64,000 nucleotides of DNA from a virus. The stretch is taken from positions 10,966 through 74,965 of IMG/VR virus record IMGVR_UViG_3300021963_008193, one strand, 5' to 3'. The position numbers were made by a program, and so were the translations under genes. The notes beneath the pieces were generated by a model. That model was not told the origin of the DNA. It worked only from the letters and a program-made list of their open reading frames with translations, and ran no database searches. Positions 1 to 64,000 of this stretch are shown piece by piece. Numbering within the stretch: the stretch's first letter is position 1; the number at the start of each line of letters is the position of its first letter.

Positions 1-162
1 AACGTAGATTGCTTTATTAATTTCGGCTCTTTTTGTGACTGAAGGTTTAACAAAGGTTTTACGGTTATTTAACTCAGTCATTTGTCTTGTCTTAATGACT
101 TTACTTTTGTACATTTTTAGGGCTCTTTCGATATTCCCTTTTTCCACTTTGATTATTAGCAT
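1..162 (-). CDS. rpsU: 30S ribosomal protein bS21, phage-encoded (3' end runs off the window; not in ORF track)
   Basis: Manual translation from ATG at 162: MLIIKVEKGNIERALKMYKSKVIKTRQMTELNNRKTFVKPSVTKRAEINKAIYV. Has the I(E/D)RALK..K.K and F.KPS..KR motifs of Bacteroidota bS21. Confidence 0.9.
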   Translation of the reverse strand, partial: MLIIKVEKGNIERALKMYKSKVIKTRQMTELNNRKTFVKPSVTKRAEINKAIYV

Positions 163-193
163 ATATTACAAATATCTACCGATTTTGATTTAT

Positions 194-225
194 TTTGACT
201 ATTGAAACAAATATACCTATTTTTT
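194..225 (+). promoter_or_regulatory. Host-type (Bacteroidota-like) early/middle promoter
   Basis: TTTG (194-197), 20 nt, TATTTTTT (218-225). Same TTG-N20-TAnnTT spacing upstream of PolB, the SNF2 helicase and the 32121 glycosyltransferase. Confidence 0.5.
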
Positions 226-256
226 TGGAAAATAAACTATAAAAATATGGAAATTA

Positions 257-712
257 ATGAAAAAGGGGAAAACCTCACAAATCCAAGGGTTCAAAACGGC
301 TAAAGTCATCTACGGGACTGTAGATTCAATTAACTTCAGGTCACTCTACTTAAACATTCAAACATGGGTTGAACCATTTAAAGATTCTGAGAATTGGAAC
401 AGAGTTGTACTAAATCTCAGTAGACAAATTAAACACCTTGTCCATGACAGTTTAGACAGATTATTATTCGATGACAAATTTATTGTTGATTTAGATTTAC
501 GTTCAAGTGGATTAACTGTCGGAAAAAAGTCATTTCTAAATTTAGAAATAAACATTTACCTCAAAGAAACTGAAACGGATTTTAAATCTATCAGATTACG
601 AGATTCACTTAAAAAAATGGCTAAAGACATATTCCAACAAGGATTTGGTGAGAACGAGTATTTCAAATTTTATTTGAGTAAAAAAGGTAAAACTACCGAA
701 ATCTATGAATAA
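257..712 (+). CDS. Hypothetical phage protein
   Basis: 151-aa ORF with promoter and A-rich leader; no motif recognised. Confidence 0.6.
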   Translation: MKKGKTSQIQGFKTAKVIYGTVDSINFRSLYLNIQTWVEPFKDSENWNRVVLNLSRQIKHLVHDSLDRLLFDDKFIVDLDLRSSGLTVGKKSFLNLEINIYLKETETDFKSIRLRDSLKKMAKDIFQQGFGENEYFKFYLSKKGKTTEIYE

Positions 713-749
713 ACCAACAATCTTTAATATTTATTATTAAAAAATAAAG

Positions 750-1472
750 ATGAGTTTACAAGTTTTAAAACCTGGCCAATCGGGTAAGGGAATATTGATA
801 GAATACGATGCGGGATACGTATCACCAACAACGGAGAACAATTCATACATTATGGAATCTAAAACTATGTTAGACCATTCCAAACCGTTTGAGTTTTATG
901 CCGTACTACAAAAATATAATACCCCAAACAGAAATGGTAGAATATACCCTGAACGTATATTAAAAAGAGAAGCGGATAATTATAAAAAAATGATTGAGAA
1001 GGGGACTTCATTGTCAGAGTTAAATCACCCTGAATCTTCATTGATTGATTTAGATAGAGTTTCTCATATTATCACAGAAGTTTGGTGGGACGGACCAACA
1101 TTAATGGGTAAGTTAAAATTACTTACAAGTCCAGGATTCCATGAGAGAGGTATTGTATCAACTAAAGGTGATATGGCGGCAAACTATTTAAGACAAGGTG
1201 TAACACTTGGTATCTCATCAAGAGGAGTTGGTTCACTAAAAAAAGTAGGGGAACAAAATGAAGTACAGGATGATTTTGAATTAATTTGTTTCGACTTAGT
1301 TTCTTCACCTTCGACACCAGGAGCGTATCTTTTCTTAAATCCTGAAGATAAAAACAACTTTGAGGAGAATCTTGAAGAGGAAAAGAAAATGTCGGTTGAA
1401 AGAAATGTTGGAGCGTCGGGAAACAAATCACTTGACTTAATGAAGAAATTATCCGATTATTTAGGATATTAA
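750..1472 (+). CDS. Prohead core protease (T4 gp21-like)
   Basis: NRNGRIYP, ELNHP, VSH, GISSRGVGS and FDLVSSPSTPGA motifs; lies upstream of scaffold and capsid genes. Confidence 0.93.
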   Translation: MSLQVLKPGQSGKGILIEYDAGYVSPTTENNSYIMESKTMLDHSKPFEFYAVLQKYNTPNRNGRIYPERILKREADNYKKMIEKGTSLSELNHPESSLIDLDRVSHIITEVWWDGPTLMGKLKLLTSPGFHERGIVSTKGDMAANYLRQGVTLGISSRGVGSLKKVGEQNEVQDDFELICFDLVSSPSTPGAYLFLNPEDKNNFEENLEEEKKMSVERNVGASGNKSLDLMKKLSDYLGY

Positions 1473-1485
1473 ACAAAAAAACATT

Positions 1486-1698
1486 ATGGACGAAAAGTAT
1501 TTTATTGCAAAAGTAACAATTGACTCAGTTGATTCTGAATCAGGAAAAGTTAAAAAATTAAGAGAGGAAAAATTAGTTAGAGGATATAGCCCGACAGATG
1601 TTGAGGCAAAAGTAACTAAGGTTTTTGAAACGTATTCTCAAGATTGGAGAATTACGGCAATTGTTGAAAGTAAAATTGATGAAGTGATAGAAGATTAA
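1486..1698 (+). CDS. Small protein resembling Bacteroidota DUF4494
   Basis: YFIAKV...GKVKKLREEKLV...S.TDVEAKV pattern, recognised by eye. Confidence 0.5.
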   Translation: MDEKYFIAKVTIDSVDSESGKVKKLREEKLVRGYSPTDVEAKVTKVFETYSQDWRITAIVESKIDEVIED

Positions 1699-1717
1699 AA
1701 ATTTCAATAATTAAATT

Positions 1718-1747
1718 AAAAGGAGACTCAAAAGGTCTCCTTTTTTT
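1718..1747 (+). terminator. Intrinsic terminator
   Basis: AAAAGGAGAC-TCAAAAG-GTCTCCTTTTTTT hairpin plus T-tract. Confidence 0.85.
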
Positions 1748-1862
1748 ATTTTTCTCATTTTGGGTAATATTTATTAAGGAATAAATAATCCACTGTCAAA
1801 TTAGTTTTATTTAAACTTTTTTGGTAAATGGTAATATTTATTATAAAAATATAAAACGCAAA

Positions 1863-3440
1863 ATGGCAAAAGAAAAATCATTAGTAGAAGATGCAATCAT
1901 TCAAATGAAAAATTTGGAGGAAGCGGTTGCCGAAAATGCAAAAGGAATACTTGCTTCAACAATGAAACAAGAAATCAAAGAATTGGTAAAAGAATCTCTA
2001 TTCGAACAAGAAGATGAAGATGAGATTGACGCAGATGTTGATGCTGACATGGAAGACATGGACGCTGAGGCAGATAACCAAGATATGGACGTTGAAGATG
2101 ACATGGACATGGACCCTGAAATGATGGGTGATGACATGGAAGAACCAATTGACTTAACTGGCAAATCAGACGAAGAAGTTCTTCGTGTATTTCAGTTGAT
2201 GGGTCCTGAGGATAATATCGTAGTAACAAAAGATACTAACGGTAACATTAACCTTAAAGACAACGAAGCTAATAAAGAATACATGATTGTTGGTGAAAGC
2301 GAAGAGGAAATGGAATTTAATGAAATGTGGGATGAGGAAGAAGAAGAAGACTTCTCATTTGACGATGAAGATGAATCTATTGACGAAATTGTTTCTAAAG
2401 TTTTTGGCGAGGACGACTCTGAAGAAATGGACATGGACATGATGGAAGAAGATGAAATGGACATGGAAGACATGATGGAACAAGAAGATGATGAATTAAT
2501 GGGTGACGCTGATATCGACAGTGAAGAAGAAATCGTTTACGAAATTTCTTTTGACGATGATGAAGCAGAATTAGACGAATGGGGACATTCTGAAAACCAA
2601 TTCATGAAACATCACTTTAACATGGATGACGAAGAAGACATGGATGACGAAGAAGAAATGGATTTTTCATTTGATGATGAAGAAGATATGGACGAAGAAG
2701 ACATGGATTTTGAAGCAATGATGGAATCTAAAAAGTCAATCAAACCAAAAGGAGTTGGAATGGGAAAAGGTCCTAACGTAAAAGTTTACCACGAAAAACC
2801 AAATCAAGGAACAGGTTTCAAAACAAAAATGAAACAAGGTCCAAAATCGGTTGGAACAGGTAAAGCGAAATTTGAATATAAAGAAGGTGAAAACTCAGGT
2901 GACAAACTTGGAAAAAACAAGATGGTCAAAAAAGTTGAAACCAAAGAAGGAGTTAGAACATTAGGTGCAGGAAGTAGAGCAGGAAGAAAAGGTGGTTTAC
3001 CAAAACCAAGAGCAGGTTCTGCATTTAACACGGCACTTAAAGAAAGTAACTCAAGAGAATTACAAGTTCTTAGAGAAAAGAATGAAGAATACAGAAAAGC
3101 GTTAAACATCTTCAGAAATAAATTGAATGAGGTTGCGGTATTCAACTCAAACTTAGCATACGCTACACGTTTGTTTACAGAACACTCAACATCTAAACAA
3201 GAAAAAATCAATATATTAAGAAGATTTGACGGTGTAGAAACAATCAAAGAATCTAAAGGACTATACAAAGTCATTAAAGATGAACTTTCAACTACAACAA
3301 GTCAACCAATGAATGAGTCATTTGAACGTAAAATCCAAAGCGTTCCTACAACAGGTTCGGCAGTTAACTTAATTGAGTCAAAAACATATGAAAATCCTCA
3401 ATTCCTTAGAATGAAAGATTTAATGGCTAAAATTAAATAA
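1863..3440 (+). CDS. Prohead core/scaffolding protein (highly acidic)
   Basis: Between protease and capsid genes; long D/E/M-rich region, C-terminal coiled coil, many (L/I)xE sites. Start moved to ATG 1863, after TATTTAT at 1835-1841. Confidence 0.8.
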   Translation: MAKEKSLVEDAIIQMKNLEEAVAENAKGILASTMKQEIKELVKESLFEQEDEDEIDADVDADMEDMDAEADNQDMDVEDDMDMDPEMMGDDMEEPIDLTGKSDEEVLRVFQLMGPEDNIVVTKDTNGNINLKDNEANKEYMIVGESEEEMEFNEMWDEEEEEDFSFDDEDESIDEIVSKVFGEDDSEEMDMDMMEEDEMDMEDMMEQEDDELMGDADIDSEEEIVYEISFDDDEAELDEWGHSENQFMKHHFNMDDEEDMDDEEEMDFSFDDEEDMDEEDMDFEAMMESKKSIKPKGVGMGKGPNVKVYHEKPNQGTGFKTKMKQGPKSVGTGKAKFEYKEGENSGDKLGKNKMVKKVETKEGVRTLGAGSRAGRKGGLPKPRAGSAFNTALKESNSRELQVLREKNEEYRKALNIFRNKLNEVAVFNSNLAYATRLFTEHSTSKQEKINILRRFDGVETIKESKGLYKVIKDELSTTTSQPMNESFERKIQSVPTTGSAVNLIESKTYENPQFLRMKDLMAKIK

Positions 3441-3473
3441 AAAATAAACTAAAAACAAATAAAAAACCAAAAA

Positions 3474-5375
3474 ATGGGAGCATTATTAGAATCAGGTCTT
3501 GTTGGTAACATCGGGTTAAAACACCTTAAAGTTATCAAAGAAGATACTATCAACAAATGGGATAAATTAGGATTCCTTGAAGGTCTTAGAGGCCACCTAA
3601 AAGAAAACGTAGCACAGTTGTATGAAAACCAAGCGTCTTTCTTAATCAACGAGGCTACATCAGAAGGGTCATCAGGTTCTTTCGAAACTGTTGTATTCCC
3701 TATCGTTAGACGTGTATTCTCTAAATTATTAGCGAACGACATCGTATCTGTACAAGCTATGAACTTACCTATCGGTAAATTGTTCTACTTCGTACCTAAA
3801 ATCCAAGGTTATAATGGAGGTCAAGTTCAAGGACCAGCAAATGATTACGCAGGTGAATCAGGAGCACATTACGCACCAATTGGAGCACCTAATGGACCAA
3901 CTGCTGCAGATGGTCAAGCAGGTATTGGTTACGGTCAAAACTCAACTTACGGTAAGAAAAATCTTTATGATTTATTTTACGAAGGTAACGAAGGTCAATT
4001 AGACCCTCCAGGATTATTTGATTACTCTAAAGGTCAATGGTCAGCAATGACAGTTGATACAACTTTACAAGTTTGGTCAAATGGTAGTTTACAAGACTCT
4101 AACGGAACCGATTTTGATAATCAAAACGTTAGAAAAGTAATTATCTCTATGTGTGGATTCGCATCTGCAGGTTCAGGTAAATTAATCGGACCTGATGGTA
4201 ATGAGTATGACTCAGAAACTTTCTTAGCTGATTTAAGAATTTATGCTAACGGTACTGCTAATGATGGTACTTGGTCAGCTGACACAGGATGTCAAGTTGC
4301 ATTTGGTGCACAAGGTCCAAATTCATTATTGTTTAGAGTTGTTACTCAACAATACGGACAAGGAATCGTTAATGGTTTAAATAATAGAGCTCAAGCACCT
4401 TGGCCTACTAACGGTGGTAACATCGAAGGTGGTGGTAACGGTGGTTACTTTAACGACATCTGTTCACCAACAGGTTGTATCTATTTAGAAGTTGACTTAT
4501 CATGTCCAGTATGTGCTGATTGTGGTGGTGGTACTTTAGATGGTTACACAGGAACTACACTTGGTGCTAATGTTGACCCTAACGCGTTCTCTGCAGTATT
4601 TAGACGTTACAAAGAATTAGAATTTGAAGACAAAATCGGTGAGGTTTCTTTCGAATTGGATTCTGTAACAGTTTCTGTAACTGAAAGAAAATTAAGAGCA
4701 CAATGGTCTCCTGAGTTAGCTCAAGACGTTGCGGCTTTCCATAACATCGACGCTGAGGCTGAGTTAACTGCATTGTTATCTGAGCAAGTTGCAGCTGAGA
4801 TTGACCGTGAAATTTTACGTGACTTACGTAAAGGAGCGGCTTGGAATTTACGTTGGGACTACAACGGATGGAGAAGAATCCAAAACACAACTAACTACAC
4901 TCAAAAAGATTGGAACCAAACATTGATTACTGCAATCAATCAGTTGTCAGCACAAATCCACAAATCTACTTTAAGAGGTGGAGCTAACTGGATTGTTGTT
5001 TCTTCTGAGGTTTCTGCAATCTTTGATGATTTAGAATACTTCCACGTATCTAACGCGTCTCCTGAGCAAGACCAATACAACATGGGTATTGAAAGAGTTG
5101 GTACATTAGCTGGTCGTTACCAAGTTTACCGTGACCCTTACTTCCCACCAAACCAAGTTTTGATTGGACACAAAGGAACGTCATTGTTAGACACAGGTTA
5201 CATCTACGCACCATACGTACCATTACAATTAACACCTACAATGTATAACCCATTCAACTTCACACCTATCAAAGGTATTATGACAAGATACGCTAAGAAA
5301 ATGGTTAATAACCGTTTCTACGGACGTATCACTGTTGATGGAGTACGTACATTTGATTTAAGAGAATTGAGATAA
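3474..5375 (+). CDS. Major capsid protein (T4 gp23-like)
   Basis: IVSVQAMNLPIGKLFY, RKLRAQWSPELAQD, AEAELTALLSEQVAAEIDREIL, GYIYAPYVPL and GIMTRY motifs; probable maturation site LINE60|A61. Confidence 0.96.
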   Translation: MGALLESGLVGNIGLKHLKVIKEDTINKWDKLGFLEGLRGHLKENVAQLYENQASFLINEATSEGSSGSFETVVFPIVRRVFSKLLANDIVSVQAMNLPIGKLFYFVPKIQGYNGGQVQGPANDYAGESGAHYAPIGAPNGPTAADGQAGIGYGQNSTYGKKNLYDLFYEGNEGQLDPPGLFDYSKGQWSAMTVDTTLQVWSNGSLQDSNGTDFDNQNVRKVIISMCGFASAGSGKLIGPDGNEYDSETFLADLRIYANGTANDGTWSADTGCQVAFGAQGPNSLLFRVVTQQYGQGIVNGLNNRAQAPWPTNGGNIEGGGNGGYFNDICSPTGCIYLEVDLSCPVCADCGGGTLDGYTGTTLGANVDPNAFSAVFRRYKELEFEDKIGEVSFELDSVTVSVTERKLRAQWSPELAQDVAAFHNIDAEAELTALLSEQVAAEIDREILRDLRKGAAWNLRWDYNGWRRIQNTTNYTQKDWNQTLITAINQLSAQIHKSTLRGGANWIVVSSEVSAIFDDLEYFHVSNASPEQDQYNMGIERVGTLAGRYQVYRDPYFPPNQVLIGHKGTSLLDTGYIYAPYVPLQLTPTMYNPFNFTPIKGIMTRYAKKMVNNRFYGRITVDGVRTFDLRELR

Positions 5376-5397
5376 TCAACAACTTAAAATAACCCTC

Positions 5398-5428
5398 AAA
5401 AGGAGACAAGAAATTGTCTCCTTTTTTT
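5398..5428 (+). terminator. Intrinsic terminator after capsid gene
   Basis: AAAAGGAGACAA-GAAA-TTGTCTCCTTTTTTT; same stem core as the 1718 terminator. Confidence 0.9.
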
Positions 5429-5541
5429 ATTTCATATGTTTTGCTAATTAAATGGTTAGATTTATTCATAACAATATTTATTTTATGGTTAACTATCGTC
5501 AATATTATGTTGTTAAATAATACTTATTAAAAAAGTCATTT

Positions 5542-7677
5542 ATGAAAAAAATACTAATCTTATTATCATTTCTAATTACCTCATCAATATTCTCACAGGT
5601 TAGTTACTACACATTTAGTGAAACTACGGGTACATACACATCAATAGTTGCTGGTACACAATTAGTAACAACTACAGGGGGTGCAACCGCTTATGATACT
5701 GACGGTAGTTATTTCACCCTACCCGTAGGTTCCCAATTTATATTTAATGGTACAACTATAACATCAGTTAATATGACCGCCGATGGTTCGGTTTGGTTAA
5801 ATCCAAATACTACAACAACAGGTAATAATGTTACAGGACCAATATCCTCTGCAGGAGTTGCTTCAGGAGTAATATCTGCGATGGGTATGGATTTAAGAAG
5901 TACCGCGATTTCAAGTCAAGTATATGAAAGAAGATGGCAAGATAACGGTACTGAAGTTATATTCCAATGGCAAAATGTTGCTAGATACTCAACAACAACA
6001 CCCTTTGTACAAAATGAAAGATTCTCATTTCAAGTAAGGGTAAATAAATCTACAGGGGTTGTTCGTATCATTTATGGTAATATGACCACAATTACTAGTA
6101 GTACTCAATATACACCTATGGTTGGTTTAAGAGGGTCTGTAAATACTGATTTTAATAATAGAAGATTAACAAATGCAATTCCTGATGCAACACCAAATTG
6201 GGGAGCACCGAATGGAACAACTGCAGGTACATCAAACGCACATACGGTTAGATTTACATCAACAGGGACCTGTTACCCAACTTCGGGATTAACATTTATA
6301 TGGACACCACCTGCGGTTCCATCAAATGACGCTTGTTCTAACGCCTCATTATTAACATTACAATGTCCTGGTTCCACCACAGGAACTATTGGGACGACTA
6401 TCGGTTCTATAACTACTGATGGGTTACCAAATCCTTCTTGTGATGCCACAGGAACTATTAGAGATGTGTGGTATTATTTTAATACGGGAAATAATACTGA
6501 AATGAACCTTTATGCGTCATTAGGGACCTCAACATGGATTGGTGTTGAAATTTATACTACTTGTGGTACATTGGCAACAGGATTAAATACTACATGTGAT
6601 TTTAATTTAATTTCACCAAATCCAACAAATATAACAGGTCTTTTAATGAATACAACATATCGTTTAAGAATTTTTACAAATGTGTCATATGACACTCCAG
6701 GAACTTTTACAATATATTTAAATACTGTAAATAATACATCAACACTTTCTTCAATAACAGGAACTGATAACCAAACTGTTTGTCAAAACACTTCAATAAC
6801 TAATATTACTTATAACACAAAAGGTGCGACAGGTTCTACCTTTTCAGGATTACCAACGGGAGTGTCGGGAAGTTGGAATAGTAATGTAGTAACGATTACG
6901 GGAACTCCATTAGTTTCAGGTACGTTTAATTATGTTATAACTCTTACGGGTGGTTGCGGTACAGTCACATCAAATGGTGCTATAACCGTCAATCCTACAG
7001 TTGTAACTATTTCATCAATAACAGGTAATCCAAACATAATTGCAGGTACAACTGAAAATTACTCAATACCGTCAGACCCAAATGCAACAACATATCAATG
7101 GGATTATAGGGAAAGTAGTACATCAAGTTGGGTCACTAATGTTTCAAACACTAACTCAGTAAGTATTACTTGGCCAACAACAACAACTGATGGTGAAGTT
7201 AAGATTACAGTGTCAAATAGTTGTAATACGGTAAATAAAAATTTGTTAATCCATGTTGACGGTATCCTACCTGTTGAATTACTGTATTTTGAAGGTAAAC
7301 CCGTTTCAAATACTAACTACTTATATTGGTCAACCGCGTCAGAACATAACTCAGATTATTTTGAAATTCTACACAGTGTGAATGGTGAAGTATGGGAATC
7401 TATTGGACAAATTACTTCATCAGGTAATTCAACAATCAAAAACGACTATCACTATTATCATAACTCACCCGAACACGTATTTAATTATTACATATTAAAA
7501 CAAGTTGATTATGATGGTGTGTATAAAACCTATAATCCAATTGTGATTAATAACAGAATTAAAGACAAAAAAATTATAAAGTACACTAACATCCTTGGAC
7601 AAGAAGTGGGACCAAATGAAAATGGTGTTATTTTTATCACTTATGAGGATAATTCAGTGATAAAAACCGTAAAATAA
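5542..7677 (+). CDS. Secreted Bacteroidota-type surface protein, T9SS-cargo-like
   Basis: Sec signal peptide MKKILILLSFLITSSIFS|Q; beta-rich domains; PSNDACSNA motif; LPVELLYF...W.TASE.NSDYFEI domain; CTD-like tail YTNILGQEV...GVIFITY.D...K.VK. Confidence 0.75.
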   Translation: MKKILILLSFLITSSIFSQVSYYTFSETTGTYTSIVAGTQLVTTTGGATAYDTDGSYFTLPVGSQFIFNGTTITSVNMTADGSVWLNPNTTTTGNNVTGPISSAGVASGVISAMGMDLRSTAISSQVYERRWQDNGTEVIFQWQNVARYSTTTPFVQNERFSFQVRVNKSTGVVRIIYGNMTTITSSTQYTPMVGLRGSVNTDFNNRRLTNAIPDATPNWGAPNGTTAGTSNAHTVRFTSTGTCYPTSGLTFIWTPPAVPSNDACSNASLLTLQCPGSTTGTIGTTIGSITTDGLPNPSCDATGTIRDVWYYFNTGNNTEMNLYASLGTSTWIGVEIYTTCGTLATGLNTTCDFNLISPNPTNITGLLMNTTYRLRIFTNVSYDTPGTFTIYLNTVNNTSTLSSITGTDNQTVCQNTSITNITYNTKGATGSTFSGLPTGVSGSWNSNVVTITGTPLVSGTFNYVITLTGGCGTVTSNGAITVNPTVVTISSITGNPNIIAGTTENYSIPSDPNATTYQWDYRESSTSSWVTNVSNTNSVSITWPTTTTDGEVKITVSNSCNTVNKNLLIHVDGILPVELLYFEGKPVSNTNYLYWSTASEHNSDYFEILHSVNGEVWESIGQITSSGNSTIKNDYHYYHNSPEHVFNYYILKQVDYDGVYKTYNPIVINNRIKDKKIIKYTNILGQEVGPNENGVIFITYEDNSVIKTVK

Positions 7678-7691
7678 AAGTATTTATATGT

Positions 7692-8108
7692 ATGAATACT
7701 TTAAGAGGATTAATTAAGGAAAATCTTTTATTAGAAAAACGAATTGGGCAAATCTCGGCCAATTTTGAGATTGTGTTTGGTTTTGATGTAATTACCACTA
7801 AACATTCTAAAGATAGAAGTGGTGGTAGAGAAGAACTCGAGGGATACAACCAAAGACCTGTCGATAATAAAGAAATTGTTGAGGTTCTTAATATGTTCAA
7901 GAAAGACATTGCCGAAAAAATTATCATGGGAGAAATAAAAGACCAAGAAAATTTTGTGGTAATTTCAAATCAATGGGAATTAGCCATGGCAATTATCCCT
8001 GAAAAAGAATCGAACACTTATTGGAAATTAATAGTTAGAACAGTATTTAGACAATCAGATACTCATAAGTTCTTATATGGAAGAAACCAAGTGGTTTTGG
8101 AAAAATAA
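7692..8108 (+). CDS. Hypothetical protein with (L/I)xE leader; possible DUF4258/BECR-like RNase fold
   Basis: Leader MNTLRGLIKENLLLE; TKHSKDR and terminal LIVRTVFR resemble the HAxxR...VxTV pattern. Fold is inferred. Confidence 0.4.
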   Translation: MNTLRGLIKENLLLEKRIGQISANFEIVFGFDVITTKHSKDRSGGREELEGYNQRPVDNKEIVEVLNMFKKDIAEKIIMGEIKDQENFVVISNQWELAMAIIPEKESNTYWKLIVRTVFRQSDTHKFLYGRNQVVLEK

Positions 8109-8186
8109 ATGAGGGTTGTATCTAAATCGTTGCCTCCCCCATTTCCTGTAATTAATTGTATCTAAATCGTTACCTTCAATCACAGT
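8101..8186 (-). ncRNA. Candidate structured small RNA with two hairpins carrying near-identical 20-nt loops
   Basis: Stems 8185-8176/8155-8146 and 8144-8136/8115-8107; loops AGG(U/C)AACGAUUUAGAUACAA; G-U pairs work only on the minus strand; promoter directly upstream and U-tract downstream. Confidence 0.7.
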
Positions 8187-8187
8187 A

Positions 8188-8218
8188 CAAAGATACACAT
8201 TTTTCGGACATTTACAAA
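8188..8218 (-). promoter_or_regulatory. Consensus Bacteroidota -33/-7 promoter
   Basis: Minus strand TTTG (8218-8215), 19 nt, TATCTTTG (8195-8188); matches TTTG-N19-21-TAnnTTTG. Confidence 0.8.
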
Positions 8219-8260
8219 CTTTTTTTATCTAATTCGGGATATTTATATAAAAAAGTTAAA

Positions 8261-8785
8261 ATGAAAAGATTAATCATAAATGAAAGTGAACGAGAGTTAA
8301 TTAAACTACTTCATGAATCCGCGATTAAAAAAGAAAAAAGAAATTTAATTTCCGAGGCTAACGGTCAGTCTAAAGAAGAATACCAAGCATGTATCAAACA
8401 AATGGGGTCCCCATCCCCAACTACCTCAGGACAATGGAGTATTGGTGGAATTAGGTCATTAAAAGGATATCAATTCTATTCCAACATGAGGGTTAGGAAA
8501 CCTGATGGAGGAATGACTAACTACTCATGTTCAGGTAATAAAATAGTTATTGATGGTAAAACCTATACAGTATCAAATGGTACTAAAAAAAGTTATAGTT
8601 ATTACATTAAACAAGCTCAAACATTGTTAGGTGTTCCTACAACAGGTATTGTTGATGATAAAACATTAGAAGCCGCTAAGACAAAACTTGGAGGAGGTGC
8701 AACACCATCCTCAACAACTGATTCATCATCAACAACTACAACAACAACGGTTGCACCTGTTACAACAACAAGTTTAGACCTTTAA
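8261..8785 (+). CDS. Putative virion protein with leader, PG-binding-like motif and Thr-rich tail
   Basis: Start reassigned to ATG 8261 after TATTTAT 8240-8246. Leader MKRLIINESERELIKLLHE...LISE|A; motif IKQAQTLLGVPTTGIVDDKTLEA. Confidence 0.6.
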   Translation: MKRLIINESERELIKLLHESAIKKEKRNLISEANGQSKEEYQACIKQMGSPSPTTSGQWSIGGIRSLKGYQFYSNMRVRKPDGGMTNYSCSGNKIVIDGKTYTVSNGTKKSYSYYIKQAQTLLGVPTTGIVDDKTLEAAKTKLGGGATPSSTTDSSSTTTTTTVAPVTTTSLDL

Positions 8786-8811
8786 AAAAAAATAATTAAA
8801 AACGTAAAACA

Positions 8812-9357
8812 ATGAAAAAACTATATTTTTTAAACGAGGAAGAGTCTAATAGAATATTAAATCTTCACAAAAAGGCAGTTAAAAAACAATTTTTAAATGA
8901 AGCTGGACCATATCAAGATACTGAGTCTATACCATCCTCCCCTACAACACCTGCATCACCAACTACACCCACTACTCCATCAACACCTACTACACCCACA
9001 ACACCAACTACTCCGTCAACACCTGCGTCACCAACAACGTCTACACCAACAACACCAACAGGTTCGTTGACTCAACAGTTACAAACTCTTATAGGTGCAA
9101 AGGCGGATGATAAGTTTGGTAAATTGTCATTACAGGCATTGACTGATAAATTAAAAACCGTCCCAAAACCAAGTACACCAACACCCGCAACAGGAACACC
9201 CGCAACAGGAACACCCGCGACAGGAACACCTGCGACAGGAACACCTGCGACAGGAACACCTGCGACAGGAACACCCGCAACAGGAACACCCGCAACAGGA
9301 ACACCCGCAACAGGAACACCTGCGACAGGGACTAAAATGAATAATACTGATTTATAA
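8812..9357 (+). CDS. Paralogous Thr/Pro-rich protein with leader and PG-binding-like motif
   Basis: Leader MKKLYFLNEEESNRILNLH...FLNE|A; motif LQTLIGAKADDKFGKLSLQAL; PTT and TPATG repeats. Confidence 0.6.
   Translation: MKKLYFLNEEESNRILNLHKKAVKKQFLNEAGPYQDTESIPSSPTTPASPTTPTTPSTPTTPTTPTTPSTPASPTTSTPTTPTGSLTQQLQTLIGAKADDKFGKLSLQALTDKLKTVPKPSTPTPATGTPATGTPATGTPATGTPATGTPATGTPATGTPATGTPATGTPATGTKMNNTDL
9181..9330 (+). repeat. 15-bp coding tandem repeat x10 (TPATG)
   Basis: ACACCYGCRACAGGA units; in frame, variation only at synonymous positions. Confidence 0.95.
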
Positions 9358-9738
9358 TTAAACCACGATACAATCAATAATTCTACTTGCGGTAGAATAG
9401 TTGGTGGCTAACGGAACGTCATGGACGTTACAAATTCTTAATAACATACTAACATCCACTTGATGTGGATGAACTTCTAAAGGGTCGATGAAGAATATAA
9501 CTACATCGACTTCTTTATTTATAATCATTGATGCAATCTGAGCATCACCACCCATTGGTCCACTGAATACTGTTTGAACTTTCTGTAACCCCGCGTGAAT
9601 TAAGTGTTTTCCCGTTGTCCCCGTTGCAACAACTTCAACATTGTTTGAGGTGAAGAACGGTAAACGTTTCATAACAAATGAAACCATATCAGCCTTCTTC
9701 CCATCATGAGCAATTAACGCTAATTTAATTTTGTTCAT
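9358..9738 (-). CDS. mgsA: Methylglyoxal synthase
   Basis: ALIAHDGKK, ATGTTG, SGPMGGDAQI, IFFIDPL..HPH.VDV..LLR.C.VH..PLATN motifs. Confidence 0.95.
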   Translation of the reverse strand: MNKIKLALIAHDGKKADMVSFVMKRLPFFTSNNVEVVATGTTGKHLIHAGLQKVQTVFSGPMGGDAQIASMIINKEVDVVIFFIDPLEVHPHQVDVSMLLRICNVHDVPLATNYSTASRIIDCIVV

Positions 9739-9961
9739 CAACTTCTTCTTTTTTTGATAATACTCGAATACATTTGGAAATCACTTCAGATTCACCTAAA
9801 GAATAAACACCTGATTCATGGGCATATTTAACGGCTTGTACCAATAGATAGATTGAATGGTCTTTATCCATAGTCTGTAATAATACATCCAAATGGTCTT
9901 CATTAAGTAATGGGACCGAATTAAATAATTTCCCAAATAATTGTTGTTCTTCCATTTCCAT
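9725..9961 (-). CDS. Hypothetical protein
   Basis: 78-aa ORF overlapping the mgsA start. Confidence 0.55.
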   Translation of the reverse strand: MEMEEQQLFGKLFNSVPLLNEDHLDVLLQTMDKDHSIYLLVQAVKYAHESGVYSLGESEVISKCIRVLSKKEEVDEQN

Positions 9962-10000
9962 AGTTTACGATATTTATAAGTATAAGTATTATTTTTCATA

Positions 10001-10963
10001 ATGTTAAGAGATATCGTAAATAAGATAAAGGAGGAAATCCTTAAAGAAGCCACAGGGGAATCAGGTGCTAGAGGGTCATATGTGGGACCGTTCCAACCAG
10101 GTGTTAAGGAATTTAATAAAAATGTTTTAGGACCTTTTAATATTCCTGTATCAAAATATAATGACGCCATGTTGGAGTATGACAGTTACGATGGTAAAAT
10201 GGACGAACCAAAAAAACAAATTAAAAAGATTGAGAGTAAAGCTAAGAAAGAATCCGATTACCTTAAAAAACATCCTAATTTGACCTCAAGTGATGATGAT
10301 GGTAACAATATTAACCAAACACCTGGAAAGGGTCTACAAATGGTCCCTATAAAAGAAAGTGGTACATCAATTAGTGCAGGTCCTTATAACGGACCAATGG
10401 AGATAGGATTAAAAAAATGGAAAAAAGAACATTTAGGACCATTCCAAGAGTTTGTTGATACAGAGTTTAATCATAAGAAAAAACAAAAAACATTAAAGAA
10501 TAACATAAATACCGTTGTTGGGGTTTGGGAAAAAAACGCTGATGGTACTTATGATACTGATGAACATGATGTTCATACTGTTAATGAATGGATTGAAGTA
10601 ACTGACGATTTAATTGTTGAGGATTTGGGTGTTTGGTTTGGAACCAAAAAGAAACCTAAAGGTAGTAGTCAACCTAAAGGTCCTTGGGTTAATATATGTA
10701 AAAAAGTTGACGGTCATCATCCACCATGTGGTAGACCTGAAGCATCTGATAAATCATACCCTAAATGTAGAGCAGCAGGTGTTGCGGGTAAAATGACCGA
10801 TTCTGAAAAACGTTCTGCTTGTAGTCAAAAAAGAAAGGCTGAAAAAACACATTCTAAAAGTGGTACAGGTAATTCACCAAAAATGGTTAGTTATAAACCA
10901 AGGGAAAAACAAAATGAATCACTTAAAGACTTAATAAAGAACGAATTACGAAGATTAATCTAA
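10001..10963 (+). CDS. Multi-module protein with (L/I)xE junctions and a C-terminal DUF5872-like Cys/basic domain
   Basis: ILKE|A, PIKE|S and LIVE|D junctions; two related G.Y.GP modules; WF...WVNIC...PPCGR...YPKCR domain. Confidence 0.6.
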   Translation: MLRDIVNKIKEEILKEATGESGARGSYVGPFQPGVKEFNKNVLGPFNIPVSKYNDAMLEYDSYDGKMDEPKKQIKKIESKAKKESDYLKKHPNLTSSDDDGNNINQTPGKGLQMVPIKESGTSISAGPYNGPMEIGLKKWKKEHLGPFQEFVDTEFNHKKKQKTLKNNINTVVGVWEKNADGTYDTDEHDVHTVNEWIEVTDDLIVEDLGVWFGTKKKPKGSSQPKGPWVNICKKVDGHHPPCGRPEASDKSYPKCRAAGVAGKMTDSEKRSACSQKRKAEKTHSKSGTGNSPKMVSYKPREKQNESLKDLIKNELRRLI

Positions 10964-11371
10964 ATTCTTAATTCTATCGTGAATATTCTTTAATGAAAAT
11001 TTAATTTGAGTCATTATCTCGTCCTCATATTCTTTTCTAATCTTTTCAGTTTTACCATCATACATAGTAGTGATTCTATCCCAATCCCTCTGAGACACTT
11101 TAACGTCATAATGATAAACGTGATTAGTAATACTGATATTTCTTTCATCTAAAATTACAAATAACCCAAGGTCTTCATTTTTAATATATCTCACCATTGA
11201 TAATGGGGCGATTAAGAACTTAGAATTAGCATGTGAAATCATACTACGACATATGGACAAACACAAAGTTTCTGTATCAGAAACTTTTGTTTCGTTTTGT
11301 AACCATTTATATTTTGTTTTTAAACGCCATTTTACATATAATCGTCTAAACAACTTTCTTAATTTGAACAT
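10955..11371 (-). CDS. Hypothetical protein
   Basis: 138-aa ORF; TAAATTTG (-7-like) element upstream at 11395-11388. Confidence 0.6.
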   Translation of the reverse strand: MFKLRKLFRRLYVKWRLKTKYKWLQNETKVSDTETLCLSICRSMISHANSKFLIAPLSMVRYIKNEDLGLFVILDERNISITNHVYHYDVKVSQRDWDRITTMYDGKTEKIRKEYEDEIMTQIKFSLKNIHDRIKNLD

Positions 11372-11410
11372 AATTTTTATTTTAATACAAATTTAGAAAA
11401 CTTTTTCCAT

Positions 11411-11438
11411 AAAAAAAAGGACCTGAGTCCTTTTTATT
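11411..11438. terminator. Intrinsic terminator, possibly bidirectional
   Basis: AAAAAAAAGGAC-CTGA-GTCCTTTTT. Confidence 0.7.
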
Positions 11439-11900
11439 TTAACAATATGGTGATGAACATCGTTTTTTACCATCTAAACCTGGCATCTTACCTTTACATA
11501 CTTGGACGGCATAACCATTAGCGTAAGCGGATGGGTACACTTTAAATTTAGATTTAGCCGCTGACTTACCTCTTGAACATAGTTTTGTACCTGTTTTTTT
11601 TCTTCCTTCCATCATAACATTATCCATGTCTTCAGAATCGTCTTTTTTTGTTTCATTCATCAAGAAATCAAACACTTGGTCAATAGATTCTTTTGCAGTT
11701 GCGATATGGTCTTGAGCCCAATCGTGTCCATTTTCTAAAATCTTTTGAAGTTCGTTTTCATTTTGTTTTAATAACAAACCTGTTTGTCTATGTATTTGTT
11801 CTAAATTACTAAAGAACATGTATCTATCATTTTCTTGTTCTTTAACAACTTTAGAAATTAATCTTGTTAAATCTGATTCACTTACTCTTATTACTTTCAT
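11439..11900 (-). CDS. Leader-bearing protein with C-terminal YPSAYANG (DUF5872-like) module
   Basis: Leader MKVIRVSESDLTRLISKVVKE; VMME|G followed by AKSKFKVYPSAYANGYAVQVCKG. Confidence 0.6.
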   Translation of the reverse strand: MKVIRVSESDLTRLISKVVKEQENDRYMFFSNLEQIHRQTGLLLKQNENELQKILENGHDWAQDHIATAKESIDQVFDFLMNETKKDDSEDMDNVMMEGRKKTGTKLCSRGKSAAKSKFKVYPSAYANGYAVQVCKGKMPGLDGKKRCSSPYC

Positions 11901-11901
11901 T

Positions 11902-12213
11902 TTAATCTTTGATTTTATATGTGTTCATATATGCCTTTTCAGCATAATCTAAGAATTTATCTCCATAGATACGACATAATCTATTCATTACTAATTGAGG
12001 ATTCTTTCTCATATAACGAAGGATATCGGCAGGTATTTGTTCATCATACTTGCCGAATAATCCTTGTATTTGTTTTTCTCTTGGAATCATTTTTACATGA
12101 GGTTCCACAGTGAATTCGGGTTCTCCAATTGTGTCATCAAAGTCTTCTTCATTAAGAACTCGTTTAATAATTCTATTTAAATCAGATTCTGTTAATTTTA
12201 CAACTTTTTTCAT
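11902..12213 (-). CDS. Hypothetical protein with the same helical leader
   Basis: Leader MKKVVKLTESDLNRIIKRVLNE. Confidence 0.65.
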   Translation of the reverse strand: MKKVVKLTESDLNRIIKRVLNEEDFDDTIGEPEFTVEPHVKMIPREKQIQGLFGKYDEQIPADILRYMRKNPQLVMNRLCRIYGDKFLDYAEKAYMNTYKIKD

Positions 12214-12215
12214 AG

Positions 12216-12431
12216 TTAAGAATTTAAACCGTTCATTCCTCCTAAAGCAACCGCGTCTAACAATACTACTGCTTTACCTTGGTCATTTAACCACGTTGGG
12301 TGTGGTGGTGTTATAGACACAGTGTTTCCACTACAGTCTAAGACACATACGTTATATTCAGTTCCTGCAGATATCGGAGCTAATGCTTCCTCAACGTTGG
12401 GGAACAAAAATGATGGATTTATATTTGACAT
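12216..12431 (-). CDS. Small hypothetical protein, likely virion-associated
   Basis: 71-aa ORF directly downstream of the beta-propeller gene. Confidence 0.55.
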   Translation of the reverse strand: MSNINPSFLFPNVEEALAPISAGTEYNVCVLDCSGNTVSITPPHPTWLNDQGKAVVLLDAVALGGMNGLNS

Positions 12432-12445
12432 AATTTTGTTTTTTT

Positions 12446-15400
12446 TTAATAGTAATAGTTTATTATTTCGTAAGCCTCTACACCTCCTGTAGTAAATATC
12501 GGACCGTTAGCCAATACATTATCAATATTTGTTTTAGTCATTGTACGTGTTGTAACATACTCAGTAACTCCTGTTCTAACGTATAATATAGTGCTAAGTA
12601 ATTGTCCACAATCTTCACAACTATTGTAACTTGTAAAATCAGTTGCGGTAAATAATGAGAAATTAAGTGCGTTTACAAATGGTGATTCACTTGACCAAGT
12701 CACTCCTGTATTTGATGAACTTTGTCCTGCACAAATATCGTTATCTAAATTATCTTCATCGTTTGAGGTTATTAACAATATTACATTTGCGTCACAAGTT
12801 AATGGTGATGTTGGGACTGTTATGTTTGGTCCTGAATAGATAGCTGATTGGTTATTTATTCTAAAATTTGTTATATATCCTTTGAATATACCATCATTAT
12901 CGGTTTGATTACCAATAACCAAAGGGTATGTGTTTGCTAAGTCAATACTATAAGGTTCTTCAGATACGACACGTAGACCATCAACATATACACTCCATAA
13001 ATGTTGTGACCCATTAAAGTATCTTGTTATTGCGAAATGAATCCATTTATTTTCTAAATCAGTTAAATTAAGACCTAAATTATATGTTTGACCATCACCA
13101 ATCCAAAGAAGTCCTCCACCTTCAAAGGAAATTTGAAGTACGTTAGTCCCACCACCATAAGTACCTATTGAGAACGGTCTTGCTGGCGTATTTACCTCAC
13201 CTCCCCAATATTGGAACCATTCTATAGTTAAATCCCATTCACCTGCTCCCCCAAATCCAAATTGACCAGCTGAGTTATCAACTTGGACCATAGTATTATT
13301 ATCACCACCAAAGTACATACTACCACCGATACCACCACTTTGAGTTAATTGTGGTGTTGTTATTACTCCATTGTCAAGACCACACACTGCAGCTCTATTA
13401 TTTACGTTTGCTTTGATTATACCTAATTGAGTATCATTGGTTGGTAAATAGATATTTGACAATGAATTATCACAAGTAATAAATGAATGTAACTCATATT
13501 CTTCTCCGATGAACAATTCTAATAGTCGGTCATAAGGACTATTAAATCTACCACCTACTAATAATCTTCCTGAAGATAGTAATAAAGTTTTATTTACGTA
13601 ATCATCATCTAAATCAAAAGTAAACGTCTCATCTAAAGTACCATTTGAATTTAATCTTACTAAATATGGGATATTATTATGAGCACTATTATTATCTTCA
13701 TAATCGTTAAATTGTCCACCAAGCATAATTTTACCATTTGGTAAAAGAGAAGCTGACAATACTGCCCCATCAAATCCCCCATTATTATCCCAATTACGAG
13801 TTGTAAATGTTTCATCAATAACATATTGTCTATTAACTTTAACTAATCTAACAATATTTTGAGGAATCCAAGTATTATTATAATCTCGAAGGTATCCTCC
13901 ATCGGCACCACCAATAATAACTAACTTACCGTCAGGTTGTGTTAATATTTGATTCACTCTTGGTCTACTTCCAGTGTCAACGTTAAATCCATCACCAAAG
14001 TCAGGTAATATTTCACCTGTTGGGGACAATTTAACAATACCACCTACGTTAGTTCCGTTATACCAATTAAACCAACCCCCAACAACAATGTTTTCGGTGT
14101 AAGTTACGGGTCCATTTTCATTATAAAAAGGGGTGTTTCTAATTGATTCGATATTGATTGTAAATACATCATCTCCGTCAAATCCATCTCCCATAACAAA
14201 TGTTCTATCAGGAGTACCATTAGAATTTAATCTAACAATTTGAGGACAGTAGAAATCATAGTAATAACTAAAACCACCACCTACAACAATTTTACCGTCT
14301 TTTTGGATAGCAATAGCTCTAACTATACCATTAAATTCACTATTAAAGGTAAATCCTGAGTCGATAGTTCCATCAGAATTTAATCTAATTATACGTCCAG
14401 CATTATATCCGTCATAATTTGTGAAATTACCACCTACTAATATTTTACCATCGGGTTGTAAAGCAATTGCTCTAATATAATTATTGAATTGTCCTAAGTA
14501 GAATGTTTCGTCTAAACTTCCGTCAGGATTTATTCTCATAAAATTACCGACAGGAACCTCAAGATAGTCATTAAAATTACCACCAACTAATATCTTACCA
14601 TCAGGTTGTTCTACCATTGTATAAACTAAACTACCGTCAAACCCTGTGTTACGGAAACCTCCATTTAAAACACCTTCAGGACTTACCTTAGTTAAACCTA
14701 ATGAACATAAATCTTCATAACTTTCGGAGTTTATATCTCCTAAATTAACAAAACTATAAATCTCAGGAGTTCCACCTGAAATAAATTCATAAGGTCCATA
14801 TGAGTAGTAATTAAATAAAACCTTAACAGGATTGTCACCTGTAGGTATTAATAACGCGGTTGGTCCATAAATTGCTTTATGAATTAATGGATAAGTACTT
14901 TCCATTTCTGTACAAGAATTTGCTCCATAAATTAAACCATTTGAGTCTACCGCTTCCTCACAAGAAGAATAAGGTGCGTAATTAATTGAAGGTAAATAAT
15001 CCCAAATAGGGTAAGGGACATTCCAATTCTCGTCTGTTTTTATCTGAGCGGCGAACTTACTAAAAGTTCTACCATCCGCGTCATAAATCATATCGATATA
15101 TAAAATGTCACCAACCTCATATTTTTTATCAACAACCCAGAATGTCATACCATCGTCAATATAAGGAAAATAACAATCCTCAACTGTAACTAATTTATAG
15201 TTATCTATGTAAGCGTCGCCACAATAACTGTAAGAGTTAACCTCCACATATTCAATAAGATTGGACGGGTAACTATAATCAATGTAACCACAAACAGTCA
15301 CCGATGGATTTCGTAGACTTTGGAAACTATGAACTGATTCGAATTCTAAAGGAGTCATTGACCCTACCACATAGGTAATTCTTTCGTCCATTAATGGTCG

Positions 15401-16891
15401 TGCACATGCTACAACATTATATGTATATGGGTATACTGAAATTGAGTTATGTAATCTACCGAAGTAGTTAAGTGGGTATACCGTTGGGTCTGCGTTACCA
15501 AAAAAACCACCAATTAAAATATTATCATCTTCTAAAATGGTGATATACTCAACACCACTATTTAAAATGTCATCATAAGAAAAACTATAATCAAATGAAC
15601 AATCAGAATGAAATCTAACCAACTCATCTATAGGAAGTCTATTATTATTGTTATCATAATAGTTATTAAAGTAGCCACCAACTAATATTTTACCATCAGA
15701 TTGTATTGCTAATGAGTGTACTTGATTATCTAATCCGTAACCAAATAAAGTATCTAACGTACCATTAGAACTTAATCTAACAATGTGACCACTAAATAAA
15801 TCATTATTGTCAAATAAATAAAAATACCCACCAACAATAATTTTACCGTCTGATTGTAATGCAATTGTCATAACCTCAGTATCAAATCCATTCCCTGTTT
15901 GGAATGTTGTATCTAAAGTACCATCAGAATTTAATCTTGTAATATAATTTTGAGTACTAAACCCATAAGTTGTAAAGTAACCCCCTACCAATATTTTACC
16001 ATCTGATTGTAATTCAATTACATTTACATAACAATCATCGGGACCACTAAATGCAACATCACCATCACCAATTAAGAATGAACTATCAATACTACCATTA
16101 GAGTTTAATCTAATGATACGATATGCGTCTATATTATTATATTGTGTAAATTCACCACCAACTATTATTTTACCATCAGGTTGTACGTGAATATCGTAAA
16201 CATTCCCGTTAAATCCATCACCAATATTAAATGTTGTATCTCTACTACCATCAGAATTCAATCTAATTATACTATTAAAAGTATCACAGTCACCGTCTCT
16301 ATCAAATCGTGTAAAAGCACCACCCACTAATATCTTTCCGTCAGGTTGTATCTCAAGTGTGTAAACAGTATCATCAAAACCTCCACCATAACAATCCTCA
16401 TTATATGAGATATCAAATGATTCGTCAATTGTACCGTCAGTGTTTAGTCTTATTAAACGATTATTTCTGTAAGAGTCACCATTATAATAGTAGTTAACAA
16501 ATCCTCCACCAATTACATATCTTCCATCGGAATCCACCGCAATATGATATACCGCACCGTCAAATCCATCTACTCCAAAACCACCACCCGCAGGGAATGA
16601 ATAATCAACTGTACCTGCGGTAAATGGTAAATCAATACCTTGAGGAACTGTTAATGAACGTCTATTGGATACCGTTTGAGTTTGAGTTGTTGCAGTTATA
16701 AAAACAGGTTCTGAATTTTTAGTTCTAGACGGACCATTTTGAGGTGTTTTATTAATGGTTACAGGACCCTCAATAATAGGTGAAGACATGTTTAAGGTTT
16801 GTGTGGAACCACTAAGATTTGTTTTAATCAAGTCTAATGTAGTAAATTCGGTATTACCACCCCATCCGTTAAATTTTGATTTGTTAGTCAT
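12446..16891 (-). CDS. Large delta-60 repeat (DUF5122-type beta-propeller) protein with C-terminal LamG/ConA-like domain; putative adhesin/fibre
   Basis: Two blocks of Q(P/S)DGKI(L/I)VGG.F...I.RLNSDG..D..F repeats; C-terminal TIEWF, W.HFAITR, VYVDG and F.GYITNFRI motifs. Start at ATG 16891 after TATTTAT. Confidence 0.85.
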   Translation of the reverse strand: MTNKSKFNGWGGNTEFTTLDLIKTNLSGSTQTLNMSSPIIEGPVTINKTPQNGPSRTKNSEPVFITATTQTQTVSNRRSLTVPQGIDLPFTAGTVDYSFPAGGGFGVDGFDGAVYHIAVDSDGRYVIGGGFVNYYYNGDSYRNNRLIRLNTDGTIDESFDISYNEDCYGGGFDDTVYTLEIQPDGKILVGGAFTRFDRDGDCDTFNSIIRLNSDGSRDTTFNIGDGFNGNVYDIHVQPDGKIIVGGEFTQYNNIDAYRIIRLNSNGSIDSSFLIGDGDVAFSGPDDCYVNVIELQSDGKILVGGYFTTYGFSTQNYITRLNSDGTLDTTFQTGNGFDTEVMTIALQSDGKIIVGGYFYLFDNNDLFSGHIVRLSSNGTLDTLFGYGLDNQVHSLAIQSDGKILVGGYFNNYYDNNNNRLPIDELVRFHSDCSFDYSFSYDDILNSGVEYITILEDDNILIGGFFGNADPTVYPLNYFGRLHNSISVYPYTYNVVACARPLMDERITYVVGSMTPLEFESVHSFQSLRNPSVTVCGYIDYSYPSNLIEYVEVNSYSYCGDAYIDNYKLVTVEDCYFPYIDDGMTFWVVDKKYEVGDILYIDMIYDADGRTFSKFAAQIKTDENWNVPYPIWDYLPSINYAPYSSCEEAVDSNGLIYGANSCTEMESTYPLIHKAIYGPTALLIPTGDNPVKVLFNYYSYGPYEFISGGTPEIYSFVNLGDINSESYEDLCSLGLTKVSPEGVLNGGFRNTGFDGSLVYTMVEQPDGKILVGGNFNDYLEVPVGNFMRINPDGSLDETFYLGQFNNYIRAIALQPDGKILVGGNFTNYDGYNAGRIIRLNSDGTIDSGFTFNSEFNGIVRAIAIQKDGKIVVGGGFSYYYDFYCPQIVRLNSNGTPDRTFVMGDGFDGDDVFTINIESIRNTPFYNENGPVTYTENIVVGGWFNWYNGTNVGGIVKLSPTGEILPDFGDGFNVDTGSRPRVNQILTQPDGKLVIIGGADGGYLRDYNNTWIPQNIVRLVKVNRQYVIDETFTTRNWDNNGGFDGAVLSASLLPNGKIMLGGQFNDYEDNNSAHNNIPYLVRLNSNGTLDETFTFDLDDDYVNKTLLLSSGRLLVGGRFNSPYDRLLELFIGEEYELHSFITCDNSLSNIYLPTNDTQLGIIKANVNNRAAVCGLDNGVITTPQLTQSGGIGGSMYFGGDNNTMVQVDNSAGQFGFGGAGEWDLTIEWFQYWGGEVNTPARPFSIGTYGGGTNVLQISFEGGGLLWIGDGQTYNLGLNLTDLENKWIHFAITRYFNGSQHLWSVYVDGLRVVSEEPYSIDLANTYPLVIGNQTDNDGIFKGYITNFRINNQSAIYSGPNITVPTSPLTCDANVILLITSNDEDNLDNDICAGQSSSNTGVTWSSESPFVNALNFSLFTATDFTSYNSCEDCGQLLSTILYVRTGVTEYVTTRTMTKTNIDNVLANGPIFTTGGVEAYEIINYYY

Positions 16892-16928
16892 TTTACTTTT
16901 TTTATTTATAAATATCAATTTATTATGA

Positions 16929-18401
16929 TTACTTCACATTAACAATCTGAAATTTTATTTGTCTTTTGTAGGTATTAATCTCACCCGAACTTTCTACCTT
17001 AATATCAATGAAATATTCATTAGGTATTTTATCTCTTGTATCGAACATAAAATAGTATTCGTTTGGAGTTCTATTTATTTTAGTCCAATCTTGAACTTGT
17101 ACTTCTGTTTGACCTTCTCGTACATAAACACGATAATACGCGTCCACTTTTTGTAAAAGTTTTTGAGTTGAGTAAGCTTGTTTAATGATAACACCAACTT
17201 TTCTAATATCGGTATTTAATATTTTTTCATCTTGTTTAATACCGTAATAATCAAACCCATAAATTTTTGGGTCGACAGATGTTGTCCCGATTTGAAGGGA
17301 ATTTTTATATGGGTAAAGTGTGAAGTCATTAAGTATTGGTGGAACATTAAATCCGTTAATATTCAAGTTATACCATCTATCTGAAAATGTGCAAGGTGTT
17401 TTGTAACCTGATAAAGGAGGGACAACAACTTCATATATTCCTTTTGTTCTTTGACATGTTGGTAAATTAGTTAACCCAGGAATTACGGTCCCTGAGGAAT
17501 CTAAAATATCTACCTTTGGTAAATCGTCTAAATTAACAGGTTGTCCATTATCATATAGGTAAAGATATAGTTTGTTAACATGACCTAATGTGAATAGATT
17601 TCTATCATCATCAATTACGTCATTATAATTAGACTCTAAAAATGGTTCATAAAATGTTTGGGTATGTCTTGTAAAGAATTGTACCTCATAAGCATCTGTT
17701 AACCCCATTAGATTCTCAACTTGAGGTTTATAAGCTATCCCCCAACCTGAAACATTAGTTAACGTACCTTTTAAGATATCATTAATTTCGTCTGTCATAT
17801 CAAAACTAACATTTTCATTACCAAATTCGAAATGTTGAGTTGCAACTACAGTTAATGCACTAAATGGGACAACCCCTAAATTTTTATTATTATAAATTCC
17901 TGGTTCTGTCCACACACCGATAGTTGTTGTTTGATACCAATTGGATGGTCTATCAGAAAAGTTTTTATCTAAATCACTATATTCATAAATCAAGTCAGCA
18001 AAATCATAACCAACGCCCTCATCCCAATATTGAGGCTGAGTCACATCATCATCAATGTAGGGAATTCTAAATAAGATTAAATCAAATGAAGTTGCTCTCA
18101 TTCTTGTCTGAGAGGTTTTAGTGTTTAGTAACTCAACATTAAAAAATGCCGTATTGGTCATTCTTAACGTATGTTTTACTGTGTCGGAACAGGTAGTATC
18201 GATACTAATAGTCCCATCATAAACCTTCTCCATTAATAATGAAAGGTCTAAATTGAATATAAAACGACTATACCCATTTGGATATTCAGAACTTGCCAAA
18301 GAACCATAAAAAAGTTCTGTCACAGGGTTTCTTCCTGTGTTGGTAAAACTGTTAGATATTATCGTGTTATTCTTACTGAAATACGAATTATTTATTGACA
18401 T
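16929..18401 (-). CDS. Hypothetical, probably structural (baseplate region)
   Basis: 490-aa beta-rich ORF preceded by the TATTTAT motif. Confidence 0.5.
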   Translation of the reverse strand: MSINNSYFSKNNTIISNSFTNTGRNPVTELFYGSLASSEYPNGYSRFIFNLDLSLLMEKVYDGTISIDTTCSDTVKHTLRMTNTAFFNVELLNTKTSQTRMRATSFDLILFRIPYIDDDVTQPQYWDEGVGYDFADLIYEYSDLDKNFSDRPSNWYQTTTIGVWTEPGIYNNKNLGVVPFSALTVVATQHFEFGNENVSFDMTDEINDILKGTLTNVSGWGIAYKPQVENLMGLTDAYEVQFFTRHTQTFYEPFLESNYNDVIDDDRNLFTLGHVNKLYLYLYDNGQPVNLDDLPKVDILDSSGTVIPGLTNLPTCQRTKGIYEVVVPPLSGYKTPCTFSDRWYNLNINGFNVPPILNDFTLYPYKNSLQIGTTSVDPKIYGFDYYGIKQDEKILNTDIRKVGVIIKQAYSTQKLLQKVDAYYRVYVREGQTEVQVQDWTKINRTPNEYYFMFDTRDKIPNEYFIDIKVESSGEINTYKRQIKFQIVNVK

Positions 18402-18422
18402 CAATGCTTTATTACATAAATA

Positions 18423-19994
18423 TCAATTAATTCGGATATTTTGATTTAAGATTGAATTTTCAGCGTCAGCAAGTATTTGGTCTATCTCAGTAGTCGTCTG
18501 TCCATTACCCGCAGCGACAGGGACAGGAGGCATTGTTGCTATTTGGTGGACGTGACCTTTAACATAAGAAAAGATTTTTCTTAACAATATCATCAATTGG
18601 TCACCTCTAACTGTTGGGTATGTTTGATTAGAAATACTTTTCTCATCACCAATGAATTTATCTTGAGGTATACCGTATAATGTTTGTTGTAAATTAATTT
18701 GACCTTTTGGTCCTGTGGAATCCTGAGATAACAAATATATCCTTTGACCACCTAAAATTCCGTAAGTTATTGATGATGGGTCAAATTCTGCAGGAGTTAC
18801 AGTTTCTGTTTTAACATCTGCTTGAGGGCCTATCAAAGGTTTACCATTTTTGTTTTCAGATACTAAAAAGAATCCACTTTCTAATTTACCTTTGGTTAAT
18901 TTAATTTTAGTATAGAATCTAAGATAATTAGCCAATTCCGCGACTTCGTTAGATGTTGTTGAGGATGAAAATTTATGACCTTTTTCATATGTTAACTTTG
19001 ATGGGGTAACGATAAAAGGATACACGTCATTTGAAAAGTTTTGTTGATTATTAACAGTATAACCTGTTATATCTAAACGACCTTCAAGTAACGCACCTGC
19101 GAATTTATTTATTAAATAAACCGCTTCATCAAATGAAACACTTGTAAAAGTTATTTCCTCTAATGGACCTGTGTAATTAGTACCTATCGATAGATTAGTA
19201 ATTGTTTTAGGTTTAAAATTTGCAGTGGTAACCATAGTGGAATTAGGAATGATGTTATATAAACCAACAGAACCATTAAATACATCCTGAGTATTTTCAA
19301 GAGTGTCTATATTCCACATAACCATTTTTTTAACAACTTTAATTACCTCTTGTAATTTTGTCTTTGTTTCAGGTTCACCTAATATTTTTGTTTGAGTAAA
19401 ATTAGATAATTGTAAAAATGACCTAAATTGATTACCAACAGGTAATTGACTTGTTTTTAAAGACTTAGTTTTACCCGCTCTAATTAAAACTTCATTTTCC
19501 TTAACCACAACATCGGCACTACCTCTACCTAAAAGAGAATTATCTCCAGGTTCAGGAAAAACACCATAACTATTTTTATCTCGATAAGTACCGTCAGTAT
19601 TTCTAATACTTAAACCTTCTTTAATTCTTTCTCCTGAAGCCAAAAATTTCTTTGCTCCCTGATAGTACTCAAAAGGTGTTAACATTGGAGATGAAAACGG
19701 TCCTTGAATATAAAATTGGTTTCTATATGGGAAGTTTTTATCTTGGTATATAATGTGAACGTATTCGTCTTTCTTTGGGACCTGATTAAAGTAAAAAGGT
19801 AACAACGGTAAAAACACTAAAGGGTCTTTACTCGTCCATCTATCAGTTAATTCATTCCAATTATCAACGGATTTAATAATTGAATCATAATCTTTAGTTT
19901 CAGGAATTACACGAAGTCTACCTAACATCATAGGGTCTTGGTCGTCATAGACAATTCCTGGAAATATTATTTGTGCGTGATTAACTAAATTCAT
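18423..19994 (-). CDS. Baseplate central spike/hub protein (gp5/gpV-like)
   Basis: N-terminal OB-fold motif [17 protein letters not shown]; C-terminal GDQL...HVH spike-tip motif. Confidence 0.7.
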
Positions 19995-20203
19995 TTTTTA
20001 ACTCTTGAGTTGTATTCTTTTAAAATTGTATCGTAACTTAATTCTAATTTATCTAAATGATGTGTTAATTTAAGTAACGTTTCTTTAGTTAAATTAAAAT
20101 CTTCCTGTATAAAGTCCATAACAAAAACCAAATCTTTATTCGATTGTGTTTTATAATCTTTTAATATTTTAAGTGCTTTTTCAGCTTCTTCTTTTTTAGT
20201 CAT
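19991..20203 (-). CDS. Hypothetical coiled-coil protein
   Basis: 70 aa; stop overlaps the start of the spike gene. Confidence 0.55.
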
Positions 20204-20205
20204 TA

Positions 20206-22116
20206 TTACATTTTTTTACCGAATGCACTTGTCGGAACTGTAAGTCCCGCAGGTGTTATACTTAATGCCCCAACCGCGATTTGTACTTTACCATTTTCCG
20301 CTTCCTCATTCGCCATTGCTTTCATTTGGGCTAATTTACTTAGGACTTCTAAATTTGGACTCCCATCAGGCATAGGTCCTGTAGGTATACCTAATTTTTG
20401 CATTTCCTCAATTGCACCGATAAACGCTCTCGATTCTGAATAACCATCCATTAACTGAGAAGCGAATAATAAAGGTAGAGGAATACTGTTTAATCCAAAT
20501 CCTGACGTTGCAATTTTTAACAACCAAAGTAATTCATCAACAACACTTTTACACTTTCTCCAATCACTTATGAATTGTGCAACGACTAATAACAATTGTA
20601 TTAATTTTAGAATCATTGTAATTCTTTTATCTCCTTGTTCTTTGGCGATATCCATTATAACTTGTTGTAGTAAATTTTTAATGTCTTTCTTAATAAGTTC
20701 AAACAATTCTTTAACGAATAGTCCACCAATTTTCGATACTAAATTAATAACAAAACTTTTAAACGATTTTGCAAATGTGACATAAGAATTTACTTGGTCT
20801 ACTACTGTTTGTCCTAAAGCCTTTAACATTGTAAAGATGGGTAATAAAATTTTTGGACCAAGTAACGCACCAATTAAACCTTGTACAATTAATTTAACAA
20901 AGTTCAAATCCACCGCGGCTTGTATATTACCCGTTATTGCTAACCCCGACCATTCAGGGTTCTCAGTCATCGCATTTGTTAAATTATCTGCAGCGTTAAC
21001 CAAATCGGTATCAGGGACGTACAATAAATTATTTATCGAATCAACAATAGAATCTGCATCGACAGGTAATTTAACATTATCACAATTTTCATATTCAACA
21101 ACGCCGTTTTTAATATTAGTAACTTTTAAATCAATGTTTCTTAAATCAATGTCAGTAAACTCGAAAAAAGCATCGTCCACACCATCCAACTCAGCAACTT
21201 TAGCGACCCCACTAACATCTATTTCAGTTTTATTATCAAAACAAAGACCCAAAATTCTTTGGAGTATTAATTCAAATTTAGTCGCGTCTTCGGCTTGAAC
21301 TAAACCTACACTAGCCTTTATTGAAACCGCACCTGATAATGAATTCATTATTGATGCCATAATATTATGAAAATCAACAATTTTAATTGTTTTATAATAA
21401 TCAACTAAAAATTCACCAACCTTGTTAATGTTATTAACTCGGTTAGGTAGTGTGACTTTATACCAAGGTCCTGATTGACCAATATTATCAAACTCAACAT
21501 ATTGTATATCAAATAAATCTTGACCTGATTGACCAATATATAATTGACCATTATCAACAGAATATGGTTGACCACTTTCAATACGTTTAAATAATTCTTT
21601 ATTTAAAGAAAACGGATATGTTTGAACTTGTATTGGGTCCTTTTCATATAAAGATTTACCAACCTCATCTGTTGGGTCTTTAGTTAAGATATTAGCAATA
21701 TCTATTGATGGGATTTTAATGTATAAAGTTTGTGCATTAAACATTTGTTGTTGGTCACAACCAACCGCGTTTAAAGATTCATCAAGTAAAATCTCCGCAA
21801 TCTTAGGTTCAATATTTTTTAAAGTTTGTATTAATAATTTCTTAACGTATTTGATAGAATTACTACCTTTACCACCAGTTACATTATTAATATCTAAAAG
21901 TTCCTCAAACTGACTTTTGATTTGTTTCTCAAAACGTTTTGTTTGGTCTTTTATATTGTTTAAAGTTTCAGTAACATTCGCCTTTTTTTCATCGAAACTT
22001 TCACCTGCCTTTTTTTTTGCAGAACTATATTGGTCCTTTAAATCGGTATATGCCTTTGTTGCAGATACCTTTTCTTGGACTTTTTTGTAATCGACATTTA
22101 AATCTAAAGACGCCAT
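20206..22116 (-). CDS. Large hypothetical helical protein, probably structural
   Basis: 636-aa ORF in an operon with the spike gene; hydrophobic helices near the C-terminus. Confidence 0.5.
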   Translation of the reverse strand: MASLDLNVDYKKVQEKVSATKAYTDLKDQYSSAKKKAGESFDEKKANVTETLNNIKDQTKRFEKQIKSQFEELLDINNVTGGKGSNSIKYVKKLLIQTLKNIEPKIAEILLDESLNAVGCDQQQMFNAQTLYIKIPSIDIANILTKDPTDEVGKSLYEKDPIQVQTYPFSLNKELFKRIESGQPYSVDNGQLYIGQSGQDLFDIQYVEFDNIGQSGPWYKVTLPNRVNNINKVGEFLVDYYKTIKIVDFHNIMASIMNSLSGAVSIKASVGLVQAEDATKFELILQRILGLCFDNKTEIDVSGVAKVAELDGVDDAFFEFTDIDLRNIDLKVTNIKNGVVEYENCDNVKLPVDADSIVDSINNLLYVPDTDLVNAADNLTNAMTENPEWSGLAITGNIQAAVDLNFVKLIVQGLIGALLGPKILLPIFTMLKALGQTVVDQVNSYVTFAKSFKSFVINLVSKIGGLFVKELFELIKKDIKNLLQQVIMDIAKEQGDKRITMILKLIQLLLVVAQFISDWRKCKSVVDELLWLLKIATSGFGLNSIPLPLLFASQLMDGYSESRAFIGAIEEMQKLGIPTGPMPDGSPNLEVLSKLAQMKAMANEEAENGKVQIAVGALSITPAGLTVPTSAFGKKM

Positions 22117-22118
22117 AT

Positions 22119-22490
22119 TTATTTTTTCATTTTATAGGTATCGTCTTTTGCAATATCTCGTTCTATTAAATTCTGAATAATGTCATCATCCATATTTAAA
22201 TCTGATATTGAAAAGGCTTCTGTTGATGAACTTGATTTTTCCCATATTGATGATTGTATCTTAGAAAGTGACAATTTCTTCTCAACACAGTCGTTAATAA
22301 TTTTTTGTTGTTTCTCAATCACAGGACCTATAAGAGTCATATCTTCAGGTTCTTTCATCATAGCTAACATTTTATTCTGTATTCTTATAGCAGTATTTCT
22401 TTGTTCTACAAGTTCATTGTAAATTTCCTGTAATAAAGAAAGTATAGATTCCTTACTTAAATTAATTTCTTTTTTTGTTGGTCTTCCCAT
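22119..22490 (-). CDS. Hypothetical coiled-coil protein
   Basis: 123 aa; TATTTAT 4 nt upstream. Confidence 0.6.
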   Translation of the reverse strand: MGRPTKKEINLSKESILSLLQEIYNELVEQRNTAIRIQNKMLAMMKEPEDMTLIGPVIEKQQKIINDCVEKKLSLSKIQSSIWEKSSSSTEAFSISDLNMDDDIIQNLIERDIAKDDTYKMKK

Positions 22491-22515
22491 AACGATAAAT
22501 ATTAGTCCTTAATTT

Positions 22516-23265
22516 TTATTTTGACATTTTCTCAACCAAGTTCAAATAGATAACTCGGTATTTCTTCATTGAAGAACGAATTTCTTTCGTTGATAGATTT
22601 GTCATTTCACGTAATGACAATAGAATTATATTTTTATTAAACTTATTATTTGAATTTCCAATAAATATATTTTCATAATTTTCAAATAAATCATGTAATG
22701 CGTGACCTAATTTTATTTCATTTTCATTTAGGTTCTCCTGCTCAAGAAAAGAATCCAATTCCTGTAAAAAGTTTTTAATTACTTGAGATGGGTCAACATA
22801 ATCATTATCTATTAAGTATGAAAAATCAGGGTTATTCTCTAAATTCGATGAAATATCTTCGTAGGATATTTTTCTATTTATTTCTTTTTGGTCTTTAATT
22901 ATTTGACCCATCAAATAATTCTTACAGATGGTTCCAAAATAAGAATAAGCCTTCTTTTCTTTAGAAGGTTTAAACTTATCAATTTTGGTCATCAAAAACG
23001 AATGGGTGTCGGTATGGATTTCATAGAAGTCCATATCTTTACGATACAATTTATACCTTCTAATAATTGAAGATATCATTTTATCTAACGGTTTTCGTAG
23101 AAAATCATTGTAGATTTTATTTTTTTCGTCCCACGATTCGGTAGTTAAAAATCGTACTACCGCTAATTCTTCTTGAACGTCAAAATAATTTGCTTGTTTT
23201 GGTTTTCTCCCTTTTCGTTTTAAATCTGTATCCGTATTCCCTGATATAGTCAGTTCCTCACTCAT
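22516..23265 (-). CDS. Phage late-transcription sigma factor (gp55-like)
   Basis: NYF...E; KIDKFKPSKEKKAYSYFGTICKNYL resembles the sigma region-2 motif of gp55-type factors. Confidence 0.7.
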   Translation of the reverse strand: MSEELTISGNTDTDLKRKGRKPKQANYFDVQEELAVVRFLTTESWDEKNKIYNDFLRKPLDKMISSIIRRYKLYRKDMDFYEIHTDTHSFLMTKIDKFKPSKEKKAYSYFGTICKNYLMGQIIKDQKEINRKISYEDISSNLENNPDFSYLIDNDYVDPSQVIKNFLQELDSFLEQENLNENEIKLGHALHDLFENYENIFIGNSNNKFNKNIILLSLREMTNLSTKEIRSSMKKYRVIYLNLVEKMSK

Positions 23266-24068
23266 TAAACAGTTTGGGGTTCGTATTTTATGGCTCTATC
23301 ATTAATAAAGAAATACTCTTTCTTAGCCGACTCAACCCAAAATCTAACTTCTTCTTCAGTTAAAACTTCTTCACCATTTTTGTAATTCCAAAAAATAGAC
23401 CCTTCACGTAAATTAAGATGTTTATAACCAATTTTAGGAATTGACATTATTTTAACTGAATTATGTGTCATCCTTAAGAAGAACTCATAACCAAATGTCA
23501 ATTTGAATGATGGTTTTAATAAACCAAAATCAACGAATGAAGATTTTTTAATAACCATTCCTGAGATTTGGAAGTTTTGATACGTCTGAAGAGTATCATT
23601 ACTTAGTATTCCCATTTCAGCTGCAATATTTAATGCAAACGTTGCTTCGTTAGTGAATCCTGCAAATTGACCTTTCTCATCTGTGTCAATAACAACAGGT
23701 AAAAATGCGTCAACATCAGGGTATGAGTTCGAATATTTAACCACATTATTGAACCATATACTTGAATACTCATCATCAAATTCAAAAAGAGAGACCCACT
23801 TAGATTCCGATGACCTAACACCATGGTTTACTTGTTCTGCGAAGTTTGGGGTTTTAGTCCAAACAATTTTATTTACTTTTAAAGTCCCAAAATCATAGTC
23901 ACCCAAAAACTCAACCAATGACGTTTCATCAGTATGAACTATTACTAATTCATTAACTTGAGTTTTTTGGTTTTTAAGTGAGGTAATTGCCTTTTCAAAG
24001 TATTCGGCAAAACCGTTAGTTTTAGATGATTTAATTGGTAGTATTACTGATACATCAAATTTTTCCAT
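23265..24068 (-). CDS. GT-A (GT2-like) glycosyltransferase
   Basis: DVSVILPI, VNHGV, LFEFDDEY (DxD-like), FFLR motifs. Confidence 0.8.
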   Translation of the reverse strand: MEKFDVSVILPIKSSKTNGFAEYFEKAITSLKNQKTQVNELVIVHTDETSLVEFLGDYDFGTLKVNKIVWTKTPNFAEQVNHGVRSSESKWVSLFEFDDEYSSIWFNNVVKYSNSYPDVDAFLPVVIDTDEKGQFAGFTNEATFALNIAAEMGILSNDTLQTYQNFQISGMVIKKSSFVDFGLLKPSFKLTFGYEFFLRMTHNSVKIMSIPKIGYKHLNLREGSIFWNYKNGEEVLTEEEVRFWVESAKKEYFFINDRAIKYEPQTV

Positions 24069-24089
24069 TGTATATAATTTTTTAATTTT

Positions 24090-25148
24090 TTATTCTGTTG
24101 GTTCTAGTTTATTTAATTGTTCTTCAAAAGACACTAATCTTGTTTGGAGATATCCACCAAAAAGAGAATCGACTTCTTTATCAAATTCTTCTTTAGAACT
24201 TAATTCATTTACAGTTTCCGACATTGATTCAAACATCTTCTCGTTGATATTATCCTCTAACCAATTTTGTAAGAAATCTGCCGCGAAATCAACTACTTGG
24301 TTTTTATTGTTAATCCAAAGACCATTATCTTCATTAATCCAATGAGGTAAAAGATTAGGAACCAAACCTAAAACAGGGACACCTGATATCATCGATTCTA
24401 ATGGGAATGTACCATAAGCACTTGTCTCATCAATCCAAATAGAAAGAAAACAATCTTGTAATGCTTCTGAAAATTGTTTTTCACTCAATCCTTTCATATC
24501 TCTGAAAGTAATCCATCTGTATTGAGGAAATTTAATGTAAAAACTTTTAATAATGTTCGCAGTATCTCTCTGTTCTCTTGAGTGGATAGCAATCATTGGT
24601 TTTGCTGGTAGAGTTTGTTTTTTAAAATCCTCAGAAATATATGGACGTAAAATATCAATACTTGAACTTCTCATAAGATTTGAGATGTGTTCTTTTTGGT
24701 GTTCGGAAGTTGTGATACATTTATGGAAACCTAATTGTGACCACGTTTGACCTGGTTGTAGAGTTTCTAACATATGGTCATATGATTGACATAAGACAAT
24801 TTTTGCACATGGTAATTTTGTAATTTGACTCATAACAAATCCGTACAATTCAGGGATGATAATAAAATCATCAGGAGAAACCTCCAAGTTTTGACCCTCA
24901 ATTGACCTATGAGGTAATTCCATATATTCCTTACCTAACCATCCTTCTACACCAACGTAGTCAGGTTTTTCATGTAACATTATAGGATTATAACCTTGTC
25001 TTGATAATGATAAACCTAAACGGTAAATATACGACACTGAAGCCTTTGCGTTACCTTTAGTATCTTGAACTAAGAGATAAAGTTTTGATTTTTTATTTCT
25101 TAGATTCTCTATTGATTGTTCTAATTTTTTAATTTGTTCTTGATTCAT
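24090..25148 (-). CDS. GT-B (GT4-like) glycosyltransferase
   Basis: DFIIIPE; SAYGTFPLESMISGVPV resembles the EGFG.PPLEAM..G.PV motif. Confidence 0.7.
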   Translation of the reverse strand: MNQEQIKKLEQSIENLRNKKSKLYLLVQDTKGNAKASVSYIYRLGLSLSRQGYNPIMLHEKPDYVGVEGWLGKEYMELPHRSIEGQNLEVSPDDFIIIPELYGFVMSQITKLPCAKIVLCQSYDHMLETLQPGQTWSQLGFHKCITTSEHQKEHISNLMRSSSIDILRPYISEDFKKQTLPAKPMIAIHSREQRDTANIIKSFYIKFPQYRWITFRDMKGLSEKQFSEALQDCFLSIWIDETSAYGTFPLESMISGVPVLGLVPNLLPHWINEDNGLWINNKNQVVDFAADFLQNWLEDNINEKMFESMSETVNELSSKEEFDKEVDSLFGGYLQTRLVSFEEQLNKLEPTE

Positions 25149-25152
25149 ATTC

Positions 25153-25422
25153 TTAGTATTTATTTAATAATTTTTTATTTAACAAACTGTTAAAGGCCAA
25201 TTTAAAAGGAATTGATAATTCATTACTTTTCATTGCCAAGGTTTCATCCACCTCTTCATTCTCAGTCATTATGACATCGACAAGGACTTTAATCATATCG
25301 TATTTAACAACACTTATGTGATTTTCAGACATTCCAGTATAATCCTCAGGTTGTTTAATCGTTGTAAATTCCTCAATTTTATCTAAGTCTAGATAATAAT
25401 GGTCTCCTAATATTTTTAACAT
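25153..25422 (-). CDS. Hypothetical protein
   Basis: 89 aa; coupled within the operon. Confidence 0.6.
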   Translation of the reverse strand: MLKILGDHYYLDLDKIEEFTTIKQPEDYTGMSENHISVVKYDMIKVLVDVIMTENEEVDETLAMKSNELSIPFKLAFNSLLNKKLLNKY

Positions 25423-26018
25423 TACACGAGTTCTTTTAATTTATCCCCCAACTCTTTAATTGACTTAATTGTATGGGTGGTATTTATGGTTTTATTATAT
25501 TCCGTCTCATACTTTATAATCAATTTATTTGACGGATAATCTAATAATAAAGCAGGGTTTGAAGTAAGTAAAAGGTCTATTTCATCCCACATAGAATTAA
25601 TTGTATAATTACTATAGAATTTTACTTTTTCTAATTGACATCCAAACTTAGACAAGAAGAATAATGATGCGGGTTTTGATTTCCCTATTTCATCAGATAC
25701 GATGATTAAATCATGATTATCTCTTAAATCAACATATACCTCATTTAAATCATTAAACGTACTATATTCAGTTGATTGAGAGTGACCAAAAATCTCCATT
25801 GGGAATTCCTCATACAAGAATGAAAACATTTCTTCATCGTTTTGGAATTTAAAATGGGACTTTAAATCTAAACTATTAACAGGTAATGACATCTCATAAA
25901 CAAATTCGTTCTCAGTTTCAATACCATCAGTTTTGTCAATTAAAAATTTCTGATAAGTTTGTTCAATCTTACCAAGGGTATTTCTAAGAACCCCATTTAT
26001 CTCAATCCCAATTCTCAT
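25422..26018 (-). CDS. HAD/NT5C-like (5'(3')-deoxyribonucleotidase-like) protein with degenerate motif I
   Basis: MRIGIEINGVL corresponds to IGIDIDGVL; C-terminal YN motif. Confidence 0.55.
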   Translation of the reverse strand: MRIGIEINGVLRNTLGKIEQTYQKFLIDKTDGIETENEFVYEMSLPVNSLDLKSHFKFQNDEEMFSFLYEEFPMEIFGHSQSTEYSTFNDLNEVYVDLRDNHDLIIVSDEIGKSKPASLFFLSKFGCQLEKVKFYSNYTINSMWDEIDLLLTSNPALLLDYPSNKLIIKYETEYNKTINTTHTIKSIKELGDKLKELV

Positions 26019-26752
26019 TGCTCCTCGTATTTTTCTAATATGCTACTGATTAATGGGTTTCTTACAATATCATTTTTATCTTTAAACTCAAAGGTTGAGA
26101 TATTCTTAGAGTCTCTAAATTTTTCAATTGCATCCCATAAACCACTGTGTGTTTTATTCTTGTATTTATCAGATTGTTCAACATCTCCCGAAATAAAGAA
26201 TTTACTATTGAAACCAATTCTTGTCAATAAAAGTTTCATTTGACTTGGTGAGGCATTTTGACCCTCCTCAAAAATTAATATTGAATTATCAATATTCATA
26301 CCTCTCATGTAAGCCAATGCAAACACCTCAATAACATCAAGGTCTTTTAATTTTTCACGAGCTTCTTTACCAATAATTTTATTCATTAAGTAATAAGAAG
26401 GGAAAATATATGGGTCCAATTTCTCCTCAACATTTCCTGGTAATGAACCTAATTTTTCTTCAGCTTCAACCGCAGGTCTAACGATGATAATTTTTTCGTA
26501 AGGTGTTGTTGGGTCTGAGATTAAGTCGATTGCTGCTTTCATGGTAATGTAACTTTTACCAACTCCCGCGGGACCTGAACAAATCGTTATCTCACTTGAG
26601 ATTAAAGTATCGTAATACTTTTTTTGGTTATTGGTTAAGAATTTTTCTTTAGTTTTTTTCTTAACAATTTCCATAATCAAATCTTTTCTGTTAACGTGTT
26701 TTCTTGGTTCTTCAGAATTTTGAGTTTGATTTGTTTTTTTTCTTTGTGTCAT
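26015..26752 (-). CDS. phoH: PhoH-like ATPase
   Basis: GPAGVGKS, RPAVEAEEKLG.LPG, LAYMRG, E.QN, LLTRIG, GD..QSD and IVRNPLI motifs. Confidence 0.95.
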   Translation of the reverse strand: MTQRKKTNQTQNSEEPRKHVNRKDLIMEIVKKKTKEKFLTNNQKKYYDTLISSEITICSGPAGVGKSYITMKAAIDLISDPTTPYEKIIIVRPAVEAEEKLGSLPGNVEEKLDPYIFPSYYLMNKIIGKEAREKLKDLDVIEVFALAYMRGMNIDNSILIFEEGQNASPSQMKLLLTRIGFNSKFFISGDVEQSDKYKNKTHSGLWDAIEKFRDSKNISTFEFKDKNDIVRNPLISSILEKYEEQ

Positions 26753-26809
26753 AGACGTTTTTAATATAAATTTATGTCATCATAAATAATTGTAAACTCC
26801 TAATGTATT

Positions 26810-28330
26810 TTAGTGAATACGTATAAGATGATTAACTAATCTATTAAGGTTTTGATAAAAAAATGGTAACAATGTTTGAGAATAGTCATGTCTTTCCCCT
26901 ATCATGTTTTTCTCATCTTTACCTCTTGACTGACTTTCAAAATGATACGAAACTAAACTACCGTCAAAATAATTTTCATATCCCATTAAGAGACATTTTG
27001 CGTTAAGTTCTACATCTTCAAAACAAGTTGTATAATTCTCATTATAACTCCCACATTTTTCAAAAACATTTTTTCTAATCATCATTAACGCTGCCGTATT
27101 ACCAAATACTTTTTTAAATGATACAGGATGGTTATAATATGATTTTATATTATCGTGACCTAAAATAATTTGTTGTCGACTATTAACTCCTGCGAACACA
27201 CCCCCATGTTGTACGGTATTATCTTCAAAATGTAATCTACAACCAACAGTTCCTGTTTTAGGGTGTTCTTTCATGATTTTTAACATACCATAAATGACGT
27301 TGTTTAATATTTTAATATCATTATTACAAAACAACAAAAATTCATATTTGTTATCTATATGATTTTTGACAACATCATTATTTATTTTAGCGAAATTATA
27401 ATAATCGTATTCAATTAGAGTTATTTGTACCTTTGTTGAGTTTTCGGTTATATAATTTTTTATTTCGGAAATCTCGTCCTCGTTTGACCCAGTATCTGCA
27501 ACGAAAATATGATAAAGTTGCGAGTTGGAATGTTCTATAAATGAATCTATACATTGTTTTAATAAATTAACTTTCCCTTTTGTCGGGATTATTACTGCAA
27601 CACTACCAACATTTTTAATTGGTTTTTCTTTAATTTCGGGAGTATATATTTTATTCGGTAATAAGTCTAATGGTAATTTTTCTTTCCATTTATTTAAAAA
27701 TTTATCCTTACTTTCCCAAAATTCTTGGTTTGGTTGACCTACCGATTTATGAGTTATTTCAAATGAAGATGTTACACCAATTTTTACATTATCTAAATAA
27801 TTTGGAATACAAAACCCATGGTCGTAAAAATGGAACTTTCCATAAGATTCATCAAAAGTATGTTTGATTTTTGTTTTGTCAAATGATATAAACAAACCAT
27901 CAATTGTTACTACGGGAATTAAAAAAGGTAGTTTAGGGGAATATTGACTTAACCATTTTTTTTGGTTTTCAGGATGGTGATACACTTGTCCCACCATTGT
28001 TTGTTTCATTTTTTCCCAATAAACTCCTGATTCGGGAAAATAACATGAACCAGCCTTTCCAATTATACCGAATTCGGGGTTAATGGAAAAATCCTCTAAT
28101 AGTTTTTTACCCCAATTCTTCTCAAGTTTTATATCGTTATGACAACAAACTATTATATCATGAGAGGACTCTTCAATACCCTTATTATATAATTCCGATA
28201 ATGAATATTGGTTGTTATTATTATATTCAATGATTTGAACATCGGGTAAACCAACTGTCTGTAATAAGTGTCGTTGGAAATTGGAATTATATTCGAAATC
28301 CTTATGAGTTGAGTATATTATCGTTATCAT
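26810..28330 (-). CDS. Two-domain GT2-family glycosyltransferase
   Basis: Domain 1: CCHNDI, IDGLF, FHFYD. Domain 2: VIIPTK, DTGS, NFAKINN, FCNNDI, FEDVEL, HFESQSRG. Confidence 0.88.
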   Translation of the reverse strand: MITIIYSTHKDFEYNSNFQRHLLQTVGLPDVQIIEYNNNNQYSLSELYNKGIEESSHDIIVCCHNDIKLEKNWGKKLLEDFSINPEFGIIGKAGSCYFPESGVYWEKMKQTMVGQVYHHPENQKKWLSQYSPKLPFLIPVVTIDGLFISFDKTKIKHTFDESYGKFHFYDHGFCIPNYLDNVKIGVTSSFEITHKSVGQPNQEFWESKDKFLNKWKEKLPLDLLPNKIYTPEIKEKPIKNVGSVAVIIPTKGKVNLLKQCIDSFIEHSNSQLYHIFVADTGSNEDEISEIKNYITENSTKVQITLIEYDYYNFAKINNDVVKNHIDNKYEFLLFCNNDIKILNNVIYGMLKIMKEHPKTGTVGCRLHFEDNTVQHGGVFAGVNSRQQIILGHDNIKSYYNHPVSFKKVFGNTAALMMIRKNVFEKCGSYNENYTTCFEDVELNAKCLLMGYENYFDGSLVSYHFESQSRGKDEKNMIGERHDYSQTLLPFFYQNLNRLVNHLIRIH

Positions 28331-29045
28331 ATAAAAAGTTCATTGCGGTTAAATCTTCAACCTCGTTAAAATTATGTGCCTCGAAATCTTTCATAGTTCG
28401 TCTATGTTCTAACAATGGAGTGTCGGCTCTACCTCGATTACATTTTTGTGTAAATTCTTCTTTAGTTTTACCAAAGTAATGATTTAATTGGGCAATATCA
28501 TCATCACCATTTTCATTAAATGGTCCCATAAACAATCTTTTATTTGTGTCTGTTGATGGTTTATTAAAAGGATTATGAACATCCATTATAATATTACTTG
28601 ATAATTTAATAATGGATTTAACATGATTGTTAATAGATTTTTGACGTTTTGTAAATCGTTTAAGAACACTGTATTCGTTATTTACTCGTTGATGACCATT
28701 GTCACCAAATAAAACCCAGTTAACACCTATTGAGTGATAATCTAAATAATCTGAGATAAAATCTTTAACATTTTGATGTTTTTTTAAAACTAAAAATTCA
28801 TCAATATCAAAAAATGCCGCCCAATCATATTTTGTATAATTGTTTTGAATAAAATGGTGATAAGCTTCTCGTTGTTTATTAACACCGTCAAAATCTATTG
28901 TAATAACGTTAGGTTCGTCAATAGAACACCTCCAATCATTTTGATAAATAATAATATCATCAAAACCAAGTTTTTTATTATAATTTATCCATTCTTGGAT
29001 ATACATATCCTCGTTTTTTGCTATACAAACTAATGCAACCTTCAT
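28302..29045 (-). CDS. GT92/Glyco_tranf_2_4-like glycosyltransferase
   Basis: CIAKNE..YI.EWI.Y...LGFD, W.AFFDIDEFL, KSII and LNHY motifs. Start moved to ATG 29045. Confidence 0.82.
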   Translation of the reverse strand: MKVALVCIAKNEDMYIQEWINYNKKLGFDDIIIYQNDWRCSIDEPNVITIDFDGVNKQREAYHHFIQNNYTKYDWAAFFDIDEFLVLKKHQNVKDFISDYLDYHSIGVNWVLFGDNGHQRVNNEYSVLKRFTKRQKSINNHVKSIIKLSSNIIMDVHNPFNKPSTDTNKRLFMGPFNENGDDDIAQLNHYFGKTKEEFTQKCNRGRADTPLLEHRRTMKDFEAHNFNEVEDLTAMNFLYDNDNILNS

Positions 29046-29049
29046 AATG

Positions 29050-29598
29050 TTATATTTTAACCCACCATTGTTGTCCACCAACAACATTTATTTTATCCCC
29101 AAATATTTCATCAACGGCTTGCATTACCCCTGGCCAACCGATAACATAATCGTCCCCACATAATACTCCACCTTTTTTCACTTTAGGTAACCAATTTTTA
29201 ATATCTTCAATAACAAATTCATATTCGTGGGAGGCATCAATATAAACAATATCGAAATATTCATCACTATAGTTTTTAGATTCAGAAATTGAATCATTTT
29301 TAATAAGTTCTATTTTATCTAAAATTGGTTTTAAATTTTCCAAAGTAATACCATGGTAGTTAATTGTTTTATCGTGTTCAGTAGACCCCTCAAAATGGTC
29401 AATTGCTTTATATTCGTATTCAAGGTTTTCATTAATTAATATAGTATTCCACATTGAAGTCCCTCGACCTTGGTAAACACCTATTTCGGCAATTTTTATT
29501 TTTTGATTGGTATTAATCAAAGGTAAAATTGTTTTAAGTAATTCACCTTGTTCAGATTCCGAAGACCATCCTTCGATATTATGATAAAAATGCTCCAT
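29050..29598 (-). CDS. Class I SAM-dependent methyltransferase (Methyltransf_24-like)
   Basis: EIGVYQG, IDHF, YIDASHEYE.V..DI..W.PK.K.GG...GDDY motifs. Confidence 0.9.
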   Translation of the reverse strand: MEHFYHNIEGWSSESEQGELLKTILPLINTNQKIKIAEIGVYQGRGTSMWNTILINENLEYEYKAIDHFEGSTEHDKTINYHGITLENLKPILDKIELIKNDSISESKNYSDEYFDIVYIDASHEYEFVIEDIKNWLPKVKKGGVLCGDDYVIGWPGVMQAVDEIFGDKINVVGGQQWWVKI

Positions 29599-29599
29599 A

Positions 29600-30190
29600 T
29601 TATATTCCTGTTGAACCGAACCCATTATCTCCTCGGTCTTTTTCGTTTATTTTATTTTTTTGTACTAAATTAACCCATTTACCATTAACAACAGGACAAA
29701 GGACTGCTTGTCCTATTTTCATACCTTTAGTGATTGTTACAGGATGATTATTCGTATTAAAAATAATTCCTTTAACTTCACCCGTATAACCATTATCAAC
29801 AGTCCCTGGAGAATTTAAAATCATTAGTCCTTGATTAATAGCTAAACCGCTTTTTGACCTAACTTGAATTTCGTATCCGTCTTTAATGTCAAATGACAAT
29901 CCTGTCGGAACTAACGCTCTCCCAAATGAGGGGATAATTACCTCCTCAATAGCATGTAAATCAAACCCCGAATCTGTTTCGTAATTATATTTTGGTGTAT
30001 ACGCTTCAGGATTTAATTTGATAAACCCTAAATCTAATTGTGGCGTATAGTTCTCCATTTCCTCTTCTAATGATTTCATATCAAGACCATGTTCTTGTAA
30101 TATTTTGTCATAGTCTAACTCAGAATCATCGGTTTGTAATAGATATTCTTGTAGTTTTTCTGATTGTTCTTTTAGTGAATCTAAATTCAT
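29600..30190 (-). CDS. dut: Trimeric dUTPase with acidic N-terminal extension
   Basis: SGFDL, R.KSGLA, NSPGTVD.GYTGE, IGQAV and RG..GFGSTG motifs. Confidence 0.95.
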   Translation of the reverse strand: MNLDSLKEQSEKLQEYLLQTDDSELDYDKILQEHGLDMKSLEEEMENYTPQLDLGFIKLNPEAYTPKYNYETDSGFDLHAIEEVIIPSFGRALVPTGLSFDIKDGYEIQVRSKSGLAINQGLMILNSPGTVDNGYTGEVKGIIFNTNNHPVTITKGMKIGQAVLCPVVNGKWVNLVQKNKINEKDRGDNGFGSTGI

Positions 30191-30900
30191 TATTCTAATT
30201 CTTTTAATTTTTTAATAACATCAATTAATACTTGAACATCTCGTTCACAGTATTCAGATATTTCTTTTAACATACTCTTTTCCCAATAACATTCGTGAAC
30301 TTTATCTCCTGTAACATCTCCGTCCTTAGGTGATGGAACTTCCATACAAGTACACATTAAGTCTAAAGAACCAATTGATGTGTAGGACCCGTATTGCCAA
30401 ATTTCTTTGGTATCGATAGCCTTAATTTCCCATGGTTTTGTGTCGTAAGACGGTAAAATTGATGGTGGTAATAAACCATTAACAATCATACGTTTTGCCA
30501 ACATAGGGATATCAAAATTCTTCAAGTTATGACCACATAAAAAGAAGTCTAATTTACCGCATCTTTCAAGTAGTTTCTGAACACCTTTTAATAAAGTTTT
30601 TTCATCATCGTCAGAAAATGTTTGTGATTTAGTTTCTCCGTTATCCATAACGAATGCGACACTAACACAAACTATTTTAGCGAACTCGGGAACAAGTGCC
30701 GCTCTTCTTTTAAACATATAATTTTTAGAATCAATGTCTACCGACGCGTCTTCAGGGAATCTTTTTTGGAACCAATCAAAATATTTATCAAATTGATTTG
30801 CAATTTCAGGATTGAAGTTTTGACATGAGTCATAGTCAGGACATGCTCCAACCGTCTCAATGTCCAAAAATAAAATTTTGGTAATAGGTATTTTAATCAT
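30190..30900 (-). CDS. Stand-alone 3'-5' exonuclease (PolB-exo-related, DEDD)
   Basis: FLDIET, GHNLKNFDIP and YCERDV motifs. Confidence 0.88.
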   Translation of the reverse strand: MIKIPITKILFLDIETVGACPDYDSCQNFNPEIANQFDKYFDWFQKRFPEDASVDIDSKNYMFKRRAALVPEFAKIVCVSVAFVMDNGETKSQTFSDDDEKTLLKGVQKLLERCGKLDFFLCGHNLKNFDIPMLAKRMIVNGLLPPSILPSYDTKPWEIKAIDTKEIWQYGSYTSIGSLDLMCTCMEVPSPKDGDVTGDKVHECYWEKSMLKEISEYCERDVQVLIDVIKKLKELE

Positions 30901-30903
30901 AAA

Positions 30904-32121
30904 TTATTTAATTAAAGATTTGTAAAATTCTGCTCTTGTTTTAGTTACAACTCTAAGGTCATAAGTGTCTTTAACAGTTTCATAAAGACGTTCACCCATA
31001 TCAGTAATCAAATTAGGGTTGTTAACCAATTTCTTAATAAACTTACTCCAATCTCCATGGTTTCTATTTTCTTGGACCAACATAGCATTACCATCAACAA
31101 ATTCACCATTTTTTAAACAGTGTTTAAGGTCGATAGTATAAGGACCAACCTCAGAAGCAATTATCGCTTTTTTATAGAACCCCGCCTCAATAACTTTAAG
31201 TTGAGACTTCATTCTATTAAAGATATGATTTTTAATTGGTGCTAATGAAATGTCGAATTTAGAATAATTCATTGCGTATGATGTAACGGGTTTTGTCCAA
31301 ACCCGTTGGTATGGTAATGAAATTCCTGAATCATAATTACTTTCTTTAAATTCCATTAGGAAGTTTTTATAATCGTTACCAATTATCTTATAGTTGTCTG
31401 TGAAAATTTCTTCATATTTCGACCAAACAGTTTCTTCAGGTTTAATAGGTCTTTGATTCTTTTCACCTGTCTGTTTATTAATCTCGGTGATTGTTCCTCT
31501 CGTATCAAAACCACACAAAACATATTGTATTTTTTGAGTTAGGTCATTATTTTTAGAAACAAAACCATTCAATAATTTTAAATCGTGTAAGTGAGAAGAA
31601 CCTCCTAACCAACCAATTCTAATTCTATCAGACTCCTCTGAAGGTTGTTTAAACTGAGATTCATTTGGGTCTATTGCGTTAGGTAATACTATTACGTTTT
31701 TATTAACTTTACGGATTTCATTAGCAAATAAAACTGTTGTAGTTGTAACATAATCAGCTTCTCGTAAATTAGCAACAATTTTTTCGTGTATCTTGTCTTG
31801 AACAATGATACTATGTATTGGGTGTTCCATAGTTGGTAACCAATAATCATCAATATCTACAATAGTTATAATTCCCATAGATTTTAGGTTCTTAATAATC
31901 ATTGGGGTGTGTTCATATATGTTTCCAATATTTCTATGGACATGAACTATTTGATACTGTTTCCAATAATTTGGGTCATTAATCCTCGGCTCATAATCGA
32001 TATCTACATGGAAGTCATCATTATACATGTTTTGTAACATTACGTGAGGGTCCACAGAACGAAATTTACCCACACCTGTTTTATCTGAAGGGAGTACTAA
32101 TACTTTAATCTTTTGTGTCAT
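30904..32121 (-). CDS. GT-B (GT4-like) glycosyltransferase
   Basis: DIDDYW, VLPNAID, IGWLGGSSH..DL, DISLAP...FN.MKS.LK.IEAG motifs. Confidence 0.88.
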   Translation of the reverse strand: MTQKIKVLVLPSDKTGVGKFRSVDPHVMLQNMYNDDFHVDIDYEPRINDPNYWKQYQIVHVHRNIGNIYEHTPMIIKNLKSMGIITIVDIDDYWLPTMEHPIHSIIVQDKIHEKIVANLREADYVTTTTVLFANEIRKVNKNVIVLPNAIDPNESQFKQPSEESDRIRIGWLGGSSHLHDLKLLNGFVSKNNDLTQKIQYVLCGFDTRGTITEINKQTGEKNQRPIKPEETVWSKYEEIFTDNYKIIGNDYKNFLMEFKESNYDSGISLPYQRVWTKPVTSYAMNYSKFDISLAPIKNHIFNRMKSQLKVIEAGFYKKAIIASEVGPYTIDLKHCLKNGEFVDGNAMLVQENRNHGDWSKFIKKLVNNPNLITDMGERLYETVKDTYDLRVVTKTRAEFYKSLIK

Positions 32122-32180
32122 AGTTTTCTTTTATTAAAAAAATATAACACGAAAAGGATAGATTATCAACTGTACTAAAT

Positions 32181-32206
32181 AAAAAATCCCCACCGTTAAG
32201 TGAGGA
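32181..32206 (-). terminator. Intrinsic terminator
   Basis: Minus strand TCCTCAC-TTAACG-GTGGGGA-TTTTTT. Confidence 0.7.
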
Positions 32207-32226
32207 CCATATTTTTGTTTTTAAAA

Positions 32227-32805
32227 TTATTGTACTTTTCTAATTTTAGTTACCTTACCTTCAAATATGTGTTTACCTACTTTAAATGAGATAGTTTCAT
32301 TTGATTTACTAGTTGATTCTGTTAATAAACCATTTTCAGATAAAACTTCTTCAACCACTTCTCTCATCATCTGTCTCATCATTTTCATATCGATAGAAGA
32401 TGACTGTTGTTGTGTTTGAGGTTGTTGTTTTGTTTGAGTGGGATTACTACCCGTATTCATTAATCTACTTGCTTTCTCAACTAAGTCATTTGATAACGAT
32501 GGTCCCGTCATTGAATCAGGTTGACTAATAGGGTGTTCAATCATTAACATTTTAATCTCATCAGGTAATTTTGACGACATGATTCTTTCTTTAGATGATG
32601 ATTGAGGCATTGGGTTCATTGGGATGTTACTTTCTTGTAAAATGTCGGATGGTAAATTATAATTTGCCGTTGGAGCCGAATAATCTTCTACCATTGGTGC
32701 GGTTAATACATTTCCTTGAACACCATTTCTTGGCATTTCACCGTGTTTTTCCATAATTTTTTTAGATACCATTAACCTTTGTATCAATTCATTTTCGTTT
32801 GTCAT
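32227..32805 (-). CDS. Hypothetical protein
   Basis: 192 aa; contains helix MREVVEEVLSENGLLTE|S. Confidence 0.6.
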   Translation of the reverse strand: MTNENELIQRLMVSKKIMEKHGEMPRNGVQGNVLTAPMVEDYSAPTANYNLPSDILQESNIPMNPMPQSSSKERIMSSKLPDEIKMLMIEHPISQPDSMTGPSLSNDLVEKASRLMNTGSNPTQTKQQPQTQQQSSSIDMKMMRQMMREVVEEVLSENGLLTESTSKSNETISFKVGKHIFEGKVTKIRKVQ

Positions 32806-33242
32806 ATTTCATTATTTTCTTCAGGTGTATTTTCTTCAGGTGATGTTTCCTCAGGTGTGTTATCGAAAACCGCATTAATAATTATTCTATTCATACTTCT
32901 ATCACCATTTGGGTTATACCCAGGTCTTAGTTCATTAAATGATTCTCCTGATGGTTTGAAAGAAAGAATTTTATCAACTCTAAACATTCTCCATCCTGGT
33001 AAAGGTTGTTCACCTTTATAAGCGGTATGAGAAGAACCTTCATCATCCCAAGCTCGTAAAACAGGGTTATCCGATTTACTATACCCAAGACATACAGGTT
33101 CAACTGACCTTAATCCTCGACCTCCTGGTTCATCCCCGTCATAATAAATCACTATTTTTTGTTTTTTCTTAATAGCATCAACAATAGAATCGATAGACGC
33201 TACCTCTAAAATAAGTGATTTAGTAATGTTGTAAAGTTTCAT
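32802..33242 (-). CDS. Stand-alone WYL-domain protein
   Basis: I.DAI......I.Y...R.VEP..LG...L.AW...WRMFRVDKI pattern; no HTH domain; leader MKLYNITKSLILE. Confidence 0.85.
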   Translation of the reverse strand: MKLYNITKSLILEVASIDSIVDAIKKKQKIVIYYDGDEPGGRGLRSVEPVCLGYSKSDNPVLRAWDDEGSSHTAYKGEQPLPGWRMFRVDKILSFKPSGESFNELRPGYNPNGDRSMNRIIINAVFDNTPEETSPEENTPEENNEI

Positions 33243-33538
33243 CACGCTGAAGGTGTTGTGTAAGGGTTTGTTGGTTTATATTCATTAATAACGGTTTCTG
33301 CCTTTCTCTCAAGAATGTCTTGAATTGCTCCTGCCGATTGATTATATACATCTAAATCACCACCTGTTCCTTTACCTTTAGTATCACCATCAGCAATAGC
33401 ATCAGGGTTAACAGATGAATATTCATATGCGGTTTGTTTATAATCGTTTTTAGGGATTAGTTTCGCTCTCTCCGCTTCTGCGATTGCGGACAAATCATTT
33501 TTTGGTTGTTCAAAATTTAAAGGTTCAATTGTTGCCAT
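33242..33538 (-). CDS. Hypothetical protein
   Basis: 98 aa; in operon. Confidence 0.6.
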   Translation of the reverse strand: MATIEPLNFEQPKNDLSAIAEAERAKLIPKNDYKQTAYEYSSVNPDAIADGDTKGKGTGGDLDVYNQSAGAIQDILERKAETVINEYKPTNPYTTPSA

Positions 33539-33539
33539 C

Positions 33540-34010
33540 TTAAATTATTTTTTTCATTATGTCGTTTATTCTTCTCAAGCTTTCGGTAACCTGTAAATCG
33601 TAATCACCAATACTTGTTTTATGACTTTTACTTGGTCTATTCATATCCGTAATACCATCTTTTTCATGTGTTTGGATGAATTGATTTGGTAGTACTTCTG
33701 ATTTATTTTGTTTAGTTGTGTGGATACCATCTCTCATGGTCCCCAAAGTATTATGAACCCAATTCTTTACGTAGTGACCACCATTTAAAATATAGGGTAA
33801 TTCGTTTTCATGACCGTCAAAACTATCAAACCAATTCTTCATTCGTTTTAATTGTTGGTAACTAACTTCACGAGTATCTCTTAAATCCTTGTTGCGTTTG
33901 TAACCTTCAGTGTTTTCATCGGCACCATGTGCAGAATCAAAACATTGACCTAAATAGTTTAACACATCTTCAGGTAAGGGAACTTTATGTCCGTATAAAT
34001 CCTTATTCAC
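33540..34010 (-). CDS. Hypothetical protein
   Basis: 156 aa; C-terminal VTE|SLRRINDIMKKII helix. Confidence 0.6.
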   Translation of the reverse strand: MNKDLYGHKVPLPEDVLNYLGQCFDSAHGADENTEGYKRNKDLRDTREVSYQQLKRMKNWFDSFDGHENELPYILNGGHYVKNWVHNTLGTMRDGIHTTKQNKSEVLPNQFIQTHEKDGITDMNRPSKSHKTSIGDYDLQVTESLRRINDIMKKII

Positions 34011-34845
34011 TTGTCTTTAATATACTGATTAATTTATTAATACTAATACCTTCTTTATCCGCCAATTTTTTAATTGACTGTAAGTTCTTAACTAGTATTT
34101 TACTAACACTATTATTTTCATTCTCTCGTCTAACAACATCAGAATTCTCTTTTGATTTTTTAGAAAGAATATCCTCTACCATCTTAATCATTTGTTGTTT
34201 TTCCTGTTCCTCAATACTTTCTTTTTCCGATAGACGTTGTCTTAATTTACCGTTTTTCTTTTTCGCTTTAGGTAATTTGCCTAATTCCTTAGCTCTATGA
34301 ACTGAATTTTCAACACCCATTTTTTTAAGAGTTTTAACGGTGTTGTTAAAATCCATGTCTTGAGTTTCCTCAAAACCAAATGCGTCCGAATAATCAATTT
34401 CTGATACTACATTTTCATCCTCTTCTTCACTTTCACCGTAGTACACTCTAAACCCTCTTGTAATTGGGTCATTAGAAAATCTTGACATTGTTACCGTTTG
34501 GTCCATAGTCTTTCTTGGGTGTAACGCCTGATTTAGGTATGGTGTTCTCGCACTTAAAAAACCTCCATCGGCATCAATTAATTCATCGATTTCGCCAGAC
34601 TTAGTAACATCGTCTAACTCCTTATCAATTTCTTTTTTTGAAACTTTTTTCTTAGAAGTTAAAAACTTATTCATAATATTTTTAACATTTTTTGAATCCT
34701 TCTTTTTGAAATCTTTTTTATCATCTTTCTTTCTTGATTCGGTTAATGTGTCGGCAACAGAGTAATATAAAGAGATTTTGTCACCTTTATCCTTAAGAAA
34801 AAAGTAACAATTGTTATTGAAGTATTCTTTATTAAAATTAATCAT
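34003..34845 (-). CDS. Hypothetical charged protein
   Basis: 280 aa; TATTTAT motif upstream. Confidence 0.6.
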   Translation of the reverse strand: MINFNKEYFNNNCYFFLKDKGDKISLYYSVADTLTESRKKDDKKDFKKKDSKNVKNIMNKFLTSKKKVSKKEIDKELDDVTKSGEIDELIDADGGFLSARTPYLNQALHPRKTMDQTVTMSRFSNDPITRGFRVYYGESEEEDENVVSEIDYSDAFGFEETQDMDFNNTVKTLKKMGVENSVHRAKELGKLPKAKKKNGKLRQRLSEKESIEEQEKQQMIKMVEDILSKKSKENSDVVRRENENNSVSKILVKNLQSIKKLADKEGISINKLISILKTSE

Positions 34846-34858
34846 GTCTTTTTTATCA

Positions 34859-34885
34859 ATAAATACTTCGTTTTAATGTATTTAT
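34859..34885. promoter_or_regulatory. Divergent pair of TATTTAT putative late-promoter motifs
   Basis: Minus copy 34865-34859 and plus copy 34879-34885, lying 13 and 11 nt before their ATGs. Confidence 0.65.
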
Positions 34886-34896
34886 CATAAAAAAAG

Positions 34897-37710
34897 ATGC
34901 CGAGTCAAAATATAAATCAATACGTGTATCCTAACCTATTTCCAAAACTTGCTTTGGAAAGTCACGACATGTCTTTAACATCGGATGAGTTAGGTTTTAA
35001 TCAAGAGGTTGTTTTTTCACCTTATTTGATTGCACAGACTTATGGTAACCGACTTCCTTTTTACTTTGATATTAATAATAGTGAAACGGTACAAAATCTA
35101 AATTTAACTTATAAAAATTATAATCGAAATAATATTTTTGTTTCTCAGAACTATTATAACCCCGATAAAAAAGACTTAACTTGTTTTACAGGGATGAGTT
35201 CTTGTGACATTGGATTAACAGGAATAGATAATGGTTTAGTTACTCAAATGACGGGTCAGACTATTACATTCACTAATGGTTTATTACCTGACACATTAAA
35301 ATTTGATAGGTTAAGTTTTGACAGAAGATTAAAATTATTTCAAGTAACTGGAAACACATCAAACAATATTAGATTCTCAGGGTTCGATAAAACCATTCTA
35401 TATGAGGTTGTAAGTAAATACAGTCCTTATGAAGGTAAATACCATGAATTATATGGTGGGTTTTATCAAGGATTTTATAAGTTATTTGGTTATGATTATG
35501 AAATTTTTCCTGAAAGAATGAACAAAGGATGGGCGGTTGAGATGATTCTAAAACCAAGACTATTCAATGAATATACACCATTACCAAACGAAACAACCTT
35601 AAATGATTTGTACCCTGGTAATAAAAATACTTTCTTTTATTTCGGGACTCGAGCGGAAAATAAATTCTATCATCATGCTGATGGTACTCCAAATTGTTTT
35701 ACAGGTTATACAAGAGTTACGTCTCCTTTAACAGGTTTAAGTACTTGTGCATGTTGTAATAAAACAATCACAGATAGTCGTTGTATCTATGTTTACCCTC
35801 CAAGGTCTGTTGATGGTAAACATGACCCACATATTAATTACGGTTGTAAATTATGTAATGGTGATAAAACAAAAAGTTTAACATGTGGTTGTAATTGTGG
35901 TGATTATGGTTGTGAGGATTGTGGATGGGAATGTCAAACACATGTTTGTCCTCCTGAACCATCACCTACACCAACCCCAACACCGAGCCCAACGCCTACA
36001 AGTGACGGGTGCATCCCAAAACCTGTGTGCACACCAACATGTACAACATGTGATACTTGTACAGATTGTATTGATTGTGCATCTACAGGTTATACTTCAG
36101 TCGAAGATACTTGTGAAAAAGACCCGTTATATGACGCAATGTCAAACGCGTTATCTTTTAGACTTTGTGGTGACCCAAAAAACCCACAAATTGGTGTAAA
36201 AGTTTTAAGGTTTACAGGTGATTGTACAACAACAGGTTCTTGTTCTACATCAGGAATAACATATACAACAGGTTATACGGTAACTGAATATTGTACACCA
36301 CCAATTTATCCAAGATGTCAAAAAGAAAATCCTGCTTGGTTAGAACAAGAACATTGGTTCCAACTTGATGCGGTATGGGAGAGATATACATGGTTGGATT
36401 ACTGCGATTTAAATTATAGGGGTGGTTTAGGTGACATAACAAAAGAATTTTATCTTGAGTCATTAGCCAATAATACTACTTCATTAGTAACTGCACAATA
36501 TACTCATTCAGGAACAACTCCACCACAACAAATCGAACTTGTTAATTTAAACGAGAAATGGTTACTTGATAAACATTATAGAAAAGGTAGATTAAAATTT
36601 TACATTAACGGTAAAATTTTCCATACGTTGGAGGATTTTGAAGAACTTATTCCAAGAGCGTTAAACACTGATAAAGAAAAACAGGTTGGTGTTCCGTTTA
36701 ATGTATCGTGGGGAGGTGGTACTCAAGGACTAAGAGAGAATTTAACGTTCTCATCTATGACATTACCATACGGACCTTATATTCAAGACCCTGAATGTCT
36801 CCCAATTAATGATTTAACAGGTACAACATTTAACGGTTTAAAAACAAATATTCAAATAGAACAAAACTTTGCTGGTAACTTTGAAGGTGGAATTTCCCAA
36901 TTCAGAATGTATGTGGAACCATTATCAGCACCTGAAGTAAAACACAACTTTAAATTATTAAAGAATATCTTTAGGATGTTTAATCCTGATTGTCCTGATT
37001 GTTCGACTGATGTTTGTTTAACTGATGATTTCACTTATGACATTGTTGAAAACCCACAACAATTAGGAAGAATACACATTCCTGATAACAGAGATAACAA
37101 ATATTTGATTGAGAATAAATTAACTTTAAAACCATCATTACTAACCTCAAAAAATTGGGAGGACAATATTTGGTGGGGAAACCAAGGTCAGACACCTATG
37201 TGTGTTGGATATGCTTGGGCTCATTGGATTGAGGATGGCCCAATTACTCACAAGTCAAAAACTCGACCTGTTGTTTCACCAATTCTAATTTATAAAGAAG
37301 CGCAAAAACTTGATGAATGGGTTGGGGAAAATTATGATGGAACATCTGTTAGAGGTGGTGCGAAATATTTAAAAAAGACAGGAAAGATATCATCATATCT
37401 TTGGACATTCGACCTTAATGTTATGATTAATACTGTTTTAACAGTTGGTCCTGTTGTAGTTGGTACTAATTGGTATAACACCATGTTTTATCCTGACCGT
37501 AATGGTCTATTAAGAGTTGGTGGTAGAGTTGCAGGAGGTCATGCTTATGAAATAAATGGTGTTGACACGGTTAAACAATTATTTAGAATCAAAAATAGTT
37601 GGGGTAGAACTTGGGGTCAACAAGGACACGCATATATATCGTTCTCTGATATGAGAAGATTAATTAACGAAAACGGTGAGGTTTGTTTAGCCGTTGAAAA
37701 TAGATTTTAA
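34897..37710 (+). CDS. Putative structural protein: LamG-like and Cys-rich region fused to a C-terminal papain-like (C1) cysteine peptidase
   Basis: LKFYING and F.GGISQFRMY (LamG-like); NQGQTPMCVGYA, GGHAY and IKNSWGRTWG..G.AY give Gln/Cys/His/Asn catalytic residues. Confidence 0.8.
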   Translation: MPSQNINQYVYPNLFPKLALESHDMSLTSDELGFNQEVVFSPYLIAQTYGNRLPFYFDINNSETVQNLNLTYKNYNRNNIFVSQNYYNPDKKDLTCFTGMSSCDIGLTGIDNGLVTQMTGQTITFTNGLLPDTLKFDRLSFDRRLKLFQVTGNTSNNIRFSGFDKTILYEVVSKYSPYEGKYHELYGGFYQGFYKLFGYDYEIFPERMNKGWAVEMILKPRLFNEYTPLPNETTLNDLYPGNKNTFFYFGTRAENKFYHHADGTPNCFTGYTRVTSPLTGLSTCACCNKTITDSRCIYVYPPRSVDGKHDPHINYGCKLCNGDKTKSLTCGCNCGDYGCEDCGWECQTHVCPPEPSPTPTPTPSPTPTSDGCIPKPVCTPTCTTCDTCTDCIDCASTGYTSVEDTCEKDPLYDAMSNALSFRLCGDPKNPQIGVKVLRFTGDCTTTGSCSTSGITYTTGYTVTEYCTPPIYPRCQKENPAWLEQEHWFQLDAVWERYTWLDYCDLNYRGGLGDITKEFYLESLANNTTSLVTAQYTHSGTTPPQQIELVNLNEKWLLDKHYRKGRLKFYINGKIFHTLEDFEELIPRALNTDKEKQVGVPFNVSWGGGTQGLRENLTFSSMTLPYGPYIQDPECLPINDLTGTTFNGLKTNIQIEQNFAGNFEGGISQFRMYVEPLSAPEVKHNFKLLKNIFRMFNPDCPDCSTDVCLTDDFTYDIVENPQQLGRIHIPDNRDNKYLIENKLTLKPSLLTSKNWEDNIWWGNQGQTPMCVGYAWAHWIEDGPITHKSKTRPVVSPILIYKEAQKLDEWVGENYDGTSVRGGAKYLKKTGKISSYLWTFDLNVMINTVLTVGPVVVGTNWYNTMFYPDRNGLLRVGGRVAGGHAYEINGVDTVKQLFRIKNSWGRTWGQQGHAYISFSDMRRLINENGEVCLAVENRF

Positions 37711-37713
37711 AAA

Positions 37714-39255
37714 ATGAGTCAAAGTATTATTATACGAAGTATTAACTACGATGGAGAAATGGCAAACATCCTCTTCAACCCATACGGGGAAGAAACTGTT
37801 TTTAACTTAGGGGACCATAACCTCCCATTCGTATTTAACCCTTCATTATTAGAACCACCAAAAGATGTTTATGGTACATACACTATTTTAGTATTAGGTT
37901 CCGATTGCCCAAATTTTTTAAATGTCCCAAGACCTACACCTACACCTACACCAACTCCGAGCGTTACTAAAACATCAACACCTACTGTTACCCCAACAAT
38001 TACCCCAACACCTACATTTGACCCTTGTAAAGTTCCAACTCAAACACCAACAGTAACTACAAGTCCAACGGTAACACCAACAATGACCATGACACCTAGT
38101 CAAACTTGTACTAATCCTTGTGGATGTCCTGAACCAAGTAAAACACCTAAACCTCGTAAAACACCTACACCTACACCAAGTGCCACAAGTGGGTACTGTT
38201 ATCCTACTCCAACACCTACACAGACAATAACTCCAACAAATACTATAACACCTACACATACTGCGACGCCGACTATAACACCAAGTACATCACCATTAAC
38301 ATGTGATTTTACTTATGAAATTTTAGATGTGACAAATACCCCAACTCCAACCCCAACAATTACACCTACAATATCATTAACTCCCACAATGACCCCAACT
38401 AACACCATTACACCAACCCCTACGGAAAGTCTTACACCAACCCCTACAGTTACACCTACTGAATCATTAACACCAACTCCAACACCTACCATTACTCCAA
38501 CCAATACCCTAACACCAACACCAACAATAACACCTACGGAATCATTAACACCAACGCCAACACCAACAATAACTCCTACGGAATCATTAACACCAACACC
38601 AACACCAACAATAACCCTCACACCAACCTCAACCTTAACCCCAACACCTACGCCTACACCATATAGAAATTTCTTAATTACAAATTTAGATACTGATGGT
38701 TGTGTTGTTTCATCTATTGGAGCTAATTTCAGTACGATGTTTAATTTCTCTTATCCAATTATAAATGGACAAAGTGGTAACGGATTCTTGTATTCAAACA
38801 TTGTAGGAGACTATATGACTTTTACAATAACAGGAGGTACTGTTAATGGTGTTAATGTTTATGAGAATGGTATATTGACTAGCGGATTTACAGGATTTGA
38901 CCCAGTAACGTACACCTACTATCTAACTCAAACTATTGGTGATAATGATTTATTGTACGTTGAGGTATTTAACCCTTTAAATCCACCGAGTCCAACCCCA
39001 ACAATAACCCCTACAATTACACCAACTCAAACAATAACCCCTACAATTACCTCAACTCAAACATTAACCCCAACACCTACCTCGACTCAAACATTAACTC
39101 CAACACCTACCGAAACTTTAACCCCTACCCCGACTATCACACCAACTGAAACATTAACTCCGACTCCAACTCCGACCGATACAGGAAGTTATCTATTACA
39201 AGCAAATGGATTCTTCGTTTTACAGGCGGATGGGTCAAAGATTATAATAACATAA
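37714..39255 (+). CDS. Pro/Thr-repeat fibre-adaptor-like protein
   Basis: N-terminal domain homologous to the 39913 ORF; long PTPT tracts; C-terminal YLLQANG...LQADG motif. Confidence 0.65.
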
Positions 39256-39277
39256 AGTATTTATAAAATAAAAAGAA

Positions 39278-39913
39278 ATGCCGAATTTACCGATATCCTC
39301 ATTACCCGAATTAACCGCAATCACCTCAACTGCAGAATATGTTGTTGAGCTTTCAGGTACAACTTATAAAATAAAACAAGGAACATTATCACCTTTACCA
39401 ACTGTTTATGGTTTATATTCTCAAACCGCAAATAGTGTAACGGTTAGTGCAACAACGGTTGAGTCGACATTAATTGATGGTGGTGTTGGTACGTTAACAG
39501 TGCCTGCAAACGGATTTAAAATTGGTGATAGTTTTAGGGCCGATTTTGGCGGGTTAATATCCGCTAAAAATAATGATACAATTAGAATTAGAGTTAAAAC
39601 AGGGTCGGTCATCCTTGCTGATAGCGGACCTCAAACTATGGTATCATCAACAAATGATGTTTGGCAATTTTCAATAAATTTTACGGTTAGGACTATAGGT
39701 GGACCAGGAGTTGCTTCAATGGTATCGTTAGGAGTATTCCATACAGAAAAACAATCAAACGGTACTCCAAGAGGTTTTGCGTTTAATACAGTAAATAATA
39801 CAACATTTGATACCACCGTTTCAAATACTTTAAATGTTACTGTTGAGTTTAGTAGTAACAGTGGTTTAAACTCAATTTACTCAGATATATTCGTTTTAAA
39901 TAAAATTTATTAA
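39278..39913 (+). CDS. Putative fibre/decoration protein
   Basis: N-terminal MPNLPISSLP motif shared with the 40213 ORF; beta-rich. Confidence 0.55.
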   Translation: MPNLPISSLPELTAITSTAEYVVELSGTTYKIKQGTLSPLPTVYGLYSQTANSVTVSATTVESTLIDGGVGTLTVPANGFKIGDSFRADFGGLISAKNNDTIRIRVKTGSVILADSGPQTMVSSTNDVWQFSINFTVRTIGGPGVASMVSLGVFHTEKQSNGTPRGFAFNTVNNTTFDTTVSNTLNVTVEFSSNSGLNSIYSDIFVLNKIY

Positions 39914-40188
39914 TGAGCACTGTTTTACAAATATTATCTAATAACTATAGTGGACAGTCCGCTGATATAACCTTTTATCCTTGTTCAGGTGGGATTATTA
40001 ATATAGGAACCGTTACGTTACCCTACAACTATTATAGTGATGATTTTACAGGATTGTATTCGATATATATACCTCATTATGATAAAACATGTGAAGTTGA
40101 TGTCCCGTGTACCTCAACGTTATATCTGACAAATGAATCAGGAAATAGACTTATTTCTGAGAATGGGTTCTATATAATCGTAGAATAA
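39913..40188 (+). CDS. Small adaptor-like paralogue of the 37714 ORF
   Basis: I.S.NY.G..A.I.F.P......N.G...LP shared; C-terminal YLTNESGNRLISENG. Confidence 0.6.
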   Translation: MSTVLQILSNNYSGQSADITFYPCSGGIINIGTVTLPYNYYSDDFTGLYSIYIPHYDKTCEVDVPCTSTLYLTNESGNRLISENGFYIIVE

Positions 40189-40212
40189 AGTATTTATAAA
40201 TAAAAAAAGAAA

Positions 40213-43200
40213 ATGCCTAATATTAAAATATCACAACTTCCTTATGTCGGTAAAACGGGTTATACCTCTAACGACATAGTTCCTTTTGTTAGTTACATAA
40301 ATCCAACGGGTACTACAAGTGAAACTAAAATAGATGACATAAAAGATTATGTTTTAGACAATTCATTTGTACAAAACGTAATTAAAGTTGGTAAAGGTGG
40401 TGATGTTGATTTTACATCTTTAAATGATGCAATACAATCAATTACAGGTTCCTCAGATAGTAATAGGTTTACAATTCAAGTCGGACCTGGAGTATATGTT
40501 GAACCTCCAATGAGTTTAATTGGTAAAGAATACGTTAGTATAGTTGGTGATGATATATATTCGGTTGTTATTGTACCTGATAATCCATCAAATACTATAA
40601 TACGACTAGGTAATACGAGTTATATCTCATTTTTAACAATTAGTGGTGCAACTTCAGGGGTCGGTATTTCGTGTGATAACTTAGGAGGTTTTGCTTTAGT
40701 ACATAAAATATCAATGTACGATAATGATGTACAAATTACTGTAATCTCAACAGTTGATAATACACAATTTTATGGGGAATATATAGATTTAAATGGGTAC
40801 TATAGTTACGGTGTATATGTAATTGCACAGTCAAATTACCAAGCATTTGCTAATTTAGAAAATCACTTTAACTTCCCATCAGGAAACCCGACAATTGCAA
40901 ACTTTTGTCAAGGACAAAATTCTGTTTTGAGTTTTGATAGTGGTAGTGCGATTGGTGTTGGAGTACCTGGGTCAGTAGCCTTTTGGCTTGAAGACAGTTC
41001 TCAAATGACAATGTCCAATTCTAATATTGTAGGTTGGGATGTCGCAATTAGAATTGCAAATAATGGGGGTCCATCAACATTTGATATTGATGGGGTTAGT
41101 ATACGTGACTCGGTTACATATGATTTATCGGTTGACCACATTGATACTCAAGGAACTATACAAGGTAGTTTATCTCACCAGTTAATTAGTAACGTTTCAG
41201 AAAACGTTTATTGGGGTTTTTTAGACCATACGGATGGTGAGTTTGATATTACAAGAAAACTTTCAGTAACATTTAAAGACGGAACACACACTGATTTATC
41301 GACCTTAATTTTTGAAGGGGGTACAATGGGTGTTCTTGAGGGTGGTGTTATTACAATAGTAAGTGGACTTACTTTTAGTATTTCTGAGGGGTATGGATAT
41401 TTGGAAAGTATTATTGATAATGGTATTATCAAAAGATACGATTGGTTAGATACTCAACACACATTATTACCAAAACAAAACCAATACATTTATATTAATA
41501 ATAACGGAATTTTATCTAATTCAGGTACAAGACCAAACTCAATTTACAATATTGTACTTGGTAGAGTTGTAACAAATTCTACTAATATAATAATGATTGA
41601 CGCAAGTCCATTACAAGCATCGCATACTTCAAACTTATATGGTAATTTATTTAGAAACGCATTAGGACCAATTTATGACTCAGGCTCAATTGTAACTGAA
41701 AATAATACCGTTTACCATTTAGATGTTACAGGTGGGGATTATTACTACTCAACAAATGAATACTTACCAAGTGGTGGAACTGATATTACATTTACAATGT
41801 ATTATGGTGATGGCACTACAGGTTGGACAACCTCGGCAACAACTGAAGTCGTTAATGGATGGGATGATGGTAGCGGAACTATTGCTCCATTACCTACAAC
41901 AGGATTTACAAAACATACATTATATGTTGTTGGTGAAGGAATAAATGAACAATACTTTTTAGTTTTAGGTCAAGAGAAATATACAAGTTTAATTGAAACT
42001 GAAAATGGTTTATTACCGATTCCACCGACTTACTTTGAGGACTCGGTGACTCAGATTGCGTCTATTTATATACAACAAGGACAACCAAGTATTGTTCAGA
42101 TTGAGGATATTAGACCTGTAATTGGTTTTAAAGCAGGTGGAGTAAACGCATCTTCATTACACGCCAATTTATTAGGATTGAGTGCGGATGACCACACACA
42201 ATATCTTTTAGTTGATGGTGGTAGAGCTATGGAAGGTGACCTTGATATGGGTGGTAACGACATACTAAATGTTGATAGGATTCTAAGTGATAACGTAACA
42301 TCAACAAGTGTATCTGCAACAACTTATTATAATTTACCTATTGACCCTGATACATATGTTACAGGTTTTACATATAATAACAACGTTTTCACGGTAAAAC
42401 AAAACAATGGTCAACCTGATTTGACCGCGGTTATTAATTCAGTAACAGGATGGACAGTTAATGGTAATTTAACCGTAACAGGTGATACATCAGTACAAGG
42501 ATTAACCGCAACAACAATCTCCGCAACAACTTATCAGAACTTGCCTGTTGACCCTAATACATTTGTTACGGCATTTACCTACAATAACAATGTTTTCACT
42601 TTAAAACAAAATAATGGACAACCTGATTTAAGTACAACAATTAATACTGTGACGGGGTTAACAGTTAATGGTGATTTAACTGTAACAGGAAATACATCAA
42701 TGAAGTCAGTTACTGCGACAACAGTAAGTGCATCAACCGTAACTATACAATCAACAAATGTTCCACCAACTCCAACCGTTTCAACACCATTCATTGACAA
42801 TTATGATAGGGTAACTTTATCCCCAGGAGGGACACCATCTTTAACGTATACGAATACAAATACAGGTGGAGGAAATTCTACAATAGTAACAAATTATTTA
42901 AACTTAAATAATGGAACTCCTGCGGGTCAGTCGTACACAACGGTCCCACTTTCAGGATTTGGTTCACCATTTAACCCAACGTTATCTAGTAATAACCCAT
43001 TATCCACAATTGAATGGACTTTCAATTTAAGGACTAATAGAGCCGCAATATTTGCGGGATTTGGGGCTTCCTCATACGGTGGAGCGGTAGTGTTAGTAGG
43101 GTCAAACACTAACTTACAAAGTGCGGGTAGTGGTTACGCATTAGTCTATGGTACGACAGGTACACGAAATTGGAAACTTGTTAAATATAATAATGGTCTT

Positions 43201-44106
43201 GCGGGAACTCAAACAGATATCATTACTGGTGGACTTTTCTCAGGTAACACAAATTATGTCAGTGCTAGAATTTTATATACACCATCAACAAATACTTGGT
43301 CGTATTATTTTAGAGATGATGGACCAACTGCTTGGGCGGACCCAACCACAACTAATACATTAATAGGTTCTGCAGTTGATAGCACATACACCTCAACACT
43401 TATGAGTGTTTTTGGAGTATTTTTTAACTACTCCACCGCGGCATCACAAAATTTACAATTTGATAATTTAAGGGTACAACAAAGTATAACCCCTAGTGCA
43501 TCTACCGTAGATTCGGTAGTGGTAAAAAATTATGTAGGTAGTGAGGTCTTCAAAGTAAAAGATGACGGTACAACAACTATGTCAGGGACTGTAACTTCAT
43601 CAATAGGGTTCTTTGGTTCTTTTTCAGGTACTCACTTAGGTAATGGAAGTTCCTTAACTTTAGGTCAATCAGGTGTAATGGTTACAGGTACGACCGCGTT
43701 AACTGTTACAAATGCAACAACCGCGTTGACTTTAATTCCAGGTTTATCAACAACAATTACAGTTTCGGGTCAAACCATGGTTTATATACAAACAAACGGT
43801 GGAGTCAATACTACTGCAACAACATCTACGGGTGGTTCGGCCTTAGATATTGGAATTTTAGTTGATGGTGCGGTATTAGCCGCAGGGGGGTATCAGAGAA
43901 TATACGCCGACAACCCAACGGCAAATGCAACAGTTACCAACTGGGTAGCCAATTGGAATACTTCGGTACTACTTACTTTAGCGGCGGGTTCACATACTAT
44001 TGAGGTAGATGCCGTTTATGTTGCAGGTTCTACCGCAACTGTTAGTGGTGGTAGTGGGGCAATAAAACAAGGTACATTATCAGTAATGGTTTTAAAAAGT
44101 AATTAA
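40213..44106 (+). CDS. Tail fibre/spike-like protein with pectin-lyase-like beta-helix
   Basis: MPNIKISQLP; VGK...DFTSLNDAI....I.VGPGVY.E beta-helix cap; DDHTQYL motif; 69-aa internal duplication with a 207-nt period near 42313/42520. Confidence 0.7.
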   Translation: MPNIKISQLPYVGKTGYTSNDIVPFVSYINPTGTTSETKIDDIKDYVLDNSFVQNVIKVGKGGDVDFTSLNDAIQSITGSSDSNRFTIQVGPGVYVEPPMSLIGKEYVSIVGDDIYSVVIVPDNPSNTIIRLGNTSYISFLTISGATSGVGISCDNLGGFALVHKISMYDNDVQITVISTVDNTQFYGEYIDLNGYYSYGVYVIAQSNYQAFANLENHFNFPSGNPTIANFCQGQNSVLSFDSGSAIGVGVPGSVAFWLEDSSQMTMSNSNIVGWDVAIRIANNGGPSTFDIDGVSIRDSVTYDLSVDHIDTQGTIQGSLSHQLISNVSENVYWGFLDHTDGEFDITRKLSVTFKDGTHTDLSTLIFEGGTMGVLEGGVITIVSGLTFSISEGYGYLESIIDNGIIKRYDWLDTQHTLLPKQNQYIYINNNGILSNSGTRPNSIYNIVLGRVVTNSTNIIMIDASPLQASHTSNLYGNLFRNALGPIYDSGSIVTENNTVYHLDVTGGDYYYSTNEYLPSGGTDITFTMYYGDGTTGWTTSATTEVVNGWDDGSGTIAPLPTTGFTKHTLYVVGEGINEQYFLVLGQEKYTSLIETENGLLPIPPTYFEDSVTQIASIYIQQGQPSIVQIEDIRPVIGFKAGGVNASSLHANLLGLSADDHTQYLLVDGGRAMEGDLDMGGNDILNVDRILSDNVTSTSVSATTYYNLPIDPDTYVTGFTYNNNVFTVKQNNGQPDLTAVINSVTGWTVNGNLTVTGDTSVQGLTATTISATTYQNLPVDPNTFVTAFTYNNNVFTLKQNNGQPDLSTTINTVTGLTVNGDLTVTGNTSMKSVTATTVSASTVTIQSTNVPPTPTVSTPFIDNYDRVTLSPGGTPSLTYTNTNTGGGNSTIVTNYLNLNNGTPAGQSYTTVPLSGFGSPFNPTLSSNNPLSTIEWTFNLRTNRAAIFAGFGASSYGGAVVLVGSNTNLQSAGSGYALVYGTTGTRNWKLVKYNNGLAGTQTDIITGGLFSGNTNYVSARILYTPSTNTWSYYFRDDGPTAWADPTTTNTLIGSAVDSTYTSTLMSVFGVFFNYSTAASQNLQFDNLRVQQSITPSASTVDSVVVKNYVGSEVFKVKDDGTTTMSGTVTSSIGFFGSFSGTHLGNGSSLTLGQSGVMVTGTTALTVTNATTALTLIPGLSTTITVSGQTMVYIQTNGGVNTTATTSTGGSALDIGILVDGAVLAAGGYQRIYADNPTANATVTNWVANWNTSVLLTLAAGSHTIEVDAVYVAGSTATVSGGSGAIKQGTLSVMVLKSN

Positions 44107-44107
44107 T

Positions 44108-44479
44108 ATGAATTATACAGATTGGAACGGATTAATAATAACCCTTTTTCAAAATGGGTCTGAATTAAATAAAAATTTAATTATGAGGGTCGACATTGAG
44201 AAGATGAATAATTTAATAGTTAAAACGTTATTAATTGATGTTTTATCTATGATGACATCCGAAAATTTAAAAACACAAACTAACTCAGATTTAACCTCAA
44301 ATTGTAACAATTGGGATGAGATGAGTTTGTCTTTATTTTTAGATAATGTTTTATATGGAAATATTATTTTAAATAGAATAGAATTTACAAGTAACTTGAT
44401 AGACTCAAATGATTTTTTATATAATAAATTTATAGAATTATCAGGGATAGTAATAAGTGATACTCAAATAACAAATTAA
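44108..44479 (+). CDS. Hypothetical protein, possible fibre chaperone
   Basis: Directly follows the fibre gene; function inferred from position only. Confidence 0.4.
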   Translation: MNYTDWNGLIITLFQNGSELNKNLIMRVDIEKMNNLIVKTLLIDVLSMMTSENLKTQTNSDLTSNCNNWDEMSLSLFLDNVLYGNIILNRIEFTSNLIDSNDFLYNKFIELSGIVISDTQITN

Positions 44480-44516
44480 ATTTATGTGTTAAGAACACCA
44501 TTTTTACTATTAAATA

Positions 44517-47500
44517 ATGATTGAAATAACAGGGGCAACGGGCTCAGGGCCATATGATATTATTATATGTGACATTACGTTGACATATTGTTACCCCGTT
44601 GCTTATTCTGTCTCAATTCCACCAACATATTACGCAACAATTCCATCTGAACTTGAGGGGGTTACTCAAGTTGCGGTTCAATTAATTGATTCTTTAGGTT
44701 GTCCTTGCGTTCAGATATGTGATTGTCCAATACCGTCAGTTACACCAACGTTAACACCTACGGTTACGCCGACAATGATTGTTGAATGCAATTGTATTAC
44801 ATTTGAAAACACTTTATCGGACCCACAAGATTATACATATACAAATTGTGATGGAACTGTGATTTACGGTTCTATTTATGGTGAAACTTCACTTTATGTT
44901 TGTGGTAAATTACCAAGTACAAATAGTGAATATGTTAATATAACAATCTCTTCATTTTGTGTTGGAGGTTCTTGTCCTCCACCAACACAAACACCAACAC
45001 CAAGTATCACCCCAACAAATAGTTTACCACCAATTACTGGTATTTTTGAAGACTGTTGTGACCCAACAAATATAATGGCTATTACAACAATACCATTTAG
45101 TTTTTATCCTTTATCAGGAGTTTATTACGTTGAGAGTTCAGGATTTAATGGTTGTGTGAATTTATTAACAACAACATTCTATGATAATGTTTATACTTAT
45201 GTTGACGCAACAACCTTTATTGATTGTATGGATTGTCAAATATCATACCCATGCTCAACTCCTACACCAACAATGACCCCAACTAATACCACAACCCCTA
45301 CATTTACACCGACAAATACCCCAACAATGACAGAAAGTCCTACACCGACACTTACTCAAACTATTTCACCAACAATAACTCCTACAAATACAATTACCCC
45401 AACGTTAACTCCTACAATAACCCCAACAAATACATTAACCGTTACTCCAACTAATACAATTACTCCAACTAATACTATCACACCTACAAATACGATTACA
45501 CCAACTAATACTATCACACCAACCCATACAATTACCCCAACAAATACTATCACACCTACAAATACTATCACACCTACAGTAACTCCAAGTATTTCATTGA
45601 CACCTACTCAAACAGTGACACAAACCCCAACTCAAACCATAACCCCTACTATTTCATTAACACCAACTAAAACTGTAACACCAACAATAACTGCGACTAT
45701 TTCATTAACACCAACTAAAACTGTAACACCAACAATTTCATTAACACCAACTAATACTATTACCCCAACAATAACTCCTACAAATACGATTACGCCTACT
45801 CAGACTATTACACCTACAAATACTATTACACCAACTCAGACTATTACACCAACTCAAACTGTAACACCATCAATAACACCTACAATATCATTATCACCTA
45901 GAAATACCTCAACGCCTACTCAAACTATTACTCCAACCGTTACTCCGACAATTTCGTTAACACCAACGATTTCGTTAACGCCAACACAAACCCCAACTAA
46001 AACTACGACCCCTACAATTTCGTTAACACCAACACAAACTCCGACTAAAACTACAACCCCTACAATTTCATTAACCCCGACACAAACTATAACGCCAACA
46101 GTTACCCCTACAATTTCACTAACTCCAACTATTTCATTAACTCCGACAAGAACAATTACACCAACTGTAACCCCAACTATTTCATTAACTCCAACTAATA
46201 CAAATACTCCAACAATAACACCTGCTCGTACATCAACCCCAACTCAAACAATTACCCCAACAAATACTTTAACACCTACTAATACAGGTACTCCTGGTGT
46301 TTCTGTAACTCCTACAATTTCATTAACTCCAACACAAACTATAACACCGACAGTTACTCCTACAATTTCATTAACTCCAACACAAACTATAACACCGACA
46401 GTTACCCCTACAATTTCATTAACTCCAACACAAACTATAACACCGACAGTTACCCCTACAATTTCATTAAGTCCAACAATATCACTAACACCTACGATTT
46501 CATTAACTCCAACCAATACCCCAACTAAAACTGTTACACCAAGTATCACATTGACACCGACAAATACAAATACTCCGACAATGACAATTACACCAACTGT
46601 TACACCTACAATTTCATTAACTCCAACTAATACAAATACACCGACTCAAACACCAACTAAAACTACAACACCAACTATCTCATTAACACCTACAATATCC
46701 TTAACGCCAACGATTTCGTTAACTCCAACTCAGACTATAACTCAAACAGTAACACCTACGATTTCATTAACTCCAACAATATCCTTAACGCCAACTAACA
46801 CTCAGACACCAACTAACACGCCTGCACGTACATCAACCCCAACACAAACATTAACTCCAACAGTGACTCCAACAATATCCTTAACGCCAACGATTTCATT
46901 AACACCAACAATTTCATTAACCCCTACTCAAACAATAACGCCAACTAATAAATCACACCGACAGTTACACCTACAATTTCATTAACACCAACTAATACGG
47001 GAACACCAGGAAATTCTGCAACACCAACACAAACATTAACCCCTACCCAAACTCCGACTAAAACCGTGACACCAACGATTTCATTAACACCGACTCAAAC
47101 ATCTACAGTAACTATTACTCCAACAATTTCATTAACACCAACACAAACTCCGACTAAAACTGTTACACCAACAATATCATTAACTCCAACCCAAACAATT
47201 ACCCCAACTGTTACACCGACAATTTCATTAACCCCTACAATATCGTTAACTCCAACCCAAACAATTACCCCAACTGTTACACCTACAATTTCATTAACTC
47301 CAACTAATACAAATACACCGACTCAAACACCAACTAAAACTACAACACCAACTATCTCATTAACACCTACAATATCCTTAACCCCAACTAGAACTATTAC
47401 GCCTACAATATCGTTAACACCGACTCAAACACCAACTAAAACTACAACACCTACAATTTCGTTAACTCCAACGATTTCATTAACTCCTACAATTTCGTTA

Positions 47501-48316
47501 ACTCCAACGATTTCATTAACTCCAACTATAACCCCAACACCAACTATAACTCAAACACCAACAAAAACAGTAACACCAAGTGTTAGTAATAAACCTACTG
47601 ACACACCTGCGGTAACTCCTACAATTTCGTTAACACCAACCATAACACCAACAAAAACTGTTACTCCGACCATAACACCAACAAAAACTGTTACTCCGAC
47701 CATAACACCAACAAAAACTGTTACTCCGACCATAACACCAACTCCAAGTGCAACATGTCTTACTTATCGTTTAACGGCGGGTAAAACTAATGCCACTTTC
47801 ACATTCACACCTTGTTGTGGGGAACCAACAACATCACCTGTAACACTTGTAAGTACTGATAGTATTGACGTTTGCTCAACAACATTACCAACAACTGCAA
47901 ATCCTGGAGCAACGATAGTTGGACTGAATACCCCATGTACATTATGTAATGATGCGATAGTGGCGATTAATTATAGAACGTCTAATAGTGGAACAACCAC
48001 AAGCCAAACAGGAACTTTAAGTTACACATTAAATGGGGGGTCACCTATAGTGATAAGTTCAATACTACGGTCAAATTTAGGGACAAATTATGTTGGTTTT
48101 ACTCCTATTACATGTAATTATGGTGACGTTTTAGTATTTAATTTTTCAGCAAATGTTGGTGGGGATAATTCATGGGGTGTTGGTAACTTAGGACCATATA
48201 ATAATATTGGATGTTTTACGGCAAACGATTACACCTATACCGTGACATCAACAGGTCTTACTAATCTATACTTCAACATTACTTCCCAAAATACCATATG
48301 GGGGGCAACTTGTTAA
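44517..48316 (+). CDS. Mucin-like Thr/Pro-repeat protein with Cys-rich ends, about 1266 aa if joined; split by a 1-nt frameshift near 46950
   Basis: Track ORFs 44517-46985 and 47066-48316 share [12 protein letters not shown] repeats. Adding one C at AAT-A[C]A-ATC (46950/46951) restores [15 protein letters not shown] and a single frame. Confidence 0.8.
45255..47750 (+). repeat. Degenerate ~18-nt coding repeats (TPTxxx hexapeptides)
   Basis: About 2.5 kb of ACN-CCN-ACN units. Confidence 0.95.
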
Positions 48317-48375
48317 TTTAAGTAATCTATTTATTTTAAACGAAAACAAATTACTTTTTTCATAAAAAAAGAAGT

Positions 48376-49623
48376 ATGAGAATATTTGTGCAAATCGCAT
48401 CCTACAGGGACCCCCAATTATTACCGACAATAAAAAATATGTTTGAAAATGCTAAGAAACCTAAAAATTTGGTTTTAAGTATTTGTAGACAATATCATCC
48501 TGAAGATGGTTTTGATAATCTTGATGAATACAGAGATGATGATAGATTTAGAATTATTGATATTTTATATTCGGAATCAAAAGGAGTATGTTGGGCAAGA
48601 AATTTAACACAACAACAATATCAAGGTGAGGAATACACTTTACAGATTGACTCTCATATGAGATTTGAAAAGAATTGGGACGATACCCTAATAAAAATGA
48701 TTAAACAACTTCAAAAGAAAGGATTTGAGAAACCATTATTAACAGGTTATGTTTCTTCTTTTGACCCCGATAATGACCCGCAAGGAAGAATCCAAGAACC
48801 ATGGAGAATGGTATTTGATAGATTTATTCCTGAAGGTGCGGTTTTCTTTTTACCTGAAACAATACCAGGGTGGAAAGAAATGAAAGAACCTGTAACCGCA
48901 AGATTTTATTCTGCTCACTTCGCGTTTACAATAGGTAAATTCAGTGAAGAGGTTCAACACGACCCTGAATTTTATTTTCATGGTGAAGAAATTTCAATTG
49001 CCGCAAGAGCTTACACTCATGGGTATGATTTATTCCACCCACATAAAGTAGTGATTTGGCACGAATATACTCGTAAAGGTAGGACCAAGCAATGGGATGA
49101 TGATAAAGAATGGGTTAAGAAAAATGATGTGTCTCATGCCAAAAATAGACAACTATTCGGAATGGATGATGAGGAAGTTACATTAGAATTTGGTAAATAC
49201 GGTTTTGGAACTGAAAGAACATTAAAAGAATATGAAATTTATTCAGGGTTGAGGTTTTCAAGAAGAGCGGTTCAACAATATACTTTAGATAAATTATACC
49301 CACCAAACCCTCAGGTTTTTGATACTGAAGAAGAATGGGAAAATAGTTTTGCGAGTATCTTTAAACATTGTATCGATGTTGGATTTTACCAAGTCCCTGA
49401 AAAAGATTATGAGTTTTGGGTAGTAGCGTTCCATGACGAAAATGACGAAACCATTTTTAGAAAAGATGCTGACATACATGAGATTAATCGAATGATGACA
49501 GACCCTGATGGGTATTGTAAAGTATGGAGAGATTTCCAAACAACACATAAACCAAAATATTGGGTAATATGGCCTTATAGTACATCAAAAGGTTGGTGTG
49601 AAAGATTAACAGGAAATTTATAA
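48376..49623 (+). CDS. GT60-family polypeptide N-acetylglucosaminyltransferase-like (Gnt1/OGNT type)
   Basis: IFVQIASYRDP, S.GVCWAR, Y.GE.Y.LQIDSHMRF..NWD, SAHFAF and F.GEEI....RA.THGYD motifs. Confidence 0.88.
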   Translation: MRIFVQIASYRDPQLLPTIKNMFENAKKPKNLVLSICRQYHPEDGFDNLDEYRDDDRFRIIDILYSESKGVCWARNLTQQQYQGEEYTLQIDSHMRFEKNWDDTLIKMIKQLQKKGFEKPLLTGYVSSFDPDNDPQGRIQEPWRMVFDRFIPEGAVFFLPETIPGWKEMKEPVTARFYSAHFAFTIGKFSEEVQHDPEFYFHGEEISIAARAYTHGYDLFHPHKVVIWHEYTRKGRTKQWDDDKEWVKKNDVSHAKNRQLFGMDDEEVTLEFGKYGFGTERTLKEYEIYSGLRFSRRAVQQYTLDKLYPPNPQVFDTEEEWENSFASIFKHCIDVGFYQVPEKDYEFWVVAFHDENDETIFRKDADIHEINRMMTDPDGYCKVWRDFQTTHKPKYWVIWPYSTSKGWCERLTGNL

Positions 49624-49627
49624 TTAT

Positions 49628-50299
49628 ATGAACACATTTAATTTACCAGAGTTAGAAACTCTAATTTACGAAAAAACAAATAGTTTTATTATCATTGGGG
49701 CCTTTGATGGGGAAAGTCATGATAATTTTTTTACTAAAATACAAGAAAAACCAAATAAAAATAACAATACGATAATTTTTGTAGAGCCCGTAGAAAAGTA
49801 CTACAACGAGTTAACAAAAAAAGTTAGTTCATTGGTTAATTATAACGTTATATGTGAGAACACGGCAATTTCAGATAAAGTTGAGTCTATTGAAATGGTT
49901 TCTGTTAAACCTAATTTATTGGATAAATACGGTTGGTATATAGAAGGGTGTGCGTGTGTTGTTGAGAACAATACCCCGTTAAATATCTACATGAAAGAGG
50001 TAGAGGAAATCGACATTGATAGAGAAGAAATTACAACTATTACGTTTAATGATTTATTATTTAAACATGGTTTACCTACCATCGATTTTTTACAAATTGA
50101 TACTGAAGGTTATGATGAAAGAATTTTAAATACCATTAATTTTGAATCATTGAACATCAAATTTATAAAATTTGAAAGACATTATTTAAGTGAAGGATTC
50201 ATCGAGGTCTTTATAAATAAATTAGAGGTACTTGATTATTCATATTATTGGGACAATGATAATTACTACTTTGTTAAAAATTCAATTATTAATGGCTAA
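49628..50299 (+). CDS. FkbM-family methyltransferase
   Basis: IGAFDG, FVEP, NTAISD and IDFLQIDTEGYD motifs. Confidence 0.88.
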   Translation: MNTFNLPELETLIYEKTNSFIIIGAFDGESHDNFFTKIQEKPNKNNNTIIFVEPVEKYYNELTKKVSSLVNYNVICENTAISDKVESIEMVSVKPNLLDKYGWYIEGCACVVENNTPLNIYMKEVEEIDIDREEITTITFNDLLFKHGLPTIDFLQIDTEGYDERILNTINFESLNIKFIKFERHYLSEGFIEVFINKLEVLDYSYYWDNDNYYFVKNSIING

Positions 50300-51869
50300 T
50301 ATATCTTTTTACGGTTCACATAACTCTTCCGTTGTTGTTGAGAACAATGGTAAAATATTAACGGTTATTGAAGTTGAGCGTTTTTTAAACGTTAAAAATG
50401 CGGGGTATGGACAATATCTAACTTCCAATACAAGATTCTTTTTAATAAATGAAATTTTAAAATATATTAAGAACGAATATGGTATAAGTGAATTTGAAAC
50501 TTGTTACTACTCTAATACAGATACAATTGAAGGCCCTACTAAGGTTCATTATGAAAAAATGATACCCGCTAAAAATTATGTAAATGTTTTACACCATCTG
50601 TCTCACGCGGCTTGTGCGTTTTACCAATCAAAATATAATGAAGGGTTAATTGTTTCATTTGATGGTGGTGGTAGTGATGGGTTTTTTAACATATATCACG
50701 CAAAGAATCGAGATGAAATTATTTTAATTGATAAATTTAATATTGATTTAGGGTTTGCATATATGTCATTTGGTGATTACTTAAACGATATAAGACAGGA
50801 GCCTGCATTAAACATTGGTAATTTAGTTTATTCAGGTAAAATAATGGGATTATGTTCTTATGGTACAATTAACGAAATGTGGTTACCTTATTTTGAGAAA
50901 TATTATAGAGCAAAACCTGATGGTTTAAATTATTTAGAATTATTAAATCAATTAGGTGAAGAAACTGGTTTAATATTTAATCGTAATGATAGGTTAACAG
51001 GTCAAACATCTTGGGACGTTGCTAAGACTTCACAAATCGCTTTTGAAAATGTTTTTATGGAGATAATAACTCCATTCTTAGAAATGTTTCCTAAATTACC
51101 TTTATTATTAACGGGGGGTTGTGCTTTAAATATTTTACTAAATACAAAATTATATCATGAATTAGAAAGAGATGTATTTGTCCCGCCAAATCCAAATGAC
51201 TGTGGGATGGCTTCAGGTATGATTTTATTACATATGAAACCTAAAGAGGTTATTGATTTAACGTATTCAGGGATTCCAATTTTAGATAAAAATACATTAA
51301 TGATGATTTCCGAAAATCAATATAATACCACCCCAATAGATACCGACACAGTTGTTAATGATTTAGTTTCAGGTAAAATTATTGGTGTTGTTAGAGGAAA
51401 CTCGGAGCATGGACCAAGAGCTTTGGGGAATAGAAGTATAATTTGTGACCCATCTCACCCTGATATGAAAGACATACTAAATACCAAAGTTAAAAATAGA
51501 GAGTGGTATCGACCATTCGCACCTGTTTGTAGATTAGAAGATGTTTCTAAATACTTTAAATTTAGTGGTGAAAGTAGATGGATGAGTTTTTGTCCTGAAG
51601 TACGAGAGGAATGGAGGGAAAAATTAACCTCAATAACACATATTGATGGGACCGCTAGAGTTCAAACAGTAACCAAAGAAGAAAATGAATGGTTATATAA
51701 TTTAATAACCGAATTTGAAAAGGTTTCAGGAATTGGGGTTCTTCTAAACACATCATTTAACGTTAATGGTAAACCAATATTATCAACCTATAAAGACGCG
51801 TTACATGTATTTAAAACCACACAAATGGATAAACTAATATTGGAAGATTATTACATAATTAACAAATGA
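50292..51869 (+). CDS. O-carbamoyltransferase (NodU/CmcH family)
   Basis: HHLSHA, DGGG, GKIMGL, GGCALN, EHGPRALGNRS, RE.YRPFAP, TARVQTV and LLNTSFN motifs. Start moved to ATG 50292. Confidence 0.93.
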   Translation: MANISFYGSHNSSVVVENNGKILTVIEVERFLNVKNAGYGQYLTSNTRFFLINEILKYIKNEYGISEFETCYYSNTDTIEGPTKVHYEKMIPAKNYVNVLHHLSHAACAFYQSKYNEGLIVSFDGGGSDGFFNIYHAKNRDEIILIDKFNIDLGFAYMSFGDYLNDIRQEPALNIGNLVYSGKIMGLCSYGTINEMWLPYFEKYYRAKPDGLNYLELLNQLGEETGLIFNRNDRLTGQTSWDVAKTSQIAFENVFMEIITPFLEMFPKLPLLLTGGCALNILLNTKLYHELERDVFVPPNPNDCGMASGMILLHMKPKEVIDLTYSGIPILDKNTLMMISENQYNTTPIDTDTVVNDLVSGKIIGVVRGNSEHGPRALGNRSIICDPSHPDMKDILNTKVKNREWYRPFAPVCRLEDVSKYFKFSGESRWMSFCPEVREEWREKLTSITHIDGTARVQTVTKEENEWLYNLITEFEKVSGIGVLLNTSFNVNGKPILSTYKDALHVFKTTQMDKLILEDYYIINK

Positions 51870-52759
51870 AAAATACAAAACTAGTTACATCGTTTTACAC
51901 CGAAATAGACGGACACCCATTTTACGGACATGCCGAGCAATCAAGACACGAAAGATATTTACATTCTATGAGAGTTCTAAATAACATGGGGATTGAGATT
52001 GTCTGTTATTGCAATGATACTCAATTAGAGTTATTAACAGAGTATGTAAGTGAATTCAATCTAAATAACATTACATTAAAAGTTTCTAATTTATCTGATT
52101 CACTATTTGCTAGTCGAATGAAAGATATTAAAGAAAAAACTAATAATTTTAAATTTTATCATGAAGTTGATTGGAACAAACTTTTTTTATTAGAAAAGGA
52201 ATATGATGAAAGTTATGACTATCTGTATTGGATTGATGCTGGGTTATCTCACCATGGAATATTTCCTAAAAAATATAATCCGAATTCTCATTTGGCAACA
52301 GGGATGTCAAGTGACTTTAACACATATTCATTTACAAATCTGTTTACTAAGGAATTATTCGGAGGAATAAATAACTTTGTCGGAGACAAATTACTTAGTT
52401 TAGACAATGAATTAAAATTCCATAACATTTACGAACTAAATGAAGTTCTTGAGGGTAATTTTACATTTGATTCATTATCCGTTGGGGGAATAATCGGAGG
52501 TCATGTGAGTAAGATTAAATGGTTAATTGATAAGTTTAATTTAATGGGTGAGAAGTCGTTAAGTAAAAATGTAATTTTAAATCACGAAGCAATAATTTCA
52601 TTTATCAAGGAAGAAACCCCTGAGAATTTCGAAAGATTTATTTTCCAAACATGGTATCATGAAGATACTGAAGGTATGGATGATTATATAATAAAAGAAC
52701 AAATACACTTTAGTCATTTTTTTGATATGATTAATGAAAAACATATAACAAATAATTAA
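51866..52759 (+). CDS. HtrL/YibB-like putative glycosyltransferase
   Basis: TKLVTSFY, K.FLL, YWIDAGL and GGIIGG motifs. Confidence 0.7.
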   Translation: MKNTKLVTSFYTEIDGHPFYGHAEQSRHERYLHSMRVLNNMGIEIVCYCNDTQLELLTEYVSEFNLNNITLKVSNLSDSLFASRMKDIKEKTNNFKFYHEVDWNKLFLLEKEYDESYDYLYWIDAGLSHHGIFPKKYNPNSHLATGMSSDFNTYSFTNLFTKELFGGINNFVGDKLLSLDNELKFHNIYELNEVLEGNFTFDSLSVGGIIGGHVSKIKWLIDKFNLMGEKSLSKNVILNHEAIISFIKEETPENFERFIFQTWYHEDTEGMDDYIIKEQIHFSHFFDMINEKHITNN

Positions 52760-52760
52760 C

Positions 52761-55133
52761 ATGGATAATTTTTTTGATAAGTCATTACATTTTTTAGGGA
52801 AAACTAACAATACCATAACCGCATTAAACATTGGGTCAATGGACGGTGTGATGTTCGATGAAATGATTGGGTATACTCAAATGTATAATTTTAAAGTTCT
52901 ATATGTTGAACCAATACCTTATTTATTTGACAGATTAAAAAGTAATATTGGTGACGGAGGGTTATTTGAAAATAGTGCAATATCTGACTACGATGGTGAG
53001 ATTGAGATGATGACAATTGATAGAGAAGTTATTGATAGTGGTTTAGTTCACAGTTGTTTTTATGGTATGAGTGCCGTTTATCCCCCGAAAAATGGTTTAG
53101 GTAGTGAATTTGATAAACCTACCGTTGAGAAGTATGGTAAGTTGGTTAAGGTCCCATGTATCACATTTGATACATTGATGAATAAACATAACTTAAATGA
53201 TTTTGATATTGTCAAAATTGATGCTGAAGGACACGACTTCAAAATTTTTAAACAGATTGACTTAAAAAAATACACCCCAAAAGTGGTAAGGTTAGAATGG
53301 ATTAATTTATCTGAACAAGAACAGTCAGAAATAATTGAAATCTTTAATTCTAACAATTTTATTTATGAGATATCAGGTCAAGATATTGTTGGTTTACCAA
53401 AAGATTTTTATGATGAAATAAATTCATTGACATCACCTAAAAATATAAAACAAAATACAGGGGTCACTTTAGTTACAGGTTTATGGGATTTGGGTAGAGG
53501 TGAACTAACTGAAGGATGGTCAAGGTCATATGAAAATCATTATTTAACTAAATTTAGTGAACTATTAAAGACAGAAAATAACCTCATCATTTTTGGGGAT
53601 TCTGAATTAGAAGAATTTGTGTGGGAAAGAAGAGAAGCGTCTAATACCCAATTTATTAACAGAAATTTAGGATGGTTCAAAAATAATGAATTTTATGAAA
53701 ATATCCAAACAATTAGACTAAACTCTGATTGGTATAATAGGGTGGGTTGGTTAAAAGAATCGGCACAAGCAAGATTAGAATTCTATAACCCACTCGTCAT
53801 GTGTAAAATGTTTTTATTACATGATGCAAAAATCTTAGATAAATTCAATTCGGATTACATGTTTTGGATTGATGCTGGATTAACCAATACTGTTAATTCA
53901 GGTTATTTTACACATGATAAAGTTATTGATAAGCTGCCTAACCTTATTAATAAGTTTACATTTATTACATTCCCTTATGAAACAACTTCTGAAATACATG
54001 GGTTTGAGTTTAATAAAATATGTGAGTTTGCGGGTGACAAAGTTAATAAAGTTGCAAGAGGAGGGTTCTTTGGTGGACCTAAAAATACTATAACAGAAAC
54101 TAACAATTTATATTACCAATTATTAAACACAACATTATCAAGTGGATATATGGGAACTGAAGAAAGTATCTTTAGTATTATGATATACAAATACCCTATG
54201 TTATTTGATTATTCGGAAATTGAGGGTAATGGTTTAGTTTGGTTATTTTTTGAAAAACTTAAAAATGGTAAGATAAATCTTAAAAATGAATTAAGTGGTG
54301 ATGAGGTTATTCGAATTAAAGATATGACTAAAGTAGGATTATATGTTATAGGGTTTAATAGTCCAAAACAATTTGAGACTTTATTGTTCTCAATGAAAAA
54401 ATATGATTCAAATTTTTTAGATAAACCTAAAAAATATCTATTAGATAATTCAACAGACTTATCGACAACTGAAAAATATTTAGAACTTTGTAAGGAACAT
54501 AATTTTGAACACATTAAAAAAGATAACTTAGGAATTTGTGGTGGTAGACAATTTATTGCCGAACACTTTGATAAAACAGATTTAGAATATATGTATTTTT
54601 TTGAGGATGATATGTTCTTCTACTCAAAACAAGGTGATGTTTGTAGAAACGGGTTTAACCGATATGTCGATAACCTTTATAGTAAATCACTTTCAATAAT
54701 TGACAAGGAAAATTTAGATTTTTTAAAGCTAAACTTCAGTGAATTTTATGGTGATAATTCAACTCAATGGAGTTGGTATAATGTACCACAAGTTGTTAGA
54801 GAAGAAATATGGCCAAATAATAAAAAACTACCTGTACAAGGATTGGACCCTAATGCCCCAAGAACAAAATTCGAAAGTATTAAATCACATCAAGGGATAC
54901 CGTATTCAATAGGTGAGGTCTACTATTGTAATTGGCCTCAGATAGTTTCAAAAGAAGGTAATCGTAAAATGTTTTTAGAAACGACATGGGGACATCCGTT
55001 TGAACAGACATGGATGAGTCACATATACCAAGAAACAATCAAAGGTAAAATCAAATCAGGTATATTATTATTAACTCCAACAGAACATGATAGATTCGAT
55101 TTTTACGAGAGTTCGTTAAGAAAAGAAAGTTAA
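52761..55133 (+). CDS. Triple fusion: FkbM methyltransferase + HtrL-like GT + GT-A domain
   Basis: IGSMDG, YVEP, KIDAEG.D; then TLVTGLWD, FWIDAGL, GGFFGG, GTEES; then LLDNS, NLGICGGR, FFEDD. Confidence 0.82.
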   Translation: MDNFFDKSLHFLGKTNNTITALNIGSMDGVMFDEMIGYTQMYNFKVLYVEPIPYLFDRLKSNIGDGGLFENSAISDYDGEIEMMTIDREVIDSGLVHSCFYGMSAVYPPKNGLGSEFDKPTVEKYGKLVKVPCITFDTLMNKHNLNDFDIVKIDAEGHDFKIFKQIDLKKYTPKVVRLEWINLSEQEQSEIIEIFNSNNFIYEISGQDIVGLPKDFYDEINSLTSPKNIKQNTGVTLVTGLWDLGRGELTEGWSRSYENHYLTKFSELLKTENNLIIFGDSELEEFVWERREASNTQFINRNLGWFKNNEFYENIQTIRLNSDWYNRVGWLKESAQARLEFYNPLVMCKMFLLHDAKILDKFNSDYMFWIDAGLTNTVNSGYFTHDKVIDKLPNLINKFTFITFPYETTSEIHGFEFNKICEFAGDKVNKVARGGFFGGPKNTITETNNLYYQLLNTTLSSGYMGTEESIFSIMIYKYPMLFDYSEIEGNGLVWLFFEKLKNGKINLKNELSGDEVIRIKDMTKVGLYVIGFNSPKQFETLLFSMKKYDSNFLDKPKKYLLDNSTDLSTTEKYLELCKEHNFEHIKKDNLGICGGRQFIAEHFDKTDLEYMYFFEDDMFFYSKQGDVCRNGFNRYVDNLYSKSLSIIDKENLDFLKLNFSEFYGDNSTQWSWYNVPQVVREEIWPNNKKLPVQGLDPNAPRTKFESIKSHQGIPYSIGEVYYCNWPQIVSKEGNRKMFLETTWGHPFEQTWMSHIYQETIKGKIKSGILLLTPTEHDRFDFYESSLRKES

Positions 55134-55180
55134 TACGTTTATTTTATCGATTTCCAACTATTTATTATTAAAAATAATAG

Positions 55181-55741
55181 ATGGAGTTTTATATCAAAAA
55201 AAACGCAACCTTACCTATAATTAAATTACAGGTTGTTAAAGACGGAAGAAGTGAATACAACAATTTTATGAATTTGATTGAGGTATCCGCTTTGTTCTTT
55301 TCTATGGTTGATGTTGAGACGGGTATACCAAAAATAACATCTAGACCTGCAGGATTTGTCGAGAAATTATTTGATGAACCAAACGCCGAACCTGAGTATT
55401 ACATATATTACCAATTTACGAATAGAGATACCAGTAAAGTTGGTAGATATGAAGGACAATTTATGTTAAGAAGTGATGACGGAACTTTAATTTTACCTAT
55501 CCGTGAAAAACTTTATATTAATGTCCAAGAATCGTTCATTGCGGATGACTTAGAATACGAAACTTGTTATACTTCAGAATTCCCTTGTTGTGTTAATGGA
55601 CCATTTGTAACTCAAACAACTACAACTCCGTGCCCAAGTTGTCCAACATGTCCCCCACCAACTCCGACACCTTTACCTACAACCACCACCACAACCTCTA
55701 TATTCTCTACAACAACAACGACTACTCTTTTTATTGGTTAA
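55181..55741 (+). CDS. Putative structural protein (BppU-N-like Ig fold) with Cys/Pro/Thr tail
   Basis: F.IK.N.TLP and YQF...DT...G.Y.GQF pattern; TATTTAT upstream. Confidence 0.5.
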   Translation: MEFYIKKNATLPIIKLQVVKDGRSEYNNFMNLIEVSALFFSMVDVETGIPKITSRPAGFVEKLFDEPNAEPEYYIYYQFTNRDTSKVGRYEGQFMLRSDDGTLILPIREKLYINVQESFIADDLEYETCYTSEFPCCVNGPFVTQTTTTPCPSCPTCPPPTPTPLPTTTTTTSIFSTTTTTTLFIG

Positions 55742-55742
55742 A

Positions 55743-55773
55743 TTGATTTATTTAAACAACTTCATTATACTTA
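55743..55773 (+). promoter_or_regulatory. Host-type promoter of the DNA polymerase gene
   Basis: TTG, 20 nt, TATACTTA. Confidence 0.55.
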
Positions 55774-55833
55774 TAACGGTAAGGTAAACCCCATTCTTTA
55801 TGGGAGCTAATAAACCAACTAAAATAATTTATA

Positions 55834-58623
55834 ATGATAAGTCAAGAAGAAATCAAATCCTTCCTTGAAGGTGGTGACCCAGAAGAGTTCATCGTAGCAA
55901 TTGAGTTTGACTATGTGTCCAATTGCATTTTTAAAATAAAAGAAATTCCTGGTAAAGGTAAAGAAATTAGAAAAGACACATTCACTCCATTTGCTTGGGT
56001 TGGTGATTTACGTGGTTTAAATTTCTATCAATCTTCGAAAGGAGCTCAAAAAGAAGCCATGACTAAACATGGTATCATGATTGAAAAATTAGAAACTGAT
56101 GGTAATAGTCGGTTAGACCAAGGACTTAACTTTATGGTTAAATCCCTAAAAGGTTATCGAGAATTAATACAATTTTTTAGAGAGGGTGGTGTCGACCCAT
56201 GGGGTGAAAACACCAAGGACAAAATTCTAATTCTACCACCTGTAGAACAATACCTCATCCAAAAAGAAAAACGACTATTCAAAGGATATGAAGAATATAA
56301 TGATATCACGAGATTAGGATTCGACTTAGAGACGACCGCGTTAGAACCAAAAGACGGTCGTATATTCATGATTGGAATTAAAACAAATAAAGGTTACAAA
56401 AAAGTTATTGAGTGTTCAACACCTGAAGAAGAACGAAGAGGTTTAGTTGAGTTCTTTGAGGTCATTAATGAACTTAAACCAAGTATCATAGGTGGATATA
56501 ACTCATTCAACTTCGACTGGTATTGGATTTTTGAAAGATGTCGGGCACTGAATTTAGATATTAAAAAGGTTTGTAAAACTCTGAACCCTAAGATTAATAT
56601 CAAACAAAGTGAGAATATGTTAAAATTAGCCAATGAGGTTGAGAGATATAATCAGGTTGGTATGTGGGGTTATAATATCATCGATATTATCCACTCTGTT
56701 AGACGTGCACAAGCAATCAATTCAAGTATTAAATCTGCGGGTTTGAAGTATATTACACAATATATTAACGCCGAAGCTAAAGACCGTGTTTATATTGACC
56801 ACGATAAAATTGGTTCAATGTATGCTGAAAAAGATGAGTTTTGGTTAAATGTTGAAAACGGTAAATACAAAAAAGCCGATAAACCTGAATTTGACAATTT
56901 AGATACCCGTTTTCCTGGAGTTTATATAAAGACAACAGGTGATGATATCGTTGAGAGATATCTTGACGATGACTTAGAGGAAACATTATTGGTAGATGAG
57001 GAATTCAACCAAGGAACGTTTCTACTAGCATCCATGATTCCAACAACATACGAGAGAGTTTCTACAATGGGAACCGCAACCTTATGGAAGATGTTGATGT
57101 TAGCTTGGTCATACAAATACAAATTAGCAATCCCTAAGAAAAACGAAAAGACAGAATTTGTTGGTGGGTTATCAAGATTACTTAAAGTAGGTTATTCAAG
57201 AAATGTATTAAAACTTGACTACTCTTCACTATATCCATCTATTCAGTTAGTTCATGATGTATTCCCTGAATGTGATATCCGAGGTGCGATGAAAGGAATG
57301 TTATCTTACTTCCGTAATGCTCGTATCATGTATAAAAACTTGGCGGCCGAGTGGTACGATAAAGATAAAAAGAAATCGTTATCATATGACCGTAAACAGT
57401 TACCGATTAAGATTTTCATTAACTCCATGTTCGGGGCGTTATCCGCACCACAAGTATTTGCATGGGGTGATATGTATATGGGGGAACAGATTACATGTAC
57501 AGGACGACAATATCTTCGTCAGATGATTAAGTTCTTTATGAAGAAAGGTTACACCCCTCTTGTAATGGATACCGATGGTGTCAACTTCTCTAAACCTGAG
57601 GGTTGGAAAAATAGACGATACATTGGTAAGGGTCTGAATTGGAAAGTTAAAGAGGGTAAAGAATATACAGGTGATGATGCGGACGTTGCGGAATTTAATG
57701 ACCTGTTCATGAGAGGTGAAATGGCGTTAGATACTGATGGTACTTGGCCGTCATGTATTAATTTGGCTCGTAAGAACTATGCAGTTATGGAGGCAAGTGG
57801 TAAAATTAAATTAACGGGTAATACCATCAAATCTAAAAAACTTCCATTATATATTGAGGACTTCTTAGACAAAGGGGTGAAACAATTACTTGAGGGTAAA
57901 GGTCAGGAATTTGTGGAATGGTATTATGAATATATCGATAAGATTTATACTCTACAAATCCCACTTATGAAGATTGCTCAAAGAGCAAAAGTAAAACTAT
58001 CAATGGAGGATTACATTAAACGCTCAACCCAAAAAACAAAATCAGGTGGTGCGATGAGTATGATGGCACATATGGAACTTGCCGCAAAGAATAAATTAAA
58101 TGTGAGTTTGGGTGACGTAATCTATTATGTAAATAACGGAACAAAGGCGTCCCAAGGTGATGTACAAAAAGTTAATAAACTTAAAAGAGGTTGGAGTTCG
58201 GAACAACTACAATATTATTTTTCAGACCATGGGAAGTACCCTGACGACTCTATGACATCAATGGTTCAGATTAACTGTTATATATTGGACCCATCAGAGA
58301 TTGAGAATAATCCTGATATGAAAGGTGAATACAATGTTGCAAGAGCAATAACGACTTTCAATAAACGTATCGAACCTTTATTAGTAGTTTTTAAAGAGGA
58401 AATTAGAGATGGGTTATTGGTAACAAAACCTGAGGACAGAAGTTTCTTTACTAAAGTTCAGTGTGAATTAATTAATGGCGTTCCTTTTGAGGAAAAAGAC
58501 CAAGATAAATTAGAAGAGGTATTAGCTCTTTCTGATGGTGAAGTTAGATATTGGGAGAAAAGAGGGATTGACCCTGATTATATATATGAGTTAGCATCTG
58601 AAGGGTGGGAAGAGTTTGTTTAA
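55834..58623 (+). CDS. Family B DNA polymerase
   Basis: Exonuclease motifs FDLET and GYNSFNFDW; polymerase motifs DYSSLYPS, KIFINSMFG, MDTDG and KNYA. Confidence 0.96.
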   Translation: MISQEEIKSFLEGGDPEEFIVAIEFDYVSNCIFKIKEIPGKGKEIRKDTFTPFAWVGDLRGLNFYQSSKGAQKEAMTKHGIMIEKLETDGNSRLDQGLNFMVKSLKGYRELIQFFREGGVDPWGENTKDKILILPPVEQYLIQKEKRLFKGYEEYNDITRLGFDLETTALEPKDGRIFMIGIKTNKGYKKVIECSTPEEERRGLVEFFEVINELKPSIIGGYNSFNFDWYWIFERCRALNLDIKKVCKTLNPKINIKQSENMLKLANEVERYNQVGMWGYNIIDIIHSVRRAQAINSSIKSAGLKYITQYINAEAKDRVYIDHDKIGSMYAEKDEFWLNVENGKYKKADKPEFDNLDTRFPGVYIKTTGDDIVERYLDDDLEETLLVDEEFNQGTFLLASMIPTTYERVSTMGTATLWKMLMLAWSYKYKLAIPKKNEKTEFVGGLSRLLKVGYSRNVLKLDYSSLYPSIQLVHDVFPECDIRGAMKGMLSYFRNARIMYKNLAAEWYDKDKKKSLSYDRKQLPIKIFINSMFGALSAPQVFAWGDMYMGEQITCTGRQYLRQMIKFFMKKGYTPLVMDTDGVNFSKPEGWKNRRYIGKGLNWKVKEGKEYTGDDADVAEFNDLFMRGEMALDTDGTWPSCINLARKNYAVMEASGKIKLTGNTIKSKKLPLYIEDFLDKGVKQLLEGKGQEFVEWYYEYIDKIYTLQIPLMKIAQRAKVKLSMEDYIKRSTQKTKSGGAMSMMAHMELAAKNKLNVSLGDVIYYVNNGTKASQGDVQKVNKLKRGWSSEQLQYYFSDHGKYPDDSMTSMVQINCYILDPSEIENNPDMKGEYNVARAITTFNKRIEPLLVVFKEEIRDGLLVTKPEDRSFFTKVQCELINGVPFEEKDQDKLEEVLALSDGEVRYWEKRGIDPDYIYELASEGWEEFV

Positions 58624-58973
58624 TCAAACTTTATCCCATCTGATGAGGTGATTAACCAAGTATCCTCAACAAATTGTAAATGGACACAAGCTCCCTTCTC
58701 TAAGTGGAGCTCATCCCATTCATCATCAATTTTATTTACATCAGGTTTGATTAAGGTTTTAGTTAAAGATTTTACAAGAACATAAATATTTTTAGTAGAA
58801 TCTAAAATAACTTCAGAATTCTCAGGGTCTCTAACCACAATAAAAATCTCCTCACTAAGTCTTTGTTCTTTAGGTTGGGGGATTACTTTGTTGTCCACAA
58901 CAACTACTGTTGGGTTCATTCTTGTTTGATACCTTACTACATTTTTTCTCGGTGTAAAATTAACTGTTCTCAT
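58620..58973 (-). CDS. Hypothetical protein
   Basis: 117 aa; coupled to the neck gene. Confidence 0.55.
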   Translation of the reverse strand: MRTVNFTPRKNVVRYQTRMNPTVVVVDNKVIPQPKEQRLSEEIFIVVRDPENSEVILDSTKNIYVLVKSLTKTLIKPDVNKIDDEWDELHLEKGACVHLQFVEDTWLITSSDGIKFD

Positions 58974-60100
58974 TATATTACGTATATTTGTCTCGGCATT
59001 GCCGTAAACTTCTTTTGTTTGTTCAAATTTTCTGCTAGTAACGCCTCACGTTCCATAACTTTCTCAGGTTTTAATCTTGTAAGACGACCTTCAGCACCGA
59101 TTAGTTCCTCAATCAATTTAGTTTTTTCGTCTTTAGCTTCAGTTGCTAATGATTGATAATCCATAGTTAATTCACTATCAGGTGTTTTAATATTACCACT
59201 AAATTTACCTCTAACTCTTGATAACGTTTCTTTAGCGTACGCAAAGAACCATCTACGAATCCATATTTGTGATGGGTTATTTAAATCAACCCACGAAATT
59301 TTTTCAAAAGGGACATCGGAAGGTAATTTAATAATGTCAGGATTATCTTTTAAACACTTGTCTCTGTCAGCACCTTCGACTTCATAATAATGATACCAAA
59401 CTCTACCTTTTGTCATTGTTCCATTACCAAAATCAAATTTACCACCTGGTGTATTCATTAAATGAATCGCTTTTTTACCGTCAGGTAATGCGGTAATTTT
59501 ATAAGTCAAATCTCCCGCAATAATACGTCTTTGAATATTGATTTCTTGCATTCTCAATAACATATCAAAAGCGGGCATCATAAAATATCCACCAGCCATA
59601 CCTGCACCTTGAGCGAGTCCTCCTCCACCACCAAGTCCACCACCTGCACCTAAGGCTCCGAAAGACCAAGGGTCGAACATAATGTTATTTAATGTTGCGG
59701 GCGAAAACCATAATAATTCGTTAACTTCTCTACCCGCAGGTATTTCATATGATTGTTGATTTCTAACTAATTGGATATAATCTTTCTTTAATACTGAATC
59801 ACCCCCTGCTTGTAAACCAACAATTTTGGAGTACGCATAAGTGTATCGTTCTTCATAAGTTAAACTTTTAGTTATAAAGGCTTTAGATAATGATTGAGTA
59901 TCCAAATTAAGATTATAAAGAGAGGTCCATTGAGATTCAATTAACCAATCTTGTATGTATTGGGAGTAGTCTTCAATAGATAACTCAAGTAACGAGTCTA
60001 ACATCTCATCTTCAAGTTCAACACTTCTAAGAGGTGCTCCTAGTAGGTGTCGTAATCTTGTGTAAAGTTGACTTCTTTCTGGTTCTGCAATAATTGACAT
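58973..60100 (-). CDS. Neck/head-completion protein (gp13-like)
   Basis: LLGAP...VEL...D; W.RR...A.AKE.L..VRGKF motifs. Confidence 0.8.
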   Translation of the reverse strand: MSIIAEPERSQLYTRLRHLLGAPLRSVELEDEMLDSLLELSIEDYSQYIQDWLIESQWTSLYNLNLDTQSLSKAFITKSLTYEERYTYAYSKIVGLQAGGDSVLKKDYIQLVRNQQSYEIPAGREVNELLWFSPATLNNIMFDPWSFGALGAGGGLGGGGGLAQGAGMAGGYFMMPAFDMLLRMQEINIQRRIIAGDLTYKITALPDGKKAIHLMNTPGGKFDFGNGTMTKGRVWYHYYEVEGADRDKCLKDNPDIIKLPSDVPFEKISWVDLNNPSQIWIRRWFFAYAKETLSRVRGKFSGNIKTPDSELTMDYQSLATEAKDEKTKLIEELIGAEGRLTRLKPEKVMEREALLAENLNKQKKFTAMPRQIYVI

Positions 60101-60122
60101 GTTTTGTTTTTCTATATAAATA

Positions 60123-61661
60123 TCAATTTAATGTATAAATTAAATCTTCCTCAGGGAAAACATATGACCCACCAACAATCTTTGTATTTTTATTAGTGAA
60201 TACTAAGACCTCTTTATTTTTTCTTGCGAATATCATCCAAGAAGTGTGGTATTTTTTAACCTGACCCGTATCTAAAACAATTATTGTTCCTTTATCTTTT
60301 TTAATACGACTAAATGGTTTTATCTGAGATGAATTCTCAATACCATCAACTGTTACCTTACAGTCAACACCCCCTAACATATCTTCTTTATTTCCTAACT
60401 CACCAATTTGTTCGACATTATCATTACCAAATTCTTTTTTCAAAACTTTAACCGCATAATCTTCGGTTTCCCCTCCCATTCCATGAGTCACTCCTAATGT
60501 TGCCATTAGGTTTTGAAAAGTTCCTGATTGAGGATTAAAAATTCTATCTTTATAGTCATTTAATTTCTTAACAAATTTTTTAGTTTCACTAATTTGTTCA
60601 AAAGGTTTTAATCCGATTATTTTAATTTCAGGTTCACCTTGGTGTTTCAAAACTTTATTAATATCGGTTAACAAAATACAGAAACAAGTATAATTCGTGT
60701 TAAGTTTATTAATCACAGACCTACCAGGACCCTCAAAATCATAAATACCCGACATTTGACCTTCACCATACTCGTTAGCTTCATAAAAATTATCAGGGAA
60801 AACAGATTTTAGTATTGCCTCAATACCGTATCTAAAAGTAAACTTAACTTTACTGTTGATGTTAAATACAAAACGAATTGCTTCATTCATTTCTCGACTA
60901 CATTTTTCAGATTTACCTTCAGAAAGAACACTTCGTAACTCAGTAGTCTCATTCATTTTTTTCTTAACTCGTAAATCAACCAATTCGTTAACAAATTTCC
61001 AATTTACACATTTCCAAAAGTTTTTAATGTATTCATCTTTTTTATTACGGTACTTTAAATAATAAGCGTGTTCCCATAGGTCTAACCCTAATACAGGGTA
61101 TCCACCATTTTCAACAACATTCATTAATGGATTATCTTGATTTGGTGTTGATATAATTTTTAAAGTGTTTTGTTTAGTTAGAACTAACCAAACCCATCCC
61201 GAACCAAAACGTTCTTTGGCAACCTCCTCGAATTTAACTTTAAACTTTTGGAAGGTCCCAAAATTCTTTTTAATTAATTCTAAAATCTCACCCGATGGGG
61301 TTTGTGTTTTTGGGGATAACATTTTCCAAAACAATGCGTGGTTGAACGCTCCCCCAGCGTTATTCCTTATTATTTTACTAAATTTACCAATTGATTTAAT
61401 AATCTCTTCTAACTCTAAATCACCATAATCTTTTTTGGATAACGCAGAATTTAATTTCTCAACATAACCTTTATAGTGTTTATTATAATGGTACTCCATT
61501 GTTTCAGCATCAATAAATTGTTTTAATGATGAGTAGGCGTAAGGTAACTTTTCAATACCTATTTTTTTCATTTCTGTTAGAAAGAGAGATTGGTTTTCTT
61601 TTTTCTCTTCAACGACTAACTGTTCTGTAATTAAGTTAATCTTCTCTTCTATTTTTTTCAT
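60123..61661 (-). CDS. Fe/Mn superoxide dismutase fused to a C-terminal PD-(D/E)xK-like domain
   Basis: LPYAY..L, HYNKH, GG.FNH.LFW, FGSGW.WL, NQDNP and DLWEHAYY motifs; C-terminal G.ETE...D...GVD....QIK. Confidence 0.85.
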   Translation of the reverse strand: MKKIEEKINLITEQLVVEEKKENQSLFLTEMKKIGIEKLPYAYSSLKQFIDAETMEYHYNKHYKGYVEKLNSALSKKDYGDLELEEIIKSIGKFSKIIRNNAGGAFNHALFWKMLSPKTQTPSGEILELIKKNFGTFQKFKVKFEEVAKERFGSGWVWLVLTKQNTLKIISTPNQDNPLMNVVENGGYPVLGLDLWEHAYYLKYRNKKDEYIKNFWKCVNWKFVNELVDLRVKKKMNETTELRSVLSEGKSEKCSREMNEAIRFVFNINSKVKFTFRYGIEAILKSVFPDNFYEANEYGEGQMSGIYDFEGPGRSVINKLNTNYTCFCILLTDINKVLKHQGEPEIKIIGLKPFEQISETKKFVKKLNDYKDRIFNPQSGTFQNLMATLGVTHGMGGETEDYAVKVLKKEFGNDNVEQIGELGNKEDMLGGVDCKVTVDGIENSSQIKPFSRIKKDKGTIIVLDTGQVKKYHTSWMIFARKNKEVLVFTNKNTKIVGGSYVFPEEDLIYTLN

Positions 61662-61677
61662 ATCTATAAATATGAAA

Positions 61678-63444
61678 CTAACTCCGATTATTAATCTTGT
61701 TCATCAAGACCTCAATAAAATCCCCCTTATCTTCTATGTTATCACCCATTACAGTGTCAATAATATTTTTCTTATTTGATAACATATCGTATATAATACC
61801 TTCTATAGTATTTTCAAAAATTGGGTAGTACACAGAAACGTTTGATTTTTGTCCGTATCGATAAGCCCTATCCTCGGCCTGAGCGTGGTCAGAAGGTACG
61901 AAAGATAGGTCATTCATAATAACCGCTTCCGCAGCCGTCAACGTAATTCCAACTCCTGCGGCTTTTAAATTACCGACAAAAACTTTAATTTTGTCATTTT
62001 CCTGAAATTGGTCAACGGCATATTGTCTTTGAGGTTTAGTACAAGACCCGTCTAAATAAACGGACTGTTTCCCAAAGTGGGAATGTATCTTTTGTAATGT
62101 GTCTGTAAAATTTGTGAAGATAATTACTTTCTTATCTTGGTCAATGATATTCTGAGCTAGCTCAATTGTGTTATTTATTTTTTCTTCAGCAATGACTTGT
62201 CTAACTTTCATTAGTTTAGAAAATTGCACGGTTAATGATGAGGACTCTTCGGTTCTATTATTATACCAATCATAATATTCCCCCATCAGACCTTCATACA
62301 ATTTTGATTTCAACCTTAAATAAACAGGTGAAATAATTTTATCAGGTAAATCCAACACTTCAGTTTTTAATCTTCTTAAAACTTGACGAGAGGTTCTATC
62401 TCTTAATTCTTCTAAATTTGAAGCCCCTGAAGTATTCCATATCTTTCTATTACCCGCTTTAAATTGATATCCTTGACAATAACGAATCGCGTAAGCCATC
62501 CAATTTTGAGCAACAGGACTTTCAATTAAGTTTAACAAATTGTAATAATTCATTGGTCGGGAAGTCATTGGTGTCCCCGTCAATAACCATAGTTTATCAG
62601 TTCGTTTAACAAAATGATTAACTAATTTAGTTCTTTGAGCCTGACCATTTTGGACATAATGTGCCTCATCAATAATAATCAAGTCAGGATTGAATTGATA
62701 GATTAATGTTTCCTCATTCTTTTTAAGTTCATAAAAATTTTTGAGGATATCGTAATTAACAATTACAAAATCGTGGTCAAGAGAAAAGTTTTTACCCTCA
62801 GCAATATAAACACTTCTATCGGAGTAATTTTCAATTTCACGTTGCCAGTTAATCTTTAAAGACGCGGGACAAATAATCATTATTCGTTTTGCACCTGTCT
62901 CTAATGCCGCAATAATTGTTGAGGTGGTTTTACCCAAACCCATATCATCGGCTAAAATAAATCTTTTAGACCCCGCTAATTTCTCAATCGCATCTTTTTG
63001 GTGATTGAGTGGTGGTCGATGGTCGTACTTTGAATAATCAATCTCAACCTTCTCAACTTTGTGGGTTTTTAATAACGCACCTTTAGGTAACCAAAATTCA
63101 TGGATGACCTCTTTCTCAAAAACCTTACCCCAAATATGATATGATTTTTCTTTTTCCGCTAATAACTTCTCCACCCAAATTTCTTTAGGTATTTCAGTGT
63201 ATAATTTTTCATCAGCAATTTTCTTTGCAAAATATGGGTCTAACTCAACCCATTTTTTAGCGACCTTAGGATTCTTGTCGTGAAAATTTATAATATATTC
63301 TGATTGTGCTCTTGTAGGGTAAAATTTCTTATTGGTTTCTTTTTGATATTTTAACTTTAGGATATAATTATTCCCACCTGAATAAGTATCAAGTATTAAC
63401 AAGGCGTTTTGTTCTATCACATTTATTGTACTTCCTGTAATCAA
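61678..63444 (-). CDS. SNF2-family helicase/ATPase (SMARCAL1/HARP-like)
   Basis: LADDMGLGKT, ICPASLK.NW, DEAH, LTGTP, LRRLK.EVL and QAEDRAYR.GQ motifs. Confidence 0.93.
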   Translation of the reverse strand: MITGSTINVIEQNALLILDTYSGGNNYILKLKYQKETNKKFYPTRAQSEYIINFHDKNPKVAKKWVELDPYFAKKIADEKLYTEIPKEIWVEKLLAEKEKSYHIWGKVFEKEVIHEFWLPKGALLKTHKVEKVEIDYSKYDHRPPLNHQKDAIEKLAGSKRFILADDMGLGKTTSTIIAALETGAKRIMIICPASLKINWQREIENYSDRSVYIAEGKNFSLDHDFVIVNYDILKNFYELKKNEETLIYQFNPDLIIIDEAHYVQNGQAQRTKLVNHFVKRTDKLWLLTGTPMTSRPMNYYNLLNLIESPVAQNWMAYAIRYCQGYQFKAGNRKIWNTSGASNLEELRDRTSRQVLRRLKTEVLDLPDKIISPVYLRLKSKLYEGLMGEYYDWYNNRTEESSSLTVQFSKLMKVRQVIAEEKINNTIELAQNIIDQDKKVIIFTNFTDTLQKIHSHFGKQSVYLDGSCTKPQRQYAVDQFQENDKIKVFVGNLKAAGVGITLTAAEAVIMNDLSFVPSDHAQAEDRAYRYGQKSNVSVYYPIFENTIEGIIYDMLSNKKNIIDTVMGDNIEDKGDFIEVLMNKINNRS

Positions 63445-63492
63445 AGATTTACGTTTTAATTAAAAATAAGTATTAAGTGGATATTTATCAAT

Positions 63493-64000
63493 ATGTCAGA
63501 AAATAAAGTTCCAATTACAAGAATAGGTAAGTTCTTCGGTGCCGAAGATTACGACCTTGATATTTCCATGGGTGAAGAGTGGTTGTACGGTGATATGAAC
63601 TTTACCTTGGTATTATATCGTGTTGATAGAATGAAAACAAAAACTGATGATGTTTACGGGGAAACTGTTACGGATGGAATCAAATTTTTACCCCCAATTG
63701 AATTCAAGGGACATGTTCAAATCATGGCACCTGAGAATAAAAACTTGGGTAATTCTAAGATTGAACAATTTGAACCTGGTAACTTAAAAGTATCGGTATA
63801 TCAAAAACAGTTAGATGAATTGGGTGTAGACATTAATTTTGGTGACTACATTGGATATTACGAAACTGAGGACAGAGTTAGATACTACACAGTTAATAAT
63901 GACGGAAGGGTTATTTCCGATAACAAACACACATATGCAGGTTATAGACCTTTCTATAGAACTATTATTGCATCTGCGGTTGTGAATAATGAATTTAGAG
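63493..64000 (+). CDS. Neck/head-closure protein (gp14-like), partial; not in ORF track
   Basis: Open frame MSENKVPITRIGKFF...LYRVD..KTKTDDVYGE...GDYI to the window end; TATTTAT at 63482-63488. Confidence 0.6.
   Translation, partial: MSENKVPITRIGKFFGAEDYDLDISMGEEWLYGDMNFTLVLYRVDRMKTKTDDVYGETVTDGIKFLPPIEFKGHVQIMAPENKNLGNSKIEQFEPGNLKVSVYQKQLDELGVDINFGDYIGYYETEDRVRYYTVNNDGRVISDNKHTYAGYRPFYRTIIASAVVNNEFR

What the first reader, a model, noticed from the sequence alone, without database searches (positions are those of the whole stretch)
8101..8218. Unannotated ~85-nt RNA: two unrelated stems present nearly the same 20-nt loop
Seen on the minus strand, directly after a consensus Bacteroidota promoter: CUGUGAUUGA-[AGGUAACGAUUUAGAUACAA]-UUAAUUACAG-G-AAAUGGGGG-[AGGCAACGAUUUAGAUACAA]-CCCUCAUUU-AUUUUU. 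The loops are 19/20 identical while the 10-bp and 9-bp stems share no sequence. Three positions are A-C mismatches on the plus strand but G-U pairs on the minus strand, agreeing with the promoter direction. No plausible ORF follows the promoter. Inference: an early bivalent decoy or aptamer RNA that titrates a protein (anti-defence, antitoxin mimic or translational regulator). The loop shares UUAGAUAC with the 16S rRNA 790 loop, which may be chance. I do not recognise it as a known family.
Basis: partly seen in the sequence, partly recalled or inferred. Interest (0 to 1): 0.85.

Follow-up and report, generated by a model that had tools for sequence, protein, structure and literature searches.

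The report
Phage small RNA showing repeated loop
This is a real, uncatalogued ~85-base small RNA gene of a large T4-like phage of Bacteroidota that shows one fixed 20-base sequence twice on the tips of two unrelated hairpins, belongs to a widespread phage RNA family, and most likely binds and restrains a protein, the best candidate being the RNA-cutting-type protein encoded tail-to-tail with it.

Summary
On the minus strand a full Bacteroidota promoter (TTTG-N19-TATCTTTG) is followed by two hairpins (10 bp and 9 bp). Each has the loop AGGYAACGAUUUAGAUACAA, and a U-run follows.

It is a member of a large RNA family that is absent from Rfam. The stems covary strongly, and G-U pairs outnumber A-C pairs 32 to 3. 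The loop core ACGAUUnAGAUAC is nearly invariant.

The unit occurs in three forms:
- 2-4 hairpins behind their own promoter, with the last hairpin acting as terminator;
- a single hairpin with its own promoter, in two records near GOLLD RNA;
- a single hairpin as a spacer inside phage tRNA arrays.

In 57 of 80 loci found through the protein alone, the RNA abuts the stop codon of a 138-aa protein family, convergently. That family (P0001) has a weak RelE/RegB-like fold. The pair stays together across about 10 different flanking contexts. Distant P0001 homologues instead sit beside S1-domain genes.

No base-pairing target beat shuffled controls. Expression and binding are untested.

Best reading (0.45): an early multivalent protein-binding RNA that restrains P0001.

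This scan had already reported the same family on other genomes.

The parts
8215..8218 (-). -33 box TTTG of a Bacteroidota-type promoter
   Evidence: The box sits 19 nt upstream of the -7 box. The pair is one of 4 full consensus matches in the window.
8188..8195 (-). -7 box TATCTTTG (consensus TAnnTTTG)
   Evidence: Among related loci, 33 of 36 unique RNA loci have TAnnTTTG upstream, and in 27 the box ends exactly 17 nt before the ACGAUU core.
8101..8185 (-). Predicted ~85-nt small RNA: two hairpins plus a U-run. The start is inferred from the promoter and the end from the terminator.
   Evidence: Fold, family architecture, CM hit of 55.9 bits at E 4e-14.
8146..8185 (-). Hairpin 1: 10-bp stem (8176-8185 pairs with 8146-8155) and 20-nt loop at 8156-8175
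   Evidence: Stem covariation.
8107..8144 (-). Hairpin 2: 9-bp G-rich stem (8136-8144 pairs with 8107-8115) and 20-nt loop at 8116-8135. It doubles as an intrinsic terminator.
   Evidence: 31 of 36 related loci have a T-run after the last hairpin.
8101..8106 (-). AUUUUU run. It overlaps the last codon and the stop codon of the convergent gene.
7692..8108 (+). P0001, 138 aa. It is the convergent neighbour whose stop codon lies inside the RNA's terminator, has a weak RelE/RegB-like fold, and is the candidate partner.
7681..7688 (+). TATTTATA motif 3 nt before the P0001 start codon. It is a phage promoter-like motif resembling the T4 late promoter.
   Evidence: The same motif lies 3-22 nt before 8 window ORFs (7692, 8261, 10001, 39278, 40213, 58973-, 60123- and, as TATAAATA, 50232) and before P0001 homologues in other loci.

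Best explanation
The locus is a gene for an ~85-nt non-coding RNA. Unmodified host RNA polymerase would transcribe it from a consensus Bacteroidota promoter, so it is probably made immediately after infection. It runs antisense to the surrounding capsid-region genes.

The RNA consists of two hairpins with free-to-vary stems. Their only conserved job is to hold out the same 20-nt single-stranded loop, rGGnAACGAUUnAGAUACAA. The second hairpin also terminates transcription.

The RNA acts in trans as a multivalent, sequence-specific ligand for a protein. The most likely partner is P0001, the 138-aa protein encoded tail-to-tail with it. P0001 probably has a RelE/RegB-type ribonuclease fold. Its gene carries the phage's own TATTTATA promoter-like motif and usually sits directly behind the major capsid protein gene. 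Its N-terminus has a conserved [LIV]-x-E site of the kind cut by T4-type prohead proteases, so it may be packaged and injected.

In this model the loops are pseudo-substrates or decoys that bind and restrain the nuclease, which times its activity.

Shown here: the RNA structure, its strand, family membership, promoter and terminator geometry, and the genetic linkage with P0001.

Inferred: expression time, protein binding, nuclease activity, packaging.
For: RNA gene:
- A scan of viral contigs for the 16-mer gave 69 loci. All nine with 2-3 copies show promoter, then 2-4 hairpins with different stems and the same loop, then a U-run.
- On 29 in-register units, 85.5% of cells are paired against 51.5% in shuffles. 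The covariation score is 0.954 against 0.277 (0 of 500 shuffles reach it), and slid controls give 0.14-0.31. The inner five pairs are 100% paired, with 4-6 pair types each.
- G-U against A-C in the stems is 32:3 and 28:2.
- The hairpin lies in sense orientation 4-22 nt from tRNA genes in phage tRNA arrays.

Linkage with P0001:
- Of 80 loci fetched through the protein alone, 57 have the RNA on the opposite strand directly after its stop codon.
- The pair persists with at least 10 different upstream and at least 10 different downstream neighbour families.
- It persists down to 38% protein identity.

P0001:
- The AlphaFold model has pLDDT 83.9.
- About 30 of the top 50 structural matches are RelE, HigB, ParE, YoeB, BrnT, colicin E5/D or CdiA-CT RNase-type toxins. 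The best is Z 5.7, and T4 RegB (2hx6) gives Z 3.8 over 94 residues.
- H38 is invariant, and E15, W111, T117 and Q133 are nearly invariant across 36 sequences.
- Distant homologues lie within 1 kb of multi-S1-domain genes in three records. T4 RegB needs ribosomal protein S1, and the review of T4 post-transcriptional control raised a possible anti-RegB partner (PMC3014915).
- The window encodes a T4-type prohead protease, Peptidase_S77, E 2.5e-23. Such proteases cut after Glu, and T4 head and internal proteins carry 10-20-residue N-terminal targeting peptides (PMC5694885; PMC3012670).

Against base pairing, which favours a protein ligand:
- The loop core shows no transition substitutions but has one freely variable position.
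- No target in the window or in host rRNAs beats shuffled loops.
Against: - No transcript data and no binding data exist.
- All fold matches of P0001 have Z below 8, the range the tool calls possibly a common arrangement. There is no sequence-level link to RelE or RegB.
- The linkage is not obligate. 23 of 80 P0001 loci lack the adjacent RNA. In one clade the hairpin sits 23 kb away in a complete 321-kb genome. In 8 loci a different structured small RNA occupies the slot.
- Hairpin-bearing records G002, G003 and G005 show no P0001 homologue, but they are only 38-73% complete.
- RelE-type enzymes normally act on ribosome-bound mRNA, for which a free RNA decoy is not an obvious inhibitor.
- If P0001 is made late while the RNA is made early, the timing model needs either a stable RNA or an injected enzyme. 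Both are unproven.
Confidence: 0.45

Rival explanations
1. The RNA is a sponge or decoy for a host factor and is independent of P0001. Candidates are ribosomal protein S1 or another single-strand RNA-binding protein, a translation or ribosome factor that recognises a 16S-like sequence, or a host RNA-targeting defence nuclease. The adjacency with P0001 would reflect a favoured site for early small-RNA genes.
For: - The loop is essentially invariant across phages whose proteins have diverged to 38% identity, and it also occurs away from P0001, in tRNA arrays and next to GOLLD RNA.
- A different small RNA can occupy the same slot.
- The conserved core with its one variable base removed reads GAUUAGAUAC, the 16S 790-loop sequence. 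AGGCAACGAU is an exact 10-mer of a Flavobacteriales 16S. The best local alignment to 16S is reached by 48 of 2000 shuffles.
- In three records an S1-domain gene neighbours the P0001 homologue.
Against: - The P0001-RNA pair is kept together across about 10 different contexts on each side, which passive synteny or a 'hot spot' does not explain well.
- The 16S likeness is post hoc, only about p 0.02-0.1. It includes a position that varies among loops, and the closing stem of the 790 hairpin is absent.
- The model was not found in 150 other sampled Bacteroidia genomes, so there is no host RNA that it copies.
Confidence: 0.27
2. The RNA is a base-pairing regulator. Its two loops are redundant seeds that pair with a phage or host RNA.
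For: Bacteroidota lack Hfq and often use exposed loops as seeds (own knowledge). The loops are long, unstructured and duplicated.
Against: - The best duplexes with any site in the 64-kb window, apart from its own antisense strand, are -17.6 kcal/mol. Shuffled loops reach -16.3 to -20.9.
- The best duplex with host 16S or 23S is -12.1, reached by 7 of 40 shuffles.
- No other site in the window matches 17 or more of 20 bases on either strand.
- An 18-mer scan of one genome from each of 185,579 species found no conserved cellular RNA gene.
- The core shows no wobble-compatible substitutions but has one fully free position in its middle.
Confidence: 0.08
3. The element acts in cis, as a bidirectional terminator or antisense element that insulates or destabilises read-through transcripts of P0001 and the next gene. 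The conserved loop would be incidental.
For: The RNA's terminator overlaps the P0001 stop codon, and the whole RNA is perfectly complementary to any plus-strand read-through. The arrangement resembles convergent type I toxin-antitoxin pairs.
Against: - Antisense action needs no conserved loop, yet the loop is invariant while the stems drift.
- The plus-strand hairpins are weak, z = -0.42, and lack a T-run.
- The same hairpin works as a stand-alone gene and inside tRNA arrays, far from P0001.
Confidence: 0.08
4. The element works at the DNA level: protein operator sites, cruciforms or a mobile hairpin element rather than an RNA.
For: There are two direct 20-bp repeats 40 bp apart in an intergenic region between two plus-strand genes.
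Against: - The G-U against A-C asymmetry is 32:3 and 28:2.
- The promoter is at a fixed 17-nt distance and a U-run follows.
- Orientation always matches that of flanking tRNAs.
- Stems covary.
Confidence: 0.03

Closest known systems
Type III toxin-antitoxin systems (ToxIN, CptIN, TenpIN) and phage pseudo-ToxI mimics
   Same: A repeated RNA unit is encoded next to a small endoribonuclease-type gene, and the RNA presumably binds and neutralises the protein. Phages are known to carry such RNAs.
   Different: Here the RNA is convergent, not upstream on the same strand. The units are hairpins with unrelated stems and a shared loop, not tandem ~36-nt direct repeats. The protein is not ToxN/AbiQ-like: there is no PADLOC or Pfam hit and the fold is RelE-like. 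Processing of the RNA by the protein is unknown. The module belongs to the phage, in its capsid gene region.
CsrB/RsmY/RsmZ-type protein-sequestering sRNAs
   Same: A short transcript is made of several hairpins that each show the same motif in the loop, with a terminator hairpin that also carries a copy. The logic is multivalent titration.
   Different: The motif here is a 20-nt near-invariant sequence, not GGA. At the corresponding place the loops read GGnA with a free third base. No CsrA-type partner is identified. The RNA is phage-encoded in Bacteroidota.
T4 RegB endoribonuclease with ribosomal protein S1 (PMC3014915)
   Same: Both are small phage proteins with a RelE/YoeB-like fold plus an extra N-terminal segment. 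RegB recognises an unpaired GG(A) followed by a long single-stranded 3' context (an 11-nt site). There is an S1 connection, since three P0001 homologues sit beside S1-domain genes. The review explicitly asks whether an anti-RegB partner exists.
   Different: There is no sequence similarity and the structural match is only Z 3.8. RegB is an early gene, whereas P0001 carries the phage's own promoter-like motif behind the capsid gene. No RNA partner is known for RegB. The loop does not fit the RegB site consensus.
Convergent type I toxin-antitoxin pairs (antisense RNA overlapping the toxin mRNA 3' end)
   Same: The arrangement is tail-to-tail, with the RNA's 3' end overlapping the end of the protein gene.
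   Different: The overlap is only ~8 nt. P0001 is not a small hydrophobic peptide. The conserved part of the RNA is the loop, not the complementarity.

Membership tests
Any Rfam 15 family | Match at or above the family's gathering score | tested here: not met
   There were 0 matches in the whole window at gathering thresholds. At E up to 10 over 7900-8450 only chance-level hits appeared, none on the two-hairpin structure as such: mir-BART2 at 21.8 bits against a threshold of 60, and Flavo-1 at 13.9 bits against 42 at a different place and strand.
Type III toxin-antitoxin (ToxIN-like) | Antitoxin is an array of tandem direct repeats upstream of the toxin on the same strand, separated from it by a terminator | tested here: not met
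   The RNA is convergent with P0001. Its units share only the loop and its stems are unrelated.
Type III toxin-antitoxin (ToxIN-like) | Toxin belongs to the ToxN/AbiQ/CptN/TenpN endoribonuclease families | tested here: not met
   No PADLOC, Pfam, NCBIfam or PHROG hit.
Type III toxin-antitoxin (ToxIN-like) | Toxin cleaves the precursor RNA into units and is inhibited by them | not testable with these tools
   Needs biochemistry.
CsrB/Rsm-type sponge RNA | Multiple loops carrying GGA that bind CsrA/RsmA | tested here: not met
   Multiple identical loops are present, but the third base after GG is free (A, C, G or U). The conserved part is ACGAUUnAGAUAC.
RelE/RegB (BECR-type) ribonuclease fold, for the neighbour P0001 | Beta-alpha-alpha-beta-beta-beta core fold shared with solved RelE, YoeB, HigB or RegB structures | tested here: inconclusive
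   RelE-family and related RNase toxins make up about 30 of the top 50 matches, at Z 3.0-5.7. RegB (2hx6) gives Z 3.8, rmsd 4.5 and 94 aligned residues. All are below the tool's Z 8 caution line. Foldseek gives no E <= 0.001.
RelE/RegB (BECR-type) ribonuclease fold, for the neighbour P0001 | Sequence-profile relationship to a known family | tested here: not met
   The profile search against PDB sequences found only chance hits at E 0.35. No Pfam family at E up to 10 is shared by more than 2 of the 18 members.
RelE/RegB (BECR-type) ribonuclease fold, for the neighbour P0001 | Ribonuclease activity with conserved catalytic residues | not testable with these tools
   H38 is invariant and R42 nearly invariant among close members, with a second His in distant members. 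Their roles are unknown.
Intrinsic (Rho-independent) terminator | G+C-rich stem followed directly by a U-run | tested here: met
   Hairpin 2 has the stem AAAUGGGGG/CCCUCAUUU followed by AUUUUU. 31 of 36 related loci have a T-run after the last hairpin. The 20-nt conserved loop is atypical for a plain terminator.
RNA anti-CRISPR (solitary CRISPR-repeat mimic) | Sequence copies a CRISPR repeat of the host | tested here: not met
   An 18-mer scan of one genome from each of 185,579 species gave 35 loci, about the chance number, and none is a repeat-spacer array. The model was not found in 150 other sampled Bacteroidia genomes.

The most novel reading that the evidence does not exclude
The pair is a new kind of toxin and RNA-antidote module used by the phage itself. 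In this reading a RelE/RegB-fold ribonuclease is made late, targeted into the capsid through a cleavable N-terminal peptide and injected with the DNA to shut down host translation. It is then switched off within minutes by an early, host-promoter-driven small RNA whose identical loops act as multivalent pseudo-substrates. In relatives, an S1-domain protein takes part in the same circuit.
Probability: 0.2. Interest if true: 0.85.

Novelty: new variant of a known kind. Interest (0 to 1): 0.7.

Why it matters
Small RNAs of phages that infect Bacteroidota are almost unknown, and this phylum lacks Hfq, ProQ and CsrA. Here is a widespread family with unusually clean comparative support. It is found in large aquatic T4-like and jumbo phages, and its only conserved feature is a 20-nt displayed loop, which points to a specific, still unidentified RNA-protein recognition.

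If the partner is the RelE/RegB-like neighbour, three things would follow:
- It would be the first RNA inhibitor of a RelE-fold nuclease.
- It would answer in part the old question of whether phage RegB-type nucleases have an antidote.
- It would give a compact RNA-protein pair of possible use as a tool.

The appearance of the same hairpin inside tRNA arrays and next to GOLLD RNA also ties it to the poorly understood non-coding RNA islands of huge phages.

Tried and rejected
- **Rfam:** searched at gathering and permissive thresholds and found nothing. The other small-RNA loci and the Clostridia look-alike also gave nothing, apart from GOLLD.
- **Phage isolates:** a DNA similarity search against 50,697 phage records gave no match. 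By protein, only one uncultured 634-kb phage matched.
- **RNA sequencing runs:** no RNA holder was listed, so read laying was not used and expression could not be examined.
- **The look-up of encoding contigs:** I used the search for related loci instead.
- **Base-pairing targets:** searches in the window and in 16S and 23S of a Flavobacteriales genome found nothing above shuffled loops.
- **16S mimicry:** the best local alignment was reached by 48 of 2000 shuffles and partly rests on a variable loop position. I kept it only as a minor lead.
- **P0001 by sequence:** Pfam, PHROGs, NCBIfam, PADLOC and a PDB sequence profile gave no family. The ESM Atlas gave only unnamed viral clusters and a sub-threshold DUF4258 lead at 0.78.
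- **First AlphaFold model:** the model from 18 sequences had pLDDT 78.7 and a disordered stretch at residues 32-48. The 36-sequence model replaced it.
- **P0002:** the relative of P0002 in L072 has no RNA copy, so P0002 is not the linked gene.
- **Single 16-mer hits without a stem:** many of the 69 viral and 35 genomic loci are of this kind. I treated them as chance, since their number is about what chance predicts.
- **Complex prediction:** not used, because it cannot take an RNA partner.

Full report
**1. The observation**

- TTTG lies at 8218-8215, followed by a 19-nt spacer and TATCTTTG at 8195-8188.
- A 10-bp hairpin occupies 8185-8146 and a 9-bp hairpin occupies 8144-8107. AUUUUU follows at 8106-8101.
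- The two 20-nt loops (8175-8156 and 8135-8116) differ at one base, and the stems are unrelated.
- The 20-mer, allowing up to 3 mismatches, occurs nowhere else in the window. Shuffles expect 0.03 matches.
- The minus strand folds into exactly these hairpins, at -23.5 kcal/mol, z = -3.43. The plus strand does not stand out from shuffles, z = -0.42.
- The promoter is one of only four full TTTG-N19-21-TAnnTTTG matches on both strands of 64 kb.

**2. Setting**

The window is part of a 75-kb viral record, about 26% complete.
- It encodes a T4-type prohead protease (Peptidase_S77, 750-1472) and a gp23-type major capsid protein (3474-5375).
- It also encodes a 711-aa protein with T9SS-associated and PKD-like domains. 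The record is therefore a large T4-like phage of Bacteroidota.
- The RNA lies between two plus-strand genes. P0001 (7692-8108) has its stop codon inside the RNA's terminator, and P0002 occupies 8261-8785.

**3. It is a family**

Scanning viral contigs for the loop 16-mer gave 69 loci.
- The nine loci with 2-3 copies all show the same plan: TAnnTTTG, then 2-4 hairpins with different stems and the same loop, with the last hairpin G-rich and followed by a U-run.
- Many single-copy loci also hold the motif in a hairpin loop.
- On 29 in-register units, the ten pairs next to the loop are 85.5% paired, against 51.5% when partners are shuffled. The covariation score is 0.954 against 0.277 (0 of 500 shuffles reach it), and slid registers give 0.14-0.31.
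- The five inner pairs are paired in all 29 units, with 4-6 pair types each.
- G-U pairs outnumber A-C 32:3. On 41 further distinct rows the ratio is 28:2. This fixes the functional strand as RNA.
- The loop core ACGAUUnAGAUAC is nearly invariant, with one free position.

**4. Three architectures**
- **(i) Own promoter with 2-4 hairpins.** Among 36 distinct loci of this kind, 33 have TAnnTTTG upstream. In 27 the box ends exactly 17 nt before the core. 31 have a T-run after the last hairpin.
- **(ii) A single hairpin with its own promoter and an A- or U-rich tail.** In a complete 321-kb genome and in another record it lies about 0.5 kb upstream of a GOLLD RNA (RF02032, 298-322 bits), among other small promoter-driven RNAs.
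- **(iii) A single hairpin as a spacer in phage tRNA arrays.** It is on the tRNA strand, 4-22 nt before a tRNA. RNase P and RNase Z processing would release it (inference).

**5. Not catalogued, and not cellular**
- Rfam 15 has no match.
- An 18-mer scan of one genome from each of 185,579 species gave 35 loci, about the chance number. Only a few Bacteroidota MAG contigs show the hairpin.
- The covariance model found nothing in 150 other sampled Bacteroidia genomes.
- This scan had already reported the same family on other genomes (e1-5837316, e1-6065000, e1-6065014), with a similar reading. I re-derived the points cited here independently.

**6. The neighbour, P0001**
- P0001 belongs to a family with 128 representative clusters and no annotation. 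No profile library recognises it.
- With a 36-sequence alignment, AlphaFold gives pLDDT 83.9.
- An exhaustive structural comparison lists mostly RNase-type toxins of the RelE, HigB, ParE, YoeB, BrnT, colicin E5/D and CdiA-CT kind. The best is Z 5.7. T4 RegB gives Z 3.8 over 94 residues.
- The enrichment is suggestive, but every Z is under the tool's caution line.
- H38 is invariant, and E15, W111, T117 and Q133 are nearly so.
- In many loci the gene directly follows the capsid gene and its terminator.
- TATTTATA precedes it 3-10 nt before the ATG. The same motif lies before 7 other window ORFs, including P0002, and resembles the T4 late promoter TATAAATA.
- Its N-terminus carries a near-universal [LIV]-x-E at residues about 12-17.
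- T4-type prohead proteases cut after Glu. T4 head and internal proteins have 10-20-residue N-terminal capsid-targeting peptides (PMC5694885; PMC3012670).
- Packaging and injection of P0001 is thus a reasonable inference and no more than that.

**7. Linkage**
- In 80 loci fetched through the protein alone, the RNA model hits the opposite strand directly after the stop codon in 57.
- Among RNA-positive loci, the gene upstream of P0001 falls into about 10 unrelated families, and so does the gene beyond the RNA. The two genes therefore travel as a cassette.
- There are exceptions. One clade (15 loci) has lost the adjacent RNA but keeps a single hairpin 23 kb away.
- Eight loci carry a different ~150-nt pseudoknotted small RNA in the same slot.
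- Distant P0001 homologues in three records lie within 1 kb of a multi-S1-domain protein gene. Those records are a 634-kb phage, G166 and G167. G166 and G167 carry the hairpin elsewhere on the record; the rest of the 634-kb phage was not searched for it.
- T4 RegB is stimulated up to 100-fold by ribosomal protein S1. It recognises an unpaired GGA plus a long 3' context. [quoted passage not shown]

**8. Mechanism**
- The pattern is a fixed single-stranded sequence with one free base, no wobble-type drift and arbitrary stems, present in 1-4 copies. This fits recognition by a protein better than base pairing.
- Direct searches for pairing partners found nothing above shuffled controls.
- I therefore favour a multivalent protein ligand, with P0001 as the most likely partner (0.45).
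- A host-factor sponge is the main rival (0.27).
- The 16S likeness is real but weak. GAUUAGAUAC is the 790-loop sequence once the free base is removed. AGGCAACGAU matches another 16S segment.

**9. Limits**
- There are no expression data: no RNA run was listed.
- No binding test was possible.
- No cultured carrier phage is known.
- Most records are fragments, so genome-level co-occurrence is only indicative.

Noticed in passing
L209 (LR745206.1) 1477-3042; L204 1501-3052; L205/L206: Distant P0001 homologues lie within 1 kb of a 363-aa protein with S1 RNA-binding domains (Pfam S1, E 4e-22) in three records: convergent in two and tandem in one. No S1 domain is found in G000 or in the two complete genomes G161 and G164.
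   Followed up: partly
L201 2029-2422 (+); L032 4099-4492 (-): GOLLD RNA (RF02032, 298-322 bits) lies about 0.5 kb downstream of the stand-alone hairpin gene. The region is a cluster of small promoter-driven RNAs in jumbo phage genomes.
   Followed up: partly
L160, L161, L165, L166, L167, L176, L193, L198, directly after the P0001 homologue, minus strand of the locus: A different ~150-nt small RNA sits in the same slot. It has its own Bacteroidota promoter, an apparent H-type pseudoknot (GGGUUGAACCGAGAUUACCCUnACAACUCGG) and a strong terminator. It has no Rfam match.
   Followed up: partly
L201 about 1330-1420; L199; L032 next to the hairpin: Another conserved short RNA candidate (UUUGACAC...AUGAAAGAUACUCGG...A-run) with its own TAnnTTTG promoter flanks the stand-alone hairpin in at least three records.
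   Followed up: no
L025 8770-10072 (-): The phage tRNA array next to the hairpin holds a tRNA with anticodon CTA (amber-suppressor type) and two tRNA-like genes with irregular anticodon loops.
   Followed up: no
L073, L081-L083, L087, L089-L091, L098, L100, L103, L105-L107 (gut Clostridia and other MAG contigs): A conserved element, ATTACAAAACGGTAACGATTTAGATACAATGGTATTGTACA, contains the same 18-mer. Here it is paired with an upstream inverted partner (TGTATCnnAATCG). It has no Rfam match and is probably unrelated to the phage RNA.
   Followed up: partly
window, 3-22 nt before the start codons at 7692, 8261, 10001, 39278, 40213, 50232, 58973(-), 60123(-): A recurrent TATTTATA/TATAAATA motif lies just upstream of start codons. 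It is probably the phage's own (late-type) promoter and implies very short leaders.
   Followed up: partly
window 5542-7677 (+): A 711-aa gene with T9SS-associated galactose-binding-like and PKD-like domains is inserted between the capsid gene and P0001. In many relatives P0001 follows the capsid gene directly.
   Followed up: partly
window 9358-9741 (-) and 12446-16918 (-): The first is a 127-aa protein with an MGS-like domain. The second is a 1490-aa protein with DUF5122 beta-propeller repeats, WD40 and a laminin-G-like domain.
   Followed up: no
L014 6779-6943 (-): Two tandem copies of the two-hairpin RNA gene give four loops in a row. L019 likewise has four hairpins.
   Followed up: no

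Follow-up and report, generated by a model that had tools for sequence, protein, structure and literature searches.

A putative cytoplasmic O-glycosylation module next to a Thr/Pro-repeat fibre gene in an uncultured T4-like jumbo phage

Background

Why would a bacteriophage place a set of sugar enzymes directly behind a fibre gene? An uncultured T4-like jumbo phage raises this question. In its genome the gene of a fibre-like protein of 1,266 residues, two-thirds of which are Thr/Pro repeat, is followed directly 3' by genes for a soluble GT60 transferase and for putative extending and capping enzymes. We analyzed a stretch of 64,000 nucleotides of this genome (the window).

The original prediction was that the phage primes, extends and caps mucin-type O-glycans on its own fibres in the cytoplasm. 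It is partly supported: the GT60 identity and the pairing with Thr/Pro genes held up, and the cytoplasmic setting fits; the term "mucin-type" is possibly too narrow. Judging from the sequences, the best reading of the locus, and a reasonably probable one, is that the phage O-glycosylates its own Thr/Pro stalks in the cytoplasm. Other phages, and bacteria belonging to several phyla, show the same pairing of GT60 with Thr/Pro sequence; a sugar coat that the phage makes for its stalks is therefore probable. One new finding is a conserved core of GT60 and a two-domain HtrL/GT-A gene, present in 80 IMG/VR relatives, in the cultured XacN1/RAS14 jumbo phages and in bacteria.

The repeat gene and the enzyme block

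The predicted arrangement, a repeat-protein gene and then a block of five enzyme genes, was found gene by gene, and the family calls were confirmed with Pfam, PHROG and hhalign (Table 1). After GT60 come genes for an FkbM methyltransferase, a NodU/CmcH carbamoyltransferase, an HtrL-like transferase and an FkbM, HtrL and GT-A fusion. The further Thr/Pro tracts reported for ORFs 8156/8812, 34897, 37714 and 55181 are also present.

Table 1. Features of the locus and related features elsewhere in the window
Feature	Position	Strand	Evidence or remark
Fibre-like Thr/Pro-repeat protein, candidate glycosylation substrate	44517..48316	+	One 1,266-aa gene after adding C behind 46950
N-terminal part: three small Cys-containing modules (18 Cys)	44517..45254	+	Short conserved TPTPTP linkers between modules
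Thr/Pro repeat stalk, residues 247-1080	45255..47755	+	834 aa, composition count
C-terminal 186-aa domain, 9 Cys	47756..48316	+	Presumed distal head of fibre
GT60 (PF11397) transferase, soluble; putative polypeptide alpha-GlcNAc-transferase priming Thr	48376..49623	+	Pfam, motifs
FkbM-family methyltransferase, putative sugar O-methylation	49628..50299	+	PF05050, 42.3 bits
NodU/CmcH-type carbamoyltransferase, putative sugar O-carbamoylation	50304..51869	+	PF16861 215 bits, PF02543 79 bits
Stand-alone HtrL-like glycosyltransferase, putative GT6-like GT-A fold	51866..52759	+	hhalign, conserved WIDAG motif
Three-domain enzyme FkbM/HtrL GT-A/GT2-like GT-A	52761..55133	+	Pfam, alignment, AF2 model
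p186: conserved 140-aa N-domain and Thr/Pro/Cys tail	55181..55741	+	Comparison with relatives
p513, fibre-adaptor-like, about 350 aa Thr/Pro stalk, further candidate substrate	37714..39255	+	phrog_15511
Structural-module protein, short Pro/Thr linker, C-terminal papain-like peptidase	34897..37710	+	PF00112, phrog_16701
Two small ORFs with Thr/Ser/Pro tracts, downstream of major capsid gene	8156..9357	+	Tract scan
Second sugar-enzyme set: GT2, double GT2, GT2_4/GT92-like enzyme, Methyltransf_24	23265..29625	-	

The repeat protein had been listed as two ORFs (44517-46985 and 47066-48316), whose frames lie one base apart at about 46950. Logan contigs of two sequencing runs (X1 and X2) carry an extra C behind this position, and with it the sequence is a single ORF of 3,801 nt and 1,266 aa uninterrupted by a stop. 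Thus the apparent break is a C missing from the contig, and the gene is intact. The N-terminal part is the conserved element directly upstream of GT60 in relatives (tblastn matches in 39 loci); an alignment of 22 homologues shows invariant Cys and invariant T76, T78, T80 and T82. The stalk is 43% Thr (362 Thr) and 18% Pro and includes 39 copies of TPTISL. The C-terminal domain matched no Pfam family and has homologues only in two of the relatives' loci (L003 and L039). The position of the Thr/Pro proteins in the fibre module suggests that they are located in the virion.

In relatives, a p186 homologue always comes after the enzyme block, with a tail that is longer or carries a papain-like domain. 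ORF 8812-9357 includes 130 aa of PTTP-type tract. The second sugar-enzyme set possibly belongs to the same glycan pathway.

ORF 48376 had been called GT60-like, and it matches PF11397 ("GlcNAc", the Pfam model of CAZy GT60) with 244.5 bits (E 3e-72) at a cut-off of 21 bits; it also matches phrog_24687 (E 8.5e-171). The DSH and HPH motifs are invariant in its phage homologues down to 39% identity. Its structural model is poor (pLDDT 67), with matches that mix teichoic-acid transferases and polypeptide GalNAc-transferases; a C-terminal beta-rich domain (residues about 330-415) has a pLDDT of about 90. We know of no characterized prokaryotic or phage GT60 enzyme, therefore the donor and acceptor proposed here are taken from eukaryotic relatives. 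The characterized enzymes, from protists, transfer alpha-GlcNAc to polypeptides, which is the first step of mucin-type O-glycan synthesis on Ser/Thr-rich domains (PMC8724618). By this precedent, GlcNAc is the putative first sugar.

The carbamoyltransferase gene most likely starts at ATG 50304 (MANISFYG...) and not at TTG 50232, because a bacterial homologue (L160) has the same N-terminus. The protein is 64-68% identical to its Jiulongibacter and Arcticibacterium homologues. ORF 51866-52759 matched no Pfam family; compared alignment against alignment, it is homologous to the HtrL domain of the fusion (hhalign probability 99%, E 1.9e-18). The fusion consists of an FkbM domain (residues about 1-205, 61 bits in Pfam), an HtrL GT-A domain (about 234-500, HtrL_YibB, 60 bits) and a C-terminal GT2-like GT-A domain (about 520-790) with NSTD and EDD motifs. 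A confident AF2 model (pLDDT 87.7) has two GT-A folds, in agreement with the predicted "GT-A" assignment. Residues 234-790, which have invariant columns in the alignment, correspond to the conserved partner of GT60. The best two-domain structural matches (Foldseek, VIA) are LARGE1, LH3, COLGALT1, mimivirus R699, K4CP and PmHS2. As the partner enzyme shares the two-GT-A architecture of LARGE1, LH3, R699 and glycosaminoglycan polymerases, the glycan could be a longer proteoglycan-like chain, for which "mucin-type" may be too narrow a name.

With a highest 19-residue Kyte-Doolittle mean of 1.47, the enzymes, p186 and both terminal domains of the fibre protein are free of membrane-helix-like segments. 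The block enzymes are soluble, which fits the predicted cytoplasmic setting.

Conservation of the module in phages

The gene order in 80 IMG/VR relatives is upstream fibre gene, GT60, variable cassette, HtrL/GT-A, p186 and DNA polymerase. The expectation that GT60 and Thr/Pro-repeat genes co-occur and stay adjacent was borne out in 49 of the 80 close relatives, in which the ORF immediately preceding GT60 encodes a Thr/Pro tract of 40 aa or more (observed lengths 47-1,770 aa); the adjacency in one lineage is a single inherited arrangement and not 80 independent events. Counter-evidence comes from the other 31, which encode no long Thr/Pro tract at this place. Homologues of the upstream gene that lack a long tract retain a TPTPTPTxTPTPTPT linker. 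Between GT60 and the two-domain enzyme, genes are freely exchanged, which is what one would expect if diversifying selection acts on a surface glycan. This cassette includes DegT aminotransferases, an acyltransferase, FkbM, GT10, GT25, GT7C and RXYLT1-like genes and a nucleotidyl-transferase.

The adjoining DNA polymerase gene and the T4-like nature of the phage bring to mind the T-even phages, in which DNA is glycosylated. Enzymes that glycosylate hypermodified bases against restriction would also agree with a weak match (E 0.0057) between the C-domain of the fusion and phrog_842, which carries the annotation T-even hmC glucosyltransferase, and phage GTs are reported to make a variety of glycans on DNA (Pyle 2024, as cited in PMC12619734). 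However, four near-complete relatives each encode a single thymidylate-synthase-family gene, with ThyA-type PCH, GPVYGKQWR and LGLPFNIASY motifs in both synthases inspected, and none of the four has a second, hydroxymethylase-like copy for hmC/hmU. Because these relatives encode ordinary thymidylate synthase only, and the same module stands in bacterial chromosomes beside exported Thr/Pro proteins, DNA is a very unlikely target.

The operon GT60-CarbT-p297-HtrL/GT-A is kept in cultured XacN1/RAS14-like jumbo phages, ORF334 of XacN1 being a GT60 homologue with 48% identity. XacN1 carries only short TP linkers. Its virions contain at least two periodic-acid-Schiff-positive glycoproteins, seen as bands not assigned to genes (PMC5852040, Suppl. 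Fig. S4). Sites coding for (TP)3 number 11, 44, 34, 28, 43, 29 and 19 in seven GT60-positive phage genomes (0-1 in reversed-pattern controls) and 0 in five GT60-negative T4-like or jumbo phages (1.8 Mb in total), a contrast based on two GT60-positive lineages.

The stained XacN1 proteins, found together with short linkers only, would suit a module that glycosylates virion proteins such as capsid or tail subunits, the Thr/Pro tracts being mainly plain spacers that share the fibre module. GT60 is indeed retained in relatives that lack a long tract in the upstream gene, and in mycobacteriophages the glycosylated sites are at the C-termini of capsid and tail-tube subunits, at least as cited in PMC12619734. 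We consider this explanation unlikely in view of the zero (TP)3 count in GT60-negative phages and of the characterized GT60 enzymes, which act on Thr/Ser-rich mucin domains (PMC8724618). Moreover, the Thr/Pro proteins that adjoin bacterial modules share nothing else, so the tract is the common factor.

Reverse sampling found PF11397 in eight of 44 viral contigs picked only by a (TP)6 pattern, including six of the ten contigs of at least 60 kb. It is absent from the other 36, two complete viruses of 57-61 kb among them; thus Thr/Pro linkers exist without GT60. Enzymes of the NodU/CmcH and FkbM families also work in secondary metabolism. Both points would agree with unmodified linkers and with enzymes that make a soluble or unrelated glycoconjugate or small molecule, and a survey reads cyanophage carbamoyltransferase clusters as metabolite pathways (PMC7824862). 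This seems rather improbable, as the block includes no scaffold-forming enzyme (PKS, NRPS, cyclase) and family precedent for GT60 points to protein acceptors. The (TP)3 contrast among phages and the enrichment of Thr/Pro ORFs beside bacterial modules also argue against it.

The module in bacteria

According to record titles, bacterial genomes of several phyla keep GT60 beside an HtrL/GT-A gene. Thr/Pro-rich ORFs occur at 0.127 per kb within 1 kb of the bacterial module and at 0.018 per kb in the outer flanks (a difference of about 7-fold). Such an ORF lies within 1 kb in 17 of 80 bacterial loci; the 63 loci without one are counter-evidence. A twin-arginine-like leader was recognized by motif, with weak HMM support, at 10 of the 17. 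Twin-arginine export is compatible with cytoplasmic modification before export. These Thr/Pro proteins are otherwise unlike one another, with twin-arginine-like leader, PqqD, fn3 or BNR contexts. A Cytophagales isolate has the same GT60-CarbT-FkbM/HtrL/GT-A operon beside a Thr/Pro protein with a twin-arginine-like leader. The phage module genes are 55-68% identical to Cytophagales genes; by sequence, the phage module is of the bacterial type.

Serotype-converting phages alter the host envelope. A bacterial-type module with a host-like cassette that differs among relatives could likewise remodel the surface of the infected cell (LPS, capsule or exported Thr/Pro glycoproteins of the host), which would block superinfection or change the envelope. 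Members of the HtrL family have otherwise been found in LPS or LOS core loci (PMC4172580), and variable GT clusters of jumbo cyanophages have been read as surface-polysaccharide modification (PMC7824862). Nevertheless, the scanned cluster enzymes include no membrane-anchored initiating transferase, flippase, polymerase, ligase or membrane segment, and the bacterial neighbours are Thr/Pro-tract proteins, not polysaccharide export genes. The block also has fibre genes on both sides, in what looks like a late structural region, and no convincing terminator was found between the fibre gene and the enzyme genes. Thus a role at the host surface is doubtful.

Proposed mechanism

The observed gene identities, folds, conservation and co-occurrence suggest that block 48376-55133 is a soluble cytoplasmic module of protein O-glycosylation. 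Its substrates would be the upstream 1,266-aa protein first and probably also p513, p186 and others. GT60 would move the first sugar (by family precedent, alpha-GlcNAc from UDP-GlcNAc) to Thr of the T-P repeats. The HtrL-like enzyme and the two-GT-A enzyme, with its GT6-like and GT2/GT13-like domains, would then lengthen the chain; they may alternate and build a repeating polymer as LARGE1 and glycosaminoglycan polymerases do. Finally, two FkbM methyltransferases and the carbamoyltransferase would decorate or cap the sugars. We infer from family membership and context what the acceptor and the donor sugars are, how the steps follow one another and that the Thr/Pro proteins belong to the virion. 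Stiffness, protease resistance and camouflage may be the benefits.

Comparison with known systems

The phage enzyme and the GT60 enzymes of Dictyostelium and Trypanosoma cruzi have in common PF11397 (244 bits), a DxH motif and the absence of a ricin-like lectin domain. The phage enzyme also adjoins Thr/Pro-rich mucin-like sequence, the acceptor type of the characterized enzymes (PMC8724618). However, the characterized GT60 enzymes of mucin type are eukaryotic Golgi enzymes, whereas the phage protein is soluble, putatively works in the bacterial cytoplasm and has a C-terminal beta-rich domain.

Mycobacteriophages (Freeman et al. 2023, as cited in PMC12619734) also have GTs near structural genes and modify their own virion proteins inside the host, as is predicted here. 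Their enzymes are of other families, and their sugars, as that citation describes them, are carried by short tails at the C-terminus of capsid and tail-tube subunits. In contrast, the candidate acceptors here are hundreds of Thr/Pro repeat residues in fibre-like proteins, and the tailoring set is much larger.

Chloroviruses and mimivirus, which glycosylate their capsid or fibrils, likewise encode a glycan machinery of many enzymes for virion proteins that does not depend on the host, including multi-domain transferases and methyltransferases, a parallel drawn by the XacN1 authors too (PMC5852040). These giant viruses infect eukaryotes and have N-linked or otherwise atypical glycans, and the literature covered describes no GT60 or Thr/Pro pairing in them.

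Two GT-A domains per chain (predicted here for residues 234-790) also occur in LARGE1, LH3/COLGALT1, mimivirus R699, E. coli K4 chondroitin polymerase and PmHS2. The full-length two-domain matches have Foldseek E-values of 7e-11 to 5e-8 and VIA Z of about 13, with only 8-12% identity and a different domain orientation (whole-chain rmsd 18-25 A); many GT-A enzymes match a single domain equally well (Z 13-15.5). Polymerase activity of the two-GT-A enzyme is hypothetical.

In the serine-rich-repeat adhesin system of Gram-positive bacteria (GtfA/GtfB), a long Ser/Thr-rich repeat protein is primed in the cytoplasm, soluble GTs encoded beside the substrate gene extend the glycan step by step, and export is dedicated (PMC5578698). 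There the primer is a GT4 pair, the repeats are Ser-rich and export is by the accessory Sec system (SecA2/Y2), whereas here the putative primer is GT60, the repeats are Thr/Pro, the bacterial neighbours carry twin-arginine-like leaders and the phage version has no export step. In function, this adhesin system is the closest counterpart of the bacterial form of the module.

The GT60 enzyme and its neighbours

The first gene of the block, ORF 48376, matches PF11397, the Pfam model of the CAZy family GT60, with 244.5 bits against a cut-off of 21 (E 3e-72), in two stretches (profile positions 2-43 and 94-350). The family assignment made in the original prediction was thus borne out. All the other elements that it had listed (a Thr/Pro gene, further Thr/Pro tracts elsewhere, and FkbM, NodU/CmcH, HtrL-like and FkbM-HtrL-GT-A genes) are also present in the window (see the table for the main ones). 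All 10 phage homologues compared, the most distant at 39% identity, share residues D92-S93-H94 and H221-P222-H223. The DSH triplet is the DxH metal motif of the GT-A core, and the downstream His is present too. The protein has 415 aa, and neither a C-terminal ricin-like lectin domain nor any other Pfam domain was found in it.

The AF2 model of the enzyme, built on a 10-row alignment, reached pLDDT 67. Its N-terminal Rossmann part is confident and its middle falls below pLDDT 50, so the domain fold is only partly seen. A Foldseek search with this weak model matched the GalNAc-transferases GalNAc-T4, T2, T1, T10 and PGANT9 (E 1e-6 to 6e-5), and TarS, RmlT and TarP scored equal to or above them; because the model is poor, this list does not tell which of the two classes, polypeptide GalNAc-transferases or teichoic-acid transferases, is the closer. 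PDB sequence searches with GT60 alone and with profiles A1, A2 and A3 gave no meaningful match.

The GT60 enzymes characterised so far come from protists and are polypeptide alpha-GlcNAc-transferases (PMC8724618). By analogy, ORF 48376 may transfer alpha-GlcNAc from UDP-GlcNAc to Thr/Ser or hydroxyproline of proteins. The evidence that bears on its acceptor is confined to genomic association with Thr/Pro tracts, and it is possible that the sugars go to other sites or that the product is not a protein. A literature search of incomplete coverage, which does not prove absence, turned up no GT60 system described from phages or bacteria.

Residues 234-790 of the fusion protein form the HtrL/GT-A partner of GT60. 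HtrL_YibB (PF09612) is matched in residues 235-487 with 60 bits against a cut-off of 24.1, and the model of the whole partner (pLDDT 87.7) has two GT-A domains. The HtrL domain (model residues 1-267) aligns best to retaining GT6 enzymes; with BoGT6a and blood-group GTA, Z is 13.0-13.3 and rmsd 3.4-3.5 Å over 193-195 residues. According to the model, it would adopt a GT-A glycosyltransferase fold. W136, D138 and G140 are invariant in this domain. For the C-terminal domain the best structural alignments are those to B4GALNT1, POMGnT1 and GnT-I (Z 14-15.5); it carries an invariant N330-S331 in the consensus NSTD and an invariant E382-D383-D384 (EDD). The best full-length Foldseek matches are LARGE1, LH3, mimivirus R699, COLGALT1, K4CP (chondroitin polymerase) and PmHS2 (heparosan synthase), enzymes that lengthen glycans on proteins or polymerise disaccharide repeats.

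The FkbM family (PF05050, cut-off 22.7) is represented by ORF 49628 (42.3 bits) and by the N-domain of the fusion (60.8 bits). ORF 51866 (p297) has no Pfam match, and its alignment pairs with the HtrL domain alignment at 99% probability, which upholds its description as HtrL-like. The carbamoyltransferase, listed as ORF 50232, is a two-domain NodU/CmcH protein (PF02543, 78.9 bits; PF16861, 214.9 bits) that matches phrog_1601 at E 1.8e-122. Its real start is probably ATG 50304 rather than 50232, since a bacterial homologue begins with the same MANISFYG, and its inferred substrate is a sugar hydroxyl.

Coordinates of the main features in the window and in bacterial loci (L numbers)
Feature	Location	Remarks
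gp23-type major capsid protein	3474-5375	PF07068, 248 bits
Repeat gene (fibre-like)	44517-48316	5' of GT60
Repeat gene, part 1	residues 1-246	three small Cys-rich modules
Repeat gene, part 2		834 residues; 43% Thr, 18% Pro; 362 Thr; 39 copies of TPTISL
Repeat gene, part 3		186 residues; Cys-containing C-terminal domain
GT60	48376-49623	
FkbM	49628-50299	
Carbamoyltransferase	50304-51869	from the probable start
p297	51866-52759	HtrL-like
FkbM-HtrL-GT-A fusion	52761-55133	
p186	55181-55741	
Family B DNA polymerase	55834-58623	
Jiulongibacter locus, 1st: UDP-glucose 6-dehydrogenase-like and UDP-xylose synthase-like ORFs	L160 2943-5231	read from translations, not Pfam
Jiulongibacter locus, 2nd: second GT60-like gene		
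Jiulongibacter locus, 3rd: Thr/Pro protein with RR-type, twin-arginine-like leader	L160 6941-7729 (-)	262 aa; ~140-aa Thr/Pro/Ser tract
Jiulongibacter locus, last: GT60, carbamoyltransferase, FkbM-HtrL-GT-A fusion		divergently transcribed
Thr/Pro protein, twin-arginine-like leader	L206 6436-7983	
Thr/Pro protein, twin-arginine-like leader	L199 6424-7998	
Thr/Pro protein, twin-arginine-like leader	L205 9491-10126	
Thr/Pro protein, twin-arginine-like leader	L211 9479-10240	
Thr/Pro protein, twin-arginine-like leader	L184 2147-3061	
Thr/Pro protein, twin-arginine-like leader	L188 2488-3012	
Thr/Pro protein, twin-arginine-like leader	L180 11414-12121 (-)	
Thr/Pro protein, twin-arginine-like leader	L190 6648-7628 (-)	
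Thr/Pro protein, twin-arginine-like leader	L145 2687-3442 (-)	

The Thr/Pro-repeat gene

The repeat gene is listed as two ORFs, and the second frame, open from 46952, carries the repeat on. Contigs of two public runs that hold repeat-gene sequence (83-93% of sampled words) have an extra C behind 46950; the runs are not fully independent of our contig because they may include the sample from which it was assembled. With the extra C the gene is one ORF of 3,801 nt encoding 1,266 aa. The repeat gene is intact, not frameshifted, and the roughly 800-residue Thr/Pro/Ser repeat that had been claimed before the block lies within this single frame. Its anchor-stalk-head layout resembles that of a fibre, and we treat the product as a putative fibre. 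Neither its N- and C-terminal domains nor the N-domain of p186 matched any Pfam model at E up to 10, and no p186 homologue was found among cultured phages.

In some relatives (G001 171262-172359; L038 and L018) the p186 N-domain leads through a Thr/Pro linker into a papain-like peptidase domain, and the C-terminus of window ORF 34897 is a homologue of that domain. Fibre genes seem to exchange modules across Thr/Pro linkers.

Conservation in related phages

A scan of IMG/VR revealed 332 contigs encoding a GT60 relative, the best 80 of them (L003-L082) at 74-93% identity. In these 80 the fibre genes come first, then a gene homologous to the N-terminal Cys modules, GT60, 0.6-9.3 kb of variable content, a homologue of fusion residues ~230-790, p186 and finally DNA polymerase. 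The adjacency of GT60 and a Thr/Pro gene, proposed as a check, is observed in 49 of the 80 loci, where the ORF directly 5' of GT60 has a Thr/Pro tract of at least 40 aa (tracts of 47-1,770 aa; threshold 55% over 40 aa). A threshold of 60% over 60 aa gives only 29/80, which is an undercount, as K-rich tracts, e.g. that of G001, are missed. In loci without a long tract the 5' protein keeps a linker of consensus TPTPTPTxTPTPTPT between Cys modules. Its alternating Thr residues are invariant across 22 homologues, an observation of limited weight because low-complexity columns align easily.

Which sugar genes fill the variable stretch differs from one relative to another; they include DegT aminotransferases, a hexapeptide acyltransferase, FkbM, a HAD/nucleotidyl-transferase fusion and GT10, GT25, GT7C and RXYLT1-like enzymes. 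The carbamoyltransferase is absent from all 80 loci. Its gene (50304-51869) is 64-68% identical to Cytophagales genes and 45-49% to those of the XacN1 group. The carbamoyltransferase pattern suggests a recent exchange of the cassette with bacteria.

The phages similar to XacN1 and RAS14, on the one hand, and bacteria, on the other, are two settings independent of the close relatives. XacN1 and RAS14, cultured jumbo phages of Xanthomonas and Stenotrophomonas, and 13 similar IMG/VR contigs encode GT60 at 45-50% identity. Most of these phages keep an operon of GT60, carbamoyltransferase, p297 homologue and HtrL/GT-A. The XacN1 paper names two glycosyltransferases, ORF328 and ORF334 (PMC5852040), the latter being the GT60 homologue. 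Periodic-acid-Schiff staining of purified XacN1 virions gave at least two glycoprotein bands, the proteins of which were not identified, and the authors suggest that phage enzymes make the virion glycoproteins (PMC5852040).

We also counted sites encoding (TP)3, i.e., alternating Thr-Pro. There are 11, 44, 34, 28 and 43 of them in the window's contig and its four near-complete relatives, 29 in XacN1 and 19 in RAS14, against 0-1 for reversed-pattern controls in GT60-positive phages; none was found in XbC2, Kaldavass, SCTP-2, Flavobacterium phage immuto and LR756508 (PF11397-negative T4-like/jumbo phages, 1.8 Mb), a contrast drawn from small samples with relatedness uncorrected. Among 44 IMG/VR contigs chosen only by (TP)6, PF11397 was found in eight, including 6/10 of those of at least 60 kb (a small sample, kinship uncorrected). 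Thus Thr/Pro tracts also exist without GT60, since 36 of the 44 contigs have no PF11397.

Given these associations, we lean moderately towards the reading that the module glycosylates the phage's own Thr/Pro proteins. The original prediction had itself named action on DNA among the outcomes that would speak against it. DNA glycosylation by the block enzymes is unlikely: each of four near-complete relatives has a single thymidylate-synthase-family gene, with ThyA-type motifs in the two inspected, and no hydroxymethylase-like second copy was found in the four. In the relatives G001 (5332-7607) and G002 (60011-61096) the match to the family model is broken into two or three separate pieces per genome; those of G001 lie in two separate open frames, as if an intein, intron or insertion intervenes. 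Remodelling of the host surface by the block enzymes is possible, although neither a membrane-bound initiating enzyme nor a membrane-like segment was seen among the cluster enzymes.

Bacterial loci

Scanning one genome per prokaryotic species yielded 433 GT60 relatives. In many bacterial loci GT60 adjoins an HtrL/GT-A gene, often with a carbamoyltransferase. Across 80 bacterial loci, Thr/Pro-rich ORFs have a density of 0.127/kb within 1 kb of the module (18 in 142 kb) vs 0.018/kb in the outer flanks (13 in 735 kb). Such an ORF lies within 1 kb in 17/80 loci, from several phyla by record titles. These neighbours have nothing in common but the tract; some have fn3 or BNR domains.

In ten bacterial loci the Thr/Pro protein begins with a leader S/T-R-R-x-F/L followed by a hydrophobic stretch (e.g. 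TRRRFVRLVGG... and SRRQFVKYLVGG...). The twin-arginine call was made by motif and by eye, HMM scores being weak (TIGR01409, E 0.052; formate_TAT, E 0.086; PetC anchor, E 1.4e-4). The leaders suggest Tat export of proteins that would have been modified in the cytoplasm. The twin-arginine pathway carries folded cargo. Such leaders, if correctly recognised, fit the model well, as exported cargo could be folded and hence pre-modified.

The clearest bacterial case is the isolate Jiulongibacter sediminis JN14-9, whose fusion is 55% identical to that of the window over its full length. Its dehydrogenase-like and synthase-like ORFs would supply both donors of LARGE1-type polymerases. They are the sole hint that the partner could be a processive polymerase of an alternating disaccharide.

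Two GT60 paralogues lie close together in L151, L168, L174, L178, L182, L184, L187, L188, L192, L200, L201 and L217, which recalls the multiple pp-alphaGlcNAcT genes of protists. In the Gemmatimonadaceae locus L164 the ORF abutting GT60 (7212-7952) joins a PqqD-type peptide-chaperone domain (PF05402, E 1.5e-7) to a Thr/Pro tail, an unusual combination in which one part resembles RiPP-recognition domains and the other is mucin-like; L158 7143-7937 looks alike by eye.

The phage, its host and gene regulation

The window covers 64 kb of a 74,965-bp viral contig from IMG/VR, estimated by CheckV to be ~26% complete. Near-complete genomes of its closest relatives have 272-322 kb. It encodes a gp23-type capsid protein and a family B DNA polymerase and therefore belongs to a T4-like phage. 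By capsid protein, its closest relatives in culture are Flavobacterium and Microcystis phages, at 41-42% identity only. Known T4-like capsid genes match only 52-57% of the 633-aa capsid protein, in two pieces; it therefore has a large insertion or extension. When the block was compared with GenBank phages by megablast, it gave no nucleotide match; its relatives there are seen at the protein level only, in four records. Several bacterial-MAG contigs bearing near-copies of the block are labelled Saprospiraceae or other Bacteroidota, and these labels hint at a Bacteroidota host. T9SS-associated galactose-binding-like and PKD-like domains (PF23759, PF19408), of a Bacteroidota flavour, occur in the ORF that follows the capsid gene (5542-7677). 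A second group of sugar enzymes (23265-29625, minus strand: GT2, double GT2, GT2_4/GT92-like, Methyltransf_24) lies among nucleotide-metabolism genes.

The T4 late promoter consensus TATAAATA is not enriched in the window (13 found vs 13.3 expected). A TATTTAT box, mostly (G/A)TATTTAT, is located 18-22 nt 5' of the starts 750, 16929 (-), 34003 (-), 34897, 39278, 40213, 55181 and 58973 (-), and may be the late promoter of the window's lineage. A GTATTTAT-like box occurs at -18 to -22 before fibre genes but at -48 before GT60, so co-regulation of the fibre genes and GT60 is not shown. The terminator scan gave a signal at chance level.

Discussion

The best explanation of these data is a soluble cytoplasmic O-glycosylation of the phage's own Thr/Pro tracts. 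A broader reading, which we hold tentatively and at somewhat less than even chances, is that GT60 and HtrL/GT-A make up a prokaryotic system, widespread and so far undescribed, by which Thr/Pro-repeat proteins receive mucin- or proteoglycan-type O-glycans in the cytoplasm. Its products would be Tat-exported in bacteria, and jumbo phages would have taken it over for long, glycan-clad, strain-variable virion fibres. If this joint reading is true, eukaryotic mucin-initiating enzymes have bacterial and phage counterparts with the same job. The glycosylation reading is directly testable because the operon is carried by the cultured phages XacN1, Xoo-sp13, RAS14 and CM1 and by Jiulongibacter sediminis JN14-9. 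Confirmation would for the first time assign a function to GT60 of prokaryotes and phages, and to HtrL proteins outside LPS loci. It would make the common Thr/Pro "linkers" of aquatic phage fibres glycan carriers, establish a bacterial route by which glycoproteins built in the cytoplasm are exported by the twin-arginine pathway, and bear on the origin of eukaryotic mucin-type glycosylation.

Enzymes of the LARGE1, K4CP and PmHS2 type have, like the window partner, two GT-A domains with catalytic motifs in one chain. The likeness is in architecture only, with 8-12% identity and a different domain packing.

Glycosylation of phage particles affects how they are recognised. Phage-encoded virion glycosylation has reportedly been demonstrated by experiment in mycobacteriophages, where phage glycosyltransferases make the virion glycans. 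The window's system, known from genes, is different and much larger: it would have hundreds of potential sites along a stalk whose length could reach hundreds of nanometres, an initiating family characterised so far only in protists and a swappable tailoring cassette. An indirect hint of virion glycosylation of the mycobacteriophage type comes from XacN1, which combines PAS-positive virion bands with an operon homologous to that of the window.
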